A DNA stretch of 64,000 nt from Verrucomicrobiia bacterium (lineage in GTDB: Bacteria > Verrucomicrobiota > Verrucomicrobiia > JADLBR01 > JAIBCM01): assembly GCA_019694135.1 (NCBI GenBank), contig JAIBCM010000002.1:22143-86142 (forward strand), read 5' to 3'. The position numbers were made by a program, and so were the translations under genes. Positions 1-64,000 of this stretch are shown here, one piece after another (positions within the stretch are counted from its first letter, which is position 1; the number at the start of each line of letters is the position of its first letter). Under the pieces are notes generated by a model. The model saw nothing but the letters and a program-made list of their open reading frames with translations. It was not told where the DNA came from and searched no databases.

Positions 1-7
1 GTAATCG

Positions 8-703
8 ATGGGAAGTATTGCTGATAATATTACGCGAGTTCAGGGACAGATTAAAGAGGCAAGCGCGCGTGCGGGTCGGGGTGCAGAAGAGGTTCATTTA
101 TTGGGCGCTTCAAAAACCAGGACGCCAGAAGAAATTTATGAGGCGGTGGAAGCCGGGCTCTTATTATTTGGCGAGAATCGGGTGCAAGAAGCTAAACAGA
201 AAATTCCGTTGTGTTCATCTCGTGCGGAATGGCATTTTATTGGACATTTGCAATCAAATAAAGTGCGTGATGCTGTGGCGCTTTTTTCCTGTATTCAGTC
301 GATCGATTCGGTTTCTTTAGCAGAAACGGTTTCCCAAGAGGCAGAAAAACAAGGGCGGACAATGGATATTTTGGTGGAAGTCAACGTGTCTGGGGAGAAA
401 AGCAAGTTTGGCATGAAACCTGAAGAATTATTATTTGCTTTGGAAAAGGTAAATGTCTTACCGCGTTTGCGAATTTGTGGTTTGATGACGTTGGCACCGT
501 GGGAAGAGAAACCTCAAGAGGCGAAGCCTTATTTTGCGAGGTTGCGTGAATGGCGGGATCGTGCGGAGAAGGAGCTTGGTATTAAACTTCCCGAATTGTC
601 GATGGGTATGAGTCATGATTTTTTGGAAGCTATTCAGGAAGGCAGCACACTGGTGCGCGTTGGCACGTCAATTTTTGGTCAAAGGAAAAAAAGTAAACCG
701 TAG
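8..703 (+). CDS. yggS: PLP-binding protein, YggS/PLPBP family (alanine-racemase-fold PLP homeostasis protein)
   Basis: The translation carries the motif LLGASKTRTPEEI...FGENRVQE, which is the YggS signature with the PLP-binding Lys. Length is ~230 aa. Confidence 0.8.
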   Translation: MGSIADNITRVQGQIKEASARAGRGAEEVHLLGASKTRTPEEIYEAVEAGLLLFGENRVQEAKQKIPLCSSRAEWHFIGHLQSNKVRDAVALFSCIQSIDSVSLAETVSQEAEKQGRTMDILVEVNVSGEKSKFGMKPEELLFALEKVNVLPRLRICGLMTLAPWEEKPQEAKPYFARLREWRDRAEKELGIKLPELSMGMSHDFLEAIQEGSTLVRVGTSIFGQRKKSKP

Positions 704-795
704 AAAAAACTTTTCACAGTAAGTCTAAAAACTGGATCCTCTGGGCAATCCGTCAGTTGACGGACGAGGATGGGGTTGGGCGTTTCTTACTTTTC

Positions 796-3700
796 TTATC
801 CTTTATCTTTTTTAAAAATTTCGCCAATTAAGGTTGCGGCATCGACTCCACCAGAAAGGGATTCTTCAAAACTTCCCTCGACCATTACGGCAAAGGCATA
901 GCGTGGGTTGTCAGCAGGCAAAAAGCCAGCAAACCAAGCGATTTGGCGCGGTTTGGCTTTGCTGCCCACTTGGGCAGTGCCTGTTTTTCCTGCCACTTGT
1001 ATGCCAGAAACTTGTGCTCTTCGGCCTGTTCCTTCTTCTGTTACTGACACCATGGCTTCTTTGACAAGATCGAATTGTTCAGGAGTAAAAGATAAGGTGT
1101 TAAGAATTTCAGGAGGAAACGTTTTTACGGTTTGGCCGTTTTGATCAAAAAATTCGCTAACGATTCTGGGACGATACAAAGTGCCATGGTTGGCAATGGC
1201 TGCAACGGCATTGGCTATTTGCAAAGGGGTTGTCAGGAGATCGCCCTGACCAATCGAAACGTTGGCGACATCACCAGCGCCCATAATGCGACCATATTTT
1301 TTTCGAATGTAGTCAGGTGTTGGCATGAGACCCGCCAATTCGCCGGGTAGGGGAACGCCCGTGATTTGGCCTATGCCAAGATTAGTAGCGACGTTGATCA
1401 AAGCGGTTCGTCCGGTTCGTAAACCTAAGTCGATAAAGTAAGTATTAATGGATTGAGCAAAAGCGTTGCGAAATGAGACGGGATAAGTTTCTCGTGGTAG
1501 ATTGAATCGCACATTGCCAATTTGGTAGTAACCTTTGCAATAAACGATGCGTTCAGGATCAAAAGTGCCTGCTTGTAAAGAAGCTAACGTAGTGATGATT
1601 TTAAAGACCGAACCAGGCGGATGAAATTGTCTGATGGCTCGATTTTGTAGTGGGTTATCTTCTGCCTGCAAAAAGCTTTGCCATTTTTCTGAAGATAGAG
1701 CGGGTAAAAAGTCGTTAGGATCAAAAGTGGGTTGGCTTGCCATAGCTACGATATCGCCATTGGTTACGTTCATAATAACAACAGCACCGGCGGCAATATT
1801 TGTTAAACTTTTTTCCACGGCTTTTTGTAGTTCGAGATCGAATGTAGTTCGAATATTTAAACCTGAAGTGGCTTGTTTTTCGATAGCGGTGCGCTGCGTA
1901 AAGCCTTCGGGTGTGGTGGCGATGACAAATTTTCCTGCTTGTCCATTAAGTTCCCTATCAAAAATTTTTTCTAACCCTTCCGCGCCTTGATATTGATCGT
2001 AAATGACTAAGTTAGCTTGATAAGGGCCAATGCGTGGTGTTTGAGCGCGTTGAAGATAGCCAAGAGTGTGGGCAAGCAGTTGGTTTTCGGGATAAACTCG
2101 TTTGGGATAAGTTTGGAGGACGAAACCTTCATCTCTCAATTTACTGTTGTTGAATTGAGAAACTTTTTCGGGTGTTAAATCGCTAATGACAACAGGTTGA
2201 AATCGTTGAAAGTTATAATGGTTAGTCAATGTTTCATTGGAAAAGGTGATGGATTTTTCTAGCCAATTTGAGGCAAGCTCTAATTTGGGTTTAATCCAAG
2301 TTAAGGCTTCTTCTGCTGAGTTTGCTGTTTCTAAGCTTGGCCAGGGCAGAACGAGGCTTTGGCCCGAGAGAGTTGTGGCTAAGGGTGAACCGTTTGCCGC
2401 GACGATATCTCCCCGCAGAGGTGGCATGATATATTCTGCTACGGGAGGAATAGAAGCATGATCGTTTTCCTCGGAAGGCGCTTGAGAAATGAGTTCGGAA
2501 GGATTAGAAAAAAGTGTTTGTAACCAACGAGACCAATCCTCATTTTCTGCAACGCGATTGATGCGTGAGACAGGCAGTGTATTCATAGAGTTGAGCTGGG
2601 ATTGTTTAAGATAAACAAAGGTATCACCTGGGCTGGGAGCAAAACCAGCGAGACCTTGAACGGTTCCAGTATTTTTTTCCACTTCGACTTTGATGAGACT
2701 AGATGGAATCGCAAAATTGGTGGGAGAAGAGGGGAGTCGGTTGACTATTTTTTCCCATAATGGAATGGCTGTTTTCGAGGCCAACGTTTTATTGCCAATG
2801 GAAATGGATGGATCATAACCCACCCACACTCCGGTGACCCAGCGCGGAGTGTAGCCTAGGAACCAAGCGTCTCGCTGATTTTCAGAAAAACTGCTAACAC
2901 CCGTAGCGGGTTGGGTTAAGTCTTGTCGCCATGCTTTGTCTCGGAGAGTTTGCTCTAAAGTTAAGGTCATTTGTTGAGCAGTGAGAGCTTCTAGTTGTGG
3001 CAAACCAGCGACATGAGGTCGGCGATAAAGCAATTTATTTTTTCCGTCGCGAATGGATCGAATAAAGAAAGCTTTTTTCTGGGTGCCTTGGTTAGCCAGA
3101 ATCTGGTAGAGCGAGGTGATCTCCCAAAGAGTTAAAGGTCTAAAATCGTGAAAGGTTTTTGGAAGAAAATTTTCGTCAAACCTAATACCAGTATTTTTTA
3201 GCCACTGCGCTAGATTAGCTAGTCCGATTTGGTGAGCGGTTCGAATGGCCGCGGTTTTATAATTTCCAGCCAAAGCATCTTGCAAAAGAAAAAAGCGTCT
3301 GTTGAGATTTTGTTCTGGATTGCCAAAAGTTATGGCTTGGGATGTTTTGATTTCGGGTTTGTCGATAAAGGAGCTGTCAATGAGAGAAGCTGGGTGCCAA
3401 CCTAGATTTTGCATGGCTAAAGCATATAAAAAAGGGTAGAGTGAAGCGCCATTGTCTCGTTGCGCCATGGTGATGCGATCAAATTGGCTTTGGGTAAAAT
3501 CTCTTCCTCCCACGTATGCTTGAACGGCGCCTTCAACAGCGTCCAAAATTAAAACGGCCGCTTGTAAAGGGCCTGGATTTTCAATAGTTTTGCGTAGGTT
3601 TTTTTCCTGGGTTAATTCCCATTCAACCTGGGTCAGAGTTTCTGAAACTGCCCGCTCTGCTGCTTGTTGTAAAGTTGTGTTGAGCGTAGTATACACCCGG

Positions 3701-4557
3701 AGGCCTTGAGGAAATTCATTTTCTTCGAGTTGTAAAACTTCCTGCAACTCTTGCATGATGAGAGGGGTGAAATATTTGTTTAATCCTACTGAAGTTTCTG
3801 GAACGAGACGAATTCGTTTTTGTCGCGCTTGCCAGGCTTGTTGTGATGTGATGAATTTTTCTTCCACCATGGTTTGTAAAACACGATCTCTTCCCTGAAG
3901 CGCTTTTTGATAGTCGCGTCTCGGTGAGGCGCTATTAGGAGAACGAATTAACCCGGCGAGCATGGCGCATTCCCCGAGGGTGAGTTGTTTAGCTGATTTA
4001 CCGAAATAGCCGCGCGCTGCGGCTTCTAAACCAAAATAGCCTTTGCCGAAATAGATTCGGTTGATGTAATAATCTAAGATCTCCTGTTTGGTAAAATGAT
4101 TTTCAATACGAAGCGCTAAAAAAGTTTCTATTAATTTACGATCCCAAGAGCGTTCAAACATGCCGATAGCATTTTTGGCGAGCTGCTGGGTAATGGTGCT
4201 TCCACCTTGAGTAAATTGGCCTGATTTTAAGTTAACTACGAGAGCCCGAACAATTCCGATGATATCAATGCCGTAATGCCAATAAAAACGACGATCTTCT
4301 GCGGCAATAATAGCTTGGCGCATGAGGTCTGGAATTTCATTATGTTTTAATACGATGCGATTTTCTAATGCAAGTCGTCCGATTTCCTTATCATTATCAT
4401 CATAAAAAATGCTCGTTTCATTGTATTTTGCGAGATCGTTCAGATCGTATTGTTGTGCAAGTTGATAGTGCGTTTTAACTTTGGGATAAAGCAGCCAAGT
4501 CGCTAATGTGATCAAGAGCAGAAAAAAAACTAAGCTTAACGTAAGAAATCGTTTCAT
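796..4557 (-). CDS. Multimodular penicillin-binding protein: GT51 transglycosylase, degenerate class-A transpeptidase, class-B (PBP2-like) dimerisation and transpeptidase module
   Basis: GT51 motifs EDRRFYWHYG and GGSTITQQ are present. The class-A TP region has ASLY in place of SxxK and lacks KTG. The C-terminal module has PBP2-like motifs QPTFDPN, PGSVFK and AGKTGTAQ. I place the start at MKRFLTLSL (ATG at 4555-4557), which overlaps the upstream stop by ATGA. A TM helix follows that start. Confidence 0.85.
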   Translation of the reverse strand: MKRFLTLSLVFFLLLITLATWLLYPKVKTHYQLAQQYDLNDLAKYNETSIFYDDNDKEIGRLALENRIVLKHNEIPDLMRQAIIAAEDRRFYWHYGIDIIGIVRALVVNLKSGQFTQGGSTITQQLAKNAIGMFERSWDRKLIETFLALRIENHFTKQEILDYYINRIYFGKGYFGLEAAARGYFGKSAKQLTLGECAMLAGLIRSPNSASPRRDYQKALQGRDRVLQTMVEEKFITSQQAWQARQKRIRLVPETSVGLNKYFTPLIMQELQEVLQLEENEFPQGLRVYTTLNTTLQQAAERAVSETLTQVEWELTQEKNLRKTIENPGPLQAAVLILDAVEGAVQAYVGGRDFTQSQFDRITMAQRDNGASLYPFLYALAMQNLGWHPASLIDSSFIDKPEIKTSQAITFGNPEQNLNRRFFLLQDALAGNYKTAAIRTAHQIGLANLAQWLKNTGIRFDENFLPKTFHDFRPLTLWEITSLYQILANQGTQKKAFFIRSIRDGKNKLLYRRPHVAGLPQLEALTAQQMTLTLEQTLRDKAWRQDLTQPATGVSSFSENQRDAWFLGYTPRWVTGVWVGYDPSISIGNKTLASKTAIPLWEKIVNRLPSSPTNFAIPSSLIKVEVEKNTGTVQGLAGFAPSPGDTFVYLKQSQLNSMNTLPVSRINRVAENEDWSRWLQTLFSNPSELISQAPSEENDHASIPPVAEYIMPPLRGDIVAANGSPLATTLSGQSLVLPWPSLETANSAEEALTWIKPKLELASNWLEKSITFSNETLTNHYNFQRFQPVVISDLTPEKVSQFNNSKLRDEGFVLQTYPKRVYPENQLLAHTLGYLQRAQTPRIGPYQANLVIYDQYQGAEGLEKIFDRELNGQAGKFVIATTPEGFTQRTAIEKQATSGLNIRTTFDLELQKAVEKSLTNIAAGAVVIMNVTNGDIVAMASQPTFDPNDFLPALSSEKWQSFLQAEDNPLQNRAIRQFHPPGSVFKIITTLASLQAGTFDPERIVYCKGYYQIGNVRFNLPRETYPVSFRNAFAQSINTYFIDLGLRTGRTALINVATNLGIGQITGVPLPGELAGLMPTPDYIRKKYGRIMGAGDVANVSIGQGDLLTTPLQIANAVAAIANHGTLYRPRIVSEFFDQNGQTVKTFPPEILNTLSFTPEQFDLVKEAMVSVTEEGTGRRAQVSGIQVAGKTGTAQVGSKAKPRQIAWFAGFLPADNPRYAFAVMVEGSFEESLSGGVDAATLIGEIFKKDKG

Positions 4558-6620
4558 TGCGTAGCTTCTTCCAATGTTCCCTCGGAAATTTCTTCTGTAG
4601 CCGGCAAAGGTTGTTCCTGTGGAGGTGAAGAAGATTCTTGAGAATAAATGGTGGCTTGAGGAATATAACCCAGTTGTTGGCTTAATGAACCCAACCAGTA
4701 GCATCGCCAAAATTGGCGCAAAGCTTCCATGCGGTCTTGGTCGTCAGGACTCATTTTTAGCACAGTGGCATATTCGTAGATCATGGCTAAAGGGGAGGTG
4801 TCGATATCGACATTTTGTGCTGCAGCCATTCCTTGACGTGCTGTGATTTCAGCGTTTTGTAACATTTTTTCTAGAGCGAGGCGGTTGCTTAAAGACCATT
4901 TTAAAGAATCTAATTTGAGTGAAGCGTTCCAATAAAAATATTTTTCCTTTAAAAGATCGGTTTCTAAAAAATAATTAATATCAAGAAAACATTGGGCGAC
5001 ATCATTGAAAGCAAATGAGGCGGCAGAAGTGGGCTGAGGTTGGGGTGGGCGATAGGCAGGGCCGGGAGTAAAACCGGCGTTCGCCAGAAGTGCACGTGGA
5101 ATTTGATGCGTTTCCCATTTTTTTTCCCAACTACGCTTGATGCGTTGTAGTAAGGTAGTTTGGCTTGCCAAACGAGTGTCCCAAATTAGTGAAGATTGCC
5201 ATTGGCTAGCGCGCTGTTTGATTTGGCCAGTAAAAGATTCACCTTTAGCTAGGAGCGCAGGTGTCAATTGATTGAGCCAATCGGTGGCGCGATGAGAAAA
5301 AGCGGAGGAGTCCGATTTTTTAAAGTTACGCTGGAAAACGGGAAAAATATCTCGGAGTTGGGTCTGATAGGTCACATAATAAAAACCGCTCATGAGCAAA
5401 ATAGCTGCTCGTTTTTTTTCATCTTCGGTTGCATCTGATTGCGAATGCCACGCTTGTCGGGCAATGGCAAGAGGACCCTCCAGTTTGGTTTGAAGAGTGA
5501 GCAACCAGTCATTGCGTTCTGACAAAAATAGACTGAGGCTCAAGTCGTTTTTATCCCATTCTTTATCTTGAGTTTTTTGAATGACGTCATCGAGTAGGCT
5601 TGAGGTTTGAGTGACAAAAGATTTTAATTGAGCTGAGTTTAAGTTAGTTTTGAAAGCTTGAGTGGCGGCGATTTCGCTTGAGGCGTCAATAAGGAGACGA
5701 TAAGCCGCGTAAACTTGGCCAGCTTGGTAAGCTTGCGAGCCTTGTTCAAAGAGCGACAAAGCGCGTTGCCAGATGGCTTGTTCCCAAGGAGAAAGTTGCT
5801 GTAGGGCTTGTGTAGAAGGCCAGAGATTTTTCGTGCGCAACAGTTCGTTAATTTGATTTTGGCAACGTTGCGCTAAAAAACTGAATGTGCTGTTGGAATA
5901 ACGACAGGGTGTGGTATTCCAAGTTGCTGAAGGCAGGCTGTGATCCAATGCTATTTCGGCAGCTTCAGCTAAGTTTTGGGCATAAAAAACTTTTAATTTT
6001 AATGTCTTGGCTTTCGCGGCGGTATCTAAAAGTTTATTGGGATGAGTGCGATCCAAGTGTTGATTGTCAGATAAAATTATTTTTTTTATACCGGTGTTGA
6101 CAGCCAGTTCCATGCGTGATTCAACATTTTGAACAGGACCGAGCGATTGATCGGGTAGTAGAGTAGCGAGAAGTAATGTGTCTTGAGGATAGTCGATGCC
6201 GCAAGCGGTAGCGAGTAAACCGAGCGATAGCGAAGCGCAGCTTTCTGAATCGATGGCACCGCTAAGTTCGCTCAAAACCCAATCAGCATTTTGCCAGGGT
6301 TGTTGCCACAATATTGCACTGGCCAGGGTGGCGGGCCAAAGTTGTTGGGATAACGATTGTGTGGTTTCAGGTGACATAGCACCGTCAAACCGAAAGTTAA
6401 TGGTTTCTGAAGTGGTTTCGATTTGGGGATTCCATTGAATATTAAGTTGGGAGAGTGTGATGTTTGAGTTTTTATCCAAAACGAAAAGAGGAATTTTTTG
6501 TTCAAATAATTCTTCTGTTTTTTTAAATAAAGGGAGCGATGCCCCGTGGGCAGGGAAAATAAAAACAAGAAATAGTCCTAACCATTGGCAGGTTCGTTGA
6601 TAAGAAAAATAATTACACAT
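4554..6620 (-). CDS. Secreted protein with N-terminal Lon-protease (S16)-like domain and long helical C-terminal region
   Basis: Signal-peptide-like N-terminus MCNYFSYQRTCQWLGLFLVFIFPAHGA. The segment DSESCASLSLGLLATACGI...LGPVQNVESRMELAVNTGIKKIIL aligns to the Lon block DGPSAGIAM...[24 protein letters not shown]. The catalytic Lys position reads as Glu. Confidence 0.6.
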   Translation of the reverse strand: MCNYFSYQRTCQWLGLFLVFIFPAHGASLPLFKKTEELFEQKIPLFVLDKNSNITLSQLNIQWNPQIETTSETINFRFDGAMSPETTQSLSQQLWPATLASAILWQQPWQNADWVLSELSGAIDSESCASLSLGLLATACGIDYPQDTLLLATLLPDQSLGPVQNVESRMELAVNTGIKKIILSDNQHLDRTHPNKLLDTAAKAKTLKLKVFYAQNLAEAAEIALDHSLPSATWNTTPCRYSNSTFSFLAQRCQNQINELLRTKNLWPSTQALQQLSPWEQAIWQRALSLFEQGSQAYQAGQVYAAYRLLIDASSEIAATQAFKTNLNSAQLKSFVTQTSSLLDDVIQKTQDKEWDKNDLSLSLFLSERNDWLLTLQTKLEGPLAIARQAWHSQSDATEDEKKRAAILLMSGFYYVTYQTQLRDIFPVFQRNFKKSDSSAFSHRATDWLNQLTPALLAKGESFTGQIKQRASQWQSSLIWDTRLASQTTLLQRIKRSWEKKWETHQIPRALLANAGFTPGPAYRPPQPQPTSAASFAFNDVAQCFLDINYFLETDLLKEKYFYWNASLKLDSLKWSLSNRLALEKMLQNAEITARQGMAAAQNVDIDTSPLAMIYEYATVLKMSPDDQDRMEALRQFWRCYWLGSLSQQLGYIPQATIYSQESSSPPQEQPLPATEEISEGTLEEATQ

Positions 6621-6691
6621 GGAATGATCATTCATTAAGCGATCTGGCGACAAAATCAATGAACAACCCTAATGGGGAGAGAATTAATGAG

Positions 6692-7789
6692 TTAATTCTC
6701 AGTTCTTGTCGTGAGTTTTTTGGCGTCAACGACTAGAAAACGGCCACGATTTTTTCTCGCTAATCCTTCTAAAAATTCTTTTTCATTGGGTTTTTCTGCC
6801 GCTGTGAGGAAATAGATGGCATGTAGTCGCACAGGTTCGGTCAAAGTTTTTTGTAAATCTGCTGTTTGTTTCCAAATTTCTTCAGCAGGAATTTTTCCGC
6901 CTTGAGTTTTATTAGCGTCTCCGTCGGAAATCAGATAAATAATGTCGGGTTGCATGGCGAAAGCTTGTTCAATAGCCAGATCGGTGCGTGTGCCGCCCAT
7001 GCCATCTTCTAAAAGATCCCCACCTATGACGCGCTGTTGTTTGCGGACGCTGGTTTGCGGATCTTCAGAGATGCCTTGAATCCATTTTTTGGCTTCCGCT
7101 TTATTTTGATCGGTAGAGGGAACCAGTTGCGATTTAAAGGCGAGGGAGCCTCCTTCCCAAATAATAAGGCCAAATTGTGTGTTAATACTTAGGCCATCTA
7201 TGAGTTTCATGGCTTCTTGTTTAATCATGTAGTAAGGCATTTTGATCATGTTTCCGTTAAGACTTCGTTCGAACATGGTGTTGGAAGCGTCAACAGCGAT
7301 AACAATTTTAGCGCCGGTGTCTTTGATGCCGAAAAAGCCGACCGAAGAACCATTCCCTACGCCTGTTAAGCCGGCTTTTCCGCCAAAGGAACTGGAACCG
7401 GATAAGGATAAAACGCCATCGGAGATAACGGCGGATGCATTGAGCGGTAAGGATTGGTCGAGAGGAAGTTTAGGCAATGGAGGTAATCCTTTATCCATCA
7501 TGCGTGTACTCGTAAGAGGACTGCTAAAGGCTGGAGTAGAAGCAGCTTCTTCAAAGGCAGCTAGAGCCATTTTTTGTTCACGTTCGGGGGAGGTAATTTT
7601 AAATTTTTTTGGTTCAGCAACAAAAGTAGCAGGCGGAGCGATGAGATATTTGGCCACAATGACGGCACCGGCGATGATACCTGCTAAAATATGAGCGCCC
7701 AGGCTAATCAAAAGGATAGTGATAAGCATTTTTCGGCGTTTATTTTTTTCGCCTACGCCTTCTTTAAGCTGATCTATGCTGATATCCAT
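6692..7789 (-). CDS. Membrane-anchored von Willebrand factor A (VWA, MIDAS) domain protein with TonB-like N-terminal TM helix and Pro-rich linker
   Basis: Start placed at MDISIDQLKEG to avoid overlap with exbD. One TM helix (LITILLISLGAHILAGIIAGAVIV) is followed by a Pro-rich spacer. The VWA domain carries the MIDAS motifs VDASNT, GGTRTDLAIEQA and IYLISDGDAN. Confidence 0.7.
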   Translation of the reverse strand: MDISIDQLKEGVGEKNKRRKMLITILLISLGAHILAGIIAGAVIVAKYLIAPPATFVAEPKKFKITSPEREQKMALAAFEEAASTPAFSSPLTSTRMMDKGLPPLPKLPLDQSLPLNASAVISDGVLSLSGSSSFGGKAGLTGVGNGSSVGFFGIKDTGAKIVIAVDASNTMFERSLNGNMIKMPYYMIKQEAMKLIDGLSINTQFGLIIWEGGSLAFKSQLVPSTDQNKAEAKKWIQGISEDPQTSVRKQQRVIGGDLLEDGMGGTRTDLAIEQAFAMQPDIIYLISDGDANKTQGGKIPAEEIWKQTADLQKTLTEPVRLHAIYFLTAAEKPNEKEFLEGLARKNRGRFLVVDAKKLTTRTEN

Positions 7790-7802
7790 AATTTCGTAAA
7801 GG

Positions 7803-8258
7803 TTATAGGTCAAAATCGTCTTCGGGATCGGAAGCAAATGTGACGCCTTTGATACCTGCCAGGGCACAAGTGTTCATAACATCGATGATGCGTTGATGCA
7901 CCACGCCATCTTCGGGAAAAAGAGTAACTAAAGCTTCGGCTTGGTTAGCATCGCTAGCTTCTTTATAGCGTTTTAAGGTTTCAAGCAATTGAGGCAATTG
8001 TGAGTCGGTGGGACTATCTAAAGTTTGTTCGTTGAGTACGACTTGGCCATTGGCGCGAATTTCGATGCGTTGTTCATCGGGCAGATCGACTGATTCTTCT
8101 TGTGACACGGAGCCGGGAAGTTTGGTGCTGACATCGGCTTCGGGTTTTACGGGTTTGGAAGTCAGAATGTAGAAGAAGAGTAGCAAGAAACATACGTCGA
8201 TCATGGGTGCGATTTGAAGTTCGACTTGAGGATGTTCAGTTTTTTTAGGGGTTGCCAT
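7803..8258 (-). CDS. exbD: ExbD/TolR family biopolymer transport protein
   Basis: N-terminal LQIAPMIDVCFLLLFFYI is the ExbD/TolR TM signature. Length is ~150 aa. Confidence 0.8.
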   Translation of the reverse strand: MATPKKTEHPQVELQIAPMIDVCFLLLFFYILTSKPVKPEADVSTKLPGSVSQEESVDLPDEQRIEIRANGQVVLNEQTLDSPTDSQLPQLLETLKRYKEASDANQAEALVTLFPEDGVVHQRIIDVMNTCALAGIKGVTFASDPEDDFDL

Positions 8259-8264
8259 AATCTT

Positions 8265-8693
8265 TTAATGTTGAGTAGTTCCAAAGATGACTTGAATGGC
8301 TCCGGCTTCTGCAGCGGCTTTCATGACATCTTTGATTTGTTTCGCAGGGGTTTTTGCGTCGGCTCGCACGTAAATGATAAGAGGTGGAACATCGGTAAGG
8401 CGTTGTTTCAGATAGGCTTTTAATTCGCGCATATCCATTTGGCGTTCGCTAGCGAAGTATTGGCCTTTTTCATCGATATTGACTACATCTCGTCCACTTA
8501 AATCTTCCGGCACGACTGAGGACTGGGCGCGAGGCAAGTTAATATTCATGAGTTTCTGGCTTTTAGTTAGTTTGCCAGAGAGCATGAAGAAAAAGAGCAA
8601 GAGCATGGTGACGTCGATCATGGGCGCAATTTGAAGCCCCACTTCTTCGTGAGTCACTTTTCGCGGACGTTTGCGCTGGATTTGCTCTGCCAT
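8265..8693 (-). CDS. exbD: ExbD/TolR family biopolymer transport protein (second copy)
   Basis: The motif LQIAPMIDVTMLLLFFFM is present. The gene is a paralogue of the adjacent exbD. Confidence 0.8.
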   Translation of the reverse strand: MAEQIQRKRPRKVTHEEVGLQIAPMIDVTMLLLFFFMLSGKLTKSQKLMNINLPRAQSSVVPEDLSGRDVVNIDEKGQYFASERQMDMRELKAYLKQRLTDVPPLIIYVRADAKTPAKQIKDVMKAAAEAGAIQVIFGTTQH

Positions 8694-8747
8694 AATTTAA
8701 TTTTATTAACTACTACTCTATTTAGACGTCATCAGGTTGTATTTCAT

Positions 8748-9557
8748 TTAAGATTGGAAATCAGGCCCTACGGGTAAGGTGCTGCCATCATTTTCTCCTG
8801 CTGCAACGGCCGCAGCGGCTAACCCTTCCATGGTGACTTCACCTGTGAATAGATCAAGCATGGTGGAAACGGCTTTATGCACGTCGACCATTAAGGCTTG
8901 AGCTTTGCCGCGGAAGAAGAAGTAAAGGAACATGGAGGGAATCGCGAGCATCAAACCGCCGGCGGTTGCTACGAGCGCTTCACCAATACCGCCCGCCAGA
9001 TCGGTGGCTTCGGCTTTACCGGCAGTCAACGCGCTAAAGGAGTTAATCATACCGCTTACCGTTCCTAACAACCCGATCATGGGCGCCATGACGGCGAGGG
9101 TGTTGAGGTAAGTGATGAGCACTTGCACTTTGGTTTCTTCATGGTAGACGGCATCAGCCACAGCGTTTTCCATGGCAGCTTTGTTAAACATATCTCTTTC
9201 AAAGTTTGCCTTGGTTAAAGCAGAGGTCAGCGTGTGGGCTAATGGCCCGGGATTTTCTTTGCAAATTTGAAAGGCGTTGGGGATGTTGCGTTGGCTCATG
9301 GTTAAGTTTAGTTGGTGGATAACGCTGTCTGGCAGGATTTTTTTTCTGCGTAATTGTAATCCTAAAAATCCGCCTAAAGCTACGCAACCGACTGAGCAAA
9401 GAGCGATGATGTGCATGATGGGACCTCCTTCATGGTAGAGGTCGAGCAAGCTTTTGCTGGATTCAACCTTAGGCGCGGCCCAGGTCGATTGCAAACCGAA
9501 TGTGAGCCATGTCACAAGGATAAGACCGATGTAGTAAAGAGGTTTTAATGTTTTCAT
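8748..9557 (-). CDS. exbB: MotA/TolQ/ExbB proton-channel family protein
   Basis: Signal-like N-terminus followed by three TM helices. The C-terminal block GLLGTVSGMINSF...AGGIGEALVATAGGLMLAIP is typical of ExbB/TolQ. Confidence 0.8.
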   Translation of the reverse strand: MKTLKPLYYIGLILVTWLTFGLQSTWAAPKVESSKSLLDLYHEGGPIMHIIALCSVGCVALGGFLGLQLRRKKILPDSVIHQLNLTMSQRNIPNAFQICKENPGPLAHTLTSALTKANFERDMFNKAAMENAVADAVYHEETKVQVLITYLNTLAVMAPMIGLLGTVSGMINSFSALTAGKAEATDLAGGIGEALVATAGGLMLAIPSMFLYFFFRGKAQALMVDVHKAVSTMLDLFTGEVTMEGLAAAAVAAGENDGSTLPVGPDFQS

Positions 9558-9562
9558 AGAGG

Positions 9563-10447
9563 TTATTGGGTTGTGGTTTCTTTTTCTTCGTTTTGTTCTT
9601 CTTCTTTCTCTTCAGTTTTTACTAAAGGTTTTAATTCTTTTAGCTTGGTTTGAGCACGTGCAAAGATGGAACTTTGCGGGTAATCGGCAATGATATCTTG
9701 CAACACTCTAACGGCTGCTGAAAGATTGGTTTCTGCCAGATAAACGCGCGATGCGCCCCATAAGCCGCGACCCACTTCTTCCTTGAGAGTTGGGTTGAAT
9801 ACGCGGTTATAGAGAAAATGATCCAAAGCAGCGGGATAATTTGTGCGTCCAAGCTCAACTTCGCCCAGTACTAATTGCACGAAGGCGACGATGGAAGAGT
9901 CTTTGGATTGCTCTTCCATTTGTTTGGCCATGACCATGGCTTCTTCGAAACGATTCAGGCCGGCCAAACATTTCACCTTTAATGGAGCGACAAGAAACTT
10001 TCTTTTTTGATTCCAGTCTTGAGCTTCGATTTGTTCCACAGCTTTGAGCGCTTCGTCGAATTGTTTTAGGTCGATCAGTGTTTCAGCGCGGGCAAATAAC
10101 ACCTCACCAGCAGGAGATTCTGGAATGGAAAGAAACGATTGCCAAAATTTCCAAAGCGGGTCGAGAGTTGTTAAGCGCGCGGCTGGATCAGTAGGCAGTT
10201 TGGATCGATCGAAAGTGGCTTCAAAAACGATTTTTTCGATTTGATCTAAATTGTAAGCGCTTTCGGCTTTGCCGCCTCGAAATTCAACTTGAATATAAAC
10301 TTTATTTTTTTCGGAGCGTAAAACTTTGCCTTCAATTTCATCTAAAGTTTTTAAAACTACGAGATCTTGTGCATGAATAGAGGTTAAACCCGCAATAGCC
10401 ATGAGGCCTAACACAAAACTGAGCTGAAAAAAATTCTGTGTTTTCAT
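9563..10447 (-). CDS. Secreted TPR-repeat protein
   Basis: Signal peptide followed by helical TPR-like repeats. The gene overlaps the upstream TPR gene by 4 nt. Confidence 0.6.
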   Translation of the reverse strand: MKTQNFFQLSFVLGLMAIAGLTSIHAQDLVVLKTLDEIEGKVLRSEKNKVYIQVEFRGGKAESAYNLDQIEKIVFEATFDRSKLPTDPAARLTTLDPLWKFWQSFLSIPESPAGEVLFARAETLIDLKQFDEALKAVEQIEAQDWNQKRKFLVAPLKVKCLAGLNRFEEAMVMAKQMEEQSKDSSIVAFVQLVLGEVELGRTNYPAALDHFLYNRVFNPTLKEEVGRGLWGASRVYLAETNLSAAVRVLQDIIADYPQSSIFARAQTKLKELKPLVKTEEKEEEQNEEKETTTQ

Positions 10448-13242
10448 GAGGAGGTTGGCTTGGGTTCCGAAGCCGGGTTGACATTGGCGCCTGGTTTTAA
10501 TTCGGCGAGTCTTTGTTGAGCAGCTTTATATTCTTCAAAACTTGCCAGATCTGCTTCTTTTAAGAAAGCTTCGTAAGTTTCAATCGCTTGAGGTTTTAAT
10601 TGTAAGGTTTCGAGCGCTTTGCCGCGGGCTAAATAAGCTTTTGATACCCAGTCGCGGTAGCGAGCATAGAGAATGTAAATGCGTTCGTAATAAGCGCAGG
10701 CTTCTTTCGTTTTACCCATTTGCTCGTTGAGTTGGCCCAGTTGATAAAGCGCTTGCACCCAGGGCTTGCCCTTGGCAGCAGGAGTTTCCAATATTTTTTC
10801 CAAGGTTGCAATAGCTTCTGGAATGCGTTTTTGGTTTTTGTAAATTTCTACTTTGGATTCTAAGATTTTTGGTAGAAGGATGGAGGAGCCGGATTCAGCT
10901 TCAAAGCGATCAAACATAGCAAGCGCTTTAGTTTCATCTCCTTTTGCTAAGGCAATGAGGCCTAAGCCCGCTAGAGCACGATCGGTGAAACGAGTTTTTT
11001 TAGGAGTGTTGGCCAAGATATTCAAATAAGTTTCAGCTTCGGCATAGCGCTTTTCAGTGACTAACAGTTCTCCCAAGTCAATGCAGAGCCGTTGGGAAAG
11101 TTGTTCCGGTTTGAAGCGATCAGGACGGGCTAATTCTAAAAGCGCAAGACGGGCTTGATCCGGGTTGGAGCGACGTTGGAGTTGAGCAAGAAGCCAGAGA
11201 TAACGCGCAGCTTGTATGGGTTTGCCAGCAGCAAGTAAGTTGTCCTTACCCTTTTCTAGCTCGCTGATCAGAGCTGCTTTATCGTCGACAGTGGGGAAAA
11301 GTTTGGCGTAGCCGATGAAAAGGTCTTCAACAAAATTGCTCTTCAGATCAGAGCCGTATTTTTCCAGGGCAAGTCGGTAAAAACGGCGCGCATCTTCAAT
11401 TTGATCGAGTTGGCGCAAACCCCAACCGGTCCAGTGATAGGCTTCGACAACGCGACCACTATTCGGGTTTTTGTCGATAAATTTTTTGAAATGATCGACC
11501 ATTTTTTCGTATTGTTCAGTAAGTCGAAGCGCTTTGCCAATTTGGAATTGTGCATATTCATAGAGTCGTTCGTTGGCTGGGCCGACTTCGCTAAACATTT
11601 TGATGCCTTCATCGGGATCGCCTTCAGCGAACCAAGCGTCACCAGCTAGGGCGCGCACTTCATCGGTGAGCGGGTTTTGAGGATAGGTTTTTACCCAGTC
11701 CACAAGTTTTTTGCGTGCTTCTTCATATTTTTTTTCGCCATAATCAGCGGCTGCCATGCGATAGATGGCTTCTTCTTTGAAGGTGCCTTGGGGATATTCT
11801 TTGAGATAAAGGTTGAATCGCGTGCGAATTTCAGGGTAGTTTTTTGCAAAAACGGCAGTCATGGCATTCCAATAGAGATTATTTTCTGCCAAGGGACTTT
11901 TAGGAAATTGTTGTCGGAAACGAGCAAAGGAATCGGTGGCTTCTTGATATTTTTCCAGAAAAAGCGCGCTGTAACCGGCCAAAAATAAAACGCGATCGGC
12001 TTGAGGAAATTGAGGATAAAGTTTGGTGTGTTTAGTAAAAACGTTATAGGCATCTTCAAAGCGGTTATTATTAAGATAAGCTTCGCCCTCGAGATAGGCG
12101 GCTTGAGGTGCGCGTGAGTCGTTGGGATAGCGTTTGATGAAAGAGGCGACGAGTTCTTGAACTTTGTCCCAACGTTGTAATTCCACAGCAGCTAGGATGG
12201 CGAGGTAATGACCGACTATGACCGGTTCGGTTCGGGGCTGGGTTTCGGCTACGGCTATAGCAGCGAGATAGCCTTCTCCAGGGCGTTCGCATTGCAGGGC
12301 GCATTGTGCGACACGTAAGTGACGGTTGAGATCGAAAGTTTCCATTTTGGTAAGATTTTCTTTCTCACGAATCAGGCCGTCTTTCATTTGTTGGAGTTGG
12401 AGCGCTTTAATGCTGAGCCCTTGAGCGTAACGGGTAAGTTGTTTTTCTACGTCAGTCAGTAGTTTTTCTTGTCTGTCCAAAATTTGAGCTTTGAGCGGGA
12501 TGAAAAGGTAGCAGCGATAGGCTTTGTTGTATTCTCCATCTTCATAAAAATCGTCGCCTAATTGCATGGCCTGCAGAGCAAGAAGAGCTTGCTGACGAAT
12601 GGGTTCGGGTTTGGCGCGCAAAATTTCTAGCACAGCCAGTGCGCCATCAAGATCACGGCTTTCGAGCAAGCTTTGCAAGCGCATGAGCATGGCGCGTTCA
12701 GCGGTTAAAGGGTCGCGCGTTTTACTGGCAATTTCAAAAAGTGCAGCAGCTTCTTTATATTTTTTTTCTTGGAATTGCGAGTTAGCCATTAACATTTGCG
12801 CTTCGGAAGTTTGCGGCGTGTTAGGATAGTTTTTTAAAAAAGTTTCAAAGGCGCTGATGGCTTCGCTGAATTTTCCTTGTTGATAGCGGGATAATCCTAG
12901 CCAGAAAGACATATCCGGCACGGCCTTGCCTTGTGGATATTCTTTAATATAGGTTTCAATGATGGGCTCGGCCGCTTCGGGTTTTTGTATTTGCAAATAA
13001 GACGCTGCGAGGAGAGGGTAAACTTCGGGTTTTACTTTTTGCGCTTCAGGACTGGAGCCATAGGAGGTTAAAAAATTTTCGTAAATTTTAGCCGCTTCTG
13101 GAAAATTTCCAGCATTAAAAGCGCTTGAGCCACGCTGTAAGAGATCATCCGCTGTGCCAGTGCCAGCTTGGTCTTGTGCGTTCGCCAGAGAGGAAATTAT
13201 CCCTAACGCTACCATCATTACGAAACGCCGAATGCACTTCAC
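10444..13242 (-). CDS. Large secreted tetratricopeptide-repeat protein (932 aa)
   Basis: Signal peptide MKCIRRFVMMVALGIISSLANAQ is followed by many W-LG-Y-A-F-P TPR-type repeats along the whole length. Confidence 0.7.
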   Translation of the reverse strand: MKCIRRFVMMVALGIISSLANAQDQAGTGTADDLLQRGSSAFNAGNFPEAAKIYENFLTSYGSSPEAQKVKPEVYPLLAASYLQIQKPEAAEPIIETYIKEYPQGKAVPDMSFWLGLSRYQQGKFSEAISAFETFLKNYPNTPQTSEAQMLMANSQFQEKKYKEAAALFEIASKTRDPLTAERAMLMRLQSLLESRDLDGALAVLEILRAKPEPIRQQALLALQAMQLGDDFYEDGEYNKAYRCYLFIPLKAQILDRQEKLLTDVEKQLTRYAQGLSIKALQLQQMKDGLIREKENLTKMETFDLNRHLRVAQCALQCERPGEGYLAAIAVAETQPRTEPVIVGHYLAILAAVELQRWDKVQELVASFIKRYPNDSRAPQAAYLEGEAYLNNNRFEDAYNVFTKHTKLYPQFPQADRVLFLAGYSALFLEKYQEATDSFARFRQQFPKSPLAENNLYWNAMTAVFAKNYPEIRTRFNLYLKEYPQGTFKEEAIYRMAAADYGEKKYEEARKKLVDWVKTYPQNPLTDEVRALAGDAWFAEGDPDEGIKMFSEVGPANERLYEYAQFQIGKALRLTEQYEKMVDHFKKFIDKNPNSGRVVEAYHWTGWGLRQLDQIEDARRFYRLALEKYGSDLKSNFVEDLFIGYAKLFPTVDDKAALISELEKGKDNLLAAGKPIQAARYLWLLAQLQRRSNPDQARLALLELARPDRFKPEQLSQRLCIDLGELLVTEKRYAEAETYLNILANTPKKTRFTDRALAGLGLIALAKGDETKALAMFDRFEAESGSSILLPKILESKVEIYKNQKRIPEAIATLEKILETPAAKGKPWVQALYQLGQLNEQMGKTKEACAYYERIYILYARYRDWVSKAYLARGKALETLQLKPQAIETYEAFLKEADLASFEEYKAAQQRLAELKPGANVNPASEPKPTSS

Positions 13243-13329
13243 TCTTTAAGTGTAATTTTGATAAGAAAAAAGACAAGGGAAATTCTATGAAAAAAATTAT
13301 TGTTAATTTCTTTTTGATGGCAATAATAG

Positions 13330-14202
13330 GTGAGTATGGGCGAGCCAACTGTTTCTAATCCAGAATTAACCCCAGAACAACAAAAAACGCGTGAAGCTTT
13401 TTTGGAAATTATCAAAGAGATTGATAATGGAGTTAAAAAGGTGATGGATCATCCCTTGGTTAAAGGTTTAACCTCTCCTGCTTCTACTGAAGGTTGTCGA
13501 ACTTCGGTTGAGCTTCAAAGTCATCAAGTGGCTTTGGGCTATGAGCATACTTCTGTGCGCGTTACACCAAAGGATGAAAAATATAAAGACGATCCTCGCT
13601 TTAGCCAGCTTGATGAAGATGGCAAGCGTTATGCTACGATAGGAGCTGGGCCTGTATATAATACTTTAGTTAGTGAATTGAACCGTCCTAAAGATGTGGG
13701 TCCTCATCCTGGGCGAATTCCTATGGGACCTAAGGATTGTAAAAAAGAGGCAGAAGTAATTGATACCGTTTTAGCTAAGGATGGAAATTATCAAGATGAC
13801 TTAGATTATGATTTATTTCCTGCGAGTACCAAGGCAGACCAAGCTTGGTATTGGGCGGATGATAGTTTTAATTCCAATTCTTATGTTTCTGGTTTAATTG
13901 ATGCTACTGGATTGCCTAAGCCGATTATTAATAGAGAAACGCATCCGGGATGGGATAAGCCGTTGCCAGCCGAAAATTTTAAGGATCGAACAGCTAAACC
14001 TATTTTATCTACTTTGAAAGAAGCTATTGCTGATAAAGTGCCTAAAGAACCTGCTTCACGATCAGAAAGAAATGAGCAGATGTGGAGGGATTTAGAACAA
14101 GGACCTAATCAATCCAACTATTCTGAAGAGCCCAACCAAAGCCTAATGCCGCCTGAAGAGGTCAATCAATCTCTACCTCAATCTCCAGGGTTAAGTATTT
14201 AA
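13330..14202 (+). CDS. Hypothetical acidic protein (GTG start; possible alternative N-terminus, see findings)
   Basis: 290-aa ORF with no motif I recognise. An upstream in-frame stop limits the N-terminus. Confidence 0.45.
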   Translation: MSMGEPTVSNPELTPEQQKTREAFLEIIKEIDNGVKKVMDHPLVKGLTSPASTEGCRTSVELQSHQVALGYEHTSVRVTPKDEKYKDDPRFSQLDEDGKRYATIGAGPVYNTLVSELNRPKDVGPHPGRIPMGPKDCKKEAEVIDTVLAKDGNYQDDLDYDLFPASTKADQAWYWADDSFNSNSYVSGLIDATGLPKPIINRETHPGWDKPLPAENFKDRTAKPILSTLKEAIADKVPKEPASRSERNEQMWRDLEQGPNQSNYSEEPNQSLMPPEEVNQSLPQSPGLSI

Positions 14203-14249
14203 TTTTTCTTTTCAGATATTAAAATTTTTGGAAAGGTTCTTGCCTTTAT

Positions 14250-15374
14250 ATGATATTAGAACTTTCCATTACCCTGGCAAAAATTGTTCTGCTGATTGGT
14301 GGGGTGTTAGGCATTGTGTCTTATACGGTTTTGGCAGAACGCAAAATTAGCGCGATGATTCAGGAGCGGGTGGGGCCCAATCGGGTTGGGCTGCCCTTCA
14401 TTGGTTTGGGAAAATCTTTGGGTTTGGGACAACCTATAGCTGACACGCTTAAATTGATGTTGAAGGAACAATTTGTGCCTGCTGGCGTGAACAAATTTTA
14501 TTATTGGCTTGCACCTGCGCTGGCCATGATGCCGGCGCTTATCACTATGGCGATGATTCCATTTGGTAGCGTGCTTGATTTTACTTTGCCGATTGCTGAT
14601 ATTGCGATTCGCACAAAAGGGGTGATAGCGGATATTAACATTGCTTTGTTACTTATTTTTGCGATTACATCACTTAGCGTTTATGGAATTACTTTGGCGG
14701 GTTGGGCTTCGAATTCTAAATATCCTTTTTTAGGAGGCATTCGTTCTAGTGCGCAGTTAATTTCTTACGAGTTAACGATGGGTTTATCTGTAGTGCCTAT
14801 TTTTTTAATAGTGGGAGAATTAAATCTGGGCGCCATTGTTGAATATCAAATGAAAAATGGCTGGCTTGTGCTACCTTTTTTTGCAGAGCATTTGAATTGG
14901 AAAAATTTTGTTTATTTTATTCCTTTGAGTCTTTCGTTTATTTTATTTGTAGTAGCTGCTTTTGCAGAAACGAATCGTTTGCCTTTTGATATGCCGGAAG
15001 CGGAAACAGAGTTGGTTGGAGGCTATCACACCGAGTATGCGGCCATGAAATTTTCTTTATTTTTTCTTGGTGAATATATGGCGATGATTGTTGCCGCTTC
15101 GTTAGTGGTCACTTTATTTTTGGGAGGTTGGAGTTTGCCAGGATTCGGATTTTCTTTTATTCCCACAGGAGAAAAGGGAATTCTCTATGGCTTACTTAAT
15201 ATTGGGACTTTTCTGGTAAAGATGATTCTATTTCTCGCATTTTTTATTTTTATTCGATGGACTTTACCTCGGTTTCGTTACGATCAATTAATGAAATTGG
15301 GCTGGAAAGTGTTTCTGCCTTTGGCTTTGGCTAACGTTGTGGTTACGGCATTTTTGGTGGCTTTCATTAAGTAA
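14250..15374 (+). CDS. nuoH: NADH-quinone oxidoreductase subunit H (NuoH/ND1 family), orphan
   Basis: The N-terminal motif ERKISAMIQERVGPNRVG is the NuoH signature. The protein is polytopic with about 8 TM helices. Confidence 0.75.
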   Translation: MILELSITLAKIVLLIGGVLGIVSYTVLAERKISAMIQERVGPNRVGLPFIGLGKSLGLGQPIADTLKLMLKEQFVPAGVNKFYYWLAPALAMMPALITMAMIPFGSVLDFTLPIADIAIRTKGVIADINIALLLIFAITSLSVYGITLAGWASNSKYPFLGGIRSSAQLISYELTMGLSVVPIFLIVGELNLGAIVEYQMKNGWLVLPFFAEHLNWKNFVYFIPLSLSFILFVVAAFAETNRLPFDMPEAETELVGGYHTEYAAMKFSLFFLGEYMAMIVAASLVVTLFLGGWSLPGFGFSFIPTGEKGILYGLLNIGTFLVKMILFLAFFIFIRWTLPRFRYDQLMKLGWKVFLPLALANVVVTAFLVAFIK

Positions 15375-15405
15375 GCGTTTTGCAATTTGCTACAGCAAGC
15401 GTAAT

Positions 15406-15939
15406 TTAAAGAACAATCATGGAATGAACATTGTAATCCATCAATTTCTCTCGACCTTTTAAAAAGCTAAGCTCGATTACAAAAGTGATTTCTTGCAAGT
15501 CAGCTCCTAAACTTTTGATGAGATTAGCTGCTGCAGCTGCCGTACCGCCCGTGGCGAGAACATCGTCGACAAGAGCCACTTTTTGACCTGGCGCGATAGC
15601 ATCTTCATGCACTGCTACTGTACTGGTACCGTATTCAAGTTGATATTCTTGTTCGATTGTTTTGTAAGGCAGTTTTCCTTTTTTTCGAATTGGCACAAAG
15701 CCAACCCCTAGTTGACATGCCACTGCTGCGCCAAAGATAAAACCTCGCGCATCAACACCGACGATAGTGTCGATTCTTTTTTTTGCGTAGCGCTCAACAA
15801 TTAAATTAATGGTTAATCGAAAGAGTTGGCCCGATTGAAGAATGGGTGTGATATCGACAAATTTCACTCCGGGCTGAGGAAAATCATCCACCGTGCGAAG
15901 TGAGCGAGCGAGTCGGTTAATAGCGCTATTCATTTCCAT
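15406..15939 (-). CDS. apt: Adenine phosphoribosyltransferase
   Basis: PRTase motif VALVDDVLATGGTAAA. Length is ~175 aa. Confidence 0.8.
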   Translation of the reverse strand: MEMNSAINRLARSLRTVDDFPQPGVKFVDITPILQSGQLFRLTINLIVERYAKKRIDTIVGVDARGFIFGAAVACQLGVGFVPIRKKGKLPYKTIEQEYQLEYGTSTVAVHEDAIAPGQKVALVDDVLATGGTAAAAANLIKSLGADLQEITFVIELSFLKGREKLMDYNVHSMIVL

Positions 15940-15956
15940 AACGCGAGAACTTTAAA

Positions 15957-18900
15957 CTAACTTTGATTGATAGAGCGAGACAAAACGGTTTGATGAGATG
16001 AAATTTGATTCATTAATGTTTCGACACGTTTTTGAGCGGCTTGCATTTTGGGGTAGCGTACGTCGCGATAACCCGAAACTTGTTCGGGTTGACGCAGTAT
16101 TTCTACCCAAGTTGAGTAGAAATTATCATCCGACTCTTGAGTGAAACGTTCTACTAACTGTAAATACCAATCGCGAAATTGTTTTTCTTGTTTATGCCAT
16201 TCGGGCAATAGCTTGCGAAGAAATTTAGCTTGCTTCATCAAATGCAACATCCAATCGCGGCTGCGCAGTTTAAATTTTATTTTTTGACCAGCGATGACGA
16301 ATTCAGGTCGGTTAAGATGGCTATAAACAATGCGATCACCGCGAGAAGGATCGACATGATAACGCTCGTAATCGAGTTGATATTTTTCTTCGCGAGTGAG
16401 TAAGTAAGCGACGTAAATTTCATCTTTAATGGCCATGACTTTAAATGCGTTCCAAATTATGGCTTTCGTGGCAGCGTAATCGTGTTTGGCAGTATCTTGT
16501 TGATAGGCGGCATGCACCGTTTGGATATAACGTTCCGCATAAGCAGCATTTTCATAAAGAAGCAGCTCATAAATACGCAAAGCAAATTGACGCAATATTT
16601 CTTCATCCAGATGTAAGGGCGTGATAGCTTGAGTCGTTAAACGCCATAGCGTGCGTGCGAGTTGCTGTCCTTTTTTACCTTGTTTTTGGAGTAAAGCCGA
16701 TTTTTCAGCAATGACATCATGATAGGTTTTGACAGGTTTCGCTTGTAATTCGGCTTGATGACAAACAACGTAACGCCCGAGATTAAATGCCTTCCAATTA
16801 TCCGTGCCCGCAGCGCCCATGGTTTCTTTGATGGCCCATTCCAAACTAGGCAAAGAGAGCGGAAGTTCACCGCGTTGAAAGGCCGCGCCAATCATGATGA
16901 TATTTGCGTAAAGTTTTGTGCCAAAATATTTCTCTGAAATTTCAGAAATATTGAAAGAAAAATAGCGATCCGGATGTGTGTATTGTCGAACGGTTTGTTC
17001 TATAGTCGAAATACAAAAATCGGCTTTGCCGAGCAGGGTGTAAATAGTGGGAGTTTTGTGCGTGTTAAGAATAGCTCCAGTGCGATGAGGGGATCCTACG
17101 CGTTGATTGATTTTAGGATCAAGTCCACGTGCGGCCTCCAAGGGATCAATGCCTAAAATGAGATCGGCTTTGCCATAAGGAATTAGCGCAGAAGTGTGAT
17201 TTTCTCCTTCTTTGAGATAAGTGATGTAGGCGTAAACACCGCCGTTTCGAATGGCTAACCCGTTTTTATCGCAAAAAATAACGCGATAACCTTCGCGATG
17301 ACCTGCCCGCACCAAAGTTGCCGTGCTGGTGGCAATGCCCATGCCTCCGACTCCGGCAAGGTAAGCACGCCAGGAATGAGAGAAAGAAGGGATTTTGGGA
17401 AGAGGCAAATCTTCCAAATGTAATGCTTCAAGTTTAGGGCTAGGTTTTTCGTGACGAATGATTGTGATTTCCTCGAAAGAAGGGCAGGCATAAATTTTCG
17501 TGCAAGCGGTATCAGCTACGCACCAGGAGAGATCAGTTTGAATTTTTCGACCGAGATTAGTTTCGGTAAAGGTTAAGCCCGGACAGCCGGTAGCCATTGT
17601 ACATTCCAGACAGTTTTCACAAACGTCGGCAGTTACATTAATAAATCGTTTCGTTCGTAAATAACCTTTTTGCCGAATTTCGCGTCGTTCCATTTGATTG
17701 TTGCGACGATGGTAAGTGATACCACACTCTTTATCGGCAATGATAATTTTAACTCCATCTTTCAGGATCGTTTCTTCCAAGAGAGTGCGGTATTGGTCTC
17801 GTGCTTCAGGATTAACACGAATGATTTCGATGTGAGTTTGTTCTGCGATGGCTTGAATGATTTTGTCGATGCTTTGTGTAAAAGTGTCATTGCCCAAAAT
17901 ATCTTTTTCTAAACCGGGCGTGGTTTGGTGTCCGGTCATAGCCGTGGTTTTGTTATCGAGAATAATGTAGGTGATATCTTGACCATTTTTTACAGAGTTG
18001 GAGATGGCAAGTTGGCCACTATGGAAAAAAGTGGAATCGCCCATGAAAACAACTTGTTTATTGCTGATAAAAGGATCAATGCCCAAACCTGTACCGCCTC
18101 CTAGCCCCATGCCACTGTAGTTGTGCATTAAATCCTTAGTGGGTTCGAACATCAACATGGTGTAACAACCGGTGTCACCATGAAAAACAAGGTCGATCGG
18201 ATTTTTGCGATGTTTTTGACGCATGTAATCAGCGTTTAAAAAATCACGTTTTACTTCTACCAGCACCGAAGCTGAATCGCGATGAGGACAGCCTGGACAA
18301 AAAGTCGGTGTGCGTGGCGTGAGATCGACATCGTAAGCGGCATTTTCGGCGAGCAAAGCTAATTCGACTTCAATTTGCTGTTGTTTTTTCTCGAAGATAG
18401 GATGATTAATTTTTTGAAATAAAGGCGCTAACTGTTCCAAAACCAGGGAGGGATTTAAACCGCGATGCTCGGGCATGCCTGGCAGTTGAAAAGGAAATTT
18501 TTTGCCATGAATTTTTAATGGTAACCCTTTCTGATTAGCAAGATTTGCTAGCTGTTCTTCAATAAAACCACGACGTTCTTCAACTACGACAACTTGATCA
18601 CTTAGAGTGGCCAATTTATCTAAATGTTCGGGATTGATAGGATAAGTAATTCCCAATTTGAGAATGGGCAACTCATCTTCTAGTCCCAATTCCGCTAAAG
18701 CATGTTGCAAGTAAGTATAAGCCATCGCGGATGAAACCAAAACCAAAGGAAACTTTGTAGTGGGGGATGGAGGGTTAGGGACGAACCATTGATCTACACC
18801 ATATTTTTCCGCGCTTTGCCACAAACGTTCATAGCGCGAAGGCAGATCCTGCTCCTTGCGCCAGGTGCGTGGTGGAAGAAGCACTTTATTTTCAAAATCG

Positions 18901-19559
18901 ACTTGAGCGGTTTCGAGATGAACTTGATTGTCTGTATTGATTCGCGGGAAATGATTTTTTTTCACTCGAACTGTTCCACCTCCATCGGCTAAATTGGTGG
19001 TGACAAGGTAGCTAATGTAAAGTTCTGACTCGCGCGAAAGTTTGAATCCAAGATCAATCCAATCTTTCATTTCTTGGGGTGTGCTGGGTTCTAGCACGGG
19101 CATGAAAAGATGTTTGCTAAGAAAACGGGAATCGGCAGGAACTTGGGTAGAATCGCTCCAGGGATCATCGCCCATGACAACCACTACGCCTCCTTCGGGA
19201 TGAGCACCGCCAAGATTCCCTAAGGCTAAAGCATCCGACGCAACATGTACGCCTACACTTTTCATGACGGTAATTGCGCGCAACCCTAACATTTGGGAGC
19301 CGTTAACCATCGCTGCAGAAAGCGCTTCGTTATGAGCCATAATGGCTTTAATCCCATAATGTTTGGGAATTTCTTGAATCGCTTCAATCGTGTCAAAGAA
19401 TCCGGCAACGGGTGATCCGGGGTAACCCGTCCATAAATGCGTGCCGCCTTCTGTTTCCAGAAGACCTTTTACCAGGAGTTCGTTACCCAAAAAAATTTCG
19501 AGACCTTCTTCCTTAAGGAAGCGGGAGTCGACCTTAGCGAGAGAGCTGCTTTTGGCCAT
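15957..19559 (-). CDS. Indolepyruvate/2-oxoacid:ferredoxin oxidoreductase, fused alpha-beta (IorA-IorB) type, 1200 aa
   Basis: TPP-binding and ferredoxin-like Cys clusters (CPGCPH and CxxCxxC) are present. The length matches fused Ior-family enzymes. Confidence 0.7.
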   Translation of the reverse strand: MAKSSSLAKVDSRFLKEEGLEIFLGNELLVKGLLETEGGTHLWTGYPGSPVAGFFDTIEAIQEIPKHYGIKAIMAHNEALSAAMVNGSQMLGLRAITVMKSVGVHVASDALALGNLGGAHPEGGVVVVMGDDPWSDSTQVPADSRFLSKHLFMPVLEPSTPQEMKDWIDLGFKLSRESELYISYLVTTNLADGGGTVRVKKNHFPRINTDNQVHLETAQVDFENKVLLPPRTWRKEQDLPSRYERLWQSAEKYGVDQWFVPNPPSPTTKFPLVLVSSAMAYTYLQHALAELGLEDELPILKLGITYPINPEHLDKLATLSDQVVVVEERRGFIEEQLANLANQKGLPLKIHGKKFPFQLPGMPEHRGLNPSLVLEQLAPLFQKINHPIFEKKQQQIEVELALLAENAAYDVDLTPRTPTFCPGCPHRDSASVLVEVKRDFLNADYMRQKHRKNPIDLVFHGDTGCYTMLMFEPTKDLMHNYSGMGLGGGTGLGIDPFISNKQVVFMGDSTFFHSGQLAISNSVKNGQDITYIILDNKTTAMTGHQTTPGLEKDILGNDTFTQSIDKIIQAIAEQTHIEIIRVNPEARDQYRTLLEETILKDGVKIIIADKECGITYHRRNNQMERREIRQKGYLRTKRFINVTADVCENCLECTMATGCPGLTFTETNLGRKIQTDLSWCVADTACTKIYACPSFEEITIIRHEKPSPKLEALHLEDLPLPKIPSFSHSWRAYLAGVGGMGIATSTATLVRAGHREGYRVIFCDKNGLAIRNGGVYAYITYLKEGENHTSALIPYGKADLILGIDPLEAARGLDPKINQRVGSPHRTGAILNTHKTPTIYTLLGKADFCISTIEQTVRQYTHPDRYFSFNISEISEKYFGTKLYANIIMIGAAFQRGELPLSLPSLEWAIKETMGAAGTDNWKAFNLGRYVVCHQAELQAKPVKTYHDVIAEKSALLQKQGKKGQQLARTLWRLTTQAITPLHLDEEILRQFALRIYELLLYENAAYAERYIQTVHAAYQQDTAKHDYAATKAIIWNAFKVMAIKDEIYVAYLLTREEKYQLDYERYHVDPSRGDRIVYSHLNRPEFVIAGQKIKFKLRSRDWMLHLMKQAKFLRKLLPEWHKQEKQFRDWYLQLVERFTQESDDNFYSTWVEILRQPEQVSGYRDVRYPKMQAAQKRVETLMNQISSHQTVLSRSINQS

Positions 19560-19678
19560 AAGCAGACTTTATGGCAATTTAGAGGAGTGGCAACTGATTT
19601 TTGCCTTTTTAGTTTGTAATTTGATGGGTTGAAGGCTTCGAGGTTGCCCTACGCGCTTTCTTGTGTAAAATTGATGAA

Positions 19679-20803
19679 ATGATTTCAGAACGTCGTGTCG
19701 TGGTCGGTATGAGTGGAGGTGTAGACTCCAGTGTTGCGGCTTATTTGTTGAAGGCGCAGGGTTACGACGTCATTGGGGTTACGATGAAAGTTTGGCCGCA
19801 GGATTGTATGTCGCGCGCTGAAGATAAATGTTGTGGGCCTCAAGCTGTGGCCGATGCGCGTGGAGTGGCGCATGCTTTGGGTATTCCGCATTATGTGGTA
19901 GATGAAGCGGAGGCATTTGAGAAGACGGTGATTGATTATTTTGCTAGCGAATATCAACAGGGGCGAACACCCAATCCGTGTGTGATGTGCAATGAAAAGT
20001 TGAAGTTTGGCAATTTGATGGAAAAGGCAACGCGTTTGGGAGCGAAGTATATTGCTACGGGTCATTACGCGCAGATTGTTGAGGAAAGTGGGCAATTTAT
20101 TTTGAAGCGGGGCGTGGATGCAAGAAAGGATCAATCTTATTTTCTTTTTAGTTTGCGTCAGGAACAGTTAGCGCGATCGCTGATGCCGATTGGCGATAAA
20201 ACGAAAACGGAAATTCGTGCTATTGCTGAAAAATTGGGTTTGAAGGTGTATGACAAAGAAGAGAGTCAGGAAATTTGTTTTGTTCCAGGGAATGATTATA
20301 CCGATTTTTTGCGGAGCCATGTAGGGGCCGAAAATTTTCGTAAGGGAGGAATTTACGACTTGCAGGGCAACTATCTTGGGGAGCATGAGGGGATTGAGTT
20401 TTATACGATCGGTCAGCGCAAAGGATTAGGTGGGGGCAGTCAAGGTCCGCGTTATGTGGTGGATATTGATGCCAAGCAGCATCGTGTGATTGTGGGTGGT
20501 GCGAATGATTTATTACGAGATTCTTTTACGATTGGGCGTTGTCTGTGGCATTTTAAAGGATCGGTGCCAGATGCTTTTGACGTGGAAGTAAAAGTTCGTC
20601 ATCAGCATGCGAGTTGTTCTGCAACAGTTTTTCCTCAAGCCAATCAAGCGGCTTTGGTAAAATTAAAGGAACCGCAACGAGCGATAACTCCAGGGCAAGC
20701 GGCGGTGTGTTATCTCGGTGATCGAGTCATGGGGGGAGGATGGATTGAAAGAGAAGTTGCTCTTTTAGCAAAAGAAACTGCTGTTGCCACGATAGGAAAA
20801 TGA
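19679..20803 (+). CDS. mnmA: tRNA-specific 2-thiouridylase MnmA
   Basis: PP-loop motif VVGMSGGVDSSVAA plus CCG and NPCVMCN motifs. Confidence 0.85.
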   Translation: MISERRVVVGMSGGVDSSVAAYLLKAQGYDVIGVTMKVWPQDCMSRAEDKCCGPQAVADARGVAHALGIPHYVVDEAEAFEKTVIDYFASEYQQGRTPNPCVMCNEKLKFGNLMEKATRLGAKYIATGHYAQIVEESGQFILKRGVDARKDQSYFLFSLRQEQLARSLMPIGDKTKTEIRAIAEKLGLKVYDKEESQEICFVPGNDYTDFLRSHVGAENFRKGGIYDLQGNYLGEHEGIEFYTIGQRKGLGGGSQGPRYVVDIDAKQHRVIVGGANDLLRDSFTIGRCLWHFKGSVPDAFDVEVKVRHQHASCSATVFPQANQAALVKLKEPQRAITPGQAAVCYLGDRVMGGGWIEREVALLAKETAVATIGK

Positions 20804-21129
20804 GCGAGTCCATTTGCGAAGTTTGGACAACGGTGCCGAATGCGGAGGTGGGGCATCGACTGATGCAAGGAGTTTTGGAAAAAAAATTAGCTGCCTGTGT
20901 TAGTTTTTTGCCCGCTTTAGAAAGTGCTTATTGGTGGGAAGGAAAAATAGAACATGCTCAGGAAGGTTTGTTGATGATTAAGACAACGGTTGAGCACGTA
21001 AAAGCCGTTGAAGAATGGATTGCTGCCAATCATCCTTATGATTGTCCTGCTATCGTTACCCTGCCCATATTGGCAGGGTATCAAGATTATGTTTCCTGGA
21101 TTAGAGAAACAGTTTCTAAGCGGTCATAG
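20800..21129 (+). CDS. cutA: Divalent-cation tolerance protein CutA
   Basis: 109-aa CutA1-like sequence. It overlaps mnmA by 4 nt. Confidence 0.7.
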   Translation: MSESICEVWTTVPNAEVGHRLMQGVLEKKLAACVSFLPALESAYWWEGKIEHAQEGLLMIKTTVEHVKAVEEWIAANHPYDCPAIVTLPILAGYQDYVSWIRETVSKRS

Positions 21130-22075
21130 CGGTTAAGGAAACTTTTTCTGTCATGGCAAGCTCCAGTTTCTTTAGGCTCATGTTTTGGAGTTGGCGAATG
21201 CGCTCGCGAGTGACTTTAAATTTTTCTCCCACCTCTTCCAGGGTCATGGCTTTTTTACCATCGAGTCCATAACGCATGCGAAGGATGATTTGTTCGCGAG
21301 GATCTAGCATTTGAATAAGTTTCAGCATTTGCTTAGTTAGTTCTTGATTGGAAATTAAGTCATCAGGCCTACGCGTATTTTCGTCACCGATGATTTCGCC
21401 TAGCTCCGAGATGCCTTCTTCGCCAATTTTTGTGTTGAGAGAAGCAGTTTGCATGCCGGCGGTTCGAAGCCTGGCAACCTTTGTTGTTGTGGTGTGCATT
21501 TCTTCGGCTAACTCTTCGTCGGTAGGCTCGCGTCCAAATTCTTCATTTAATTGAGCGGTGATACGACGCATTTTAGCAATTTTATCAGACAAATGAACTG
21601 GCAAACGGATGGTTTTACCTTGATCTGATAAGGCGCGTCTCACAGCTTGTTTAATCCACCATGCGCCATAAGTGCTGAGTTTAGCGCCTTTTTTGGGATC
21701 AAACCGTTCAATGGCTTTAATGAGGCCTAAGTTGCCCTCAGAAATAAGGTCCAAAAGCGGAACTCCGTAATGGGCATATTCCTGAGCGATTTTGACGACC
21801 AGGCGAAGGTTGGCGCTAATCATTTTTTTGCGCGCTTCATCTCCCGAACGTATTTGTTTTTTTAGCCGAATGATGAACGTCTTATCTCTTTTAATTTTTA
21901 CGGCTTGTTTTAACTGTTTTTCAGCTTTTAACCCTTTATGAATTAATTTCGCTAATTCGATTTCTTCTTCAGCGGTTAAAAGCTCGACTTCTCCGATCTC
22001 CCGTAAATATTGTTGGAGTGGAGTGCTAAGTTCACTGCTTGATGTAGTTATTAAGCTCATTTCATCTAGCATCAT
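21116..22075 (-). CDS. RNA polymerase sigma factor, sigma-70 family group 1/2 (RpoD/RpoS-like)
   Basis: Region 2 reads DLISEGNLGLIKAIERFDPKKGAKLSTYGAWWIKQA. Region 4.2 reads TLEEVGEKFKVTRERIRQL. Confidence 0.8.
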   Translation of the reverse strand: MMLDEMSLITTSSSELSTPLQQYLREIGEVELLTAEEEIELAKLIHKGLKAEKQLKQAVKIKRDKTFIIRLKKQIRSGDEARKKMISANLRLVVKIAQEYAHYGVPLLDLISEGNLGLIKAIERFDPKKGAKLSTYGAWWIKQAVRRALSDQGKTIRLPVHLSDKIAKMRRITAQLNEEFGREPTDEELAEEMHTTTTKVARLRTAGMQTASLNTKIGEEGISELGEIIGDENTRRPDDLISNQELTKQMLKLIQMLDPREQIILRMRYGLDGKKAMTLEEVGEKFKVTRERIRQLQNMSLKKLELAMTEKVSLTAMTA

Positions 22076-22135
22076 AACACGAAATCTGAAGTTGTCTAGA
22101 AAAAACCGACCAACCGGTATTTTTTGTAAGTTTTT

Positions 22136-23074
22136 CTAATATATCGATGCTTTTTCTTTACAGGCTGACTTATAACTTAAAATAGAGGCATTTTCGAAGG
22201 GGAAATAGTATTCAAATTTTAAACCGGTTGGTCGGTTTAAATAGAGCCTAACTATTAAGTGAATGAATTTAGTTTTTTCTTCGAAATTTTCTTTTAAATA
22301 CCCATAAGCCCCTAATGGGAACTGGCATCCTCCTCCAAAACCTGCTAAAAATTGACGTTCAGTTTCTACGCAACAGCGTGTGATGGGATCATCTAAGGAT
22401 TGTGCCAAGGCTTGGCTTTGGGAGTCATGAGTGCGAGTTTGTATAGCGAGTGCTCCTTGTCCTGGAGAGGGTAGTAAAATGTCGTAACTGAGCGGAATGA
22501 TTTTGAGGTTCGAAGTTTCCGGCGATAATCTTTCTAATCCTGCTGCGGCTAAAACTAGGCCATGCCAATCGGAATTTTGTTCCAATTTTTTAAGGCGCGT
22601 GTCGATGTTGCCGCGAATTGCACTAAATTGTAAATCAGGTCGCAATCGCAGCAATTCTTGTTGTCGTCGAGGACTACCTGTTGCTAAGTGCGCATTCTTT
22701 GGCAAATCTTCAAATCGGGTTTCATATCGGGTGATTAGCACATCGTGAGCACTCGCTCGTTGTGGAATGGCAGCAATGGTAAGTTCAGGTGTTAGCTCCG
22801 TGGGTAAATCTTTTAAACTGTGCACAGCAAAATCAATTTCTTTTGTGAGTAGTGCGTTCTCCAATTCTTTCGTGAATAAACCTTTGCTTAAGGGCGTAGT
22901 CGAAGAAGTGATTGCAGATTCATTTTGTTTTTGTAGTTGATCACCTTGAGTTTTGATAAGTCGAAGTTCAAAAGTTTGACTGGGAAAGTTTTTCTGTAGT
23001 TGATCTTTTACCCAAGTGGTTTGAGCCAATGCCAAGGCGCTGCCTCGTGTCCCAATAATAAAAGGTTTCATCAA
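22136..23074 (-). CDS. hemC: Porphobilinogen deaminase (hydroxymethylbilane synthase)
   Basis: N-terminal motif IGTRGSALALAQT. Length is 312 aa. Confidence 0.85.
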   Translation of the reverse strand: MMKPFIIGTRGSALALAQTTWVKDQLQKNFPSQTFELRLIKTQGDQLQKQNESAITSSTTPLSKGLFTKELENALLTKEIDFAVHSLKDLPTELTPELTIAAIPQRASAHDVLITRYETRFEDLPKNAHLATGSPRRQQELLRLRPDLQFSAIRGNIDTRLKKLEQNSDWHGLVLAAAGLERLSPETSNLKIIPLSYDILLPSPGQGALAIQTRTHDSQSQALAQSLDDPITRCCVETERQFLAGFGGGCQFPLGAYGYLKENFEEKTKFIHLIVRLYLNRPTGLKFEYYFPFENASILSYKSACKEKASIY

Positions 23075-23079
23075 GCAGT

Positions 23080-24144
23080 TTAAGGAACCTTAGAGAATTG
23101 AGGTAAGGAAGGGCTATCAGAAGGAAAGGCCAGTTGACACCAGTTCATAAAATGTTCTACTTGTTCTTGAATAATTTTTTCCCCTTGTTGAATCGCAGCT
23201 TGACGTTCGGCGAGATTTTTATCGGCAATGGAACGGAGATCATCAATATTATAAAGATAAACGTCATCTTTTTGTGCGAGAATAGGGTCGATGTCGCGAG
23301 GGACAGCGAGATCGATTAAAAATAGCGAGCGCGCTTTTCGTTTTTCTAAAATAGGCAAACATTTTTCAGCAGTCATCACGTAATGAGGGGCGGATGTGGA
23401 ACTGATCACAATATCAGCTTCTAATAATTCTTGATCCCAATTTTCAAAAGGAACCGCTTTACCGCCTAGTTCCGTAGCAAGTTCTTGGGCGTGGTCGAAA
23501 GTGCGATTGGCTACAATTACAGCCTGAATCCCACGTGCAACTAGGGCTCGTGCAGTTTTTTCGCTGGTTTCTCCAGCGCCAAGTAATACGACTTTGCGAT
23601 GCGATAAATCGCCAAAAATCTGTGCAGCAAGTTCCACGGCTGTTGATCCCACCGAAATGCTACCGCGAGTGATGTCGGTTTGATTGCGGACTTTTTTTCC
23701 CGTTTGAAAAGCAGTTTGAAATAATCGGTGCAACGTTTTGTTGACTAACTTTAAATCATGCGCTTGGGCGTAGGCTTGTTTGAGTTGACCCAAGATTTCG
23801 GTTTCGCCCAAGACCATGGATTCCAAACCCGAAGCGACGCGGAATAGATGTTGAACAGCACGAACGCCTTTGCGAGTCCAAAATTGATCTAATCCATTTT
23901 CGCAATTTTCGTTAAGCAAAGCAAATAAACCGTGCAAATAAGTAAAGGGATTGGAATGAGTCGTCATCACACTGTAAAATTCGATGCGGTTACAAGTAGA
24001 AAGAGTCACCCAACCCTGAATGCCTTCTTGTTTTTTTAGCCAGGTGCTGATTTCAATCTGTTGCGAAGCGTTTAAAGCCAATCGTTCACGCACTTCTACG
24101 GGCGCTTCGCGATGACTCAAACCTAGACAAATAATTTCTTCCAT
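23080..24144 (-). CDS. hemA: Glutamyl-tRNA reductase
   Basis: The motif LGLSHREAPVEVRE...LSTCNRIEFY carries the HemA active-site Cys. An NADP Rossmann fold is present. Confidence 0.85.
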   Translation of the reverse strand: MEEIICLGLSHREAPVEVRERLALNASQQIEISTWLKKQEGIQGWVTLSTCNRIEFYSVMTTHSNPFTYLHGLFALLNENCENGLDQFWTRKGVRAVQHLFRVASGLESMVLGETEILGQLKQAYAQAHDLKLVNKTLHRLFQTAFQTGKKVRNQTDITRGSISVGSTAVELAAQIFGDLSHRKVVLLGAGETSEKTARALVARGIQAVIVANRTFDHAQELATELGGKAVPFENWDQELLEADIVISSTSAPHYVMTAEKCLPILEKRKARSLFLIDLAVPRDIDPILAQKDDVYLYNIDDLRSIADKNLAERQAAIQQGEKIIQEQVEHFMNWCQLAFPSDSPSLPQFSKVP

Positions 24145-24159
24145 AGCTATTTAAAAACT

Positions 24160-24942
24160 TTATGAATAGGGAATGTGTTTCGTATTCCAAAATGTTGACA
24201 ATAGTATAACATAAATCAGCAAGGAAAACAGAGCCGTTTTCTTGTTGCTCAAGCGTTGTAGCGAACTTAAGACGAGCAAGCCCAGATACAAAACCCAAAC
24301 GCTGGCCGCCCAAATTAAGATGAGCCAGTTGCGTGTTCCCCAAATAAATAATCCTGCCGTGATTCCCAAAGTTAATAATGTTAACCCGTAGGCAAGTAAA
24401 TGGCGTTGCACGCGTGCCAATTCATGAAGCGAAGGCCAACGAGCAAGCCAGCCAGTAAATTGTTTGCGTTTCAGCCAGTTTTCTTGAAGTAAGAAAACGG
24501 CGCCTGTTAATCCTGCTAAGCCTAAAGCGCCATAGGCTAAGATATTTAGGGCTGCGTGCAGTTCCAGGGCAGGATTTTTAGGAAAGCTGAGAGCCACTTT
24601 ATCAGGAATGAATAGTTGAGTTGATAGTAAAATTAAGCAAATAGCAGGTGCTGTCAAAGCTCCTAGCAAGGTCATTCGATAGAGAGGGCCAACGATCAGA
24701 TAAGCTAAACCTAAAGACCAAGCCACAAAGACCAGGATTTCAAATAAAGTTGAAACAGGGCAATGCTGAATGACATGACCCCGTTGAATCAAAAAAGTGG
24801 TATGAAACCCCATGGCCATTACGAAACAACTGAATAAAAGAGGCGTAGGCTTAAAAAGACGACTTGGCACTCGGTAAAAACTTCCGATAAAAGCTAACCC
24901 ATACCCTAACGTTGCTAAAGCAAGCCAAAACCGATCTGACAT
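24160..24942 (-). CDS. Cytochrome c assembly family membrane protein (CcsA-like/HemX-like)
   Basis: Polytopic membrane protein placed directly upstream of hemA, as in hemAXCD-type clusters. Confidence 0.55.
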   Translation of the reverse strand: MSDRFWLALATLGYGLAFIGSFYRVPSRLFKPTPLLFSCFVMAMGFHTTFLIQRGHVIQHCPVSTLFEILVFVAWSLGLAYLIVGPLYRMTLLGALTAPAICLILLSTQLFIPDKVALSFPKNPALELHAALNILAYGALGLAGLTGAVFLLQENWLKRKQFTGWLARWPSLHELARVQRHLLAYGLTLLTLGITAGLFIWGTRNWLILIWAASVWVLYLGLLVLSSLQRLSNKKTALFSLLIYVILLSTFWNTKHIPYS

Positions 24943-25020
24943 AGGATTTAATCTAGCGAAAAAAACTAATAACTAAAAGCTGAAAGCTAATGGTTGAAAA
25001 AAGTTACCCTCCGCAAGGAG

Positions 25021-25091
25021 TTGCCCGACATGGACTCGAACCATGAATAACGCCTCCAAAGGGCGCTGTGTTACCATTACACCATCGGGCA
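25021..25091 (-). tRNA. tRNA-Gln (anticodon TTG)
   Basis: I hand-folded a cloverleaf. The acceptor is UGCCCGA/UCGGGCA with the U1-A72 pair typical of Gln. The anticodon loop CUUUGGA gives UUG, the T-loop is UUCGAGU, and CCA is not encoded. Confidence 0.85.
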
Positions 25092-25096
25092 CTGTT

Positions 25097-25939
25097 TTAA
25101 CCGAGATTGACTTCGGTAATGAAAGCAGCATTGCCGAATTTCTTTTGAAATTCAAGTTTGAGTTTTAAAAAATCGCAATTTTTTTCTAGTAACCCAAACA
25201 TCGTGGCGCCGCTGCCGCTCATCATGGCAGCAAAAATGCCAGGTTGAGATTTGAGCCAGATTTTAATTTCTGGCAAAAGAAAATATTTGGAGAAAACGGC
25301 GGGTTCCAGATCGTTGCGCATTTCGCCCCATGGAAACTTTCCTTCCGCATCTCCTTTTTTTGCAGAGTGGGTGTGATAAGTTTGATAAGCCCATGCAGTG
25401 GGGACACCAAAACCGGGATTAATTAAAACTGCGCGTCTTGGTAAGTCTTCCAAATGAGAAAGAGGCGAAAGCTTCTCACCGCGTCCTTGGCAACGCGCAA
25501 CCGGTTCGCCTAGGAAGAAAGAAACATCGCTTCCTAATTGGGTGGCTAAAGCGAGGAGTTTTTCTAGAGAAAGTGGGCTTTGAAATAGTTCATTAAGCCC
25601 TTTCAAGGTATAAGCAGCATCGCTACTACCACCACCCAGTCCACCGCCACTAGGGATTTTTTTTTCTAAAACAATTTTTATGCTATCCGCAATACCAGTA
25701 TGTTCACGAAATAAATTTGCAGCTTTTACGACCAAATTATCAGCATTGATAGGCAGATTCGGGTCAGAACAAAGAAATTCCAAGTCGTGACTGGTGGAAG
25801 TTGTTTCAATAAGAAGGCGATCTTTTAGGGTGGTGCAAATCATGAGCGTGTCAATTTCATGAAAGCCGTCGGAACGTTTGCCCAGTAAATATAAAAATAA
25901 ATTGATTTTTGCAGGGGGAAAAAGCTCGAGCTTAGACAT
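25097..25939 (-). CDS. ispE: 4-diphosphocytidyl-2-C-methyl-D-erythritol kinase (MEP pathway)
   Basis: N-terminal PAKINLFLYLLGKRSDGFHEI and the GHMP-kinase Gly-rich motif. Confidence 0.85.
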   Translation of the reverse strand: MSKLELFPPAKINLFLYLLGKRSDGFHEIDTLMICTTLKDRLLIETTSTSHDLEFLCSDPNLPINADNLVVKAANLFREHTGIADSIKIVLEKKIPSGGGLGGGSSDAAYTLKGLNELFQSPLSLEKLLALATQLGSDVSFFLGEPVARCQGRGEKLSPLSHLEDLPRRAVLINPGFGVPTAWAYQTYHTHSAKKGDAEGKFPWGEMRNDLEPAVFSKYFLLPEIKIWLKSQPGIFAAMMSGSGATMFGLLEKNCDFLKLKLEFQKKFGNAAFITEVNLG

Positions 25940-25971
25940 GAGAAGACTGTTCTAGAAAAATGGGTTCAGAG

Positions 25972-26004
25972 CAATAAAAAAGCGTCCCGCCTAAGCGGGA
26001 CGCT
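25972..26004 (-). terminator. Rho-independent terminator for the 26032-27159 gene
   Basis: Perfect 10-bp stem agcgtcccgc/gcgggacgct with a 4-nt loop. On the minus strand it is followed by TTTTTTATT. Confidence 0.75.
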
Positions 26005-26031
26005 TGATCTCGTGAATGATTCGAGAAAGTA

Positions 26032-27159
26032 TTATTTACGTTCTAAAGTAAAAACGTTAGAAGTCACTGCAGTTAATTGATCTGCACTTTCGCCTCGAAC
26101 TAAAACAGTGATTTGGCCAGCAGGCAAATCAGAACCGACTTTTTTCGCTTTGAAAAAGCCGCGAGTGTTCTTTTTGTTAAGCTTGAATTTAGTCACCTCT
26201 GTGAAAGCTGCAGGGGTGTTGTTGGAAGAACCGCTAGAGATTAATGCAATTTTAACGGAGGTTAATACGTTGCTAGAGGTACTAGTGATTTTTCCCTTAA
26301 CAGTGAAAGGCTTTCCTGTCTTTCTCTTTAATGTTTTGCTAGCCTTGGGTTTGATTTTTTCAAAAGTGTAACCTTGTAATAAATCAATAGCTTGTGGTTC
26401 GCCATAAACAAAGTCGTCCATGACCACTAAGTCGTTTTGTGCGTCATCTTCGATACCCGTGCCGATTGGTCGAGTGCCACTAGTTACACGAACTCGGGCA
26501 ATTTTTTCCTTGTTAGCAGTTGTGCTAACACCGAGAAATGAAAGACCGTTGTTAGCGGGTGTGGCATTGAAGATGCCTAAAGAACCTCCCGAAGCATCAA
26601 AACATTCAATGTGTGCACTTTGTGCTTGATCAACATCTGTGAAGACGATTCCAAAACCATTAACCGCTGCAGGAGTTGTTGTCCCCGGTAAAAAGAAGGT
26701 AACATCAAACGCATTGCTGCCTATAGGGGCGAATAATCGTGTGGGTGAAAAGGTTTGGAAAATGCTAAGATAATTACTGTTGATAACGGAGAATTTTTCT
26801 CCTGGATCATTGCCTAAGATACTTACAATAAAAGGAGCGCTGGCGCTTCCGAGTACCGCACCACGAGCGCTTGTGGTATTAAAAAAATCAGGGGGTAGTG
26901 GGGCGGAAATAGGATCTGTAAAATTGACTCCATCCCAGTTAATGCGACGAAATCCGTTAGTGAAGGTGCCAGTAGCGGCGCCATTATTGGTTCCTCCCAA
27001 TGCAACGGTATTGGTAAATTGATCAAAACTGGCTTGGATAGCTGCAGCATCCGCGCCGGCACTGGTAACGACATTTAGAGCAGCCGAACTTTTGTTAAAG
27101 TGAGCAGCCGCTATGGCAAGGGTTAAAGCAAAAGCTTTAGTAAAACGAAATGTTTTCAT
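26032..27159 (-). CDS. Secreted hypothetical protein (375 aa), Thr/Gly/Ser-rich with Lys-rich C-terminal domain
   Basis: Signal peptide MKTFRFTKAFALTLAIAAA. No recognisable catalytic motif. Confidence 0.5.
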   Translation of the reverse strand: MKTFRFTKAFALTLAIAAAHFNKSSAALNVVTSAGADAAAIQASFDQFTNTVALGGTNNGAATGTFTNGFRRINWDGVNFTDPISAPLPPDFFNTTSARGAVLGSASAPFIVSILGNDPGEKFSVINSNYLSIFQTFSPTRLFAPIGSNAFDVTFFLPGTTTPAAVNGFGIVFTDVDQAQSAHIECFDASGGSLGIFNATPANNGLSFLGVSTTANKEKIARVRVTSGTRPIGTGIEDDAQNDLVVMDDFVYGEPQAIDLLQGYTFEKIKPKASKTLKRKTGKPFTVKGKITSTSSNVLTSVKIALISSGSSNNTPAAFTEVTKFKLNKKNTRGFFKAKKVGSDLPAGQITVLVRGESADQLTAVTSNVFTLERK

Positions 27160-27297
27160 AATTTATCTCCTAGGTTAAAAATTAAGTTATATCCATTTAA
27201 GGAAATATTTATTTTTGTCAAGCAACATTGGAAAGTATTGAAAAAGTCGAGAATTGCTTGCGCTTGACCCAATGTTTTCGCTAAGAGAAAGGTAGCT

Positions 27298-28317
27298 ATG
27301 ATTGTTGTATTAAAACCAAATGTTTCTAAAGACGCTGTGCGACGTGTGATCGCTGAAGTGGAAAAACTGGGGTATAAAGCGCATCCTGTGATCGGTGAGC
27401 TGCAAACCATTATCGCTGCGATTGGCGATGAGACGGCGCATCACACTTTGGAAACTTTAACGGCGTGGCCCGAAGTGGAATCCGTATTGCGAGTGCAAAA
27501 ACGTTATAAGTTAGTGACACGTGAGGGAGATCGCAAGGACACGCATATTAAAATTCAAGATCAGTGGATTGGCGCTGGCAAAAAGTTATCGCTCATGGCG
27601 GGTCCCTGTTCAGTAGAAAGTGAAAAGCAGACAATTGAAACGGCTATTGCGGTGAAGGAAGCAGGCGCTACGATTTTGCGTGGTGGGGCTTTTAAGCCAC
27701 GCACGTCGCCTTATGAATTCCAGGGATTGGGTAAAGAAGGTTTGAAAATTTTGGCCAAAGCAAAAAAAGAAACAGGTTTGGCTATTATTACAGAACTACT
27801 TTCCGAAAGTGATGCGGAATTAGTGGCGGAGTATGCCGATATTTTACAGATCGGCGCGCGAAATGCTCAGAATTTTCAACTTTTGATTCGTGCAGCGAAA
27901 ACAGGTCGACCCATTTTGTTGAAACGCGGTTTGAGTGAGCGGATTGAAGAATGGATGTTGGCAGCGGAATATATTTTGGCCAATGGTAATCCCAATGTTT
28001 TTCTTTGTGAACGTGGGATTCGCACTTTTGAAACTTTTACACGAAACACTCTAGACCTAAGCGCTGTGGCTATTGCTAAAAAGGAAACACATTTACCTGT
28101 AATTGTTGATCCGAGTCAAGGCTGTGGTCGTGCTGATTTAGTGATTGAAATGTGTAAAGCAGCTATCGCCATTGGGACTGATGGACTTTTGATTGAGGTT
28201 CACCCTAATCCTGCGGAAGCTTGGAGTGACGGTCAGCAACAGCTTGATATTAATACTTTCAAACGATTAGTAAAAGAGTTGGAGCCTTTTATTCAGGCAG
28301 TGGGACGGCCACAATAA
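27298..28317 (+). CDS. aroF: 3-deoxy-7-phosphoheptulonate (DAHP) synthase, class I-beta with N-terminal ferredoxin-like regulatory domain
   Basis: The LMAGPCSVESEKQ core matches the KDO8P/DAHP synthase family. The N-terminal ~70 aa look like the Thermotoga-type regulatory extension. Confidence 0.8.
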   Translation: MIVVLKPNVSKDAVRRVIAEVEKLGYKAHPVIGELQTIIAAIGDETAHHTLETLTAWPEVESVLRVQKRYKLVTREGDRKDTHIKIQDQWIGAGKKLSLMAGPCSVESEKQTIETAIAVKEAGATILRGGAFKPRTSPYEFQGLGKEGLKILAKAKKETGLAIITELLSESDAELVAEYADILQIGARNAQNFQLLIRAAKTGRPILLKRGLSERIEEWMLAAEYILANGNPNVFLCERGIRTFETFTRNTLDLSAVAIAKKETHLPVIVDPSQGCGRADLVIEMCKAAIAIGTDGLLIEVHPNPAEAWSDGQQQLDINTFKRLVKELEPFIQAVGRPQ

Positions 28318-28344
28318 AATTTTGCATCCTTTGCGCGCACTTTC

Positions 28345-29763
28345 ATGGAACGCGTGTTATTGTTACAAGCCTCAGAAGACACTCAGCAGTTGCTTGATTC
28401 TTTATTTCAAAAAGATGCGGTGCAATGGATTATTCAGGCACAGGCCAATTTAGCGACGCTGGAAAGACAGCGGCCAGATTTAGTTTTATTAGAGTTGGGC
28501 TCTGATTCTTTATCTGGATTGAAACAACTTCAGTTGTTGCGTAAAGCTCGTATTCAATTGCCTGTCATTATTATTTCATCCGATCGCAGCCCTGAGTTAA
28601 CCATGGAGGTGATGAAGTATGGCGCTTATGATATTTTGCATACGCCATTGGATCGGGATCAGGCTAATTTTTTAATCCGTGACGCGCTCAATACGGTGCG
28701 CAATATTAAATCATTAAAAACAGGTGCAGAAACTGGCACGTCTTTTTTTTCTGAGGATATGGTTGGAGCGACGCCGGAAATGCAGGCGATTTTTAAATTG
28801 ATCGGACAAATTGCTCCGAGCCATGCCACGGTGCTGATTACGGGTGAAAGTGGTGTAGGCAAAGAGTTAATTGCGCGTGCAATCTATCGTCACAGTTTGA
28901 GAAAAGGGCAGCCTTATATGGCTGTGAATTGTGCGGCGATTCCTGATACTTTGTTGGAGAGCGAGTTGTTTGGGCATGAAAAAGGGGCTTTTACGGGAGC
29001 TACACAAACGCGGCAGGGTAAGTTTGAATATTGTGATGAAGGCACTTTGTTTTTGGACGAAGTAGGTGATCTTTCTGCTAATACCCAAGCTAAACTTTTG
29101 CGGGTGCTGCAGAATGGGGAAATTACTCGCATTGGCAGCAATGTGCCGATTCATGTGAATGTTCGCATGATCGCTGCGACTAATCGTAATTTGGAGAAGG
29201 AAGTAGCAGAAAAACGGTTTCGCGAAGATCTTTTTTATCGGTTGAATGTGGTGCGTTTGGAGGTGCCGCCTTTGCGGGAAAGGAAAAAAGATATTGCTGC
29301 AATCAGTTTGGCGATTCTCAAGAAAATTGCCGCGCGCGAAAATATGATGCCGCCTTCGATTTCTGAAGAGGCGATGCAGTTATTGGAAAATTATTCGTGG
29401 CCGGGCAATATTCGGGAGTTGGAAAATAGTTTGCATCGGGCGGCGGTGTTATCTTCAGGGGAAACCATCTTTCCGCATCATTTGCCCAAGACAATTTTGG
29501 GAGCGGAATTGTTTTTGAAATCCGAACGAACGACTATGAGAAAAGCTCAAGATTCTGAGAAAGATCAACTTTTTCAAGAATTGATTGCGGAAGCTCAGCA
29601 GCAAGCGCCCTCCGATATTTTGGGTTGGATTGAGCGAGAGATGATTCGCCGCATTTTTCAAAAAACCGGTGAAAACCAGTTGCAAACGGCCAAGCAATTA
29701 GGTATTTCGCGCATTACTTTGCGAAAACGTTTGGTGGATTTAGGATTGATTCAAGGGGCTTAG
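28345..29763 (+). CDS. Sigma-54-dependent transcriptional activator (NtrC family) with atypical receiver domain
   Basis: The AAA+ module has GESGVGKE, ESELFGHEKGAFTGA and RELEN motifs, and there is a C-terminal Fis-type HTH. The receiver has Glu at the phospho-Asp position (LVLLELG). Confidence 0.85.
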   Translation: MERVLLLQASEDTQQLLDSLFQKDAVQWIIQAQANLATLERQRPDLVLLELGSDSLSGLKQLQLLRKARIQLPVIIISSDRSPELTMEVMKYGAYDILHTPLDRDQANFLIRDALNTVRNIKSLKTGAETGTSFFSEDMVGATPEMQAIFKLIGQIAPSHATVLITGESGVGKELIARAIYRHSLRKGQPYMAVNCAAIPDTLLESELFGHEKGAFTGATQTRQGKFEYCDEGTLFLDEVGDLSANTQAKLLRVLQNGEITRIGSNVPIHVNVRMIAATNRNLEKEVAEKRFREDLFYRLNVVRLEVPPLRERKKDIAAISLAILKKIAARENMMPPSISEEAMQLLENYSWPGNIRELENSLHRAAVLSSGETIFPHHLPKTILGAELFLKSERTTMRKAQDSEKDQLFQELIAEAQQQAPSDILGWIEREMIRRIFQKTGENQLQTAKQLGISRITLRKRLVDLGLIQGA

Positions 29764-29847
29764 TCTGATTAGCGCGGCTTATTAATGAAATGTGCTAAAA
29801 GGCGGATTCTATTTTTTAAGACGATTACAGAAATGATAATCAGGAAA

Positions 29848-29919
29848 AGCCGGAGAGGAGGATTGAACTCCCGACCCACGGTTTACGAAACCGTTGCTCT
29901 ACCACTGAGCTACTCCGGC
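29848..29919 (-). tRNA. tRNA-Thr (anticodon CGT)
   Basis: Acceptor GCCGGAG/CUCCGGC with U73. Anticodon loop UUCGUAA. T-arm GGGAGUUCAAUCCUCC. Confidence 0.85.
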
Positions 29920-30038
29920 AGGGAAAGGAAGAATATGGAACGGGGCGGGATGAGTTTCAAGTTTTTTGCCAGATAGTTTTTTAAGTGGTTTCATAAAACA
30001 GGATTGTCAAAAGCCGGGACTTCTGCATTCTTTGCGCG

Positions 30039-30329
30039 ATGGCTGATGCAGTAGAAGTTACCGCGATTGTGAAGGAGGTGTTGCCTGCGACGATGTTTCG
30101 AGTTCAACTCGAAAATGGGAACGTGTTGTTGGCGCATCTTTCCGGTCGCATGCGAAAAAATTTTATTAAGATTATGTCAGGAGATAAAGTGACAGTTGAA
30201 ATCAGTCCTTACGATTTGACCAAAGCGCGCATTACTTATCGTCATCCCACGGTAAGCAGCGCGGCGAGTGGCGCTGTTTCCACAGTCATGAAGCAGGGCA
30301 AGATTCAGAGAAGACAAGGCAAACGATAG
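30039..30329 (+). CDS. infA: Translation initiation factor IF-1 with ~24-aa basic C-terminal extension
   Basis: The core [48 protein letters not shown] is close to E. coli IF-1. Confidence 0.85.
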
Positions 30330-30336
30330 GACAGCC

Positions 30337-31353
30337 ATGGGAAGTTACTGGATTAAAGGCAACGATGGCAAAGAATATCGGGCGGAAGATGAGAGAATTG
30401 TCATCGAATGGATTCAGGAGAATCGTATTGCAGCCTTTACTCAAATCAAAAAAGAAGGGGAGAATGAGTTCCGAGCGGCGAAGTTGCATTCGGAGTTTGC
30501 TTCTTATTTTCCAACATCTAGTTCTTCCGAAGTTGTTACAGAAATTTCACCGCCTATCTTAAAGGAGGGCTCTCCTCAAGTGGCAGAAGGGGCGCATCTT
30601 CAAGTGGGCCTAGCCTTTCGTGAGGGATGGCAGCTTTTTCGTGAAAATATTTTGTTGAGTTATGGCGGGCTCATTTTTTGGATAGTCATTAATTTAACAA
30701 TTGGTTTTTTGCCAGCTTTAGCTCATTTTGTGTTGCGACCTGTTGTGGGCGATTCTCCCGTTTTGTTAGTGGGAATGCAGGGGATTAGTTATTTGTTGCA
30801 GTTAATTTTAGCTGGGCCGCTTTTGGTAGGTTTTTATAAATTTTGGCTTAATATGGTAGATAGGCGGGATCCGCACTTGCAGGATTTTTTGAATGGGTTT
30901 GAGATTTGGTTGCCAGCGATGTTAACGCAATGGCTCAAGGGATTGATTTTTATGGGGATTATTGCGCTTTCGGTTCCTTTTTTTGTCTCTTCATTTTTTT
31001 TCAAATTTCAGGATTGGATGTCAGGCAAAATTCCTCCCATTGAGGAGTGGGGATGGGTGTTAGTAGGTTTATTTGTTTTGGCGTTTGTCATTGTGGTGGT
31101 GATGACGTTATTTTGGTTTGTTGAGTTTTTATTGGCGGATCGTATTAGTTTAAAAGTGTTTCGATGTTTTAAGTTGAGCGCGCAGTTGGCTTTGAGAAAT
31201 ATTCCTGGCTTGGCTTTGCTTTTTACGTTAGTTACACTTTTTTTCATTGTAGCTTGTTTTACTATCGTTGGTGTTTTAATCATTTTACCTTGGCTTATCT
31301 TGTCAGTGGTTCATGGCTATCGACAGTTGGTGCCACGAAATAAGGAGTCTTAA
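30337..31353 (+). CDS. Membrane protein with N-terminal GYF-like (DUF4339-type) domain and polytopic C-terminal domain
   Basis: The N-terminal motif YWIKGNDGKEY...IVIEWIQENRIAAFTQI is followed by 5-6 TM helices. Confidence 0.55.
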   Translation: MGSYWIKGNDGKEYRAEDERIVIEWIQENRIAAFTQIKKEGENEFRAAKLHSEFASYFPTSSSSEVVTEISPPILKEGSPQVAEGAHLQVGLAFREGWQLFRENILLSYGGLIFWIVINLTIGFLPALAHFVLRPVVGDSPVLLVGMQGISYLLQLILAGPLLVGFYKFWLNMVDRRDPHLQDFLNGFEIWLPAMLTQWLKGLIFMGIIALSVPFFVSSFFFKFQDWMSGKIPPIEEWGWVLVGLFVLAFVIVVVMTLFWFVEFLLADRISLKVFRCFKLSAQLALRNIPGLALLFTLVTLFFIVACFTIVGVLIILPWLILSVVHGYRQLVPRNKES

Positions 31354-31426
31354 ACGGCGGGTCCTTCGCCGGGAATAAGAGATGAGAATTAGTAAGGGCC
31401 ACTAATTCGAAAAAGGGAAAAAAACT

Positions 31427-33379
31427 ATGGCAGCGGGTAATATTGAATCAAAGCTGGTGGAAAAGCGTGTATTTAAACCCTCAAAGGCGTTTGCGGAACA
31501 GGCGCGGGTTCGTAGTTTTAAGGAGTATCAAAAGATTTATCGTCAGTCGATTCAAGCGCCTGACAAATTTTGGGCAAAAGCTGCTACGGAAAATTTAACT
31601 TGGTTTAAAAAGTGGAATAAAGTTTGCCAATGGAAAGAGCCTTTTGCGAAATGGTTTGTGGGTGGCAAGTTGAATGTAAGTTATAACTGTTTGGATCGAC
31701 ATTTGGAAGGTGGACGTCGTAATAAAGCGGCGATTATTTTTGAGGGGGAACCGGGCGATTCTCAGACTTTGACTTATCAACAATTGCATCGCGAGGTGTG
31801 TCGTTTTGCGAATGTATTGAAGAAACATGGTATTAAAACGGGCGATCGAGTAGTTATTTATTTACCGCAAGTACCTGAGGCGGCGATTGCGATGTTGGCT
31901 TGCACGCGAATTGGCGCGGTCCACAGCGTGGTGTTTGGTGGATTTAGTGCTACGGCTTTGCGCGATCGTATTAATGATAGTAAGGCAAAACTGGTTATTA
32001 CTTCGGATGGAGGATTTCGTCGGGGGTCGGCACATGCTTTAAAGCCGGCGGTGGATGAGGCATTAAAGCAGACGCAGTCGGTGAAAAGTGTGATTGTTTT
32101 GCGTCGCACCAAGATGGAAGCGCACATGGCGGTGGGACGCGACCATTGGTGGCATGAAGAAGTGGAAAAGGTTTCGGATGTTTGTGAGCCGGTAAAATTG
32201 GACAGTGAGCATCCGCTTTTTATTCTTTATACCAGTGGCAGTACGGGTAAGCCCAAGGGCATTTTGCATACGACAGGTGGGTATTTGTTGGGCGCTCATT
32301 TAACAACGAAGTATGTTTTTGATATTCGAGAGGATGATATTTTTTGGTGCACAGCGGATGTGGGCTGGATTACGGGCCACACTTATACGGTGTATGGAGC
32401 GTTATCGAATGGTGCGACGACTTTGATGTATGAAGGTGTGCCGAATTATCCGCAACCAGATCGGTTTTGGTCGATTATTAATAAGTATAAGGTGAATATT
32501 TTTTATACCGCGCCTACAGCGATTCGTTCCTTTATCAAAGCAGGTGATGAATGGCCAAAGAAACATGATTTATCGAGTTTGAGGTTGTTGGGTTCAGTAG
32601 GTGAGCCGATTAATCCTGAAGCTTGGATGTGGTATTATAATAAAATTGGATATAAACGTTGTCCGATTGTGGACACGTGGTGGCAGACGGAGACGGGAGC
32701 GCATATGATTACGCCGTTGCCAGGAGCTACGCCTTTGAAACCGGGCACAGCGACTTTACCATTTTTTGGGATTGATGCTGCAGTGGTGGATGATCGGGGT
32801 AAGGAGGTTCCTTTTAATTCGGGTGGTAAATTGGTGATTCGCAAACCGTGGCCTTGGATGTTGCGCACGATTTATGGCGATGAAGCGCGTTATCGTCAGA
32901 CGTATTGGAGCGAGGTGAAAGGGTGTTATTTCACGGGAGATGGTGCGCGTCGCGATAAGGATGGTTATTTCTGGATCGTGGGTCGTATTGATGACGTGCT
33001 CAATGTTTCTGGCCATCGTTTAGGGACGGCAGAAATTGAAAGCGCTTTGGTAAGTCATCCGAAGATTGCGGAAGCGGCGGTTGTTGGACGCAATGACGCG
33101 TTGAAGGGCCAGGCGGTTGTAGTTTTTGTTACAGTGAAAAGTGGCGTGTCGACGGGTAATGGGTTGAAGGAAGAATTGCGTGCCCATGTTGCTAAGGAGA
33201 TTGGACCGATTGCAAAACCGGACGATTTGCATTTTACGGAAGCACTTCCTAAGACGCGAAGTGGTAAAATTATGCGACGATTGCTCAAGGAAGTGGCAGC
33301 GGGCAATGAAATTAAGGGTGACACGACGACGTTGGAAGATTTTGGCGTGATTTCCAAATTGCGTGCGATTGAAGATTAA
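31427..33379 (+). CDS. acs: Acetyl-CoA synthetase (AMP-forming)
   Basis: 650 aa with the AMP-binding motif [11 protein letters not shown] and a conserved Acs N-terminus. Confidence 0.9.
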
Positions 33380-33396
33380 TAAAATTGGGCTAGTTT

Positions 33397-35370
33397 ATGC
33401 CAGCATCACTCACATCGGTTTCAGGGAAAAGTTCTAGTAGAATTGAGACGGTGAATTTTGATTTGGAATCGCGAGTCAATGCGGCGATTCATGCGTCTCA
33501 AAATCATCTGCTTTCTTTACAACATCCTGATGGTTATTGGGTGGGAGAGTTAACCGTCGACACCACTTTGATTTCGGATCTGGTGCTTTTTATGCATTGG
33601 CGGGGTAAGGTGGATTTTGCGAAGCAAGCGAAATGCGTGAAGCATTTGTTAGATCGTCAGTTGCCAGATGGTGGTTGGAATATTTATGTGAATGGCCCCA
33701 GTGAGGTTAATGCCAGTGTTAAAGCTTACTTTGCTTTAAAATTAGCCGGTTTATCGCCTCAAGAGCCTGCGATGAAAAAAGCGCATGCCAATATTTTGCG
33801 TTTGGGAGGAATTCCTAAAATGAACACTTACGCGAAATTAAATTTAGCGTTGGTGGGACAATTTTCTTGGAAATATCTTCCGATTATTCCTGTTGAGATT
33901 ATTTTGCTTCCCAAATGGTTATATTTTAATATTTACGAAATGTCTTCTTGGAGTCGGGCTATGCTTTGTCCGCTCGCTATTATTAACCATTTTCGACCCA
34001 CACGTCCACTTCCGCCGGAAAAACAGTTGCATGAACTCTTTCCTTACGGAACGGAGCATAACGATTTTTCGTTAAAGTATGATTCAAAGTTTTTTACTTG
34101 GCGCAATTTTTTCCTGCGTTGGAACGATTTTTTAAATTTTGTGGATGGTTTGCCTTATAAACCTTTTCGTTCTGTAGCATTGAAGAAAGCTGAACAATGG
34201 TTGTTGGCGCGAATTAGTGAAGGCAGCGATGGGTTGGGGGCGATTTATCCTGGTATTTTTAATGCCATTGTTGCTTTGGAATGTCTCGGTTACTCCGATG
34301 AACACCCCATCATGCAAAAGCAGTTAAAACATTTTGAAGAATTGGAAGTTGACGATATTGTAAATAACGATTTTCGTGTGCAGCCCTGCTTATCTCCTGT
34401 ATGGGACACCGCTATTACTTCAGTGGCATTGGCTGAATCGGAAGTGCCCGCTGATCATCCTGCACTGCAAAAAGCGGCCGATTGGTTGTTGAGCAAAGAA
34501 GTGCATTTTCGAGGTGATTGGCAATACAAAAATCCTTACCCTGTTGCTTCGGGATGGGCATTTGAGTTTAATAATGAATATTATCCCGATGTGGATGATA
34601 CTTTGAAAGTGCTTTTGGCGCTTCGCTTAGTACAAACTTCGAACGAATCTAGTAAACAAGAAGTCATAGAGCGGGCTTTAGGTTGGGTATTAAGTTTTCA
34701 ATGTAAAGATGGGGGTTGGGCAGCTTTTGACAAGGATGTGACGAAACATTGGCTGGAAGATGTGCCTTTTGCGGATCATAATGCTATTTTGGATCCTACT
34801 TGTAGCGATATCACAGCGCGCTGTTTGGAGTTGCTCGGCAAGTTGGGTTATCGCAATAACACGCGTTTTATTAAACGCGCTCTTGCCATGCTTCAAAAGA
34901 CTCAGGAATCGGACGGTTCCTGGTTTGGTCGCTGGGGCGTGAATTATATTTATGGAACGTGGCAAGTGTTGCGAGGGGTAAGTGCTTTAAACGAAAATAT
35001 GAATGAAGATTGGATTGTGCGTGGCCGCGACTGGTTAGAATCGTGTCAAAATTACGATGGAGGTTGGGGCGAAACGTGCGCGTCTTATGATGATTCCGCT
35101 TTAAAAGGAAAAGGTCCCAGCACAGCTTCTCAAACAGCTTGGGCGCTAATGGGTATCATTGCTTGCGGCGATCCTCATCGAATTAGCATTCAAAAAGGGG
35201 TGGATTATTTATTGCGCACACAAAATTCCAATGGGAGCTGGACAGAAGAAGAGACCACGGGAACGGGTTTTCCTAAGGTGTTTTATTTGCGTTATGATAT
35301 GTATCGCAATAACTGGCCTTTACTTGCTTTAGCGGAGTATAAGAAGTTGCGTGCCCAATTTCCTGCATAA
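33397..35370 (+). CDS. shc: Squalene-hopene cyclase
   Basis: The DVDDT active-site motif (YYPDVDDTLKVL) and multiple QW repeats (G/W-rich) are present. Length is 657 aa. Confidence 0.9.
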   Translation: MPASLTSVSGKSSSRIETVNFDLESRVNAAIHASQNHLLSLQHPDGYWVGELTVDTTLISDLVLFMHWRGKVDFAKQAKCVKHLLDRQLPDGGWNIYVNGPSEVNASVKAYFALKLAGLSPQEPAMKKAHANILRLGGIPKMNTYAKLNLALVGQFSWKYLPIIPVEIILLPKWLYFNIYEMSSWSRAMLCPLAIINHFRPTRPLPPEKQLHELFPYGTEHNDFSLKYDSKFFTWRNFFLRWNDFLNFVDGLPYKPFRSVALKKAEQWLLARISEGSDGLGAIYPGIFNAIVALECLGYSDEHPIMQKQLKHFEELEVDDIVNNDFRVQPCLSPVWDTAITSVALAESEVPADHPALQKAADWLLSKEVHFRGDWQYKNPYPVASGWAFEFNNEYYPDVDDTLKVLLALRLVQTSNESSKQEVIERALGWVLSFQCKDGGWAAFDKDVTKHWLEDVPFADHNAILDPTCSDITARCLELLGKLGYRNNTRFIKRALAMLQKTQESDGSWFGRWGVNYIYGTWQVLRGVSALNENMNEDWIVRGRDWLESCQNYDGGWGETCASYDDSALKGKGPSTASQTAWALMGIIACGDPHRISIQKGVDYLLRTQNSNGSWTEEETTGTGFPKVFYLRYDMYRNNWPLLALAEYKKLRAQFPA

Positions 35371-36063
35371 ATGGCGACACCTGTCTCTTTAGCTGTTTTT
35401 TTTGCTGTGCCTCATGAAGCTGCGTTATTGAAAAAAAAACTGAAATTTCGATGGCAAAAAAAAGGCGTTGGCTTGTTTTTTGCTGAAACTCGGGTGAGGG
35501 ATAAAACCATTCTTTTCGCTTGTTTAGGAATGGGCAAAGAAGCAGTGAAGAAAAATTTAACATTTCTTTTAGATTATTTTACTTTTTCTCAAGCGATTTT
35601 AGCGGGTTACGCTGGAGCGCTCGATCCCAAACTCGAAAAAGGAGATATTGTCATTTCTGATAAGCGATACTTGGATTTATTGCCTGATTTAAAATTAGGA
35701 AAAATTATTTCTGTTGATACAGTAGCAGCTACTGCCGAAGAAAAATATGCGCTATTTCAAAAAACTGGCGCTTCTGTTTGCGATATGGAGTATGAAGCAG
35801 CTTTGGTGATTTGTCAGAAACACAACCTTACTTTGTATTCGATTCGAGCTGTGAGCGACACGGCTCACGAGAATTTACCTTCAGGCGCGCTAGCAAGCGC
35901 TTTTGATTTAAAAAGGCAACGATCAACTCCTTTAAAGATTTTTTGCTATGGGATAAGACATCCTCGGAATATGATTTCTTTTTTTAAATTTGTTCATGGA
36001 CTGGCAAAATCTCAAAGAGCTTTAACACAAATCTTGATTCAAATATTAAAAAATCAATCTTAG
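35371..36063 (+). CDS. hpnG: Hopanoid-associated nucleoside phosphorylase (PNP/MTAN family, HpnG-like)
   Basis: The protein has the PNP_UDP_1 fold with GMGKEA and CDMEYEAA...IRAVSD motifs. The gene sits immediately 3' of shc. Confidence 0.6.
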   Translation: MATPVSLAVFFAVPHEAALLKKKLKFRWQKKGVGLFFAETRVRDKTILFACLGMGKEAVKKNLTFLLDYFTFSQAILAGYAGALDPKLEKGDIVISDKRYLDLLPDLKLGKIISVDTVAATAEEKYALFQKTGASVCDMEYEAALVICQKHNLTLYSIRAVSDTAHENLPSGALASAFDLKRQRSTPLKIFCYGIRHPRNMISFFKFVHGLAKSQRALTQILIQILKNQS

Positions 36064-38258
36064 TTTTGGATAATCATTGAAGCCACTCTTTTTCCGCTCC
36101 AAATGGCGCCCTCAATAGTTGCTGGCAAACCCGTGTTAGTCCAATCACCTGCTAAGTAAAAATTTTTCCACTGTGTTTGGCAATCAGGGCGATAGGGTAA
36201 TGTTTCAGGTCGCGTTTGAAACGTGGCATCGCGAGCGCGATAGATAAAATGGTGTAAGAGTTTAGCTGTCTTACTTTTTGGCAAAAAGCGATAACATTCT
36301 TGTAGTGCTAGTTGTAATAATTCTTCTTGAGAGGTTTTTTCAAACTCGTAAGCGGCGCTAATCACTAAGGCAACACTGGGATAAGCTGTTTTTTCCAGGT
36401 CAGAAATTTTGGTTTTGTTAAAGAGCCAGTGGATGGGTGAATCGAGAAATCCGAGAAAAGGCTCTTCGCAAATTTCTTGATCGAACCAGAGATGGATTCC
36501 GATAATAGGGGAGCCGTGCAAGTGGGAAATTTGTTGTGCAAGCGAACTGTTTTCGGGTAGTAGTTTTCGGATTGCGTGCCAAGGCATGGCAGAAATAATG
36601 GTATCAGCTTCTAAAATAGTGCCATTTTGGAGTTCTACTTTTGCTGCTAAAGCATTTTCAAAATGAATTTTTTGAATGGCTTGACCGCAAAGAATTTTAC
36701 CGCCTGCTGCTTGAATGATATTAGCAGCAGGCTGAACGAGTAATTGGCTAAGCCCTACTCGACTAAAAAGAATAGTGGAATCTTCTCTGGAACCAAGAAA
36801 GGCACGACGGATAACTTCGCCAAACAGAGAGGCTGATGCGGTAGAGATGGTTTCGTTGAGCGCAGCAATACAAAAGGGTTCCCAAAGACTGCGAATGGTA
36901 TTGGGTGTCTGTCCACACGCTTGCAACCATTCTTCAGCGGTGGAGGAGCGCCATTTTTCTCCTTTCGAATCGAGTTTGGCAGAAATGCCAACTTCCATAG
37001 CGCGAAATTTTTCAGAAAGAGAAAGTTCCTGAAAACCGAAAATAGCGCTTGCGAGATGAAAAGGGGCGGGCAAAGCAGCAGCTTGTAATCGAGTGATATG
37101 TTTGGCTTCGCTGACATAAGGCACATTGAGTTTGGTTTCAGGTCGTAGAAGATGTTGCGAGCCGATACGATTAAGAAGTTCTAAAGTCGCGTGATAGCAA
37201 CCCATTAATATGTGTTGTCCGTTATCAATGTTGTCACCCGTTTTGGGATCGCGAAAAGAATGGGAGCGTCCTCCTAATGTTTGACGAGCTTCGACAAGGG
37301 TGATTTCGTGGCCGCTACGGGTAAGATGCACGGCCGTACTTAAACCTGCGACACCACCGCCAAGAATTAAGATTTTTTTTGTTGGAACGAGGGTATATTT
37401 TTTATTTTTTACCTTTTTTCTTTCCTGACGAATGGCGCGTTGCATGAGCCAGGCTTTTTTCATTTTTGAAAAAGCAATAGGTTTGTGCCAAATATCGTAA
37501 TCTTGATTGCGCGCTTTTTGAAGCATTTCAAAATAAATGCTGCACATGATTTGGGCGGCCAGCATTTTGGGTTTGTCTTCAGGTGGAAGGGCTCGTTCGG
37601 CGGCAGCGTAGAGATGGTAGGCGCGTTCGCCCATCAAACGGAAAAGATTTAGAGCGCGCTCATTAATGTGAGTTTTTTTTAATTCTTCGCGAGAATAGTT
37701 TGCGCGTTGAAAATCTTCTTCTGGTAGATAAATGCGCTGATTGGTCAGATCGGTTTTTACATCGCGAAGAATGTTTGTGGTTTGAAATGCGAGACCTAAA
37801 AGTTCTGCGTAATGTTTTGTTTGAGGATTGGTGTAGCCGAAAATTTCGATGCTAACCAATCCCACGCAGGAAGCGACGCGATAACAGTATTGGCGAAGTT
37901 GTTCCCAGCTTTCATAAACTACTGGTTCGAGATCCATTGCGACGCCGTTTATAATTTCTTGCAGATAAATTTCGGGAATAGAATAGTGTTGAATGACTTG
38001 GGCGAGTTCGCGCGCTAGAGGTAAAGTTAAACTGTTTTGATTTTGATAACAGAGCTCAATTTCTTTTCGCCATTGATCCAATTGTTTTTGTTTTTCGGTA
38101 AGAGATAGAGTGGTGGAATCCGCGATATCGTCTACTACGCGGCAAAAAGCGTAAAAGATCGACATGGCATTTCTTTTTTCAGCGCTAAGAAAAGAAAAAG
38201 AAAGCGCCAGATTGGAACCGCTTTTTTTTGTTATGCTAGTTGCGCTGGAAGTGCTCAC
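36060..38258 (-). CDS. Fusion protein: presqualene-diphosphate synthase (HpnD-like SQS/PSY domain) + FAD-dependent hydroxysqualene dehydroxylase (HpnE, amine-oxidase fold)
   Basis: The N-terminal ~290 aa carry the Asp-rich motifs FCRVVDDIAD and LRDVKTD. The C-terminal ~440 aa begin with the FAD Rossmann motif ILILGGGVAGLSTA. Confidence 0.8.
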   Translation of the reverse strand: MSTSSATSITKKSGSNLALSFSFLSAEKRNAMSIFYAFCRVVDDIADSTTLSLTEKQKQLDQWRKEIELCYQNQNSLTLPLARELAQVIQHYSIPEIYLQEIINGVAMDLEPVVYESWEQLRQYCYRVASCVGLVSIEIFGYTNPQTKHYAELLGLAFQTTNILRDVKTDLTNQRIYLPEEDFQRANYSREELKKTHINERALNLFRLMGERAYHLYAAAERALPPEDKPKMLAAQIMCSIYFEMLQKARNQDYDIWHKPIAFSKMKKAWLMQRAIRQERKKVKNKKYTLVPTKKILILGGGVAGLSTAVHLTRSGHEITLVEARQTLGGRSHSFRDPKTGDNIDNGQHILMGCYHATLELLNRIGSQHLLRPETKLNVPYVSEAKHITRLQAAALPAPFHLASAIFGFQELSLSEKFRAMEVGISAKLDSKGEKWRSSTAEEWLQACGQTPNTIRSLWEPFCIAALNETISTASASLFGEVIRRAFLGSREDSTILFSRVGLSQLLVQPAANIIQAAGGKILCGQAIQKIHFENALAAKVELQNGTILEADTIISAMPWHAIRKLLPENSSLAQQISHLHGSPIIGIHLWFDQEICEEPFLGFLDSPIHWLFNKTKISDLEKTAYPSVALVISAAYEFEKTSQEELLQLALQECYRFLPKSKTAKLLHHFIYRARDATFQTRPETLPYRPDCQTQWKNFYLAGDWTNTGLPATIEGAIWSGKRVASMIIQN

Positions 38259-38272
38259 GGAGATTTAAAAAT

Positions 38273-39124
38273 TTAAAGTTTAAAGCAGGCTTTGGGTAAG
38301 AGTCGCAGAATGTCCCATTTTGAAAGTGTGGGACGTTGATGGAGTGTGTAATAATTAATTTTTTCTATTTTTCGTAAAATCTCGGTTCCGCCTAGCCAGG
38401 TGAGTCGAATTTCGAATCTTAGCCCGCGAGTGAGATATTCCGGTAAACGTTTGCCTTCGTTAAAAATTTGCCAGGTGCGATCGACTTGGAATTTCAACAA
38501 GTTCCGAAATTGAGGAGTGTCGGCATTATTTTTTAACTGCGTTTCATCGATTTGAAAAGTGTCCATATCATTTTTCGGAAGGTAAATGCGATCTTTCAAA
38601 AGATCAACGCTCACGTCTTGCCAGAAATTGGCAAGTTGCAAGCCAGTGCAAATTTTATCGCTCAGTTGATGAAGTGTTTCGTCGCGATAATTAAAAACAT
38701 GAAGAACCAAACGTCCGACTGGATTGGCGCTACGACGACAGTAGTCTAAAACCTCATCAAAGTTAGTATAACGAGTTTTGACTATGTCTTGTTTGAAAGC
38801 AGAAATAAGATCGCGAAATAGTTGAATGGGAAGCTGACATTTTTCAATGGCTTCGCGCAATGCGATAAAAATCGATTCTTGATTTTTGCCTTCTAGAGCT
38901 AGATCTAAATGATTTTCCCAACGTTCTAGAAGTTCAATTCTTTCGGGAACAGTAAGGGTTTGAACGGTTTCATCGGCAAAGTCATCCGCGGTGCGAGCAA
39001 AAGCGTAGACCGCGTGAATATATTTACGTTGAGGTTGAGGCAAAAGCCGCGAGCCTACAGGAAAATTTTCGTAATGGTCTTGCGCCTGGCGAGAGCATTG
39101 GAGGTAGGCTTCTTCGAGAGTCAT
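38273..39124 (-). CDS. hpnC: Squalene synthase family protein HpnC (hydroxysqualene synthase-like)
   Basis: HYENFPVGSRLLP and ARTADDFADE motifs. Length is 283 aa. Confidence 0.75.
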   Translation of the reverse strand: MTLEEAYLQCSRQAQDHYENFPVGSRLLPQPQRKYIHAVYAFARTADDFADETVQTLTVPERIELLERWENHLDLALEGKNQESIFIALREAIEKCQLPIQLFRDLISAFKQDIVKTRYTNFDEVLDYCRRSANPVGRLVLHVFNYRDETLHQLSDKICTGLQLANFWQDVSVDLLKDRIYLPKNDMDTFQIDETQLKNNADTPQFRNLLKFQVDRTWQIFNEGKRLPEYLTRGLRFEIRLTWLGGTEILRKIEKINYYTLHQRPTLSKWDILRLLPKACFKL

Positions 39125-39128
39125 GGAT

Positions 39129-39482
39129 TTAGTGAGTTGAAATTTCCTGGTGAGTTAAGCCATTTCTAACTAAAGCGTGAGGTTGCAAAAGCCAAACATT
39201 TTGTTGTTTGTAAACTCGATCTCCCGCGCTTTGATGTTCCAGGCCTTCGATTTCATTTCCTTTTTTAATTCCTATAAAATAGATGTCGTAATCGGTTTGG
39301 TCAGGGTGAGAATAAATTTCGGCGGTGACATCGTTGTTTGTGTCGATTTCCAAATCAATTCGGGAATAGTCATTGTCTTTTTGATAAAGAAATTGTCTTT
39401 TCCCACTGGTATTAAGTTGGGTGGTGGTTTGACAGGCGGATAAAAGACAGACGGCCAAGAAAAAGATGCTAAAATGTTTCAT
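39129..39482 (-). CDS. Small lipoprotein (117 aa), first gene of the hpnC-hpnDE operon
   Basis: Signal peptide with lipobox LLSAC. The gene lies 4 nt upstream of hpnC on the same strand. Confidence 0.55.
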   Translation of the reverse strand: MKHFSIFFLAVCLLSACQTTTQLNTSGKRQFLYQKDNDYSRIDLEIDTNNDVTAEIYSHPDQTDYDIYFIGIKKGNEIEGLEHQSAGDRVYKQQNVWLLQPHALVRNGLTHQEISTH

Positions 39483-39558
39483 AAAGGCTTTTTAACTGAA
39501 CTTAGAAAAGTGAAAATAATTTTATTTCTTCTTTTTCATCTTTTTTTATTGTGGCGAA

Positions 39559-40638
39559 ATGAACCAGTCGGAAAATGAGACGCCTACAAGGTTAGGTTAC
39601 CGAATGCCTGCGGAATGGGAACCGCATGAGGCTACGTGGTTGAGTTGGCCGCGTCGTGATGGGATTTCGTTCCCAGGACGATTTGATTCCATTCCTTCCT
39701 ATTGGGTGCGAATGGCGGAACTTTTGTCTGAGGGGGAGTTGGTCAGGATTAACGTGTTTGACGAGGCGCATGAAGCGGAGGTTAAAGAACATTTGGTGAA
39801 AGGGGGATTAGAAAAAAAATTAAATCAACGGATTTTTTTACATCGTTTTCCGGCGTATGAACCGTGGTGTCGAGATCATGGTCCGATTTTTGTTGTGAAA
39901 GAAGAAGCTCCTGAATTGGCGATTGTGGATTGGGGTTATAATGCGTGGGGAGGTAAATATCCCCCTTATGATTGGGATGATGTGGTGCCGACGCACATCG
40001 CTAATTTTTTAAAAGTTCCTTGTTTCCAACCCAAAATGATTTTGGAAGGAGGCTCGATTGATGTGAATGGTTGCGGCTCACTTTTAACGACAACCTCTTG
40101 TTTGTTAAACCCGAATCGCAATCCGGATTTGAGTCAGGAAACTATTGAGAATTATTTGAAAGATTATTTAGGGGTAACGAACATTTTATGGCTTGGAGAG
40201 GGGATTATTGGGGATGACACCGATGGTCATGTGGATGATATCACGCGTTTTGTTTCGCCCACCACTATAGTTACTGGCATTACTGACGATCCGCAGGATC
40301 CTAATTTTGAGCCGCTCATGGAAAATTATCGTCGTTTATTGGAGATGAAAAATGAGGAAGGAAAGCCTTTCCATGTTTGTTCGCTGCCTATGCCGACTCC
40401 GCAGAGTTATGAGGGGCAGCCCTTACCAGCGAGCTATGCCAATTTTTATATTGGAAATAAAGTGGTGTTGGTGCCCATTTATGATTGTGATAATGATGGA
40501 GAGGTTTTGGTAACTTTGCGGGAATTATTTCCCAAACGAAAAGTGCATGGGATTGATTGTCGGGATTTGATTTGGGGATTGGGCGCGTTTCATTGTGTTA
40601 CGCAACAACAGCCTGCCATTAAAAAAGTGAAGCAATAG
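39559..40638 (+). CDS. aguA: Agmatine deiminase (porphyromonas-type peptidyl-arginine deiminase family)
   Basis: The motif MPAEWEPHEATWLSWP and the conserved C-terminal Cys region GAFHCVTQQ are present. Confidence 0.8.
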   Translation: MNQSENETPTRLGYRMPAEWEPHEATWLSWPRRDGISFPGRFDSIPSYWVRMAELLSEGELVRINVFDEAHEAEVKEHLVKGGLEKKLNQRIFLHRFPAYEPWCRDHGPIFVVKEEAPELAIVDWGYNAWGGKYPPYDWDDVVPTHIANFLKVPCFQPKMILEGGSIDVNGCGSLLTTTSCLLNPNRNPDLSQETIENYLKDYLGVTNILWLGEGIIGDDTDGHVDDITRFVSPTTIVTGITDDPQDPNFEPLMENYRRLLEMKNEEGKPFHVCSLPMPTPQSYEGQPLPASYANFYIGNKVVLVPIYDCDNDGEVLVTLRELFPKRKVHGIDCRDLIWGLGAFHCVTQQQPAIKKVKQ

Positions 40639-40662
40639 AAAAAGCCCGCGTCTAATGATAAT

Positions 40663-41163
40663 ATGAAAAAATCCCTAGTTTCCCAATGGAGTATGGTCAC
40701 GGCGATGGTTGCCGGTTTAGTAGTTGTTTGTAATCATTCTGTTCAAGCGGAAGAGCTTTCACCTGAACAAGGAAGCCAAAAAATGATTAAGCGTTTTGAC
40801 ACCAATCATGACGGAAAATTGGATTCCAAAGAGCTGGAAGTGATGAAGGCTAAGATGGCTGAGATGCGAAAAGAGCATCAAGAAAGAATGCTGGAAAAAT
40901 TTGATAAAAATAAAGATGGACAGTTGGATGACCAAGAAAGAGCTGAGATGCAAAAAGCTAGGCAAGCCTGGCAGGAGCAGCGCGCGGAAAATAGAGAAAA
41001 AGTTTTTGAAAAATTAGATTTAAATAAAGATGGAAAGTTGGACGAAACCGAATTGAAAAAGGCTCAGGAAAAACGATTGGATAAAGCAATGTCTTTAGAC
41101 ACGAACAAAGATGGGAAAATAGATAAAAAAGAGTGGGAAGCTCGGAAGCCGCAGAAAGAATAA
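40663..41163 (+). CDS. Secreted EF-hand calcium-binding repeat protein
   Basis: A signal peptide is followed by four DxNxDGKxD loops: DTNHDGKLD, DKNKDGQLD, DLNKDGKLD and DTNKDGKID. Confidence 0.75.
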   Translation: MKKSLVSQWSMVTAMVAGLVVVCNHSVQAEELSPEQGSQKMIKRFDTNHDGKLDSKELEVMKAKMAEMRKEHQERMLEKFDKNKDGQLDDQERAEMQKARQAWQEQRAENREKVFEKLDLNKDGKLDETELKKAQEKRLDKAMSLDTNKDGKIDKKEWEARKPQKE

Positions 41164-41263
41164 ATTGACCTACAGATTAGCACGGCTTTGTGTGAAGTCT
41201 TATTAATAAATGATCCATGTGAATTGGTAAAATTTATGAATAGATAGCTATTTTGCCAATTCC

Positions 41264-41959
41264 TTATTCATCTTTTTTAGTAATTTCTAGACGAAGGGTA
41301 TTGGTGGCGATACCGGCACGATTTTCTACGATGAGTTTGATAGGAAAAGTGCCAACAGGGATGCGACGTTTGGTTTCGCGATAGTAAAAATCGATTTCAC
41401 CGCGGTTTTTGTTGAATTCGGGCCAATCCTCAGGCCAAGCGATATCACTATTGGTAGCGTTGCCAGATTTTCCTACTGGGAAAACGACGCTAAAATTGGT
41501 AGGAGCGGGCACGGCGGTGATGCGATAGCGTCCATCAATTTTGTGGATGGCATGGTAAGGATCCCATTTGATTTCGATGGATTTAAAGAGGCGACTGGTG
41601 ATTCTGGGTTTAGGGTAGCGACGTTTTATGGTGAGGGTGTAAATTTGTGAATTGGTGGCATTGAGTTGGGCATTGGTGGGATTGATTTGTATGGCAGTGA
41701 TGGTAATGGAGAGGTTGGTGGTTTTATGAAGGGGAGTGCCTGAGATAATGCCTTCAGTTGTATTAAGGTTTAAGTTGGTGGGTAAGTCGGTTGCGCTGAA
41801 TTGGGTGGGAACGTTGGTGGGAGAATATTGGATTTGAAAGGATAGAGATTGTTTCACGCGCCCCCGAATTTCGTAGGGAGGGTCTAAGGTTAAAGCATGG
41901 CTATGCAGGGCGATTAGGAATATCGTACTTGCTAAATTGCCCCAGATTAATTGTTTCAT
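41264..41959 (-). CDS. Secreted protein with two He_PIG/cadherin-like (putative Ig) domains
   Basis: Signal peptide present. The motif LPTNLNLNTTEGIISGTP matches the dystroglycan-type cadherin-like domain signature. Confidence 0.55.
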   Translation of the reverse strand: MKQLIWGNLASTIFLIALHSHALTLDPPYEIRGRVKQSLSFQIQYSPTNVPTQFSATDLPTNLNLNTTEGIISGTPLHKTTNLSITITAIQINPTNAQLNATNSQIYTLTIKRRYPKPRITSRLFKSIEIKWDPYHAIHKIDGRYRITAVPAPTNFSVVFPVGKSGNATNSDIAWPEDWPEFNKNRGEIDFYYRETKRRIPVGTFPIKLIVENRAGIATNTLRLEITKKDE

Positions 41960-42336
41960 GATCTTAATAGTTAAGTTAAACAAGATTTTTAAAAATGGAA
42001 GGCTCTTTCTGAGATGCGGGATAGGTGGTTTTTATGAGCTGGTATTAAAATTGAGCCTTAAAATAGGTTTTTTAGGTGAGCGGGGTGGCATACGCCATTT
42101 GGCGTATTGAGGGAGTGGGAAAATCGTGGAATACTGTCCTAGCAATGAAAAAGTTAGGTTCAATTCAATTAAAGGTTCAGACGAGGACTACGGGAGATTG
42201 GAATCGTCTGTTTCTCAGAATGACCAACTTAGGCTGCAGGTACGGGAGAGCCTGCGGTATTTGGTGGGGGGGATGGCCAAGCATCTCCCCCCACTTTGGG
42301 TAAGGAATTCGCTTTCAAGGCGAAGAATGAAACGCA

Positions 42337-42371
42337 AAGCCGGGATTAAAATCCCGGCTTTTCTGTTTTTA
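42337..42371 (+). terminator. Rho-independent terminator inside the mreB upstream region
   Basis: Stem aagccggga/tcccggctt with a 6-nt loop, followed by ttctgttttta. Confidence 0.65.
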
Positions 42372-42483
42372 TGGGTGATGAAAAGCTGATTGCTTTCATA
42401 ATTTCTAATTTATAATTCTTAATTTATTATATAGTGAAATGCCTTGACCATTTTGTGCTTCGAGGTAAGGATGAGAAGATATT

Positions 42484-43521
42484 ATGTTAAGAAAGTTGCT
42501 TGGATTTTTTTCCAGCGATATTGGTATTGATTTAGGAACAGCCAATACGCTGGTTTTTGTTAAGGATCGCGGTGTTGTGTTGCGAGAACCTTCGGTTGTG
42601 GCCGTGCAATCTGGCACGCGCAAGGTAGTAGCAGTGGGCGATGAAGCGAAGCGCATGTTGGGCAGAACGCCTGGAAATATTACTGCGGTGCGGCCTTTGA
42701 AAGATGGGGTGATTGCGGATTTTGATATTACGGAAGCGATGTTGCGTCATTTTATTAAGAAGGTGCATCATGGTAGTAAGTTGGTGAGTCCGATGGTTGT
42801 GATTGCAATTCCTTCAGGCATTACGGAAGTTGAAAAGCGTGCGGTTCGCGAGTCGGCTTTGCATGCGGGTGCGCGGGAGGTTTATTTGATTGAGGAGCCG
42901 ATGGCGGCGGCGTTGGGTGTGGGATTGCCGGTGCAAGAAGCGGCGGGAAATATGATTGTGGATATTGGTGGTGGGACGACGGAAATTGCGATTATTTCTT
43001 TAGGTGGCATTGTTTATTGTCGCAGTGTACGAGTGGCAGGCGATGAGTTGGATGAGAGTATTAGCATTTATTTAAAGCGTGCGTATAATTTAATGATTGG
43101 TGAAAGAACTGCGGAAGATATTAAAATAAAAATCGGTTCGGTGCATGTGATGGATAAAGAGATGACGATGGAAGTGAAGGGACGCGATTTGGTGGCGGGT
43201 TTGCCGAAGACGTTGACGATCACTTCTCAAGAAGTGCGGGAGGCATTGTTGGGGCCGGTGCAAACGATTTTAGAAGCGATTCGTATTACGTTGGAACGTT
43301 GTCCTCCAGAGTTATCGGCAGATTTGATTGATCGTGGTATTGTTTTGGCGGGTGGCGGTGCGCTGTTGCGAGGTATGGATCGTTTGATTTCTGAAGAGAC
43401 AGCATTGCCTGTGTATGTAGCGGAGGATCCCTTGAGTGCGGTGGTGGAAGGCACAGGTAAAGTGTTGCAAGAATTTAAATTTTTAAAGAAAGTGGCTTCT
43501 TACGAAGGGAAAGCCAGTTAA
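42484..43521 (+). CDS. mreB: Rod shape-determining protein MreB
   Basis: Actin-fold motifs DLGTANTLV and GGGTTEIA. Confidence 0.9.
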
Positions 43522-43623
43522 TAAAGCGGTGAGGCGAAAGAATAAAAAATATATTTTTACTCTAAAATTGGCTGAATGGCTGCGGAAGACAGCGCGTTTT
43601 TAATAGGAAGGCGTTGTGCGATC

Positions 43624-44442
43624 ATGAAAAAAGTTTATTGGTTAATTTTGATCATTATCCTTTCCCTTATTAGTGCTCTTTTTTTGATTCCTAAAGATGT
43701 GGCACAGGATTGGAAGTTGAAAGTTTTGGAGATAACATCTCCTTTTTTTAAGGGTATTGCGAGAGTGAAGTGGCAGGTGACGGTATTAGGCAATGATTTG
43801 AAGTCGATTAATCAAATAAAAAAAGAAAATTTAGAGTTGTTAGCGATTAATGCGCAGTTGCGTGCGGAGAACGAGACGTTTCGCAATTTGGAAAAAGAAA
43901 ATCAGGAATTAAAAAAGGCATTGCGATTTCAGCAAACCAGTTCTTTTCAATTGTTAATTGCCCGAGTGATTGCGCGAGAACCTTCGACGTGGTGGCAATA
44001 TATTACTATTGATCGTGGGGAGGAAGATGGTTTGGAGGTGGATCAAGCAGTGGTTTCTCCACAAGGATTAATTGGAAAAGTGTCGGCGGTGACGCCGGGA
44101 ACGGCTAAGGTGGTTTTATTGGGTGATGAAAATTGTCGTGTTTCAGCGACGTTGGAAGGCAGTAATGAGCAAGGGATTGTAGTGGGTCAGTTAACGGAGG
44201 TAGGAGGTGTGCAATGTCGGATGACATTTATTTCTCGAACTGCTGCGATTGATATTGGTCAGAAAGTTTATACTTCGGGGTTGGGTGGAGTTTTTCCGCA
44301 GGGATTGTTAGTGGGTGAGGTCGCGGAATTGGTTTCGGCCAATGAGAGCGGTGGTTTTGGATTGTACCGTGAAGTGTTAATTATGCCTTCGGCTGAATTA
44401 TCAAATTTAGGCGATGTTTTTGTGGTCATTCGAAAAAAATAG
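43624..44442 (+). CDS. mreC: Rod shape-determining protein MreC
   Basis: TM anchor, coiled coil, and the beta-domain motif SPQGLIGKV...SGLGGVFPQGLLVGEV. Confidence 0.8.
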   Translation: MKKVYWLILIIILSLISALFLIPKDVAQDWKLKVLEITSPFFKGIARVKWQVTVLGNDLKSINQIKKENLELLAINAQLRAENETFRNLEKENQELKKALRFQQTSSFQLLIARVIAREPSTWWQYITIDRGEEDGLEVDQAVVSPQGLIGKVSAVTPGTAKVVLLGDENCRVSATLEGSNEQGIVVGQLTEVGGVQCRMTFISRTAAIDIGQKVYTSGLGGVFPQGLLVGEVAELVSANESGGFGLYREVLIMPSAELSNLGDVFVVIRKK

Positions 44443-44445
44443 ATT

Positions 44446-44970
44446 ATGGCACTGACGCTTTTAAGTTTGGTAGGTGTGATTGTTTTGGCGATCCAGAAAT
44501 GTTTTCAGGCGCCAGCTTGGATGCAAGGCGCTAATTGGGTTTTTGTTCCCTTGTTAGTGATCTATGGGACATTATTTTTATTGCCTTACCAAGCTTGGAT
44601 TTTGGCGTTGGTGTTGGGAGTGTTAACAGATTTTCTATCCGAAGCGCGATTGGGCAGCAATGCGGTGTGTTTATTGATTTTATCGGGGTTGCTGCAGACT
44701 CAATATTTGGAGCGTTGGCGTAAAAAAATTTATGCGCAAATTTTTTTGGCTTTAGTGGGGACGATGTTTTTTTTAATTGTGGATTATCTTTCGTTTTCAT
44801 TGCAGCGCGGCCATTTTTTTTATAGTGACGGTATTTTATTTAAGATGACGGTGGCTTCTTTGTTGAATGCTTTTATGGCGCCGTTTGTTTTTAGTGGGTT
44901 AAATTGGGGCTTGAAAAGGTTGGGCGCGCAACTGCCTTCTGATTCTATCTATGAGGAGGAAGGGGTATGA
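44446..44970 (+). CDS. mreD: Rod shape-determining protein MreD
   Basis: Small polytopic membrane protein placed between mreC and mrdA. Confidence 0.7.
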   Translation: MALTLLSLVGVIVLAIQKCFQAPAWMQGANWVFVPLLVIYGTLFLLPYQAWILALVLGVLTDFLSEARLGSNAVCLLILSGLLQTQYLERWRKKIYAQIFLALVGTMFFLIVDYLSFSLQRGHFFYSDGILFKMTVASLLNAFMAPFVFSGLNWGLKRLGAQLPSDSIYEEEGV

Positions 44971-46958
44971 TTTTAGATGCAGTAGGGCGTCATTCGGCAC
45001 GAGTGAAGGTTTTGGGATTGATGATTTTGCTTGGTTTGGGGATTTTGGTACTGAAGCTTTATCAGTTGCAAGTGGGAGAAGGGCAAGCTTCTGTAGAGCG
45101 AGCGCGGCAGCAAAGTGTGCGCACGATTTTGCTTTCTCCGGCGCGTGGGCTTGTGGCAGATCGATGGGGGGTTCCTTTAGCGGAGTTGCGTCCCAGCGTG
45201 GATATTGATTTGTACTTGCTTGAGATTAAAAGTTATTATCGAAAAAAATATCGTCATTTGCCTTATATCAAAGTGCAAGTGCGTCGCGGAGGAGTCACTA
45301 AGGCAGAGGATGAAGTGGATATTGTCAAGGTGGTTGAAGATAGTATTGCTCCATTGCGAGCGATTTTGGGGGACAAGTTGAATTATGATCCTGAGGCGCT
45401 GCGTTTGCATCAACGTATTCGGGAGAATGTGCCTTTTCAGTTGAAGAGCGATTTGTCATTTGGAGAGTTATCAAAAATTGTGGAACGCAATCCGGTTGTA
45501 CCTGGGGTTAATATTGCGCCGCGTCCGGTGCGCCGTTACGCGTATGGAGCAACGGGATGCCATTTGTTGGGTTATGTGGGGAAACCTCAAGAGGCTAAGC
45601 TTTTGGTTCGTGAAGGTAGAAAAATGGAGGTGGAAACGATTGGGAAAGCAGGTGTGGAATTTGCTTTGGATGATTATTTGCAAGGCGATCCGGGTTATCG
45701 AAATATTGAGGTGGATAGCTTGGGAAGTGTGCAACGCATTTTGGATCAGCAGCAGCCGACTTTGGGAAGTACAGTGTATTTGACGATTGATTTGCGTGTG
45801 CAACAAATTGTGGAGAAGGCGATGGCAGGTGTGGGGCGTGGCGCGTGTGTGGTGATGGATGTGCATAATGGTGATATTTTAGCGATGGTGTCGGTGCCCA
45901 ATTATGATCCCAATACGATTGTGACAAAGACGGGGTGGCAGGATGCGGCGTTAAATGAAGCGAAGCCTTTGATGAATCGGGCGTTGTCAGCTTATGCGCC
46001 AGGGTCCATTTTTAAACCGATTGTGGCTTTGGCTGCGCTGAAATATGACACGGTAACGCCTTCTTTTACTACGACGTGTTATGGCGGGATGCAAGTGGGG
46101 GATCGTTATCGAAAATGTTGGAGTTTTGATAAGGGAGGCTGTGGAACTTTATCTATGTTAGGGGCGATTCGGCGTTCGTGTAATGTTTACTTTTATACGG
46201 TGGGGATTCGAACTGGAATTGAAAAAGTATATGATATTGCGGATCGATTGGGTTTAGGGAAAAAATCAGGCTTACCATTGCGGGGTGAGGATCCGGGAAC
46301 GATCCCCTCATTGGATTGGATGAAGCGAACTTACCCGAAAGATCGATGGAGTAATGGGCACATGGCGAATATGGCAATTGGGCAAGGTTTTGTGCGTGTG
46401 TCTCCTTTGCAGATGGCGGGTGTGGTATCGGCCATTGCGAATGGAGGGACGGCTTATTATCCTCGCTTGATTGCTAAAGTAATGAATGCTGCGGGTGAGG
46501 TAGTGCGAGAAGATCCTATTCGAGTGAAGGGGCAGTTGGATATGCCTGCGGAAAAAATAGAAATTGTTCGGCAAGGTATGCGAGCTGTTGTGAATGAGGG
46601 AGGTGGAACGGGTTCGCGAGCGGCGGTAGAAAATTATGTGATTGCTGGAAAAACTGGCACGGCGCAATTTCCCACTCGCATTCATGGTCGTCAGGTCAAG
46701 GATCAGCGCACATGGTTTATGGCTTTTGGACCCTATGACGAGCCGCGTTATGCAATTTGTTTGATGGTAGAGGGAGGCGCTTCGGGGGGGGCAACGTGCG
46801 CGCCGATTGTGGGAGAGATTTATAAAGAAATTTTTGCTTTGGAAAGTTCCACCCAAGGTTATCAATTGACTTATTTAAAACCGTATCGTGGTCATTTTGA
46901 AGGTGTACAAGAAGTGACACCGGAACAAGATCAAAATCCTGCACCACCTCCGGAGTAA
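44967..46958 (+). CDS. mrdA: Penicillin-binding protein 2 (class B transpeptidase)
   Basis: Motifs SVPNYDPN, PGSIFKP (SxxK), SNG and KTGTAQ. Confidence 0.9.
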   Translation: MILDAVGRHSARVKVLGLMILLGLGILVLKLYQLQVGEGQASVERARQQSVRTILLSPARGLVADRWGVPLAELRPSVDIDLYLLEIKSYYRKKYRHLPYIKVQVRRGGVTKAEDEVDIVKVVEDSIAPLRAILGDKLNYDPEALRLHQRIRENVPFQLKSDLSFGELSKIVERNPVVPGVNIAPRPVRRYAYGATGCHLLGYVGKPQEAKLLVREGRKMEVETIGKAGVEFALDDYLQGDPGYRNIEVDSLGSVQRILDQQQPTLGSTVYLTIDLRVQQIVEKAMAGVGRGACVVMDVHNGDILAMVSVPNYDPNTIVTKTGWQDAALNEAKPLMNRALSAYAPGSIFKPIVALAALKYDTVTPSFTTTCYGGMQVGDRYRKCWSFDKGGCGTLSMLGAIRRSCNVYFYTVGIRTGIEKVYDIADRLGLGKKSGLPLRGEDPGTIPSLDWMKRTYPKDRWSNGHMANMAIGQGFVRVSPLQMAGVVSAIANGGTAYYPRLIAKVMNAAGEVVREDPIRVKGQLDMPAEKIEIVRQGMRAVVNEGGGTGSRAAVENYVIAGKTGTAQFPTRIHGRQVKDQRTWFMAFGPYDEPRYAICLMVEGGASGGATCAPIVGEIYKEIFALESSTQGYQLTYLKPYRGHFEGVQEVTPEQDQNPAPPPE

Positions 46959-46962
46959 TGTT

Positions 46963-48078
46963 ATGAAGCGATTAACTTTACGCCAAAAATTGGAAAATTT
47001 AGATTGGGTATTGCTTTTTGTTGTTGTGTTATGCGCGGTGGCTGGGATTGCGTGTATTTATAGCGCGACGTGGATTAGCGAGAGACCGGAATTGCGCGTT
47101 GCCTATCAGCGTCAAGCGTTTTGGGCTGCGATCGGGTTGGTGGCGTGTTTCATTGTTTCGTTAATCGATTACCAATTATTTTTAAAGTGGGTATGGATAT
47201 TTTTTGGTGGCGCCATTGCTGTGTTGCTTTTGGTTTTGTTAGTGGGTCGCGAAGTTCATGGTGCGAAAAGTTGGTTGGCAATTGGTTCCTTGAGCGTGCA
47301 ACCGGCTGAGTTTACCAAGGTTTGTTTTATTATTTTTTTAGCATGGTTTTTAACTAAGCAAGGTAAGAATGTGCGATCTTTAAGTACTTTTTTAATTAGT
47401 TGTGCGGTGATGGGTGTGTTTATGATTCTCATTCTCAAACAGCCCGATTTGGGTTCTGCTGCAGTTTTTATTCCGATCGCTTTTGCCATGATGTTTGTAG
47501 GAGGGGTGGCAAAGCGATGGCTGGCATTGGGAGGAGTGCTGGGAGTAGTCGGTGCAGTTTTAGCTTTTTTCTTTAAATTGAAGCCTTATCAAAAAGCGCG
47601 TCTTGCCACTTTTTTAAATCCAAGTTTGGATGTGAGTGGAGCGGGTTATCATTTGAATCAAAGTAAGATTGCGATTGGTTCAGGTGGATTGAGCGGAAAA
47701 GGATTTATGGAAGGGACACAGAATATGTTAGGATTTTTACCTCGCGATGTGTCGTTTAGCGATTTTATTTTTTCTGTGATTGGAGAGGAGTTTGGATTTA
47801 TTGGCGGGGTGGCTTTGATTTTAGCGTTTACTTTTATTTTGTTCAGTGCGTTACGCATTTCTATGCGATCTCGGGATTTGGAAGGATCGCTTGTCGCGAC
47901 GGGGGTGGTTATGTTATTTTTTGCACATATTTTTGAGAATATTGGTATGACCATTGGCGTAACACCGATTACGGGAATTCCGCTGCCATTTATTAGTTAT
48001 GGCGGTTCTTTTGTGTTGAGTTGTTTTATTGCGATTGGTTTATTGCAAAGTGTGCATATTCATCGAAGAGTTTATTAA
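46963..48078 (+). CDS. rodA: Peptidoglycan glycosyltransferase RodA (SEDS family)
   Basis: FtsW/RodA/SpoVE family motifs KPDLGSA and GIPLPFISYGGS. Confidence 0.9.
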   Translation: MKRLTLRQKLENLDWVLLFVVVLCAVAGIACIYSATWISERPELRVAYQRQAFWAAIGLVACFIVSLIDYQLFLKWVWIFFGGAIAVLLLVLLVGREVHGAKSWLAIGSLSVQPAEFTKVCFIIFLAWFLTKQGKNVRSLSTFLISCAVMGVFMILILKQPDLGSAAVFIPIAFAMMFVGGVAKRWLALGGVLGVVGAVLAFFFKLKPYQKARLATFLNPSLDVSGAGYHLNQSKIAIGSGGLSGKGFMEGTQNMLGFLPRDVSFSDFIFSVIGEEFGFIGGVALILAFTFILFSALRISMRSRDLEGSLVATGVVMLFFAHIFENIGMTIGVTPITGIPLPFISYGGSFVLSCFIAIGLLQSVHIHRRVY

Positions 48079-48090
48079 AGGATAAGAATT

Positions 48091-49659
48091 ATGATTTTGG
48101 AAAAGATTAAGGGAGTTTTGGGATTAGCACCCAAAAAACCTATTGTGGAAATGCTGATTAGCGTGGAAAAAATTGAAAAACGCGTGGCGCTTTTGGAAAA
48201 TGGGCGTTTGGAAGAGTTTCATATTGAGCGAAGGCGCGATATGACTTTGCCCGGTAGCATTTTTAAAGGGCGCGTGAAAAATATTGAACCAGGTTTGAAG
48301 GCGATGTTTGTTGATATTGGCGCTGAAAAAAATGCTTTTTTGCATTATTGGGATGCGATGCCTGCAGCTTTGGACGAAGTGGAAACGGTGGATCGCGGGC
48401 GAAAAAAAAGTGCGCGTAAACGAATTCAAGTTTCTGATATTCCCAAACTTTATCCTGAGGGTTCTGACGTCATTGTTCAGGTGACGAAGGGGCCAATAGG
48501 AACGAAGGGAGCTCGGCTGACTACGAATATTAGTATTCCTGGAAGGTTTTTGGTGTTAACGCCTTTTTCCGATCAGTTTGGAATCTCTCGAAAGATTGAA
48601 GCGCCGCAAGAACGTGCGCGCTTAAGAAAAATTTTGTCTCAACTGGAAGTGCCGGATGGTATTGGCGTAATTATTCGCACAGTGGGTGAGGGTCAGAAAG
48701 CTCGATTTTTTGTGCGCGATTTGGCGATTTTGTTGGAAAAATGGCGCGAAATTGAAATCGGGTTAGAGAAAAAATCGGCTCCGGTAGTTTTATTGCAGGA
48801 GTCGGATGTGGTAGAGCGAGCGGTGCGCGATTTTTTAACGGATGATGTGGATAGAATTATTGTGGATCAGGAGGAGGCTTACGAAAGGGTGCGTAAGACA
48901 GTGGAACAGATTTCGCGTCGTTCACTTAAGAAGGTGAAGTTGTATCAAGAAATGGTTCCTCTTTTTGAAAAGTTTGGCATTGAGCGGCAATTGGAAAATT
49001 CTTTTCAAAGAAAAGTGATGTTGAAGAGTGGCGCTTCGATTGTGGTTGATGAAACGGAAGCTTTAGTGGCGATTGATGTGAATACGGGTCGAACCAAGGT
49101 AGACGGCGCTAAAGAAAATACTATTTTAGCAACGAATTTAGAGGCAGCAGATGAAATTGCTCGCCAAATTCGGTTGCGCAATATGGGTGGGTTATTGATT
49201 TTGGATTTTATTGATATGAAATCGCGTCGCGATCAGCAGGCGGTTTATCAGCGTTTGCGACAAGCTTTATCGCGTGATAAGGCTAAGACGCATGTGTTGC
49301 CGATTTCGCCTTTGGGTTTAATTGAGATGACGCGACAACGCACGGAAGAGAGTGTGGCGCAGTCGCATTATCAGGATTGTCCACAGTGTGGGGGACGTGG
49401 CGTGATTAAAACGGCAGAAACGATGAGTGTAGAGGTGCAACGTGGTATTTCGCGTATTATGCGGCAGCATCCTGATGTTCATGAGTTACGTGTTTTTGTG
49501 AATCCGGTTTTATTAGATCGCTTGCGCAAAGAGGACGAAGAAGCATTAGTGGAGTTGGAGCGACGGTATGGGGGAAGATTGGCATTTCGTGCGGATCCTA
49601 AGTTGCATGCGGAAGAGTTTGTTGTTGTTAATGCTTTGACTGAAGAGGAGTTGAAGTAA
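48091..49659 (+). CDS. rng: Ribonuclease G (RNase E/G family)
   Basis: S1 domain, DNase-I-like catalytic region and a CPxCxGRG zinc link. At 522 aa, with no C-terminal scaffold, it matches RNase G rather than RNase E. Confidence 0.8.
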   Translation: MILEKIKGVLGLAPKKPIVEMLISVEKIEKRVALLENGRLEEFHIERRRDMTLPGSIFKGRVKNIEPGLKAMFVDIGAEKNAFLHYWDAMPAALDEVETVDRGRKKSARKRIQVSDIPKLYPEGSDVIVQVTKGPIGTKGARLTTNISIPGRFLVLTPFSDQFGISRKIEAPQERARLRKILSQLEVPDGIGVIIRTVGEGQKARFFVRDLAILLEKWREIEIGLEKKSAPVVLLQESDVVERAVRDFLTDDVDRIIVDQEEAYERVRKTVEQISRRSLKKVKLYQEMVPLFEKFGIERQLENSFQRKVMLKSGASIVVDETEALVAIDVNTGRTKVDGAKENTILATNLEAADEIARQIRLRNMGGLLILDFIDMKSRRDQQAVYQRLRQALSRDKAKTHVLPISPLGLIEMTRQRTEESVAQSHYQDCPQCGGRGVIKTAETMSVEVQRGISRIMRQHPDVHELRVFVNPVLLDRLRKEDEEALVELERRYGGRLAFRADPKLHAEEFVVVNALTEEELK

Positions 49660-49733
49660 ATTGTGTTGGGTTGATATTTTGGATTCACAAGCAAAGGGTT
49701 TTCGGTCAATCTACCAAATCTTTCTTGGATTTT

Positions 49734-49807
49734 CGGGCCGTGGCGTAGCTTGGTAGCGCGCTTCCTTGGGGTGGAAGAGGTCCCGGGTTCAAATCCCGGC
49801 GGCCCGA
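49734..49807 (+). tRNA. tRNA-Pro (anticodon GGG)
   Basis: Acceptor CGGGCCG/CGGCCCG with A73. Anticodon stem-loop CUUCC-UUGGGGU-GGAAG. T-arm CCGGGUUCAAAUCCCGG. Confidence 0.85.
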
Positions 49808-49886
49808 TTTAAATTATTAGGGGTTGATAGGGCTGTTTTTAAGACTTGGAAATCGAAGAAAATAGTTTTAGCTTTAGTGTATTGTT

Positions 49887-51008
49887 TTGAATTCGCCAAA
49901 TCCCCAACAACAAAAATTGTGGTATTACGCTCTGAGTGGGCTCAGCATTGCGGTTTTGGGTTTGTTGATTTATGGGTTGGGTTATCTTTTTGTTAAGACA
50001 GCGCTTTTTTTAAAATCGATTTTACTCCCGCTAGCGATTGCGGCTGTGGTGGCTTATTTAATGGAGCCAGTGGTTTGTCAGATGGGAAAATGGAAAATTA
50101 AACGACCGTGGGCAGTTTTGATTTTGTTTGGGGTAGTTATTTTAGTGCTGGTTGGGTTGGGATTATGGGTGGTGCCGTTAATCATTAATGAGATTAATAG
50201 TTTGATCGAAAATTTTGATACTTATTGGGATAAGTTGGTGGAGACGGTAACAGGTTGGGGACAGCAGATAGGTGCACAGTTTCAAATGCATCCTCAGTGG
50301 GCAGATCAAATTAAAAAATGGGGATCGACTTATGGTGTGCAGAGTGTTTCTACGATGGGGAAATGGTTGTTAAAAGGAGCGCAGCAAATTTCTACAGTGG
50401 TTGCGATGTCGATTGGTTTGACGATGGTGCCGCTTTTTGTTTTTTATTTTTTACAGGAAAGGCCAAAAATTGAAGCGAATTGGAAGCGTTATGTGCCATT
50501 GCGCCGAACTTGGTTTAAGGAAGAGGTCACGCATGTTTTGGAAAAAATTAATGAATATCTCATTGTTTTTTTTCGAGGCCAGGTTGTGGTGGCAGCTTGT
50601 ATTGGGTTGTTGAATAGTGTGGGTCTTGTTTTGATTGGGTTAGATTTTGGTTTGCTTATTGGAATTGTCAGTGGTGTGTTGAGCATTATTCCTTATTTGG
50701 GAATTATTTTAAGCATTACGCCGGCTTTGACGATTGCTTATTTGCAGTCGCAGGGGTTTTTGTTGCCAGGGTTGGTCGTGGTGGTGTTTGTGGTGACGCA
50801 AATGATCGAAGGATTTTTTATTACTCCCAAGATTATGGGAGATCGTGTGGGGTTGCATCCGTTGACAGTTATTATTGCGATTTTGTTTTGGAGCCAGGTT
50901 TTAGGAGGTATTTTGGGCGCTTTACTAGCGATTCCGTTGACGGCAACGGTGCGTGTTTTGTTTGTTCGTTATATTTTAAATCCTGATCGAGTGGAGGTAA
51001 AAGCATGA
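49887..51008 (+). CDS. AI-2E family transporter (PerM/UPF0118)
   Basis: Polytopic membrane protein about 370 aa long with the family's characteristic C-terminal region. Confidence 0.7.
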   Translation: MNSPNPQQQKLWYYALSGLSIAVLGLLIYGLGYLFVKTALFLKSILLPLAIAAVVAYLMEPVVCQMGKWKIKRPWAVLILFGVVILVLVGLGLWVVPLIINEINSLIENFDTYWDKLVETVTGWGQQIGAQFQMHPQWADQIKKWGSTYGVQSVSTMGKWLLKGAQQISTVVAMSIGLTMVPLFVFYFLQERPKIEANWKRYVPLRRTWFKEEVTHVLEKINEYLIVFFRGQVVVAACIGLLNSVGLVLIGLDFGLLIGIVSGVLSIIPYLGIILSITPALTIAYLQSQGFLLPGLVVVVFVVTQMIEGFFITPKIMGDRVGLHPLTVIIAILFWSQVLGGILGALLAIPLTATVRVLFVRYILNPDRVEVKA

Positions 51009-51688
51009 AATGGTTTAACGGTTTTATCATGAGTTTTTGTCTTTTAGCGCTTGCCGCTTGTGTGAATACTCATATGGGAGGGGGTAAGACGGAAGGACGT
51101 TTGAATGCATCTTGGTATGGCGAACAATTTCATGGGCGACAAACGGCATCGGGCGAGGTTTATAATATGTATGATAAAACGGCTGCGCATCGTTCTTTAC
51201 CGTTTGGAACTTTGCTACGGGTAAGAAATTTGGCTAATCAAAGGGTGACAACGGTAAAGGTGAATGATCGCGGTCCTTTTGTTCGAGGGCGAGATTTGGA
51301 TCTTTCTTATGCGGCGGCCAAGGATTTGGATATGATATCGCAAGGGGTAGCGGAGGTTTATGTTGAAAATTTAGGTCGTGCAGGAGGTTATCAAAAAACG
51401 GTGCAGGTGGCAGCGCCCGTGGCGCAAGCCGAATCGATTCCGCGAGCGGAGCCGGTGGGGCAGGCGTTGCCTGTTACGATTCAGGTGGGTTCTTTTCGAG
51501 AAAAGGAAAATGCGGAACATGTCAGAGAAGGGTTGGCTTTGAATTATTCGTCTGTTTTTATCGAAGAGGCAAAGGATCAAGGGGTCTATCGGGTCCGAGT
51601 GGGACATTTTGCGAGTCGTGAAGAGGCGGATCCTACGGCGCAACAATTGGCTCAAGAGGGTTATTCGGCTTGGATCGTTGCGGATTAA
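51005..51688 (+). CDS. rlpA: Septal ring lytic transglycosylase RlpA (DPBB domain + SPOR domain lipoprotein)
   Basis: Lipobox LLALAAC. The DPBB motif is ASWYGEQFHGRQTASGEVYNMYDKTAAHRSLPFGT. The C-terminus is a SPOR domain. Confidence 0.85.
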   Translation: MKWFNGFIMSFCLLALAACVNTHMGGGKTEGRLNASWYGEQFHGRQTASGEVYNMYDKTAAHRSLPFGTLLRVRNLANQRVTTVKVNDRGPFVRGRDLDLSYAAAKDLDMISQGVAEVYVENLGRAGGYQKTVQVAAPVAQAESIPRAEPVGQALPVTIQVGSFREKENAEHVREGLALNYSSVFIEEAKDQGVYRVRVGHFASREEADPTAQQLAQEGYSAWIVAD

Positions 51689-51718
51689 GCAAATGCGTTT
51701 TAAAGAATAAATTTTTAT

Positions 51719-52156
51719 TTATTTTTCTTGGTTTCGAAATTGGGAACGATACGTCCAGTAAAGGCCACTTCCCATAGCTCCGATTAAATAAGCGAAGATA
51801 TCTTTAGTGTCGGCAGTTCCTTTTTTCCAGAATAGGGGAAAAAGCCATTCCATCAAAAATGACCAGAGCAGCGTGTGATAGAAAATTTCTTGCCACGTAG
51901 GAAAAGCCTTTTCCGGTCGCAAATGAAAGCGCGCATGAATCCATAACACAAGTGGTAAAACGCAGGGGATGAATAAGAGATCATTAAAATAGTTTTTAAA
52001 AAAGGGAGCAACCCAATGACTGGGCTTAATTAAAAATCGATTAATTCCATACAAGGAGCTGCTGTATAGACAAAGTGGGTCCCGATAATAGTGGAAGCGA
52101 GATGCTTTGTTATTTTTAACAAAGCGCATACACCGACATTGCAGTAGCAATCGCAA
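51719..52156 (-). CDS. Hypothetical small membrane protein
   Basis: 145-aa ORF with 3-4 hydrophobic helices. I recognise no family. Confidence 0.35.
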   Translation of the reverse strand: MRLLLQCRCMRFVKNNKASRFHYYRDPLCLYSSSLYGINRFLIKPSHWVAPFFKNYFNDLLFIPCVLPLVLWIHARFHLRPEKAFPTWQEIFYHTLLWSFLMEWLFPLFWKKGTADTKDIFAYLIGAMGSGLYWTYRSQFRNQEK

Positions 52157-52239
52157 TCAATAATTTGGCTATTACCATCATTTCTTTACTATAAAATAAA
52201 TTTTTAAAAAAACCTAACGTTATCTTTAAAAAATGAAAA

Positions 52240-52311
52240 AGGCGAGGGTCGGAATCGAACCGACGCATAAGGCTTTTGCAGAGCCCTGCCTTACCACTTG
52301 GCTACCCCGCC
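52240..52311 (-). tRNA. tRNA-Cys (anticodon GCA)
   Basis: Acceptor GGCGGGG/CCUCGCC with the U73 discriminator typical of Cys. Anticodon loop CUGCAAA. T-arm GUCGGUUCGAUUCCGAC. Confidence 0.85.
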
Positions 52312-52396
52312 GCTTAATATTTCAAATTTGTCCCGCCTTGGCGGGATTAGATTTCAAACTGTAGATCTCAAATTTGAAATTTCAAATCTCAAATTT

Positions 52397-54205
52397 TTAC
52401 AAGCCACTGCCCGCTTTTAATTTTTCCGCTTTGCGAAATGGGCCGCTACCATCTTTTTCTGTGATGATGTCGCGATAAGTGTGTCCCGATGGAATCATGG
52501 GCAACACATGTTCGGTGTAAGGTACGATGACATCAAGAACGTAAGGTTCCCGACTTTCGAGCATGCGTTTCAATGCACCATCCAGGTCTTTTTTATGCGT
52601 GACTCGTTCACAAGGAACACCGAAACTTTCGCACATTTTCACGTAATCCGGGTAGATTCGTTTCGGATCGCGTGGATCACCCAAGAAAGTGTGGCCCCGA
52701 TTGCTTTGATAAAAACGATCTTCCCATTGCACCACCATGCCGAGATGTTGATTGTTTAAAATCAAAGCTTTCGCTGCGATGCGTTCGATATGGGCGGTGG
52801 CCAATTCTTGAATGTTCATGACAAAACTGCCGTCGCCATCGATGTCGACGACTTCTTTGTCAGGTCGTGCAAGTTTAGCACCGATAGCCGCAGGATAACC
52901 AAAGCCCATAGCGCCCAAGCCGGCTGAGGTGATAAAACTGCGAGGTTCGTTGTAATCGTAATATTGGGCTGCCCACATCTGGTGCTGGCCTACACCTGTG
53001 GTAATGATAGCGTCGCCTTTAGCCATTTCATAAAGTCGACGAATCGCATATTGCGGTTGAACCGTGTCAGGCGTGTCATTGAAATGGAAAGGATAATTGC
53101 GTCGCCATTCCGCAATTTTTTCGCGCCATTTTTTAAATTGGTTTTTATCGATAGGATTTTTATCCAATAAACGATTTAATAATCGCAATGCATCGCGAAT
53201 ATCGCATTGGATGGGTAGTTGCACGATTTTATTTTTGTTGATTTCAGAATTGTCGATGTCGATATGGACAATGGTGCCATGTTCGGCAAATTTTTCGACT
53301 TTGCCCGTCACGCGATCATCAAATCGCACGCCAAATGCCAACAAAAGATCGGCTTCGTTCACAGCGTTATTGGCATACACCGTGCCATGCATACCAAGCC
53401 ATTTCATGGAAAGCGGATGTTTTTCCGGGAAAGCGCTAATGCCCATAATCGTGGTAGCAACGGGAATACCCGTTTTTTCAGCGAACTCTTTGAGTTCCTT
53501 GTGAGCGTTGGAAGAAATAATGCCACCACCAACGTAAAGTGTGGGGCGTTCTGATTTGCTAATTAAACCGATCACCTCATTCAGAGCTGTTAAGTCAGGT
53601 TCTTGAGGAGTTTGATAGCCACGCAGATTAATTTTATCAGGGAAAACGGGTTGCGTTTTACTTTGTTGAATATTTTTAGGAATATCAATCAGCACAGGGC
53701 CCGGACGACCGGATTGAGCAATATAAAAAGCTTCTTTCACAGTGCGCGGGATATCGTTAACATCCGTTACTAGATAACTGTGTTTCACGATAGGCACTGT
53801 TACGCCAAACACGTCAGTTTCCTGAAAAGCGCCTTTGCCAATCATAAAAGTGGGCACTTGTCCCGTGATAGCGACTAAGGGAATGCTATCAAGATAAGCA
53901 TCGGCAATGCCTGTGACTAGATTCGTTGCACCCGGACCCGAAGTAGCCAAGCAAACACCTGCCTTACCCGTAGCGCGTGCGTAACCTTCCGCGCCAAAAA
54001 CACCGCCTTGTTCATGGCGTGGGAGCACTGTGCGAATTTTGCGCGAACGCGTTAATGACTGGTGCATTTCCATACTGGCGCCCCCTGGATAAGCAAAGAG
54101 AGCCTCAACACCTTCGCGTTCCAAGCATTGCACTAAAAGGTCTGCGCCTTTAGTCGGTTCGCCGATGCGGGTTTTGGACGTAATTTTAGCTGAACGACTT
54201 TTCAT
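52397..54205 (-). CDS. ilvB: Acetolactate synthase large subunit (TPP enzyme)
   Basis: 602 aa with the TPP-binding motif GDGSF...N and FAD-binding region. No ilvN small-subunit gene lies adjacent. Confidence 0.8.
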   Translation of the reverse strand: MKSRSAKITSKTRIGEPTKGADLLVQCLEREGVEALFAYPGGASMEMHQSLTRSRKIRTVLPRHEQGGVFGAEGYARATGKAGVCLATSGPGATNLVTGIADAYLDSIPLVAITGQVPTFMIGKGAFQETDVFGVTVPIVKHSYLVTDVNDIPRTVKEAFYIAQSGRPGPVLIDIPKNIQQSKTQPVFPDKINLRGYQTPQEPDLTALNEVIGLISKSERPTLYVGGGIISSNAHKELKEFAEKTGIPVATTIMGISAFPEKHPLSMKWLGMHGTVYANNAVNEADLLLAFGVRFDDRVTGKVEKFAEHGTIVHIDIDNSEINKNKIVQLPIQCDIRDALRLLNRLLDKNPIDKNQFKKWREKIAEWRRNYPFHFNDTPDTVQPQYAIRRLYEMAKGDAIITTGVGQHQMWAAQYYDYNEPRSFITSAGLGAMGFGYPAAIGAKLARPDKEVVDIDGDGSFVMNIQELATAHIERIAAKALILNNQHLGMVVQWEDRFYQSNRGHTFLGDPRDPKRIYPDYVKMCESFGVPCERVTHKKDLDGALKRMLESREPYVLDVIVPYTEHVLPMIPSGHTYRDIITEKDGSGPFRKAEKLKAGSGL

Positions 54206-54305
54206 AACGAAACGAACCCTAGCGATAATGAAGGGAGGTTACAAGCCATCATTAAAAACCCATTGACGATTTTGAGAAGGATGCTAGGTTGCCAAGCTTA
54301 TTGAC

Positions 54306-54737
54306 ATGAAAACGTATAGTGCAAAAGTTTCGGAAATAACGCCTAAGTGGTATATTATTGATGCGACTGACCAGGTTTTGGGCAAGGTGGCAGAGCGTGC
54401 AGCAGTGGTGCTGCGAGGTAAACATAAGGCGACTTTTACTTCTCACATTGATACAGGGGATTATGTGATTGTGATTAATGCCGAAAAAGTGCGGGTAACA
54501 GGCAAAAAGGAAACGCAAAAAGAATATATGAGTTTTTCCGGTTATGTGGGAGGCCATAAATCAGAAACTTTTGCCGCGCGACGTCAGCGTCGTCCTGAGC
54601 TATTGATTGAAAAAGCAGTTAGTGGCATGATTCCGCATAATCGTTTGGGTAGGCAAATTATTAAAAAATTAAAAGTTTATCGCGGTGCGGAACATCCGCA
54701 TGAAGCGCAGTCACCGGTAAAAATGGCGCTTCGCTAG
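54306..54737 (+). CDS. rplM: 50S ribosomal protein L13
   Basis: Conserved N-terminus KTYSAK...KWYIIDA. Confidence 0.9.
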   Translation: MKTYSAKVSEITPKWYIIDATDQVLGKVAERAAVVLRGKHKATFTSHIDTGDYVIVINAEKVRVTGKKETQKEYMSFSGYVGGHKSETFAARRQRRPELLIEKAVSGMIPHNRLGRQIIKKLKVYRGAEHPHEAQSPVKMALR

Positions 54738-54758
54738 TGATTTAATTGAAGTAAAATT

Positions 54759-55148
54759 ATGAGTGAAAAAATTCAAGCAACAGGTCGACGCAAAACTGCT
54801 GTAGCCAGCGTGACTTTAAGTGAAGGTAAAGGAGAAATCCAAGTAAACGGCCGAGATTTTGAAGATTATTTTTGCACCTCCTCAATGCGAGAGCAGGTTT
54901 TAGCTTCGTTAACAGCAGTCGAAGCGCATAAAGCGTTTGATGTGGCGATTAAAGCAACAGGTGGAGGGCTTTCAGGCCAAGCCGTTGCCGCTCGACACGC
55001 TCTAGCGCGCGCTTTAATCAAGGTTAATCCCGATTATCGTGCCAAGTTAAAAGATCTGGGTTACTTAAAACGGGATCCCCGCATGCGCGAACGCAAAAAG
55101 CCGGGTCAACCTGGGGCTCGCAAGCGCTTTCAATTTTCTAAGCGATAA
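54759..55148 (+). CDS. rpsI: 30S ribosomal protein S9
   Basis: C-terminal motif GGGLSGQAVAARHALARAL...RDPRMRERKKPG..KARK. Confidence 0.9.
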   Translation: MSEKIQATGRRKTAVASVTLSEGKGEIQVNGRDFEDYFCTSSMREQVLASLTAVEAHKAFDVAIKATGGGLSGQAVAARHALARALIKVNPDYRAKLKDLGYLKRDPRMRERKKPGQPGARKRFQFSKR

Positions 55149-55315
55149 TTTTGATATTCTCGATAGCATAGGTTGCATGTTGGCATCCTGTAGATTCTCT
55201 AAAACTTTTTCCTAAAGTTTTATAAGGGTTTTCTTTCTTTTTTTACGAAAATTTTTTTGAGTTTGCTATATTTTGCTACCAGAGCAGCTGCTCTAAAGAA
55301 TTTAAGGCAATAAAA

Positions 55316-55343
55316 AAGCCGCTCAGCAGGTGCTGGACGGCTT
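55316..55343. terminator. Bidirectional rho-independent terminator between rpsI and the SWIB gene
   Basis: Stem aagccg...cggctt with an inner cagca/tgctg pair. An A-run lies 5' and a T-run 3' of the stem. Confidence 0.6.
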
Positions 55344-55365
55344 GAAATTTTTTAACAGATTAAAC

Positions 55366-55644
55366 TTATTTTAAATGTTTGTTAACGAGTTTGGTCATTT
55401 CAAACATGCTAACAGAATTTTTTCCGCCAAAAACTGTTTTTAAAGCGGCATCTGCATTGATTTGGGTGCGCACTTTTTTATCTTGCAGGTCATGTTTACG
55501 AATATAAGCCCACAGTTTTTTGGTAAGCTCAGTTCGGGGAAGAGGTTTTTCACCTACTACAGCTGATAAAGCAGCGTCGGGTTGCACTGGTTTCATAAAA
55601 GCTGCATTAGGTTTACGAGTAGATTTCTTTTTAGTTGTTGCCAT
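55366..55644 (-). CDS. SWIB/MDM2-domain protein (92 aa)
   Basis: The motif LSAVVGEKPLPRTELTKKLWAYIRKHDLQD...MFEMTKLVNKHL matches the SWIB domain. Confidence 0.75.
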   Translation of the reverse strand: MATTKKKSTRKPNAAFMKPVQPDAALSAVVGEKPLPRTELTKKLWAYIRKHDLQDKKVRTQINADAALKTVFGGKNSVSMFEMTKLVNKHLK

Positions 55645-55785
55645 AGTTTTTTATTTTTTGTTTAAGGTTTAAAATTTGGGAGTCATCTCCTTTTTCTGCC
55701 TCTAGGAATTAGAGGGTAGAAGGCGAGTTTGCAATAGAAATATTTGTTTTTTTCTTTGATGTGTTTCCCAAAATTTATGGAGTGT

Positions 55786-57621
55786 TTAAGGAAGTGGCGG
55801 TTGCCATTGTTGAGGCGCACGCATGAGTCTTCCAATCAAAGCTTCTCTTTCAGCGAGCAGTTCTTGAGGTAAACGGTCGTAAAGTTTGAAGAAAAATTCT
55901 TCGTGAAGCAGTGTTTCTTTTTTCCAAATTTCGGTGTCGATGGACATGAGTTGGGAAAATTTTTCTGGTGGCATTTCTAGTCCTTTCCATTCGATGTCTT
56001 GATAACGTGGCACCCAACCGAGCGGACTTTCGATGGAGCGAACGCGACCGTGAACGCGGTCGATGATCCATTTTAGGACGCGCATGTTGTCGCCAAAGCC
56101 CGGCCATAGGAAGTTGCCGTTTTCATCTTTTCGAAACCAGTTGACGTGAAAAATTCTTGGCGGGTTATGTAAGTGTGCGCCGATATTGAGCCAATGACGA
56201 AAATAGTCGGCCATGTGATAACCGCAAAATGGGAGCATGGCCATGGGGTCGCGCCGAATTTCGCCGATTTTACCGGCAGCAGCAGCAGTGGTTTCGGAGC
56301 CCATGGTGGCTGCGAGGTAGACGCCGTGTTGCCATTGAAAGGCTTGAAAAACGAGCGGCACCTGCGAGGATCGGCGTCCACCAAAAATGAAAGCGCTAAT
56401 GGGTAGGCCCATCGGATTTTCCCAGTCCGGATCGATAGAAGGGCATTGTTGGGCGGGGGCGGTGAAGCGCGCATTAGGATGAGCTGCTTTGCGGCCACAG
56501 TCGGGTGTCCAGGGTTGACCTTGCCAGTCAGTGAGTTGAGGTGGGGGGACATCGGTTAAACCTTCCCACCAGACATCTTTATCGGGAGTTAAGGCGACAT
56601 TGGTAAAGATCGTGTTTTTTTCGATGGTTTTGATGGCGTTGGGATTGGATTTTTGGGAGGTGCCAGGGGCTACTCCGAAGTAGCCGGCTTCCGGATTGAT
56701 CGCATAGAGACGGCCGTCTGGTCCAGGCTTGATCCAGGCGATATCATCACCTGCGGTCCAAATTTTCCAACCATGAAAGGCTGTTTGTGGTGGGATGAGC
56801 ATGGCAAAATTGGTTTTGCCGCAAGCGCTAGGGAAGGCTGCTGCCACATAAGTTTTTTCGCCATTGGGCGATTCGACACCCAGGATGAGCATATGTTCGG
56901 CCATCCAACCTTCTTCTTGGGCCATGCAAGAGGCGATTCTTAAAGCAAAGCATTTTTTGCCAAGAAGTGCGTTGCCACCATAGCCGCTTCCGTAAGACCA
57001 AATGGATCGTTCTTCGGGAAAATGGACAATATATTTATGTTCTTTGTTACAAGGCCAAGGGATATCTTTTTGGCCGGGTTTTAAAGGCATGCCGACGGAA
57101 TGGAGGCAGGGCACGAAGTCGCCTTCTTCTCCTAGCAAATCGAGCACTTTTTTACCCATTCGCGTCATGATGCGCATGTGGCAGACGACGTAGGGCGAGT
57201 CGGTGATTTCAACGCCGATGTGAGAAATGTGTGATCCTAGTGGGCCCATGCTAAAGGGAACGACGTAAAGGATGCGTCCTTTCATGCAACCTCGAAACAA
57301 GTTGTTAAGAATCGCTTTCATTTCGCGAGGTGGCATCCAATTATTAGTGGGGCCAGCATCTTCGCGACGTAAACTGCAGATAAAGGTGCGATCTTCGACT
57401 CGAGCGACATCGGAAGGGTCGGATAAAGCCAAAAAACTATTGGGACGCTTTTCTGGATTAAGTCGTTGGAAGGTGCCGGTCTGGAGCATTTTTTCGCAGA
57501 GTGCATCGTATTCTGCTTGAGAACCGTCGCACCAATGGATGTCATCGGGTTGGTAAAGTTCTGCCATTTCTTTGACCCAGGCAATTAGTTTTTGATTTTT
57601 TGTAGGAGGAGAAAATTTCAT
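55786..57621 (-). CDS. pckG: Phosphoenolpyruvate carboxykinase (GTP)
   Basis: 611 aa with the GTP-PEPCK kinase-1a motif [10 protein letters not shown] and the conserved FGGRR region. Confidence 0.9.
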
Positions 57622-57748
57622 ATTGTTAGGTTTTTCTTAACAGCTTTTGATGAGAGTGCAAGCTCACGCCATTTAATGTTTGGGGACTAACTATCGACAA
57701 ATTTTCAGGGCTTGCGCTGTTGAAATCTGTCCCTTAAAGAAAGAGGCG

Positions 57749-58300
57749 ATGACTTATCATATTTCATTAAAAGTCGTAGCGATTGTTTTAGGAATTTTAA
57801 TCGGTGGTGGCGGGCTCTTGGGCCTTCTATTTTCAGAAAAAATACGATTGGGCGCTAAGCATTTTCCGAGAAATTATTTTTGGGGTGTAGTGCTAATGGT
57901 GATTGCTATGGCTTGGACAGCTTGGTTGATTTCATTTGTGGATTTGGGGGAATACAGTGGTATTCGGCATTGGATGATTTTAGCGGTGATGTTGTTGGGT
58001 TTTGCTACGATTATTTTTTTGCCCGATTTTTTAACAGCACGAGCATTAGGGGTATTATTATTGTTAGGCGCTGAGGTTTTGTTAAGTGCAGCTTTCCCGT
58101 TGGAAAAGTCGAGTCGTTACGTGATTACGATTTTGGCTTATGTGTGGGTGATAGCAGGTATGATTTTTGTCGCTTTGCCTTATCGTTTACGCGATTTATT
58201 GTTTTGGGTTTGTGAGTCTTCAATCCGTTTTCGTGTTGGAGCTTGGATTCGGCTTATTTTGGGTCTGATTTTGGTGGGGTTGGGCGTTTTTGCTTACTAG
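57749..58300 (+). CDS. Hypothetical polytopic membrane protein
   Basis: Five or six predicted TM helices. I place the start at MTYHISLKV. Confidence 0.4.
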   Translation: MTYHISLKVVAIVLGILIGGGGLLGLLFSEKIRLGAKHFPRNYFWGVVLMVIAMAWTAWLISFVDLGEYSGIRHWMILAVMLLGFATIIFLPDFLTARALGVLLLLGAEVLLSAAFPLEKSSRYVITILAYVWVIAGMIFVALPYRLRDLLFWVCESSIRFRVGAWIRLILGLILVGLGVFAY

Positions 58301-58515
58301 TAATTAGTATTCAGTTTTTTCAGTATTCAGAATTAGTAATTAAAAATAATGCTTTGATTTCAAATAGTTTATATCTTTTCAGGCTGCTTTAAACTTGTCG
58401 CTGTCTTTCATTTTGGGTATATCTAAAGCGAGGGACGGTGATTTCTCTTGGCAGTCAAGCTGGTCAAGTCGCTCCCTTTTTCAAAAATAAATTTCAAGAG
58501 TTACAGGAGTGTTTT

Positions 58516-59742
58516 ATGGCGAATGCGTTAGTGATTGGGATGGGCGGAGTTGGTTCAGTAATTAGTAAAAAGTTGCACAGTTATGATTGTTTTGAGCGAA
58601 TTTATTTAGCAGATGTCGATACGATTTTTGCATTGGCTTTGCATGAGAAAACTAAAAAAAGTCGTTTTCATGTGACACAACTCAATGCCATGGACACAGC
58701 GAAGTTGGCGCAGTTCATGAAGGACAATAAGATTGATGTGACATGTAATGCCTCTCTTTGCACGACGAATCATTCGGTGTTGGAAGCCTGTGCTCAAGCG
58801 GGCTCGCATTATACGGATATGGCAGCGGATATTTATTCTCCGCCCGGGGTAAAGCGGCCTGGTAAAAATTCTTACGAAGCGGAAATTGAAAAGTTTAATG
58901 ATCGTTTTGTGGAAAAGGGCATTACAGGTGTGTTGTGTATGGGAATGGATCCGGGTGCGGTGAATGTGTTTGCGCGTTGGGCGGTCGATCGCCTGGACAC
59001 GGCGAGCAGTATTCGTGTGTTGGACGCGGATAATGCGGAAGTGAAAGGTTATCGTTTTGCTGTGTTGTTTTCGCCGGAGACGTTATTTGAGGAGTTGGCA
59101 GCGATTCCTTATTATGTAAAAGAAGGACGCGTAACATCCGGCAAGCCTTTGGAGACTGAAGTGGAATGGATTCGGTTTCCGGAACCGATTGGGATGATGA
59201 AAACCTATGCAGTGGCGCACGAAGAAGGTGTGAGTTTAGGAATTTATCCTCCTTTTGTTGCTAAGGGTGTGAAGTATTCGGTTTTTAAATATACCTTATC
59301 GGATAAGGTGGTGAATTTATCGAAAGCTTTATCTCTTTTAGATGTGGATACTTGGAAAAAGGTAAAAGTGGATGGCGTAGAAGTGGCGCCCATTCGGGTG
59401 GCGACGGCGAATCTGCCCAAACCTGCCCAATTAGGACCGACGGTGGAAGGTTACTCATGTGTGGGCACGGAAGTTCGGGGAATGAAAGATAAAAAAAATG
59501 TGGAATATTTTATTTATACGATGGACGATCATCGAAAAACTTACGAAAAATATGGGTATTCTTTGACCGTGGTGCAGACAGGCATTCCGCCAGCGATGAC
59601 AGCGAAATATTTGGTGACGGGCCAAATTAAAGAAAAAGGGGTTTTGATGCCGGAAGCTTTGAAACCGGATGTGTTCATGGAAGATTTTTCCAAAGAAGGG
59701 TTACCTATTTTTATTGAAAAACGTGAAGTGGAAAGGCTTTAA
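58516..59742 (+). CDS. Saccharopine dehydrogenase family NAD(P)-binding protein (possible carboxy(nor)spermidine/saccharopine dehydrogenase)
   Basis: N-terminal Rossmann motif ALVIGMGGVGSV. Length is ~410 aa from MANAL. Confidence 0.6.
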   Translation: MANALVIGMGGVGSVISKKLHSYDCFERIYLADVDTIFALALHEKTKKSRFHVTQLNAMDTAKLAQFMKDNKIDVTCNASLCTTNHSVLEACAQAGSHYTDMAADIYSPPGVKRPGKNSYEAEIEKFNDRFVEKGITGVLCMGMDPGAVNVFARWAVDRLDTASSIRVLDADNAEVKGYRFAVLFSPETLFEELAAIPYYVKEGRVTSGKPLETEVEWIRFPEPIGMMKTYAVAHEEGVSLGIYPPFVAKGVKYSVFKYTLSDKVVNLSKALSLLDVDTWKKVKVDGVEVAPIRVATANLPKPAQLGPTVEGYSCVGTEVRGMKDKKNVEYFIYTMDDHRKTYEKYGYSLTVVQTGIPPAMTAKYLVTGQIKEKGVLMPEALKPDVFMEDFSKEGLPIFIEKREVERL

Positions 59743-59761
59743 TTTTATTTTTTAAAAATTT

Positions 59762-61192
59762 ATGGCTATCGCAGTAAAAGGTTTGTTAATAGGGAAGGAG
59801 TGGGTTTCTTCTCCCAATTCTTATTCTCTTCGAAATCCGTATTCTGGTGAAGAAATTACAAAAATTCCTACCGCAACAGAGGAGTTATTGGAGCACGGCA
59901 TTCAAAAAGCGCATGAGACGTTTGACATAGTTCGCAAACAATCTGCAGCGGAACGTTCCGATTTGTTACGTTCGATTGCAGCGGAGTTGGAAAAACGACG
60001 TAATGATTTCATCGAAGCGTTGATTGTGGAAGCTGGCAAACCGGTTACCTTTGCCGAAGTGGAAGCATCGCGTGCGGTGATGACGTTTACTATTGCAGCG
60101 GAAGAGGCGCGTCATCAAGAGGGGCATCTTTTGGATATCGATGCTTTGCCTCCTGGGAAAGACCATTTTGGGTTAATCAAACGTTTTCCCATTGGCGTGA
60201 TTGCGGGCATTACTCCGTTTAACTTTCCTTTGAATTTAGTCGCTCATAAAGTGGCGCCCTGTTTGGCTACGGGTAATACGATGCTGCTTAAGCCGGCAGC
60301 CAAAACGCCTTTGTGTTCTTTATTGTTGGGTGAAGTGTTATTAAAAGCGGGTATGACGCCTGGGCAGGTCAATATTATGCCTTGTTCCAATGAATTAGCT
60401 GGTAAATTAATTTCAGACGAGCGAATTAAAAAAATTTCTTTCACGGGCAGTCCTGAAGTGGGGTGGCGGTTGAAAGCGGGTTGCGGTCGAAAAAAAATTA
60501 CTTTGGAACTAGGCGGTAATGCGGGAGTGATTGTTCATGACGATGCGAATTGGGAGTCGGCGATTCCCTTAATTGCCACGGGCGGATTTTCTTATGCGGG
60601 GCAATCTTGCATTAGTGTGCAACGCATTTTGGTGCAGGAATCGATTTTCGAAAGTTTTAAAGAAAAATTTGTCAATCAGGTGAAAAACAAAATCAAAACC
60701 GGTGATCCGAGACAACGCGATGTGACGGTTGGGCCGATGATTGATGAAGGCTCTTTAAAACGCATTGATAATTGGGTGCAAGAAGCGGTGAAAGAAGGCG
60801 CTAAGGTGCTCGTGGGCGGAAAAGTGAATGGCAACTGTTTTGAAGCGACCGTTTTGGATGGGGTCAAAGCGAGTATGAAGGTTTGTGCGCAGGAAGTTTT
60901 TGCGCCAGTGGTGACTTTGCAATCGTATGGAACGTATGATGAGGCGTTGCAGATCGTGAATGATTCTCGTTACGGTTTGCAAGCAGGTGTTTTCACCAAT
61001 GATATCAAGCGTGCAATGCAAGCTTTTGCCGAACTGGAAGTGGGCGGCGTTTTGATTAATCAAGTGCCTACGTTTCGCGTGGAAAATATGCCTTACGGCG
61101 GAGTTAAAGACAGTGGATTTGGTCGCGAAGGATTGCGTTATGCGATGGAAGAAATGACAGAAATGAAAGCTTTGATTTTTAATTTGAAATAA
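59762..61192 (+). CDS. NAD(P)-dependent aldehyde dehydrogenase (SSADH/GapN-like)
   Basis: ALDH motifs ELGGNAG and FSYAGQSC, which carries the catalytic Cys, plus EVFAPV. Confidence 0.8.
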   Translation: MAIAVKGLLIGKEWVSSPNSYSLRNPYSGEEITKIPTATEELLEHGIQKAHETFDIVRKQSAAERSDLLRSIAAELEKRRNDFIEALIVEAGKPVTFAEVEASRAVMTFTIAAEEARHQEGHLLDIDALPPGKDHFGLIKRFPIGVIAGITPFNFPLNLVAHKVAPCLATGNTMLLKPAAKTPLCSLLLGEVLLKAGMTPGQVNIMPCSNELAGKLISDERIKKISFTGSPEVGWRLKAGCGRKKITLELGGNAGVIVHDDANWESAIPLIATGGFSYAGQSCISVQRILVQESIFESFKEKFVNQVKNKIKTGDPRQRDVTVGPMIDEGSLKRIDNWVQEAVKEGAKVLVGGKVNGNCFEATVLDGVKASMKVCAQEVFAPVVTLQSYGTYDEALQIVNDSRYGLQAGVFTNDIKRAMQAFAELEVGGVLINQVPTFRVENMPYGGVKDSGFGREGLRYAMEEMTEMKALIFNLK

Positions 61193-61212
61193 GAAAGCGG
61201 AAAGGAACAGTC

Positions 61213-62691
61213 ATGAGCTTAGGAAAAATGTATATTGATGGGAAATGGGTGGTGGCTGCTGAAGGGGGCACGCGTGATATTTTGAATCCTGCGACTAATG
61301 AGGTTGTTGCGACAGTGGCAGAAGGCTCAGCGAAAGATGCGGAGCGCGCAGTTTTGGCAGCGCGGAAAGCTTTTGATGAAGGACCCTGGCCACAAAAATT
61401 AGCAATAGAACGAGCGGCGCTTTTATTTAAGTTAGCAGATAAAATTGAGGCGCATGCCGATGAGTTTGCAGAACTGGACACGCGCAATATGGGTAAGCCG
61501 TTGCGCGAAGCCAAATTTGATGTGGCAGACACGGTAAACTGTTTTCGCTATTATGCTGGGCTCATTACCAAATCATTGGGACAAACCTATGAAGTGCCGG
61601 ATCCCAATATTACCTCGATGGTAGTTCGCGAACCGATCGGGGTGTGTGCGCAAATTATTCCTTGGAATTATCCACTTTTAATGGCGGCTTGGAAATTGGC
61701 CCCGGGTTTGGCTGCGGGCAATTGTTGCATTTTAAAACCGGCAGAAACGACACCTCTTTCTGCTATTCGATTATTTGAATTGATAGATGAATTAGGATTT
61801 CCACCTGGTAGTGCGCAATTGGTGTTGGGGGCGGGACCCGCTGTGGGAATGCCTTTAGCGGAGAGTCATCAGGTTGATAAAGTAGCCTTTACCGGCGGAA
61901 CCGTAACCGGACGTAAAATCATGCAGGCTGCTGTGGGTAATTTGAAAAAAGTGACGCTCGAATTGGGCGGAAAAAGTCCCAATATTATTTTTGCTGACAC
62001 GGATCCCGAGGTAGCTTTGGAATTTGCGATGTTTGGGATTTTGGCGAACCAGGGTGAAGTTTGCAGCGCAGGTTCACGATTGCTTTTGGAAAAATCGATG
62101 GCGGACAAATTTTTGCCACGGTTAGCTTCTGCTTTTCAAAAAGTAAAAGTGGGCGATGGCATGGAGCCGGAAACAGAAATGGGGCCATTGATTACCCAAC
62201 CGCATATGGAAAAAGTTTTGAATTATATCGAGGTTGGAAAGAAAGAGGGCGCAGAATTGCTTTGTGGCGGAAATCGTTTGACCCAAGGCAACTTGGCTAA
62301 AGGTAATTTCGTAGCGCCTACTTTATTTGTTAAAACCGATCCTAACATGCGAGTTGTTAAAGAAGAAATTTTTGGTCCTGTTTTGGTGGTGCAGCTTTTT
62401 TCGGGTGAAGCAGAAGCGGTGCGTATGGCGAATGACACGATTTATGGATTGGCGGGAGGCGTCTTTACTAAAGATGAAGCGAAAGGTCTGCGCATTTTAA
62501 GAAAATTGCGAGCGGGCATTACTTGGCTCAACACTTATCATCCTACTTTTAATGAAGCACCTTGGGGCGGTTATAAACAGTCAGGCATGGGGCGCGAGTT
62601 GGGAACTTATGGATTAGACGCTTATTTGGAGACGAAGCAGATTAATATTAATCTCGCACCGCAACGGGTAAATTGGTTTAGTCAACTTTAA
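61213..62691 (+). CDS. Aldehyde dehydrogenase (betaine/aminobutyraldehyde dehydrogenase-like)
   Basis: Motifs ELGGKSP, GEVCSAGSR with the catalytic Cys, and EEIFGPV. Confidence 0.8.
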   Translation: MSLGKMYIDGKWVVAAEGGTRDILNPATNEVVATVAEGSAKDAERAVLAARKAFDEGPWPQKLAIERAALLFKLADKIEAHADEFAELDTRNMGKPLREAKFDVADTVNCFRYYAGLITKSLGQTYEVPDPNITSMVVREPIGVCAQIIPWNYPLLMAAWKLAPGLAAGNCCILKPAETTPLSAIRLFELIDELGFPPGSAQLVLGAGPAVGMPLAESHQVDKVAFTGGTVTGRKIMQAAVGNLKKVTLELGGKSPNIIFADTDPEVALEFAMFGILANQGEVCSAGSRLLLEKSMADKFLPRLASAFQKVKVGDGMEPETEMGPLITQPHMEKVLNYIEVGKKEGAELLCGGNRLTQGNLAKGNFVAPTLFVKTDPNMRVVKEEIFGPVLVVQLFSGEAEAVRMANDTIYGLAGGVFTKDEAKGLRILRKLRAGITWLNTYHPTFNEAPWGGYKQSGMGRELGTYGLDAYLETKQININLAPQRVNWFSQL

Positions 62692-62769
62692 AAAATATTC
62701 TTAATGTTAATAATATTAAAAAACTCTTGCAGTCTTTCTTTGAAAGCGCGATAAAGCCTCTGCTCCCCT

Positions 62770-63852
62770 ATGGAATACATGGTAGAACTTTTAGGAATCG
62801 TGAAGCGATTTGGTTCTTTCACCGCGATTAGCGATGTTACGCTTCAAATTAAACCGGGTGAATTCATGACGTTTTTAGGCCCTTCGGGCTGCGGTAAAAC
62901 GACATTGTTGCGAATGATTTCGGGTTTTGACACGCCTACTGAAGGTCGCGTGCTTTTGGCTGGTGAAGATGTAACGTTTGTGCCCCCGCATAAACGTAAT
63001 GTGAATCAAGTTTTTCAAAGTTATGCGCTTTTTCCGCATTTAACCGTTCGTGAGAACATTGAGTTTGGTTTGAAGATGCAAAAAGTGCCTAAATCGGAAA
63101 TAACTGAGCGGGTAAACTCTGCGGTTGAGATTGTGGCTTTGACGGGTTTTGAAGAGAGAAAACCGAGTCAACTTTCCGGTGGTCAACGTCAACGTGTAGC
63201 TTTAGCGCGAGCGATTGTCTGTCGACCTAAGGTTTTGTTGTTGGATGAACCTTTGTCAGCTTTGGATGCGAAATTGCGTCATTCCATGCAAATTGAATTA
63301 AAACGTTTGCAAAAAAAATTGGGCATTACTTTTGTTTTTGTAACACACGATCAAGAAGAAGCGCTTACGATGTCGGATCGCATTGCGATTATTCATAAAG
63401 GCAAAATTGAGCAGTTAGGCGATGCGACAGAAATTTATCATTATCCCAAAACTAATTTTGTGGCGAATTTCATTGGGCAAGCCAACATTTTGAAAGCGCG
63501 AGTTTTAGATCGTGAGGGCGCTCAAGGTCGCGTTAAATTGGACGAAGGAACGGTGCTCACGGTAAATATGGCAAATCTCGCTTCGAATGTGGAAGAAGCG
63601 CTAGTTTCCATTCGTCCTGAAAAAATTCATCTTCAAAAAAATAAGCCCCAGGGTGAAAATATCATGGAGGTTCAAATTCAGGAAGAAATTTTCAAAGGAG
63701 CCATTGATCAAATGCAGTTGGTGACTAATTCTGGTTTAGAACTAACTGCAGTGGTTGCCAATGAAAGCATGTTGGATGAATCGTTTCACAAAGGCGAAAA
63801 GCTTTTTTGTCAATTTCATCCCAATGATATTGTTGTGGTGCAAGACGATTAA
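62770..63852 (+). CDS. potA: ABC transporter ATP-binding protein, spermidine/putrescine importer PotA-like
   Basis: Walker A GPSGCGKTT, signature LSGGQRQR and Walker B LLLDEP. The C-terminal TOBE-like domain is also present. Confidence 0.8.
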   Translation: MEYMVELLGIVKRFGSFTAISDVTLQIKPGEFMTFLGPSGCGKTTLLRMISGFDTPTEGRVLLAGEDVTFVPPHKRNVNQVFQSYALFPHLTVRENIEFGLKMQKVPKSEITERVNSAVEIVALTGFEERKPSQLSGGQRQRVALARAIVCRPKVLLLDEPLSALDAKLRHSMQIELKRLQKKLGITFVFVTHDQEEALTMSDRIAIIHKGKIEQLGDATEIYHYPKTNFVANFIGQANILKARVLDREGAQGRVKLDEGTVLTVNMANLASNVEEALVSIRPEKIHLQKNKPQGENIMEVQIQEEIFKGAIDQMQLVTNSGLELTAVVANESMLDESFHKGEKLFCQFHPNDIVVVQDD

Positions 63853-63896
63853 ACGTTTGTTTATTCTTAATTTCGCATTAAGCTCACTTTGTGAAA

Positions 63897-64000
63897 ATGA
63901 TTGAAAGCAGCGCTCGCACTCAAGCACTTCTCAAGCTTCGAGCTGAACAGGTAGCGCGTGGCCCTTTTAATGTAGCGCCTTATTTTGCTGCCAGAGCAAA
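63897..64000 (+). CDS. Class-III (GABA/putrescine-type) aminotransferase, 5' partial (runs off window)
   Basis: The ATG at 63897 opens an ORF reading MIESSARTQALLKLRAEQVARGPFNVAPYFAARA. This matches GabT/SpuC-type N-termini (R..A.PRGV....P.F..RA). It is too short to appear in the ORF track. Confidence 0.4.
   Translation, partial: MIESSARTQALLKLRAEQVARGPFNVAPYFAARA

Follow-up and report, generated by a model that had tools for sequence, protein, structure and literature searches.

Energy is moved from the inner to the outer membrane of bacteria by two classical systems, Ton and Tol. In June 2025, proteins with a different head domain were described as 'vWA force transducers' in the PVC group, where their genes show the synteny reported below (Mol Biol Evol 2025; PMC12204202). 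The description is prediction only, and according to its authors no deletion phenotype is known for these proteins. AlphaFold 3 models of family members other than the one studied here place the membrane helix at the TonB/TolA site, and the authors put a motor-binding 'stator box' of Tichowtungia transducer 2 at about residues 55-60, as a predicted beta-strand within a disordered stretch just past the helix (PMC12204202). A second VWA family in the same paper is TolQ-only and carries an ExbD-like trans-pore helix with a proton-binding Asp, without the Ser/His motif. A potentially related locus is MUL1 of Akkermansia muciniphila, which includes mul1A (amuc_0544), a gene required for mucin use and gut colonisation. 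The annotated neighbours in MUL1 are Amuc_0546 ('ExbD/TolR'), Amuc_0548 ('MotA/TolQ/ExbB') and three hypothetical proteins. One paper states that MUL1 'resembles the Sus system', and MUL1 synteny is reported as absent in aquatic Akkermansiaceae. The interpretation of a motor-linked VWA arm was already in print (PMC12204202), and the locus analyzed here is a further example rather than a discovery.

The window (i.e., the whole stretch of 64,000 nucleotides analyzed) encodes a TM-linker-VWA protein of 365 aa at 6692..7789. This gene and all features described below lie on the minus strand. The product is identical in sequence to GenBank MBX7157265.1, annotated as 'VWA domain-containing protein [Verrucomicrobiae bacterium]'. 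The mechanical open reading frame spans 6692-7867 and opens with GTG. The ATG at 7789 is the supported start because it lies 13 nt past the TAA (7805-7803) of the second exbD gene and because 22 homologues align from the Met encoded there, which supports the start chosen in the preliminary description. The protein consists of a short basic N-terminus, one transmembrane (TM) helix, a mostly disordered linker of about 100 residues and a C-terminal VWA domain. Similarity to Tichowtungia aerotolerans transducer 2 covers residues 28-290 and takes in the TM helix (BLASTP 2e-20, 26% identity), and hhalign returns a probability of 99.3%. The Tichowtungia seed sequence was machine-read from a PDF table in the supplement of PMC12204202 and may contain small errors. 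We consider it rather probable that the protein belongs to the vWA force transducer family and acts as an arm coupled to an ExbB/ExbD motor.

The membrane anchor retains part of the signature of TonB-type helices. A single TM helix at about residues 22-46 (7652..7726) is identified by the AlphaFold helix, by conservation and by the seed alignment, with the letters LITILLISLGAHILAGIIAGAVIV corresponding to residues 22-45. The AlphaFold model shows one helix over residues 12-49, and the basic stretch KNKRRK ahead of the TM helix fits an N-in, C-out topology. A single helix after a short N-terminus had been proposed from the sequence, with the advice to look for a TonB-type conserved His, and both expectations hold. 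The helix carries Ser29-x3-His33 (His33 codon at 7691-7693) and can be aligned to that of the published Tichowtungia transducer. Among species-level Verrucomicrobiota loci, His33 is kept in 73/80 and Ser29 in 38/80. The TM His is absent only in an Opitutales clade, where synteny is also permuted or lost. The Ser-His-Leu-Ser motor-binding motif known from TonB and TolA is kept only at its first Ser and its His, the Leu position being Ala40 and the second Ser position Ile44. No Asp is found within helix residues 22-46.

Just past the helix, residues 52-59 (PPATFVAE; 7613..7636) are a candidate motor (stator) box. The assignment draws on the seed alignment, in which these residues match residues 54-61 of Tichowtungia transducer 2, and on the conservation of Phe56, found in 212/220 family sequences. 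The stretch is coil with pLDDT of about 50 and no strand in the AlphaFold monomer model. The periplasmic linker comprises residues 47-147 (7349..7651), delimited by pLDDT, conservation profile and composition. Over most of residues 57-145 the model stays under a pLDDT of 50, with the exception of a helix at 69-82. Conserved linker motifs include R-E-[HQ]-[KR]-M (70-74), P86-x-F88, R96 and L-P-x-L-P-x-x-P-x-D (102-111), the last followed by a Gly/Ser-rich stretch. The preliminary description of a Pro/Ala-rich periplasmic spacer was correct as to the spacer and inaccurate as to its composition. Residues 50-147 contain 13 S, 12 A, 11 P, 11 L and 9 G in 98 residues, which makes the stretch Ser/Ala/Pro/Leu/Gly-rich with conserved motifs. 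A TonB-style proline-rich rod was considered for the linker and ruled out given 11 Pro in 98 residues (11%) and no Glu-Pro or Lys-Pro repeats.

The head of the protein is a VWA domain standing in place of a TonB or TolA C-terminal domain. The domain covers residues 148-356 (6722..7348) and was identified by family profile searches against the PDB, Foldseek, Pfam matches in homologues and pLDDT. An HMM scan of VWA versus TonB_C, proposed with the preliminary description, fails by itself. The window protein alone had no match in Pfam or NCBIfam even at E<=10, including TonB_C. Because single-sequence scans were blank, the VWA call needed the family profile and the structural model. Among the 22 homologues, 16 match VWA_2, 15 VWA_3 and 9 VWA in Pfam. 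A profile of the same homologues matches the VWA domains of ITIH4 (5e-11) and ITIH1 (2e-6) in the PDB, and the same two proteins provide the best Foldseek matches of the AlphaFold model (3e-10 and 7e-10, respectively). Model confidence over the domain is mostly above 80, with per-block pLDDT of about 67-97. The earlier claim of a VWA head rather than a TonB C-terminal domain is thus supported by profile, homologues and structure alike.

The metal ion-dependent adhesion site (MIDAS) of the window protein is complete, as the preliminary description had read from VDASNT, GGTRTDLA and LISDGD. Motif 1, D167-A-S169-N-T171 (7277..7291), is at the C-terminal end of strand beta1 in the model. In the profile comparison with the PDB, D167 aligns with the ITIH1 MIDAS residue D298, which carries a mutation in PDB entry 6fpz. 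The MIDAS Thr lies in G265-G266-T267 (6989..6997), preceding helix 269-278, and the MIDAS Asp in S288-D289-G290 (6920..6928), at the end of strand 283-288. All five residues (D167, S169, T171, T267 and D289) occupy canonical positions in the AlphaFold model. Conservation differs among them. In the 279-row family alignment, motif 1 shows D in 244/251, S in 239/251 and S or T in 244/250 sequences. D289 is invariant among the 22 homologues and present in 242/244 family sequences. These four residues are near-universal in the sampled Verrucomicrobiota loci, the exception being the Thr at 267, which is kept in only 16/80 species-level loci and 103/251 family sequences. The published seeds retain only the first MIDAS Asp (1/5), with DANKL and CSG at the matching positions. 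Judged from these alignments, a complete MIDAS marks a subclade and is not a family-wide feature. Given that the Thr is absent in 64/80 loci and the seeds keep one residue of five, a metal-dependent clamp cannot be the general mechanism of the family.

The VWA gene is the last of a cassette of six genes encoding TPR (932 aa), TPR (294 aa), ExbB, ExbD, ExbD and VWA proteins, which recurs across Verrucomicrobiota. The position directly downstream of exbB-exbD-exbD had been noted from the sequence and is corroborated by Pfam matches for all three motor genes and the 13-nt gap. The exbB/tolQ-like stator gene (269 aa; 8748..9557) matches MotA_ExbB (1e-26), and its product resembles the solved TolQ (2e-10) and ExbB (1e-9) structures to the same degree. 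It is followed by exbD/tolR paralogue 1 (142 aa; 8265..8693; Pfam ExbD 3.3e-21) and paralogue 2 (151 aa; 7803..8258; Pfam ExbD 7.5e-19). Residues of the proton path are conserved throughout, with stator pore residues Thr166 and Thr198 each kept in 61/61 orthologues and the TM Asp of paralogue 2 (PMIDV) in 74/74. Paralogue 1 aligns with Pseudomonas savastanoi ExbD including the Asp, which is found in 67/67 orthologues. The first cassette gene (10444..13242) encodes a secreted multi-TPR protein of 932 aa recognized by Pfam TPR families, is kept upstream in related loci and is preceded by a promoter-like site (13323-13296). Against NCBIfam, this protein matches tol_pal_ybgF (CpoB) at 2.3e-60 over 7 stretches and BamD at 1e-36. 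The TIGR02795 score of 202.5 bits (cut-off 90.1) is a sum over 7 repeats that other TPR models match too, and the CpoB score is weak evidence because TPR models match promiscuously. The second gene (9563..10447) encodes a secreted protein of 294 aa with a signal peptide, a small 5-stranded beta domain and a TPR solenoid (AlphaFold pLDDT 78), for which Foldseek gives generic TPR proteins. Only six close relatives were recovered as homologues, so this model is based on a shallow alignment. In most loci this small TPR gene separates the large one from exbB, and it belongs to the cassette.

The synteny survey covered 84 related loci (L001-L084). An ExbD gene adjoins the VWA gene in 66/71 species-level Verrucomicrobiota loci while flanking genes differ, which speaks against a chance link between VWA protein and motor. 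Single-sequence search recovers all six genes in the same order in 44/62 loci, and profile search raises this number. Opitutales have a permuted order (ExbB-VWA-ExbD-ExbD) with the cluster retained. Members without an adjoining motor gene are L067, L068 and L077. The VWA family is found in Chthoniobacterales, Verrucomicrobiales, Opitutales and Methylacidiphilales (L028, with the cassette), a spread that suggests a housekeeping role. Members of Akkermansiaceae with the canonical cassette are L053 and L074, and cultured carriers include Chthoniobacter flavus, Luteolibacter pohnpeiensis KCTC 22041 and Verrucomicrobium sp. BvORR034.

Two additional genes probably extend the operon beyond the cassette in the window lineage. 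A gene for a secreted protein of about 693 aa (4554..6635) lies 56 nt past the VWA stop codon, and the gap shows no terminator-like site on the minus strand. The gene is probably co-transcribed with the cassette. Its product has no Pfam or NCBIfam match, and the gene was absent from the searched loci L001-L084. A 699-aa gene occupies its position in a sister lineage with 87% VWA identity. The 693-aa gene is translationally coupled through an ATGA overlap (4557-4554) to a lineage-specific gene for a penicillin-binding protein of 1253 aa (796..4557; Pfam Transgly, PBP_dimer and Transpeptidase). The linkage to the penicillin-binding protein is confined to a genus-level lineage. Both genes were considered as general core parts and dropped, since outside the window both are limited to the 87%-identical sister lineage. 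The operon, from 13242 down to 796, is wholly within the window. No bona fide tonB or BatA-type context accompanies it, two circumstances that would have spoken against the preliminary reading. Across the 64 kb, no open reading frame of at least 130 aa matches TonB_C, TolA, TolB, OmpA/Pal, MoxR or DUF58. An overlooked canonical tonB or tolA is excluded by the same scan. The preliminary reading is supported in each part that the analysis could address.

We suggest that the protein works as a force-transmitting arm. The TM helix with Ser29-x3-His33 would dock on the outer face of the pentameric ExbB/TolQ-like protein, whose pore would hold a heterodimer of both ExbD paralogues, and proton flow through the motor would act on the arm. 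Just past the helix, the periplasmic domains of ExbD probably take hold of the candidate box around Phe56, and the linker of about 100 residues could take the VWA domain across the periplasm. At or close to the outer membrane, the complete MIDAS of the window lineage would then hold a partner by one of its acidic residues. Likely cofactors are the two secreted TPR proteins, which may bind linker motifs or the partner. Architecture, fold, motifs, family homology, gene linkage and conserved proton-path residues are established. The energised arm with metal-dependent ligand binding of the preliminary description would go beyond these, as would docking, force transmission and the cellular output. 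With low confidence, the output might be a Tol/CpoB-like coordination of the envelope rather than nutrient import. Features with a Tol/CpoB flavour are the CpoB score of the 932-aa TPR protein, the coupling to the penicillin-binding protein and the broad order-level distribution.

Other readings of the locus deviate from a force-transmitting arm to different degrees. The VWA protein might be a motor accessory that anchors the ExbB-ExbD complex, assists its assembly or gates it via the TPR proteins, without any pulling at the outer membrane. Synteny and TM-helix data fit such a role equally well, the linker with several strongly conserved motifs is unlike a simple spacer, two TPR scaffold proteins are co-encoded in most loci and MIDAS integrity varies over the family. 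Yet the three-part build, the Ser-x3-His and the candidate post-helix box copy known transducers, and published models put the helix at the TonB/TolA site (PMC12204202), which makes an accessory role unlikely. A far more distant reading is a BatA/BatB-type aerotolerance or MoxR-associated VWA protein with incidental proximity to exbBD. The 22-homologue profile weakly matches BatB (3ibs, 1.9e-3) and a Bacteroides protein (4jdu, 3e-3) over 56 residues, and Bat operons also contain TPR proteins. The best matches are nonetheless ITIH VWA domains and not Bat proteins, MoxR and DUF58 were not found in the 64 kb or in three Pfam-annotated related loci, and the ExbD linkage is widespread, so that we regard a Bat-type protein as extremely improbable.

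The same motor-coupled arm could alternatively serve the import of macromolecules such as glycans in a TonB/SusC-like manner, perhaps in relation to MUL1. The requirement of mul1A for mucin use, the ExbD/TolR and MotA/TolQ/ExbB annotations nearby, the published likeness of MUL1 to the Sus system and the canonical cassette in two Akkermansiaceae members would agree with import. Against import, the gene order of MUL1 differs from the cassette. MUL1 synteny is reportedly lacking in aquatic Akkermansiaceae, yet L074, a metagenome-assembled genome of this family and of unspecified habitat, carries the canonical cassette. The cassette is also present in Methylacidiphilales and includes no outer-membrane transporter gene. 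Overall, import seems unlikely. A bolder proposal, which we find unlikely, is that the six-gene cassette forms a third type of machine, general to Verrucomicrobiota and distinct from Ton and Tol, whose proton-driven arm has an integrin-style metal grip on its outer-membrane partner, and that the partly related MUL1 is a derivative specialised for mucin uptake. If true, the published statement that no phenotype is known would be incorrect, and mutants would already be at hand in a genetically tractable gut bacterium. Aspects that sit poorly with our favored explanation of a motor-coupled arm are the half-kept Ser-His-Leu-Ser motif, the lack of a strand at the box, the loss of the MIDAS Thr and the members without a motor gene.

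A third class of transducer with a different head would imply that further outer-membrane processes are powered in a similar way. Such a class would bear on the envelope biology of a phylum that includes Akkermansia. The residues under selection are the His of the TM helix, Phe56, the MIDAS residues other than Thr267 and the conserved motifs of the linker. Beyond PMC12204202, the locus and its relatives contribute the pattern of MIDAS conservation, the loss of the TM His in one Opitutales clade and the second TPR gene.

Several known systems resemble the window protein in part. The closest solved folds are inter-alpha-trypsin inhibitor heavy chains, with aligned MIDAS residues and an overall identity of 15-19%. 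In contrast to the window protein, these are eukaryotic extracellular chains without such a membrane anchor or motor. BatA and BatB share an N-terminal membrane anchor, a VWA domain and TPR proteins in the operon. Bat operons encode MoxR and DUF58 and no ExbBD, whereas the window shows the reverse, and similarity is marginal. TolQ-only VWA proteins are likewise membrane-tethered beside a TolQ-like gene, but have no tolR/exbD neighbor, whereas the window protein has two exbD neighbors and no helix Asp.

TonB shares the N-in single TM helix with Ser-x3-His, the exbB-exbD neighbors, a periplasm-spanning middle and a globular C-terminal head. The window protein differs by having no TonB_C (PF03544) and a linker of modest proline content with conserved motifs. 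The TonB head acts through strand addition to the TonB box, whereas the VWA head would bind via its metal site. The TonB system has one ExbD compared to the two paralogues here, where the motor partnership is indicated by gene linkage. TolA shares the three-part build, and the window stator is equally similar to TolQ and ExbB. The large TPR protein of the operon may be a counterpart of CpoB in Tol-Pal. The window has no TolA C-terminal domain, tolB or pal, and CpoB has about 260 aa compared to 932 aa for the window TPR protein. In E. coli, CpoB, TolA and PBP1B are linked. The penicillin-binding protein after the cassette recalls this link, although its linkage is not kept beyond the genus-level lineage.

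The vWA force transducers share with the window protein the Ser-x3-His TM helix, the position of the candidate post-helix box, the linker of about 100 residues and the C-terminal VWA fold. They differ in size and MIDAS, with the window protein having 365 aa and a complete site, and the seeds 474-476 aa and the first Asp only. Tichowtungia encodes two tandem transducers and the window one. The Verrucomicrobiota cassette includes the second small TPR gene, compared to the one TPR gene mentioned in PMC12204202.

Sequence comparison places the 365-aa protein of the window in a family recently described as vWA force transducers (Mol Biol Evol 2025, PMC12204202). The mechanical open reading frame covers 6692-7867 on the minus strand with a GTG start. 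The ATG at 7789, used in the preliminary description, is the better start because it lies 13 nt past the TAA (7805-7803) of the preceding exbD gene and because 22 homologues align from the same methionine. The product is identical to GenBank MBX7157265.1, deposited as [quoted passage not shown] from a contig of 480 kb. A basic N-terminus (KNKRRK) precedes a single hydrophobic helix (residues 22-46, LITILLISLGAHILAGIIAGAVIVA), a linker of ~100 residues that is mostly disordered in the AlphaFold model, and a well-modeled alpha/beta domain (~148-356). Mean pLDDT is 75 overall and ~67-97 per block in the alpha/beta domain, mostly above 80. An antisense 150-aa open reading frame within the gene (7242-7694, plus strand) has no support as a gene and is probably spurious.

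The preliminary description had proposed a TonB-topology protein with a VWA head. An HMM scan, the check it named, gave no Pfam or NCBIfam match at E<=10 for the window protein alone. The VWA identity of the head is settled by three other lines of evidence. A profile of 22 homologues matched the VWA domains of ITIH4 (5.1e-11) and ITIH1 (2.4e-6) in PDB, and weakly that of BatB (1.9e-3). Scanned singly, the same homologues matched VWA_2 (16/22), VWA_3 (15/22) and VWA (9/22), and no other family. Foldseek with the AlphaFold model ranked ITIH4 (3.2e-10) and ITIH1 (6.7e-10) best, followed by the VWA domains of TFIIH p44, complement C2a and the calcium-channel alpha2-delta subunit. All five MIDAS residues claimed for the head are present and, in the predicted structure, occupy the expected places. 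The D167-x-S169-x-T171 motif is found where strand 161-167 ends, T267 immediately precedes helix 269-278 and D289 follows strand 283-288. D167 corresponds in the profile alignment to D298 of ITIH1, the position mutated in PDB entry 6fpz. Across related loci, the Asp, Ser, Ser/Thr and last Asp are retained in 79/80, and the Thr in only 16/80, namely the clade of Chthoniobacter type, as well as in the window protein.

The gene lies directly downstream of exbB-exbD-exbD, as first described, in a cassette encoded entirely on the minus strand. The cassette starts with a secreted 932-aa TPR protein (10444-13242), followed by a secreted 294-aa protein (9563-10447), an ExbB/TolQ-like protein (8748-9557; Pfam MotA_ExbB 1e-26) and two ExbD paralogues (8265-8693, Pfam ExbD 3.3e-21; 7803-8258, 7.5e-19). 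Besides a signal peptide, the model of the 294-aa protein shows a five-stranded beta domain together with a TPR solenoid resembling generic peptide-binding TPR proteins. The stator is equally near solved TolQ (2e-10) and solved ExbB (1e-9), and NCBIfam equivalog scores for the motor all fall under their cut-offs, which makes the motor neither typical Ton nor typical Tol. The membrane Asp (PMIDV) is conserved in both ExbD paralogues, and around it the first can be aligned with ExbD of Pseudomonas savastanoi. In the related loci, the Asp is retained in 67/67 and 74/74 orthologues and each of two ExbB pore threonines in 61/61. Selection to conduct protons therefore acts on the motor.

The cassette is widely shared. 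The six-gene arrangement recurs, between unrelated flanks, at the loci of three divergent homologues (33-45% identity). A scan of one genome per species recovered 80 loci, nearly all labeled Verrucomicrobiota, spanning Chthoniobacterales, Terrimicrobiaceae, Verrucomicrobiales, Akkermansiaceae, Opitutales/Puniceicoccaceae and Methylacidiphilales. Cultured carriers include Luteolibacter pohnpeiensis, Verrucomicrobium sp. BvORR034 and Thalassobacterium sedimentorum. Neighbors were identified by searching six-frame open reading frames with the proteins of the window. ExbD adjoins the VWA gene in 66 of 71 loci with at least 1.5 kb upstream. Among the 62 loci whose upstream sequence is long enough, 44 preserve the order of all six genes, a number that rises if profiles are used. 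The 294-aa TPR gene is a constant member and, as a second TPR gene, adds to the published description. Variants include ExbB-VWA-ExbD-ExbD in three Opitutales/Puniceicoccaceae loci, the VWA gene alone in three others of that group, ExbD-ExbD-VWA without exbB nearby in four Verrucomicrobiaceae loci, and TPR-TPR-VWA in two loci. In T. sedimentorum (L077), the VWA gene neighbors lpxK, a DUF6901 gene and a PLP-enzyme gene. A Methylacidiphilales MAG (L028) carries a second, more divergent set of small-TPR, ExbB, ExbD and ExbD genes (~5100-7700), 3-4 kb downstream of its VWA gene. In a Prosthecobacter MAG (L064), a 1121-aa protein (3672-7037) takes the place of exbB upstream of ExbD-ExbD-VWA; it contains a laminin-G/concanavalin-like domain (2e-17) and faintly matches glycoside-hydrolase and MG2 models.

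The helix His to which the preliminary description had pointed (His33) is kept in 73/80 loci. The seven exceptions (L070, L083, L084, L067, L068, L073 and L077), all of Opitutales/Puniceicoccaceae type, have Gln or a hydrophobic residue. Six of these have a permuted gene order or no adjacent motor; the seventh, L073, has too little upstream sequence to judge synteny. Loss of the His goes together with loosened synteny, a further addition to the published description. Ser29 is present in 38/80 loci. Of the TonB/TolA Ser-His-Leu-Ser motif, the window protein keeps only Ser and His, with Ala40 and Ile44 at the other positions. Phe56, directly after the helix, is nearly invariant (212/220 sequences). 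The linker is more than a plain spacer. Its motifs are R-E-[HQ]-[KR]-M (residues 70-74, modeled as a short helix), P86-x-F88, R96 and L-P-x-L-P-x-x-P-x-D (102-111), the last followed by a Gly/Ser-rich stretch. Calling it Pro/Ala-rich was only roughly right for its 12 A and 11 P, and left aside the 13 S, 11 L and 9 G among 98 residues.

In the lineage of the window, the operon is longer than published. A gap of 56 nt separates the VWA stop from a gene for a ~693-aa secreted protein (4554-6635, minus strand), which has no Pfam or NCBIfam match and was found in none of loci L001-L084. Its TGA overlaps the ATG of the next gene (ATGA at 4557-4554), encoding a 1253-aa penicillin-binding protein (796-4557, minus strand) with an N-terminal glycosyltransferase domain (Transgly 1e-61), ~480 residues without assigned domain and a C-terminal class-B-type PBP_dimer and Transpeptidase module. 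A sister lineage (L085, L086; 87% identity) keeps this arrangement with a 699-aa gene in the same place, and it was absent from the more distant relatives examined. Elsewhere in the window, a hopanoid-type cluster (33397-39124) encodes a squalene-hopene cyclase, a phosphorylase-family protein, a 732-aa squalene/phytoene synthase-amine oxidase fusion and a second squalene/phytoene synthase. Next to an agmatine/peptidyl-arginine deiminase family gene lies a gene for a 166-aa protein (40663-41163, plus strand); this protein contains several EF-hand calcium-binding motifs and gives a dockerin-like match. Almost all 2-kb bins of 1-64000 have positive GC skew (range -0.006 to 0.39), and the highest values fall at 40-52 kb, a stretch including an mreB-mreC-pbp2-rodA-RNase G block on the plus strand.

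A proton-driven arm is the best-supported reading, given the observed architecture, homology, linkage and residue conservation; its dynamics are inferred. The helix would sit on the ExbB pentamer, the box after it would be held by ExbD, the linker would span the periplasm and the VWA head would hold a partner, with the two TPR proteins as cofactors. In the window protein, that hold would probably involve an acidic residue coordinated by the metal. The output might alternatively be import, or the VWA protein might be a non-transducing accessory. For the proton-driven arm, we lean weakly towards a Tol/CpoB-like envelope role, based on the large TPR protein's 202 bits on the CpoB model (summed over seven repeats, TPR models being promiscuous), the presence of the family across all major orders including methanotrophs, and the junction, in the lineage of the window, with a penicillin-binding protein gene. 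Gene context excludes a Bat/MoxR-type protein, as no open reading frame of at least 130 aa in the window matches MoxR or DUF58.

Akkermansia muciniphila offers a possible lead. Its mucin utilization locus, MUL1, includes mul1A (amuc_0544), which is required both for mucin use and for competitive colonization of the gut. A published gene table lists Amuc_0543, Amuc_0544, an unnamed gene after it and Amuc_0547 as hypothetical proteins, Amuc_0546 as ExbD/TolR, Amuc_0548 as MotA/TolQ/ExbB and Amuc_0549 as endonuclease III. The locus combines a motor with unknown proteins in a Verrucomicrobiota genome, in a gene order different from that of the cassette, and one of the hypothetical proteins may be a member of the family. 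MUL1 synteny is reported absent from aquatic Akkermansiaceae, whereas an Akkermansiaceae locus (L074) carries the canonical cassette, so the two may be paralogous.

The architecture itself was published in 2025 (PMC12204202) for proteins with a Ser-His-Leu-Ser helix, a motor box, a ~100-residue middle domain and a VWA head in Proteobacteria, Planctomycetes, Verrucomicrobia, Bacteroidetes and Rhodothermaeota. In its AlphaFold 3 models, the His of the helix occupies the TonB/TolA site. According to the authors, the function is unknown and no deletion phenotype is on record. The supplement prints two Tichowtungia aerotolerans seed proteins, and the window protein matches a seed by BLASTP (2e-20, 26% identity, residues 28-290) and hhalign (probability 99.3%), with homology that begins in the helix and covers most of the VWA domain. 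The ExbBD-energized arm proposed earlier from sequence alone is the same hypothesis; the observation was real and its interpretation finds support. The locus adds one more member to a known, still uncharacterized kind, and its distinction is the intact MIDAS, a site mentioned nowhere in the article or its supplement. The published seeds retain only the first MIDAS Asp (DANKL for DASNT, CSG for SDG, and no GGT), whereas most Verrucomicrobiota members have four of the residues and the window protein has all five.

Follow-up and report, generated by a model that had tools for sequence, protein, structure and literature searches.

Can an activator of the NtrC type, whose receiver carries Glu in place of the phospho-accepting Asp, still answer to a histidine kinase, and if it does not, what is its receiver kept for? 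This question is raised by a gene of a Verrucomicrobiia bacterium, located in a stretch of 64,000 nucleotides that was analysed as a whole and is called the window here. By what means bacterial pseudo-receivers are turned on or off is an open question (2025 review, PMC12632262). A pseudo-receiver (PsR) is defined as a PF00072 domain without the acceptor Asp (aspartate-less receiver, ALR) and/or without another of its five catalytic residues (PMC12632262, PMC4395418). The gene had been noted in a preliminary description as a phospho-blind, phosphorylation-independent regulator and as a natural counterpart of the constitutive NtrC allele D54E. We consider it probable that the protein is a kinase-independent NtrC-type activator with a folded pseudo-receiver that is still under constraint.

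Domain architecture of the regulator

The open reading frame is intact and encodes a product of 472 aa. A wrong start codon was rejected, as position 28345 is the first start past the upstream stop and the orthologues share the same Met. According to Pfam, the protein matches Response_reg (PF00072) at residues 11-106 (42.7 bits, cut-off 30.2) and Sigma54_activat (PF00158) at residues 139-305 (E 2.4e-72), together with AAA_lid_14 (PF25601). The features of the locus are as follows:

27298..28317, +, DAHP synthase gene (FXD regulatory domain and DAHP_synth_1; Pfam), 27 bp upstream of the regulator gene
28345..29763, +, predicted sigma-54-dependent enhancer-binding protein gene (pseudo-receiver, AAA+, Fis-type HTH; ORF/translation, Pfam)
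28345..28653, +, putative pseudo-receiver core, residues 1-103, (beta-alpha)5 CheY-like fold (PF00072, AlphaFold, Foldseek)
28366..28371, +, Gln8-Ala9, in place of the Mg2+-binding acidic pair DD (36-sequence alignment, site table)
28492..28494, +, Glu50 (GAG), phospho-acceptor position at the end of beta3 (DNA read, pairwise alignments, 23/23 clade members)
28576..28578, +, Ser78, conserved Thr/Ser position at the end of beta4 (site table)
28633..28635, +, Ile97, switch Tyr/Phe position, K-3 (site table)
28642..28644, +, Thr100, conserved-Lys position in the beta5-alpha5 loop (pairwise alignments, site table)
28654..28758, +, long alpha5 and Gly-containing linker, residues 104-138 (models; conservation, DALNTVRxIKS)
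28759..29505, +, sigma-54 interaction AAA+ domain and lid, residues 139-387 (PF00158, PF25601, ZraR 1ojl alignment)
28843..28866, +, Walker A GESGVGKE, residues 167-174 (motif search)
28984..29001, +, GAFTGA sigma-54 contact loop, residues 214-219 (motif search; invariant in the 36-sequence alignment)
29047..29061, +, Walker B LFLDE, residues 235-239 (motif search)
29629..29733, +, Fis-type HTH_8 (PF02954), residues 429-463 (Pfam, 27.7 bits, cut-off 22)
29848..29919, -, tRNA-Thr(CGT), convergent, marking where the transcription unit ends downstream (ARAGORN)

The AAA+ domain aligns to ZraR 1ojl across 250 residues. The arginine-finger motif FRxDLxYRL is present as FREDLFYRL (residues 292-300), the sensor II region is intact (WPGNIREL, residues 352-359), and the loop that contacts sigma-54 lies in the segment ESELFGHEKGAFTGA (residues 205-219). 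The GAFTGA motif and the Fis HTH are indeed both intact, as had been noted. The AAA+ domain, Walker A and B, GAFTGA, arginine fingers, sensor II and C-terminal HTH together identify the product as a predicted bacterial enhancer-binding protein, whose dependence on sigma-54 rests on these conserved motifs. An assignment to NtrC/GlnG proper was rejected: the best NCBIfam match of the protein, ntrC TIGR01818, remained below its cut-off (412.2 vs 558.6), as did PRK10923 (350.4 vs 620), and no glnA or ntrB context was found around the gene among the window genes. A FleQ-type N-domain was likewise rejected, PF06490 being absent among the Pfam matches at E up to 1.

The receiver in the clade and in its canonical cousins

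The register of the active site was derived from three independent pairwise phmmer alignments (LuxO 5ep0, NtrX 4d6x and PmrA 9of3), in which Glu50 stands opposite the acceptor Asp ('PDLILLDL' in LuxO, 'DLILLDLG' in PmrA) and Thr100 opposite the conserved Lys. A MAFFT alignment of 36 sequences including the canonical cousins gave the same register. Both substitutions named in the preliminary description, Asp to Glu and Lys to Thr, are thus borne out by the codon read (GAG) and by the alignments, all four of which place Glu50, and no true Asp, at the acceptor position. The degeneration had been understated: Q8 and A9 replace the acidic pair, and I97 the switch aromatic, leaving the receiver with none of acceptor Asp, DD and Lys. 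Ser78 occupies the Thr/Ser position at the end of beta4, which is S, A or T in the clade and not strictly kept. With PF00072 above its gathering score and D, both DD residues and K replaced, the domain classifies as a predicted pseudo-receiver of the aspartate-less kind.

A clade of 23 sequences (the window protein and 22 relatives from uncultured Verrucomicrobiales, 56-95% identity) was compared with 13 canonical cousins (44-47% identity). All 22 close relatives display the same degenerate pattern, and the Glu, which the preliminary description had left to be checked in orthologues, is invariant (23/23). At the five sites, in the order acidic pair, acceptor, Thr/Ser, switch and Lys, the clade reads Q/N/H followed by a variable residue, E, S/A/T, I/L/V and non-K (23/23), whereas the cousins read DD, D, T, Y and K (13/13). 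The Lys position is hypervariable in the clade (T/S/A/V/M/I). Since the pattern is fixed across the clade, it does not stem from a chance substitution or from faulty sequencing, and a sequencing error at Glu50 in particular was rejected on this ground. Also specific to the clade is a conserved E-x-G-x-D motif in the beta3-alpha3 loop; Asp45 is invariant and Asp54 nearly invariant, and no conserved Cys was found in receiver or linker across the clade. The family is very narrow, as the pseudo-receiver profile, run against 1.84 billion representatives, recovered only the clade's own cluster (one 50%-identity cluster) and no further members in other phyla, and a scan of GTDB species genomes yielded 8 clade members. 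Two other matches of that scan, L013 and L014, were rejected as unrelated receivers (29-31% identity).

The receiver-only AlphaFold model (pLDDT 82, pTM 0.75) shows beta1 to alpha5 in canonical order. Its best Foldseek matches were the receivers of Spo0F, NtrX, NtrC1 and LuxO, with the highest query TM-score (0.78) for the full-length NtrC1 structure 4l4u. The models place a helix at residues 104-125/129, followed by a low-confidence linker. The full-length model, built from the 36-sequence alignment, was poor (pTM 0.38, AAA+ region) and silent on inter-domain contacts, and was used for receiver secondary structure only.

Conservation is distributed unevenly over this fold. In the clade it is lost from the active-site loops and from the kinase-docking helix alpha1 (beta1-alpha1 loop 0.53 vs 1.00 in the cousins; alpha1 0.53 vs 0.90; beta4-alpha4 loop 0.39 vs 1.00; beta5-alpha5 loop 0.63 vs 0.98), but kept in the AAA+ motifs and on the alpha4-beta5-alpha5 face (alpha4 0.93 vs 0.98; beta5 0.82 vs 0.90; alpha5 0.77 vs 0.77). 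With 0.77 for alpha5 and 0.68 for the linker, this segment is strongly conserved in the clade and equals that of the canonical cousins. The alpha4-beta5-alpha5 surface is the one that NtrC-family receivers use to dimerize and to control AAA+ assembly. Mean pairwise identity of the receiver is 0.46 in the clade and 0.77 in the cousins, at equal divergence of the AAA+ domain (0.81 vs 0.78), and receiver length is equal across all 23 members. Between the window gene and its relative L005, dN/dS is 0.115 for the receiver and 0.025 for the AAA+ domain. The receiver is thus under purifying selection, with its constraint relaxed but the domain not decaying.

With D, K, the switch Tyr and the whole DD pair replaced, and with conservation gone from alpha1 and the active-site loops, a phospho-blind receiver is well supported, as judged from sequence, and the 472-aa regulator is almost certainly independent of phosphorylation. 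On this point, the preliminary description agrees well with our analysis.

Gene neighbourhood and sigma-54 promoter elements

The regulator gene is preceded by hemA, a ccsA-like gene, ispE, an unknown secreted protein and the DAHP synthase gene, and followed by the tRNA-Thr gene, infA, an unknown membrane protein, acs and shc. As no terminator-like site was found in the 27-bp gap, the DAHP synthase and regulator genes are probably co-transcribed. The pair is also present in the related loci L005, L002, L007/L017, L010 and L018. A terminator-like site was seen inside the DAHP synthase gene (27824-27838, +).

In the window no histidine kinase gene adjoins the regulator gene, nor does one in about 8 distinct orthologous neighbourhoods, and neither a histidine kinase nor RpoN was found among 27 window ORFs compared with Pfam (most large ORFs included). 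Nor did a conserved partner or kinase gene emerge from the orthologous neighbourhoods, where only the DAHP synthase recurs. The missing kinase had been put forward as an argument for phosphorylation independence. The observation holds, but it is weak evidence without power to discriminate: three of the canonical cousins, their DD/D/T/K intact, are likewise orphans with no adjacent kinase. Positional orthology with the cousins was not borne out by synteny: they share no neighbours with the clade and adjoin TruA, a beta-lactamase or a methyltransferase.

A search of the window for TGGCAC-N5-TTGCW returned 30 matches at up to 2 mismatches, with 35 expected and hence no enrichment, and zero sites with the GG/GC core at up to 1 mismatch, in keeping with the previous report that no convincing -24/-12 element is present in the window. 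Under the latter settings, approximately 330 kb of related loci contained four unique sites, which by estimate is roughly chance level. One of the four, found in L002, is located upstream of the gene for a Flp pilin, which is suggestive but not significant.

Function of the pseudo-receiver and relation to known systems

The regulator belongs to a class that is already catalogued, and the window gene adds a member rather than a new kind of system. Among aspartate-less receivers, 88 with the architecture REC-Sigma54_activat-HTH_8 have been listed, Verrucomicrobia included (Maule 2015, PMC4395418, S2 table). The window protein shares with them PF00072 without Asp, Glu in its place, an orphan gene and a phylum in common. 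It differs in that its clade, which was not previously described or characterized, lacks four of the five catalytic residues and not just D, and in that the Glu is strictly invariant. The nearest cousins (44-47% identity over full length) are canonical NtrC-like regulators that occur as orphans in Verrucomicrobiota, Fontisphaera persica P0055 being an example, and they resemble the window protein in architecture, length, orphan position among housekeeping genes and alpha5/linker. Unlike the clade, they have DD/D/T/Y/K in 13/13 and a conserved alpha1 and active-site loops, and unlike the window gene they are not adjacent to DAHP synthase.

Natural and engineered parallels can be drawn as well. 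FleQ (Pseudomonas) and FlbD (Caulobacter) also have a CheY-like N-domain that is not phosphorylated and serves dimerization or partner control; FleN acts on FleQ and FliX on FlbD. The N-domain of FleQ, whose five sites read DD G G M, falls into the separate Pfam family PF06490, whereas the window protein belongs to PF00072, and the orthologous neighbourhoods of the clade contain no FleN- or FliX-like gene and no flagellar context. ChxR of Chlamydia trachomatis, from the PVC superphylum, has Glu at its acceptor site and is a natural D-to-E case. This member of the OmpR family is an orphan, phosphorylation-independent and an intrinsic dimer (PMC12632262). Its output is an OmpR-type winged helix acting with sigma-70, not an AAA+ sigma-54 activator, and the likeness is drawn at the level of the receiver fold only. 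Among sigma-54 activators, FleQ is a studied pseudo-receiver case (PMC12632262), and FlbD is a further one. Laboratory alleles of the NtrC D54E/LuxO D47E type have the same Glu at the acceptor and the same domain architecture, but keep DD, T, switch Tyr and K. In the window protein DD, Tyr and K are gone, and with them the proposed structural basis of mimicry.

We posit that the protein would act as an NtrC-type enhancer-binding protein, assembling an AAA+ ring, contacting sigma-54 through its GAFTGA loop and binding DNA through its Fis-type HTH. The N-terminal receiver would have turned into a pseudo-receiver of the aspartate-less type that accepts no phosphoryl group from a histidine kinase. 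It is retained as a folded module whose alpha4-beta5-alpha5 face and long alpha5/linker are still constrained. As the constrained face is the NtrC-family surface for dimerization and AAA+ control, the pseudo-receiver most likely continues to determine how the ATPase oligomerizes, either in a fixed manner or under a non-phosphoryl input. Activity would not require phosphorylation and, given the probable co-transcription with DAHP synthase, may be set mainly by abundance, and/or by a partner or ligand. The Glu, being invariant in 23/23, matters for something, and may stabilize the required receiver conformation rather than act as a textbook phosphomimic. A point against this model comes from alpha5, which is long and heptad-like and in this recalls receivers of the NtrC1/DctD type, where regulation is negative. 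By analogy, the pseudo-receiver could keep the ATPase inactive until it receives a different signal; the sequence is compatible with a module locked on, locked off or responding to another input.

How the receiver exerts its influence can be read in several ways. Glu50 might be a true phosphomimic as in NtrC D54E, making the protein a constitutive activator whose output is set by protein amount only. This is the point on which the preliminary description stands in part: the Glu is at the acceptor site and invariant in 23/23 while other active-site positions drift, and the gene is probably co-transcribed in the clade with the housekeeping genes DAHP synthase, hisS or argJ, but mimicry is doubtful with its Lys partner missing. 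NtrC D54E itself is said to be only partially activating. The D-to-E exchange activates many response regulators (PMC12632262; Klose 1993, cited in PMC4395418), and Glu is the commonest residue at the D position of aspartate-less receivers (PMC12632262); mimicry is, however, thought to act via the conserved T and K, and has been disproved for some pseudo-receivers (PMC12632262). As the Mg2+ pair is missing here, K is absent and its position hypervariable, and the T position varies between S, A and T, we regard true phosphomimicry as rather unlikely. Somewhat more credit, though short of an even chance, is given to a regulated input module in which a non-phosphoryl signal toggles AAA+ ring assembly, be it a partner protein, a redox or Ser/Thr modification, or a small ligand in the remodelled alpha2/beta3-alpha3/alpha3 region. 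Known pseudo-receivers are controlled by partners, ligands or redox (PMC12632262), and purifying selection on the receiver (dN/dS 0.115), the clade-specific E-x-G-x-D motif, the conserved output face and a long conserved alpha5/linker like the negatively regulating linkers of the NtrC1 type would all fit; the approximately 8 contexts without a conserved partner gene, the lack of a conserved Cys and the poor conservation of the N-terminal half of the receiver speak against it.

Two further readings sit poorly with the data. That the receiver is a functionless, decaying remnant and the protein PspF-like, i.e., without a regulatory domain, might be taken from its low identity in the clade (0.46 vs 0.77) at equal AAA+ divergence, but is very improbable in view of the same length in all 23 members, the confidently predicted fold, the dN/dS of 0.115, the invariant Glu50 and an alpha4, beta5 and alpha5 conserved as in canonical receivers. 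Continued phospho-regulation by a distant kinase, through another acidic residue (Asp54 or Asp45, for instance) or through acyl-phosphate formation at Glu50, would draw on the conservation of Asp45 and Asp54 and on the orphan state of the canonical cousins, by which distant kinases would be usual in the lineage. Asp45 is, however, invariant in the cousins too ('PD', beta3 start) and thus structural, the phosphotransfer apparatus is missing with DD and Lys, and conservation of the kinase-docking alpha1 has dropped (0.53 vs 0.90), which leaves this reading with hardly any likelihood.

A more specific version of the kinase-independent activator is also conceivable, albeit improbable as a whole: in one lineage of uncultured Verrucomicrobiales, an ancestral orphan NtrC-like regulator would have lost its dependence on a kinase, the invariant Glu, output face and linker would lock the ring in an assembly-competent state, and output would follow co-transcription with amino-acid genes. 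The neighbours of clade members include DAHP synthase, argJ, hisS and proBA, i.e., amino-acid biosynthesis genes. If true, this would be a fixed natural 'D54E-like' design that couples a sigma-54 regulon to amino-acid supply instead of a two-component signal. The practical impact is modest, as the organism is uncultured. The clade may nevertheless be a convenient system for the role of an acceptor-site Glu that stands without its Lys and Mg2+ partners. It offers a clean natural comparison, as invariant-Glu pseudo-receivers and canonical cousins of the same architecture occur in the same phylum, and the phosphotransfer and kinase-docking surfaces are visibly relaxed in the former while the output face is not.

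Domain architecture and receiver active site

The regulator is encoded by an intact ORF (28345-29763, +; 472 residues); a stop codon lies upstream, and 28345 is the earliest start codon that follows it.

Domains of the regulator (Pfam)
Residues 11-106: receiver, PF00072 (42.7 bits; gathering score, 30.2)
Residues 139-305: sigma-54 interaction AAA+ domain, PF00158 (E 2e-72)
AAA+ lid
Residues 429-463: Fis-type HTH_8

The top NCBIfam models were ntrC, atoC and similar ones, all scoring well under their equivalog cut-offs (412 against 558.6 for ntrC), so that this sequence evidence assigns the protein to the NtrC family of enhancer-binding proteins (EBPs) without making it NtrC itself. Walker A, GAFTGA, Walker B, the FRxDLxYRL arginine-finger motif and WPGNIREL are each present. 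This complete AAA+ motif set and the HTH_8 match agree with the preliminary description, which had called GAFTGA and the Fis HTH intact.

Codon 28492-28494 reads GAG (Glu50). In phmmer alignments with solved structures, PDLVLLELGSDSLSG pairs with LuxO PDLILLDLRLPDMTG, with NtrX and with PmrA DLILLDLGLPMMDG, and DILHTPL lies opposite DFLIKPC, DFIEKPF and DYLIKPY; a MAFFT alignment with 35 homologues gave the identical register. Four independent and concordant alignments thus bear out that Glu50 occupies the phospho-acceptor position and that the conserved Lys is lost, with Thr100 in its place. Missed in the preliminary description were Gln8-Ala9 at the position of the Mg2+-binding acidic pair and Ile97 at that of the switch aromatic (K-3). 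A hydroxyl is retained only at the Thr/Ser position (Ser78).

A narrow clade with a constrained receiver

A homologue search returned P0001, a protein from a Verrucomicrobiia MAG that is 95% identical to the regulator and is one of 22 proteins (56-95% identity) forming a group of their own; below them no homologue appears until the cousins at 44-47%.

Receiver catalytic sites in the clade (22 relatives plus the window protein) and in 13 cousins
DD pair: Q/N/H plus a variable residue in 23/23; DD in 13/13
D acceptor: Glu in 23/23; Asp in 13/13
T site: S/A/T in 23/23; Thr in 13/13
Switch Tyr: I/L/V in 23/23; Tyr in 13/13
K site: T/S/A/V/M/I in 23/23; Lys in 13/13

Whether orthologues share the Glu, as the preliminary description had asked, is settled by its presence in every clade member, and the pseudo-receiver pattern is, from these sequences, a property of the clade and not of a single allele. 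The examined cousins are canonical without exception, and many carry the JGI label NtrC/GlnG. E-x-G-x-D is a conserved loop motif particular to the clade. In a scan with one genome per GTDB species, the clade occurred in eight genomes, all Verrucomicrobiia/Verrucomicrobiales MAGs, and when 1.84 billion 50%-identity representatives were queried with a pseudo-receiver profile, a single cluster scored below E 1e-30, the remaining matches being generic receiver similarity. The family is narrow.

AlphaFold modeled the receiver alone with confidence (pLDDT 82, pTM 0.75), and the model runs from beta1-alpha1 to beta5-alpha5 in canonical order. Glu50 ends beta3, Ser78 ends beta4 and Thr100 lies directly past beta5, and alpha5 is long (104-129) and leads into a disordered linker containing Gly. 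Foldseek matched the model to ordinary receivers (Spo0F, NtrX, NtrC1, LuxO).

Conservation of receiver segments (clade; cousins)
beta1-alpha1 loop: 0.53; 1.00
alpha1, the main kinase-docking helix: 0.53; 0.90
beta4-alpha4 loop: 0.39; 1.00
beta5-alpha5 loop: 0.63; 0.98
alpha4: 0.93; 0.98
beta5: 0.82; 0.90
alpha5: 0.77; 0.77
Linker: 0.68; 0.66

Conservation has slackened in the loops for phosphotransfer and in the helix for kinase docking, but not in the output face or linker. Mean pairwise identity of the receiver is 0.46 in the clade versus 0.77 in the cousins, at equal AAA+ divergence (0.81 versus 0.78). Between the window and the nearest relative (L005), dN/dS is 0.115 for the receiver and 0.025 for the AAA+ domain; constraint on the receiver is relaxed, yet the domain is clearly no pseudogene-like remnant. 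The alpha4-beta5-alpha5 face serves NtrC-family receivers in dimerization and in controlling ring assembly, as a review also describes (PMC12632262). The simplest reading is that phosphotransfer and kinase-recognition features were freed from selection while this output face is still required.

Orphan gene context and proposed mode of action

Upstream of the regulator, across a 27-bp gap in which no terminator-like site was found, lies the following gene.

27298-28317: DAHP synthase (FXD + DAHP_synth_1)

A convergent tRNA-Thr comes after the regulator. Four other clade lineages (L002, L007/L017, L010, L018) have the DAHP synthase-EBP pair as well, while HU-hisS (L001, L003) or argC-argJ (L016) stands upstream elsewhere, and in L015 a divergent sulfatase gene lies beside the EBP. 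In three related genomes, the pseudo-receiver regulator is preceded at a distance of about 9 kb by a second sigma-54 activator gene, 37-38% identical to the window protein (L006 190-1428, L008 147-1400, L009 3-692).

No histidine kinase occurs in any of the ~8 neighborhoods of clade EBP genes, and Pfam found neither kinase nor RpoN among 27 window ORFs, most large ones included. The earlier statement that no kinase is adjacent is therefore true but uninformative, since three canonical cousins, including that of Fontisphaera persica (complete genome), are equally orphan: no histidine kinase lies within 7 kb of their genes (L019, F. persica CP116615; L020; the P0044 contig). With DD/D/T/K intact, these cousins sit among housekeeping genes (truA/groESL/dnaK, beta-lactamase or methyltransferase). 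Orphan status is thus older than the phospho-site loss and is no evidence for phosphorylation independence.

Judged by its sequence, the regulator cannot use standard phosphotransfer chemistry, because the acceptor Asp, the acidic pair and the Lys are absent, and in this respect the label 'phospho-blind' stands. The receiver is folded and under selection and keeps a conserved output face and linker; the modules for ATPase activity and DNA binding are intact. We consider it very probable that the regulator is independent of phosphorylation; it would then activate sigma-54 transcription without a kinase. The D54E-type constitutive reading of the preliminary description, in which the protein is locked on, Glu50 helps to hold an active-like receiver and expression level sets the output, is unproven, doubtful in its mechanism and can be put forward only tentatively: Glu phosphomimicry is thought to need T and K, which are variable or missing in the clade, and for some pseudo-receivers such mimicry has been refuted (PMC12632262). 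Roughly equal in likelihood, and thus likewise a possibility short of an expectation, is that the pseudo-receiver responds to a partner protein or ligand, as an input or a repressor module. FleN provides a precedent as the partner of FleQ (PMC12632262), and the long, heptad-like, highly conserved alpha5/linker, together with the best query TM-score (0.78, Foldseek, to full-length NtrC1), is compatible with NtrC1/DctD-like negative-control geometry, although no conserved partner gene was seen in the neighborhoods.

Aspartate-less receivers, or pseudo-receivers, are a recognized class (PMC4395418, PMC12632262). Maule et al. (2015) counted 88 (1.6% of 5479) with the REC-Sigma54_activat-HTH_8 architecture, exactly that of our regulator, and listed Verrucomicrobia among the phyla (PMC4395418). 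At the D position, Glu occurs more often than any other residue, and nearly all characterized atypical response regulators are orphans (2025 review, PMC12632262). The regulator represents an uncharacterized small clade within this known class and does not define a new type of system. Among sigma-54 activators, FleQ and FlbD are the examples that have been studied, and FliX acts on FlbD as a partner protein. The FleQ N-domain belongs to a different Pfam family, PF06490, to which the regulator has no match.

Candidate sigma-54 promoters and other genes of the window

Sigma-54 dependence of the regulator is suggested by its perfectly conserved GAFTGA/AAA+ machinery. TGGCAC-N5-TTGCW with up to two mismatches gave 30 matches in the window against 35 expected, and elements with intact GG/GC cores and at most one mismatch gave none; both searches confirm the reported lack of a convincing -24/-12 element there. 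At the latter stringency, four unique sites were found in ~330 kb of related loci, by our estimate about chance level. In L002, a sigma-54-like -24/-12 element (TGGCATGGACGTTGCT) at 6477-6492 (-) precedes a Flp/Fap pilin gene (6139-6300, -) by ~180 nt and diverges from the DAHP synthase-EBP pair of that orthologous locus. With site numbers overall near chance, it is a possible target promoter and a lead only.

Other features of the window
796-4710 (-): 1304-aa ORF with class-A glycosyltransferase Transgly (109-281), class-B-type PBP_dimer (763-936) and Transpeptidase (975-1288)
15957-19559 (-): 1200-aa fused 2-oxoacid:ferredoxin oxidoreductase-like protein (TPP_enzyme_C, POR, DUF6537)
30039-30329 (+): IF-1, 96 aa (Pfam IF-1 domain, residues 6-68)
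33397-39124: hopanoid/squalene gene cluster
33397-35370: squalene-hopene cyclase-like ORF (by eye)
35371-36063: PNP_UDP_1, HpnG-like (Pfam)
36060-38258 (-): SQS_PSY + amine-oxidase fusion (Pfam)
38273-39124 (-): second squalene-synthase-like ORF (by eye)

The 796-4710 product, with ~480 residues between Transgly and PBP_dimer lacking a Pfam match, appears from its sequence to be an unusually long, oddly composed penicillin-binding protein; its start may be over-extended, because it overlaps the next ORF by ~150 nt. The 15957-19559 product is probably an indolepyruvate/2-oxoacid oxidoreductase fusion. Every 4-kb bin of 1-64000 has a positive GC skew (cumulative skew climbs steadily to 3.06), and the window therefore lies inside one replichore, without origin or terminus. 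IF-1 has a basic C-terminal tail of ~25 residues, atypical for bacterial IF-1, and an unannotated 338-aa membrane protein begins 8 bp downstream of its gene. PNP_UDP_1 and SQS_PSY + amine oxidase genes occur in L017 (2034-4211) and L001 (9591-10376) too, no more than a few kb away from the orthologous regulator.

Follow-up and report, generated by a model that had tools for sequence, protein, structure and literature searches.

An hpnD::hpnE fusion gene in a compact hopanoid locus of a Verrucomicrobiae genome

A 732-aa open reading frame (ORF) that appears to carry two enzymes of the bacterial squalene route raises the questions whether the fusion is genuine, whether it is new, and which pathway it serves together with its neighbors. 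In this study, we analyzed this ORF and the adjacent genes in a 64-kb window (the whole stretch of 64,000 nucleotides that was analyzed) from a Verrucomicrobiae metagenome-assembled genome (MAG). Very probably, the locus is an ordinary verrucomicrobial squalene-to-hopene biosynthesis cluster.

Organization of the locus

All six ORFs listed in an initial annotation were found at their coordinates. They form a convergent layout with acs, shc and a PNP_UDP_1 gene on the plus strand facing the fusion gene, hpnC and a 117-aa ORF on the minus strand, and both the ORFs and the profile scores agree with this division into two units as proposed before. The features are as follows:

31427-33379, plus strand: acs, acetate-CoA ligase, 650 aa (TIGR02188)
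33397-35370, plus strand: shc (hpnF), squalene-hopene cyclase, 657 aa (TIGR01507)
35371-36063, plus strand: PNP_UDP_1 nucleosidase/phosphorylase, 230 aa, probable divergent HpnG (PF01048)
36060-36063, both strands: overlap of the convergent stop codons, 4 nt 'ttag' (sequence read)
36060-38258, minus strand: hpnD::hpnE fusion gene, 732 aa, GTG start (single ORF)
36063-37376, minus strand: HpnE domain, residues 295-732, proposed step 3 (TIGR03467)
37377-37430, minus strand: HpnD/HpnE junction, residues 277-294 (alignment, AlphaFold2 model)
37431-38258, minus strand: HpnD domain, residues 1-276, proposed step 1 (TIGR03465)
38273-39124, minus strand: hpnC, 283 aa, proposed step 2 (TIGR03464)
39129-39482, minus strand: 117-aa ORF, lipoprotein-type signal (translation)

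The overlap of the convergent stop codons was also confirmed, 'ttag' being read as TAG on the plus strand and as TAA on the minus strand. It is not conserved among the relatives examined: in L001, an extra 124-aa ORF is inserted between the convergent genes, and in L009 the two genes overlap by 8 nt. The motifs VDDIAD, DVKTD, ILILGGGVAGLSTA and HYENFPVGS quoted in the initial annotation are all present in the translations. Promoter and terminator scans of the region gave results at chance level and were uninformative, while Rfam and tRNA scans detected four tRNAs only, none of them within the hopanoid locus. Elsewhere in the window, a 701-aa ORF located at the stretch 4711-6691 was without a family match.

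Domain assignment and predicted structure of the fusion protein

The 732-aa ORF is one uninterrupted reading frame. Its interpretation as an HpnD::HpnE fusion was checked with the profiles TIGR03464, TIGR03465 and TIGR03467, and the assignments agreed. The C-terminal part (residues 297-730) matched the HpnE model TIGR03467 with 424.5 bits (cut-off 283.05), covering profile positions 2-429 of 430. The N-terminal part (residues 10-276) matched the HpnD model TIGR03465 with 261.9 bits, a near miss of the cut-off of 278.6 that is probably owing to a divergent clade. HpnD is the top family for this domain, more than 100 bits above HpnC (152.8 bits only) and CrtB (139.9 bits), and the genomic context is that of HpnD, with HpnE fused downstream and hpnC located upstream (the GTG start of the fusion lies 14 nt past the hpnC stop codon). 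According to Pfam, the chain combines SQS_PSY (PF00494) and Amino_oxidase (PF01593, 180.4 bits). The E-values of 1e-78 to 1e-127 over the 732-codon frame are far beyond chance, and by the HpnD and HpnE profile matches, steps 1 and 3 of the HpnC/D/E route are united in one polypeptide, as had been claimed.

In 88 fused homologues, the Asp-rich motifs of the HpnD domain (D43/D44/D47 and D166/D170) are invariant, and so are G300/G302/G305 (GxGxxG), E323, G330/R331 (GGR) and the C-terminal GDWT..P.T.E.A motif of the HpnE domain. The Asp-rich motifs align with the stand-alone HpnD of a canonical locus and the FAD motifs with its stand-alone HpnE. Judged by these Asp-rich and FAD-binding motifs, both catalytic domains of the fusion are intact; an assay of any D::E-fused enzyme was not found in the literature searched.

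The junction (residues 277-294) has a basic, variable sequence; it comprises the last part of a long helix (265-284) and then a short coil into the first Rossmann strand (295-299). In the alignment, stand-alone HpnD proteins end and stand-alone HpnE proteins begin on either side of it; the stand-alone HpnD of the split locus L007 ends near residue 275 of the fusion numbering. The AlphaFold2 model reached a pLDDT of 94.0, with 82 for the junction block 281-290. Judged by its pTM of 0.93, the fusion would form a rigid two-domain body. The PDB contains no HpnD or HpnE structure. The nearest solved structures to the fusion domains are CrtM and plant phytoene desaturase (PDS), and the fold of the HpnE domain resembles rice phytoene desaturase 5mog (TMt 0.87, rmsd 2.4 Å).

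These structural neighbors also belong to the case for a C30 carotenoid pathway, in which a CrtM/CrtB-like synthase would be fused to a CrtN/PDS-like desaturase. The domains share superfamilies with carotenoid enzymes, the fusion is matched by CrtB models with at most 139.9 bits and by phytoene desaturase with 148.4 bits, and in some bacteria squalene can serve as a source of C30 carotenoids (PMC9907078). We consider this highly improbable: the HpnE model gives 424.5 bits, compared to 148.4 for the phytoene desaturase model with its cut-off of 569.4, and HpnD scores 261.9 against 139.9 for CrtB. Moreover, a dedicated hpnC lies directly upstream and shc opposite, and neither crtN nor crtP was found within the 64-kb window.

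Distribution and origin of the fusion

Since the source genome is a MAG and the nearest relative, the MAG L001, has an out-of-frame stretch in shc, the single ORF might in principle be an assembly or frameshift artefact joining two separate genes. The probability of this is negligible. At least 120 homologues from independent assemblies (45-93% identity, mostly 720-750 aa), all listed ones with PF00494 and PF01593, have the same architecture and junction position, and the fusion also occurs in complete genomes of cultured Methylacidiphilum (contigs of 2.2-2.5 Mb). The fusion is thus genuine, as initially annotated.

The implied novelty did not hold. The same protein (732/732 residues identical) is deposited in GenBank as MBX7157290.1 under the annotation "HpnE", its source being a Verrucomicrobiae MAG, and the fused architecture is common in Verrucomicrobiota and already in public databases. 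Named carriers are Methylacidiphilum kamchatkense, M. fumariolicum, M. sp. Yel and Ca. Methylacidithermus pantelleriae; further ones are MAGs of Opitutales, Methylacidiphilales and Verrucomicrobiia. As genes, pathway and fused architecture are all publicly available, the locus alone is of little weight. Yet the D::E fusion, the standard form across a phylum, is neither mentioned nor described in the literature searched, although the UniRef name of CCG93128.1 reads 'Phytoene/squalene synthetase fused to flavin containing amine oxidoreductase'. Annotation under one name (NCBI 'HpnE', JGI 'HpnD') hides the second domain from gene-presence surveys, and the counts of HpnD or HpnE that surveys of squalene genes give for Verrucomicrobia may therefore be wrong.

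The closest known systems are the proteins of M. kamchatkense (QDQ43223.1), M. fumariolicum (CCG93128.1) and Ca. Methylacidithermus pantelleriae (CAF0696301.1), in which SQS_PSY is followed by the amine oxidase domain as in the window. These Methylacidiphilum-type fusions match the window protein in length (725-750 aa), junction, Asp-rich and FAD motifs and tree clade, but are only 38-42% identical to it, and the window locus has shc and the nucleosidase gene directly opposite the fusion. L007, which we take to be the Zymomonas/Rhodopseudomonas-type hpnC-hpnD-hpnE-shc-hpnG-hpnH locus, has the same three families in C-D-E order together with shc and a PNP_UDP_1 gene. In contrast to this canonical split locus, the window carries D and E as one polypeptide and shc-hpnG on the opposite strand, and is without hpnH, ispH and hpnN nearby. 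An HpnC::HpnD fusion occurs in Acidobacteria subdivision 2, some Actinobacteria and Rhodospirillum centenum (PMC5462960); there, neighboring hpnCDE genes are likewise merged in a lineage-restricted manner, but paralogous synthases (steps 2 and 1) are joined, whereas in the window a step-1 synthase is joined to a step-3 flavoenzyme.

In a simple neighbor-joining tree of HpnD domains (top 150 representatives only, without support values), 19 of 19 D::E fusions fell inside one 24-leaf clade, which also holds the window protein. This single near-exclusive clade suggests one origin for the D::E fusion, most likely in an ancestor within Verrucomicrobiota. The C-D-E gene order offers a reason why steps 1 and 3 are joined, because it makes hpnD and hpnE neighbors that can merge: L007 has 4-nt overlaps both at hpnC/hpnD and at hpnD/hpnE, and loss of the hpnD stop codon in such an overlapping hpnD/hpnE pair would have created the fusion. 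Directly upstream of the fusion, hpnC is also found in L009, L003, L004 and L011; in L002 and L010 the fusion is without an adjacent hpnC.

Instead of being functionally neutral, the fusion could mark a physical HpnC-HpnD-HpnE metabolon, an idea that we hold possible but doubtful. Here, D::E would hold the two enzymes at a ratio of 1:1 with a defined interface, HpnC would dock onto the fused body, and the lipophilic intermediates presqualene diphosphate and hydroxysqualene would be handed between active sites. The pTM of the whole two-domain chain and the pLDDT of the junction suggest a fixed interface and not a loose tether, and the fusion is retained in relatives down to 38-45% identity. In addition, about 21 HpnD representatives have two SQS_PSY-type matches, and the C::D fusion is complementary, so that D::E and C::D might, tentatively, be taken as 'Rosetta-stone' evidence for one HpnC/HpnD/HpnE complex. 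If so, the predicted rigid D-E interface would reveal how the complex is built. However, neighboring genes that overlap merge readily in mechanistic terms, such a merger can be neutral, and HpnC, which catalyzes the middle step, is the very partner outside the D::E fusion and in L002 and L010 not even encoded next to it. A channelling benefit would be conceivable, and the fusion could serve for testing channelling of intermediates in the three-enzyme route. With its confidently predicted two-domain model, it would also be a convenient target for a first structure of HpnD plus HpnE.

Neighboring genes and the proposed pathway

Within an ordinary squalene-to-hopene cluster, hpnC is the partner of the fusion. 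The 283-aa protein matched the HpnC model TIGR03464 with 323.4 bits (cut-off 250.45) and PF00494 with 224.4 bits, compared to 170.4 bits for the HpnD model, which confirms it as HpnC and rules out the swap of C and D that had been considered. The shc product scored 715.6 bits with TIGR01507 (cut-off 431.1) and matched PF13249 and PF13243, the two SQHop_cyclase domains; its translation carries the DVDDT (DxDD) motif. In the relative L001, a fragmented shc was considered and rejected, as the gene has its full length by tblastn and translation. It contains an out-of-frame stretch of about 90 codons and two stops, which reflects either an error in the MAG or a pseudogene and does not affect the window.

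The reaction scheme applied here reportedly goes back to the original HpnC/D/E biochemistry of Pan et al. 2015. Accordingly assigned by family, hpnC and hpnD::hpnE would encode the whole three-step bacterial route from FPP to squalene. The HpnD domain would condense two FPP to presqualene diphosphate (step 1), HpnC would convert this to hydroxysqualene (step 2), and the FAD-dependent HpnE domain would form squalene from hydroxysqualene (step 3), which Shc would cyclize to hopene or diplopterol. With this locus, an uncultured Verrucomicrobiae lineage joins the organisms that are likely to produce hopanoids.

The start codon of the HpnG-like gene directly abuts the shc stop codon. The protein, named 'hypothetical protein K1X66_02730' by NCBI, belongs to the PNP_UDP_1 family (PF01048, 73.7 bits), and its best NCBIfam match is HpnG (TIGR03468). 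As the score of 77.3 bits is far under the cut-off of 187.1, the HpnG identity rests on synteny. Homologues follow directly after shc in L009, L005, L006 and the canonical locus L007, to whose hpnG the protein is homologous (E 2e-12), and the shc-nucleosidase pairing is kept down to 35% identity. From this, we infer the function of the 230-aa nucleosidase, a probable divergent HpnG. The proposed HpnG-like phosphorylase is thus upheld by family and shc synteny but not by the TIGR03468 cut-off. Convergent unannotated genes of 224-229 aa that follow the fusion in L003 and L004 were rejected as divergent homologues of the HpnG-like protein, since BLASTP found no similarity. The absence of hpnH noted before was confirmed for the 64-kb window, which also contains no hpnN, hpnP, hpnI, hpnJ, hpnK or hpnO; extended hopanoid synthesis is therefore unproven. 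The nucleosidase would probably act in side-chain extension, using an hpnH encoded elsewhere.

The acs gene (TIGR02188, 1031.9 bits; cut-off 724.95) is probably co-transcribed with shc. The spacer, previously given as 18 nt, comprises 17 nt (33380-33396). A functional link of acetate activation to triterpenoid synthesis had been suggested but is not supported: the acs-shc adjacency is limited to close relatives (L001 and L009, at least 82% identity) and absent in L005 and L006. The organism also has ispE of the MEP pathway, correctly placed at 25097-25939 (TIGR00154, 197.1 bits; cut-off 138.7), and this pathway starts from pyruvate and glyceraldehyde-3-phosphate, not from acetyl-CoA. The adjacency is without obvious metabolic logic.

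The 117-aa ORF, located 4 nt upstream of hpnC, has no Pfam or NCBIfam match. It carries a lipoprotein-type signal (…LLSAC) and, with no copy in L009 and an 84% identical one in L001, is lineage-specific.

The hopanoid locus and the fused protein

All six open reading frames (ORFs) that the initial annotation had placed in the locus were present at the claimed coordinates, and every motif quoted for them was found in the translations.

Genes of the hopanoid locus (window coordinates, strand, product and evidence)
31427-33379, plus: acs, ORF call; 1031.9 bits (cut-off 724.95)
33397-35370, plus: shc, 715.6 bits (cut-off 431.1), DVDDT motif present
35371-36063, plus: PNP_UDP_1 protein (HpnG-like), 230 aa, ORF call
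36060-38258, minus: hpnD::hpnE fusion, 732 aa, one ORF matching TIGR03467 and TIGR03465
38273-39124, minus: hpnC, 283 aa, HpnC model 323.4 bits (cut-off 250.45)
39129-39482, minus: 117-aa ORF, ORF call

GTG is the start codon of the fusion gene and lies 14 nt past the hpnC stop. As claimed, the convergent stops share four bases (36060-36063, 'ttag', giving TAG on the plus and TAA on the minus strand), whereas acs and shc are 17 nt apart instead of 18 nt.

The enzymes of the squalene route (HpnD, step 1; HpnC, step 2; HpnE, step 3) were assigned by the profile check proposed in the initial annotation. The fusion matched the HpnE model TIGR03467 with 424.5 bits over residues 297-730, exceeding the cut-off of 283.05, and the HpnD model TIGR03465 with 261.9 bits over residues 10-276, slightly under the curated cut-off of 278.6. 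For the N-terminal domain, the HpnD score was more than 100 bits over those of the HpnC (152.8) and CrtB (139.9) models. Because the 283-aa protein scored 323.4 bits on the HpnC model vs 170.4 on the HpnD model, it is HpnC and the two assignments are not swapped. Pfam agreed, with SQS_PSY and Amino_oxidase within a single chain. According to the HMM scores, the original reading of an shc locus with HpnC plus HpnD::HpnE was thus correct.

L007, a canonical locus with split genes, supplied the separate HpnD and HpnE against which the fused proteins were aligned. In this alignment, stand-alone HpnD stops near residue 275 and stand-alone HpnE begins near residue 291, leaving a basic, sequence-variable junction of about 15 residues. 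No variation was seen among 88 fused homologues in the two Asp-rich motifs (D43/D44/D47; D166/D170), in residues G300/G302/G305, E323 and G330/R331 of the dinucleotide-binding motif, or in the C-terminal motif GDWT..P.T.E.A. Judged from the sequence, both domains look catalytically competent.

An AlphaFold2 model based on the 88-sequence alignment reached a mean pLDDT of 94.0 and a pTM of 0.93, with a pLDDT of 82 in the junction block, where a short coil connects a long helix (265-284) to the first strand of the Rossmann fold. The pTM over the whole chain implies that both domains would be held in a fixed mutual orientation. The C-terminal domain could be superposed on rice phytoene desaturase (5mog) with a TMt of 0.87 and an rmsd of 2.4 Å. 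A structure search of the PDB found no chain spanning both domains, and there was no HpnD or HpnE structure in the PDB, the nearest by sequence being PDS, CrtM and an HpnC (4hd1). The rigid D-E model and the HpnC::HpnD fusion described for other bacteria (PMC5462960) hint at an HpnC/D/E complex.

Distribution and origin of the fusion

A search of a 5.8-billion-protein collection with the fusion gave 719 matches at E ≤ 1e-10. PF00494 and PF01593 were both found in all 120 matches listed (45-93% identity, mostly 720-750 aa), and therefore the fusion is real. Source names of the matches were Verrucomicrobiia, Verrucomicrobiae, Methylacidiphilales, Opitutales and Verrucomicrobiota; cluster look-ups added the cultured Methylacidiphilum kamchatkense Kam1, M. 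fumariolicum and M. sp. Yel as well as Ca. Methylacidithermus pantelleriae. The protein itself is GenBank MBX7157290.1 (732/732 identical; Verrucomicrobiae MAG, 480-kb contig), annotated under one name only, "hydroxysqualene dehydroxylase HpnE". Since one UniRef name of the M. fumariolicum protein already words it as fused, annotators had noticed the fusion before. It is thus no discovery, being a standard, deposited verrucomicrobial architecture. Its residual interest is that it is masked by the one-name annotation, is predicted as a rigid two-domain protein and is undiscussed in the searchable literature, where no mention was found, including the main surveys (PMC7306690, PMC9907078, PMC9543262).

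For its origin, the HpnD domain alone was used as query in an exhaustive HMMER search of 1.84 billion representatives. Of the best 150 matches, which were kept, 104 were stand-alone HpnD proteins and 18 were D::E fusions; a further 21 had two SQS_PSY matches (called C::D type from architecture alone), and 7 fell outside these classes. The HpnD domains were excised and placed in an NJ tree, which carries no support values. There, all 19 D::E sequences including that of the window fell inside one 24-leaf clade; the remaining five leaves were three apparently truncated or frameshifted sequences and two full-length stand-alone HpnD proteins. As all D::E sequences share this clade, the tree speaks for a single origin, followed by secondary splitting in rare cases. 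In L007, hpnC/hpnD and again hpnD/hpnE overlap by 4 nt, so that little would have to change at the hpnD stop for D and E to become fused. The joining of steps 1 and 3 pointed out initially is then a simple consequence of the C-D-E gene order.

Gene neighbourhood and the search for further hopanoid genes

The close relative L009 (82% identity) has the same locus, with aguA, hpnC and the fusion facing nucleosidase-shc-acs. In L001 (93% identity; MAG Verrucomicrobiia ABC2.39), an additional 124-aa ORF lies between nucleosidase and fusion (13002-13376, minus; Cys-rich N-terminus, hydrophobic C-terminus; absent from the window), and the stop-codon overlap is therefore a local accident. In the more remote loci, only hpnC and the fusion remain paired (L003, L004, L011; 46-47% identity) or the fusion stands alone (L002, L010; 52-55%). 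The shc gene of L001 (14102-16072, minus) leaves its reading frame for some 90 codons (approximately residues 80-170) and has two in-frame stops before the frame is restored; it is a pseudogene or wrongly assembled.

The adjacency of acs and shc was limited to close relatives and absent from L005 and L006, relatives' shc-nucleosidase loci. The presence of ispE was confirmed; the organism uses the MEP pathway, whose starting compound is not acetyl-CoA. For both reasons, the proposed functional link of acetate activation to hopanoid synthesis is unsupported, while co-transcription of acs and shc is plausible. Directly 5' of acs lies a multi-pass membrane-like 338-aa ORF (30337-31353, plus) without Pfam/NCBIfam match; L009 has a 338-aa gene without Pfam match at the same place.

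The "HpnG-like" protein (GenBank MBX7157289.1, "hypothetical protein K1X66_02730") missed the HpnG cut-off (77.3 bits vs 187.1) and gave 62 bits with an MTA/SAH-nucleosidase and 59 bits with a futalosine-hydrolase model. Despite this, a divergent HpnG is probable, because homologues (35-68% identity) lie directly 3' of shc in L001, L009, L005 and L006 without exception, and the protein is detectably related to hpnG of the complete hpnC-D-E-shc-hpnG-hpnH-ispH...hpnN locus L007. A family scan of all sizeable ORFs of the 64-kb window found no hpnH, as stated initially, nor hpnN, hpnP, hpnI, hpnJ, hpnK or hpnO.

A divergently oriented agmatine deiminase-family gene (39559-40638, plus; best match, 299.3 bits, under the cut-off of 483) adjoins the hpnC operon and has a counterpart in L009 (913-1995). 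Synteny of aguAB and hpnN is described in Methylacidimicrobium (PMC9543262), and the arrangement may be coincidental or reflect a polyamine/hopanoid neighbourhood that recurs. The following 166-aa protein (40663-41163, plus) has a signal-peptide-like N-terminus, repeated EF-hand-like 'D.N.DG..D..E' motifs and an XopAW-family match of 72 bits, under the cut-off; L009 holds a similar 170-aa EF-hand protein at the equivalent position.

Other features of the window

A single 1304-aa ORF (796-4710, minus) matched class-A PBP1A (TIGR02074, 515.5 bits, residues 118-658) and PBP2/MrdA-type transpeptidase (TIGR03423, 444.2 bits, residues 758-1300) and has the appearance of an unusual fusion of PBP1A with PBP2; a further, canonical PBP2 is encoded in an mreBCD-pbp2-rodA cluster (42484-48078). 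A 1200-aa protein (15957-19559, minus) of the indolepyruvate ferredoxin oxidoreductase family combines alpha and beta parts in one chain (NF009589, 505.8 bits, under the cut-off of 816). Three minus-strand ORFs had no Pfam/NCBIfam match (701 aa, 4554-6659; 391 aa, 6692-7867; 375 aa, 26032-27159). GC skew was positive in nearly all 2-kb bins (1-64000) irrespective of gene strand, peaking at 0.3-0.39 around 42-52 kb, with a single near-zero bin at 52-54 kb.
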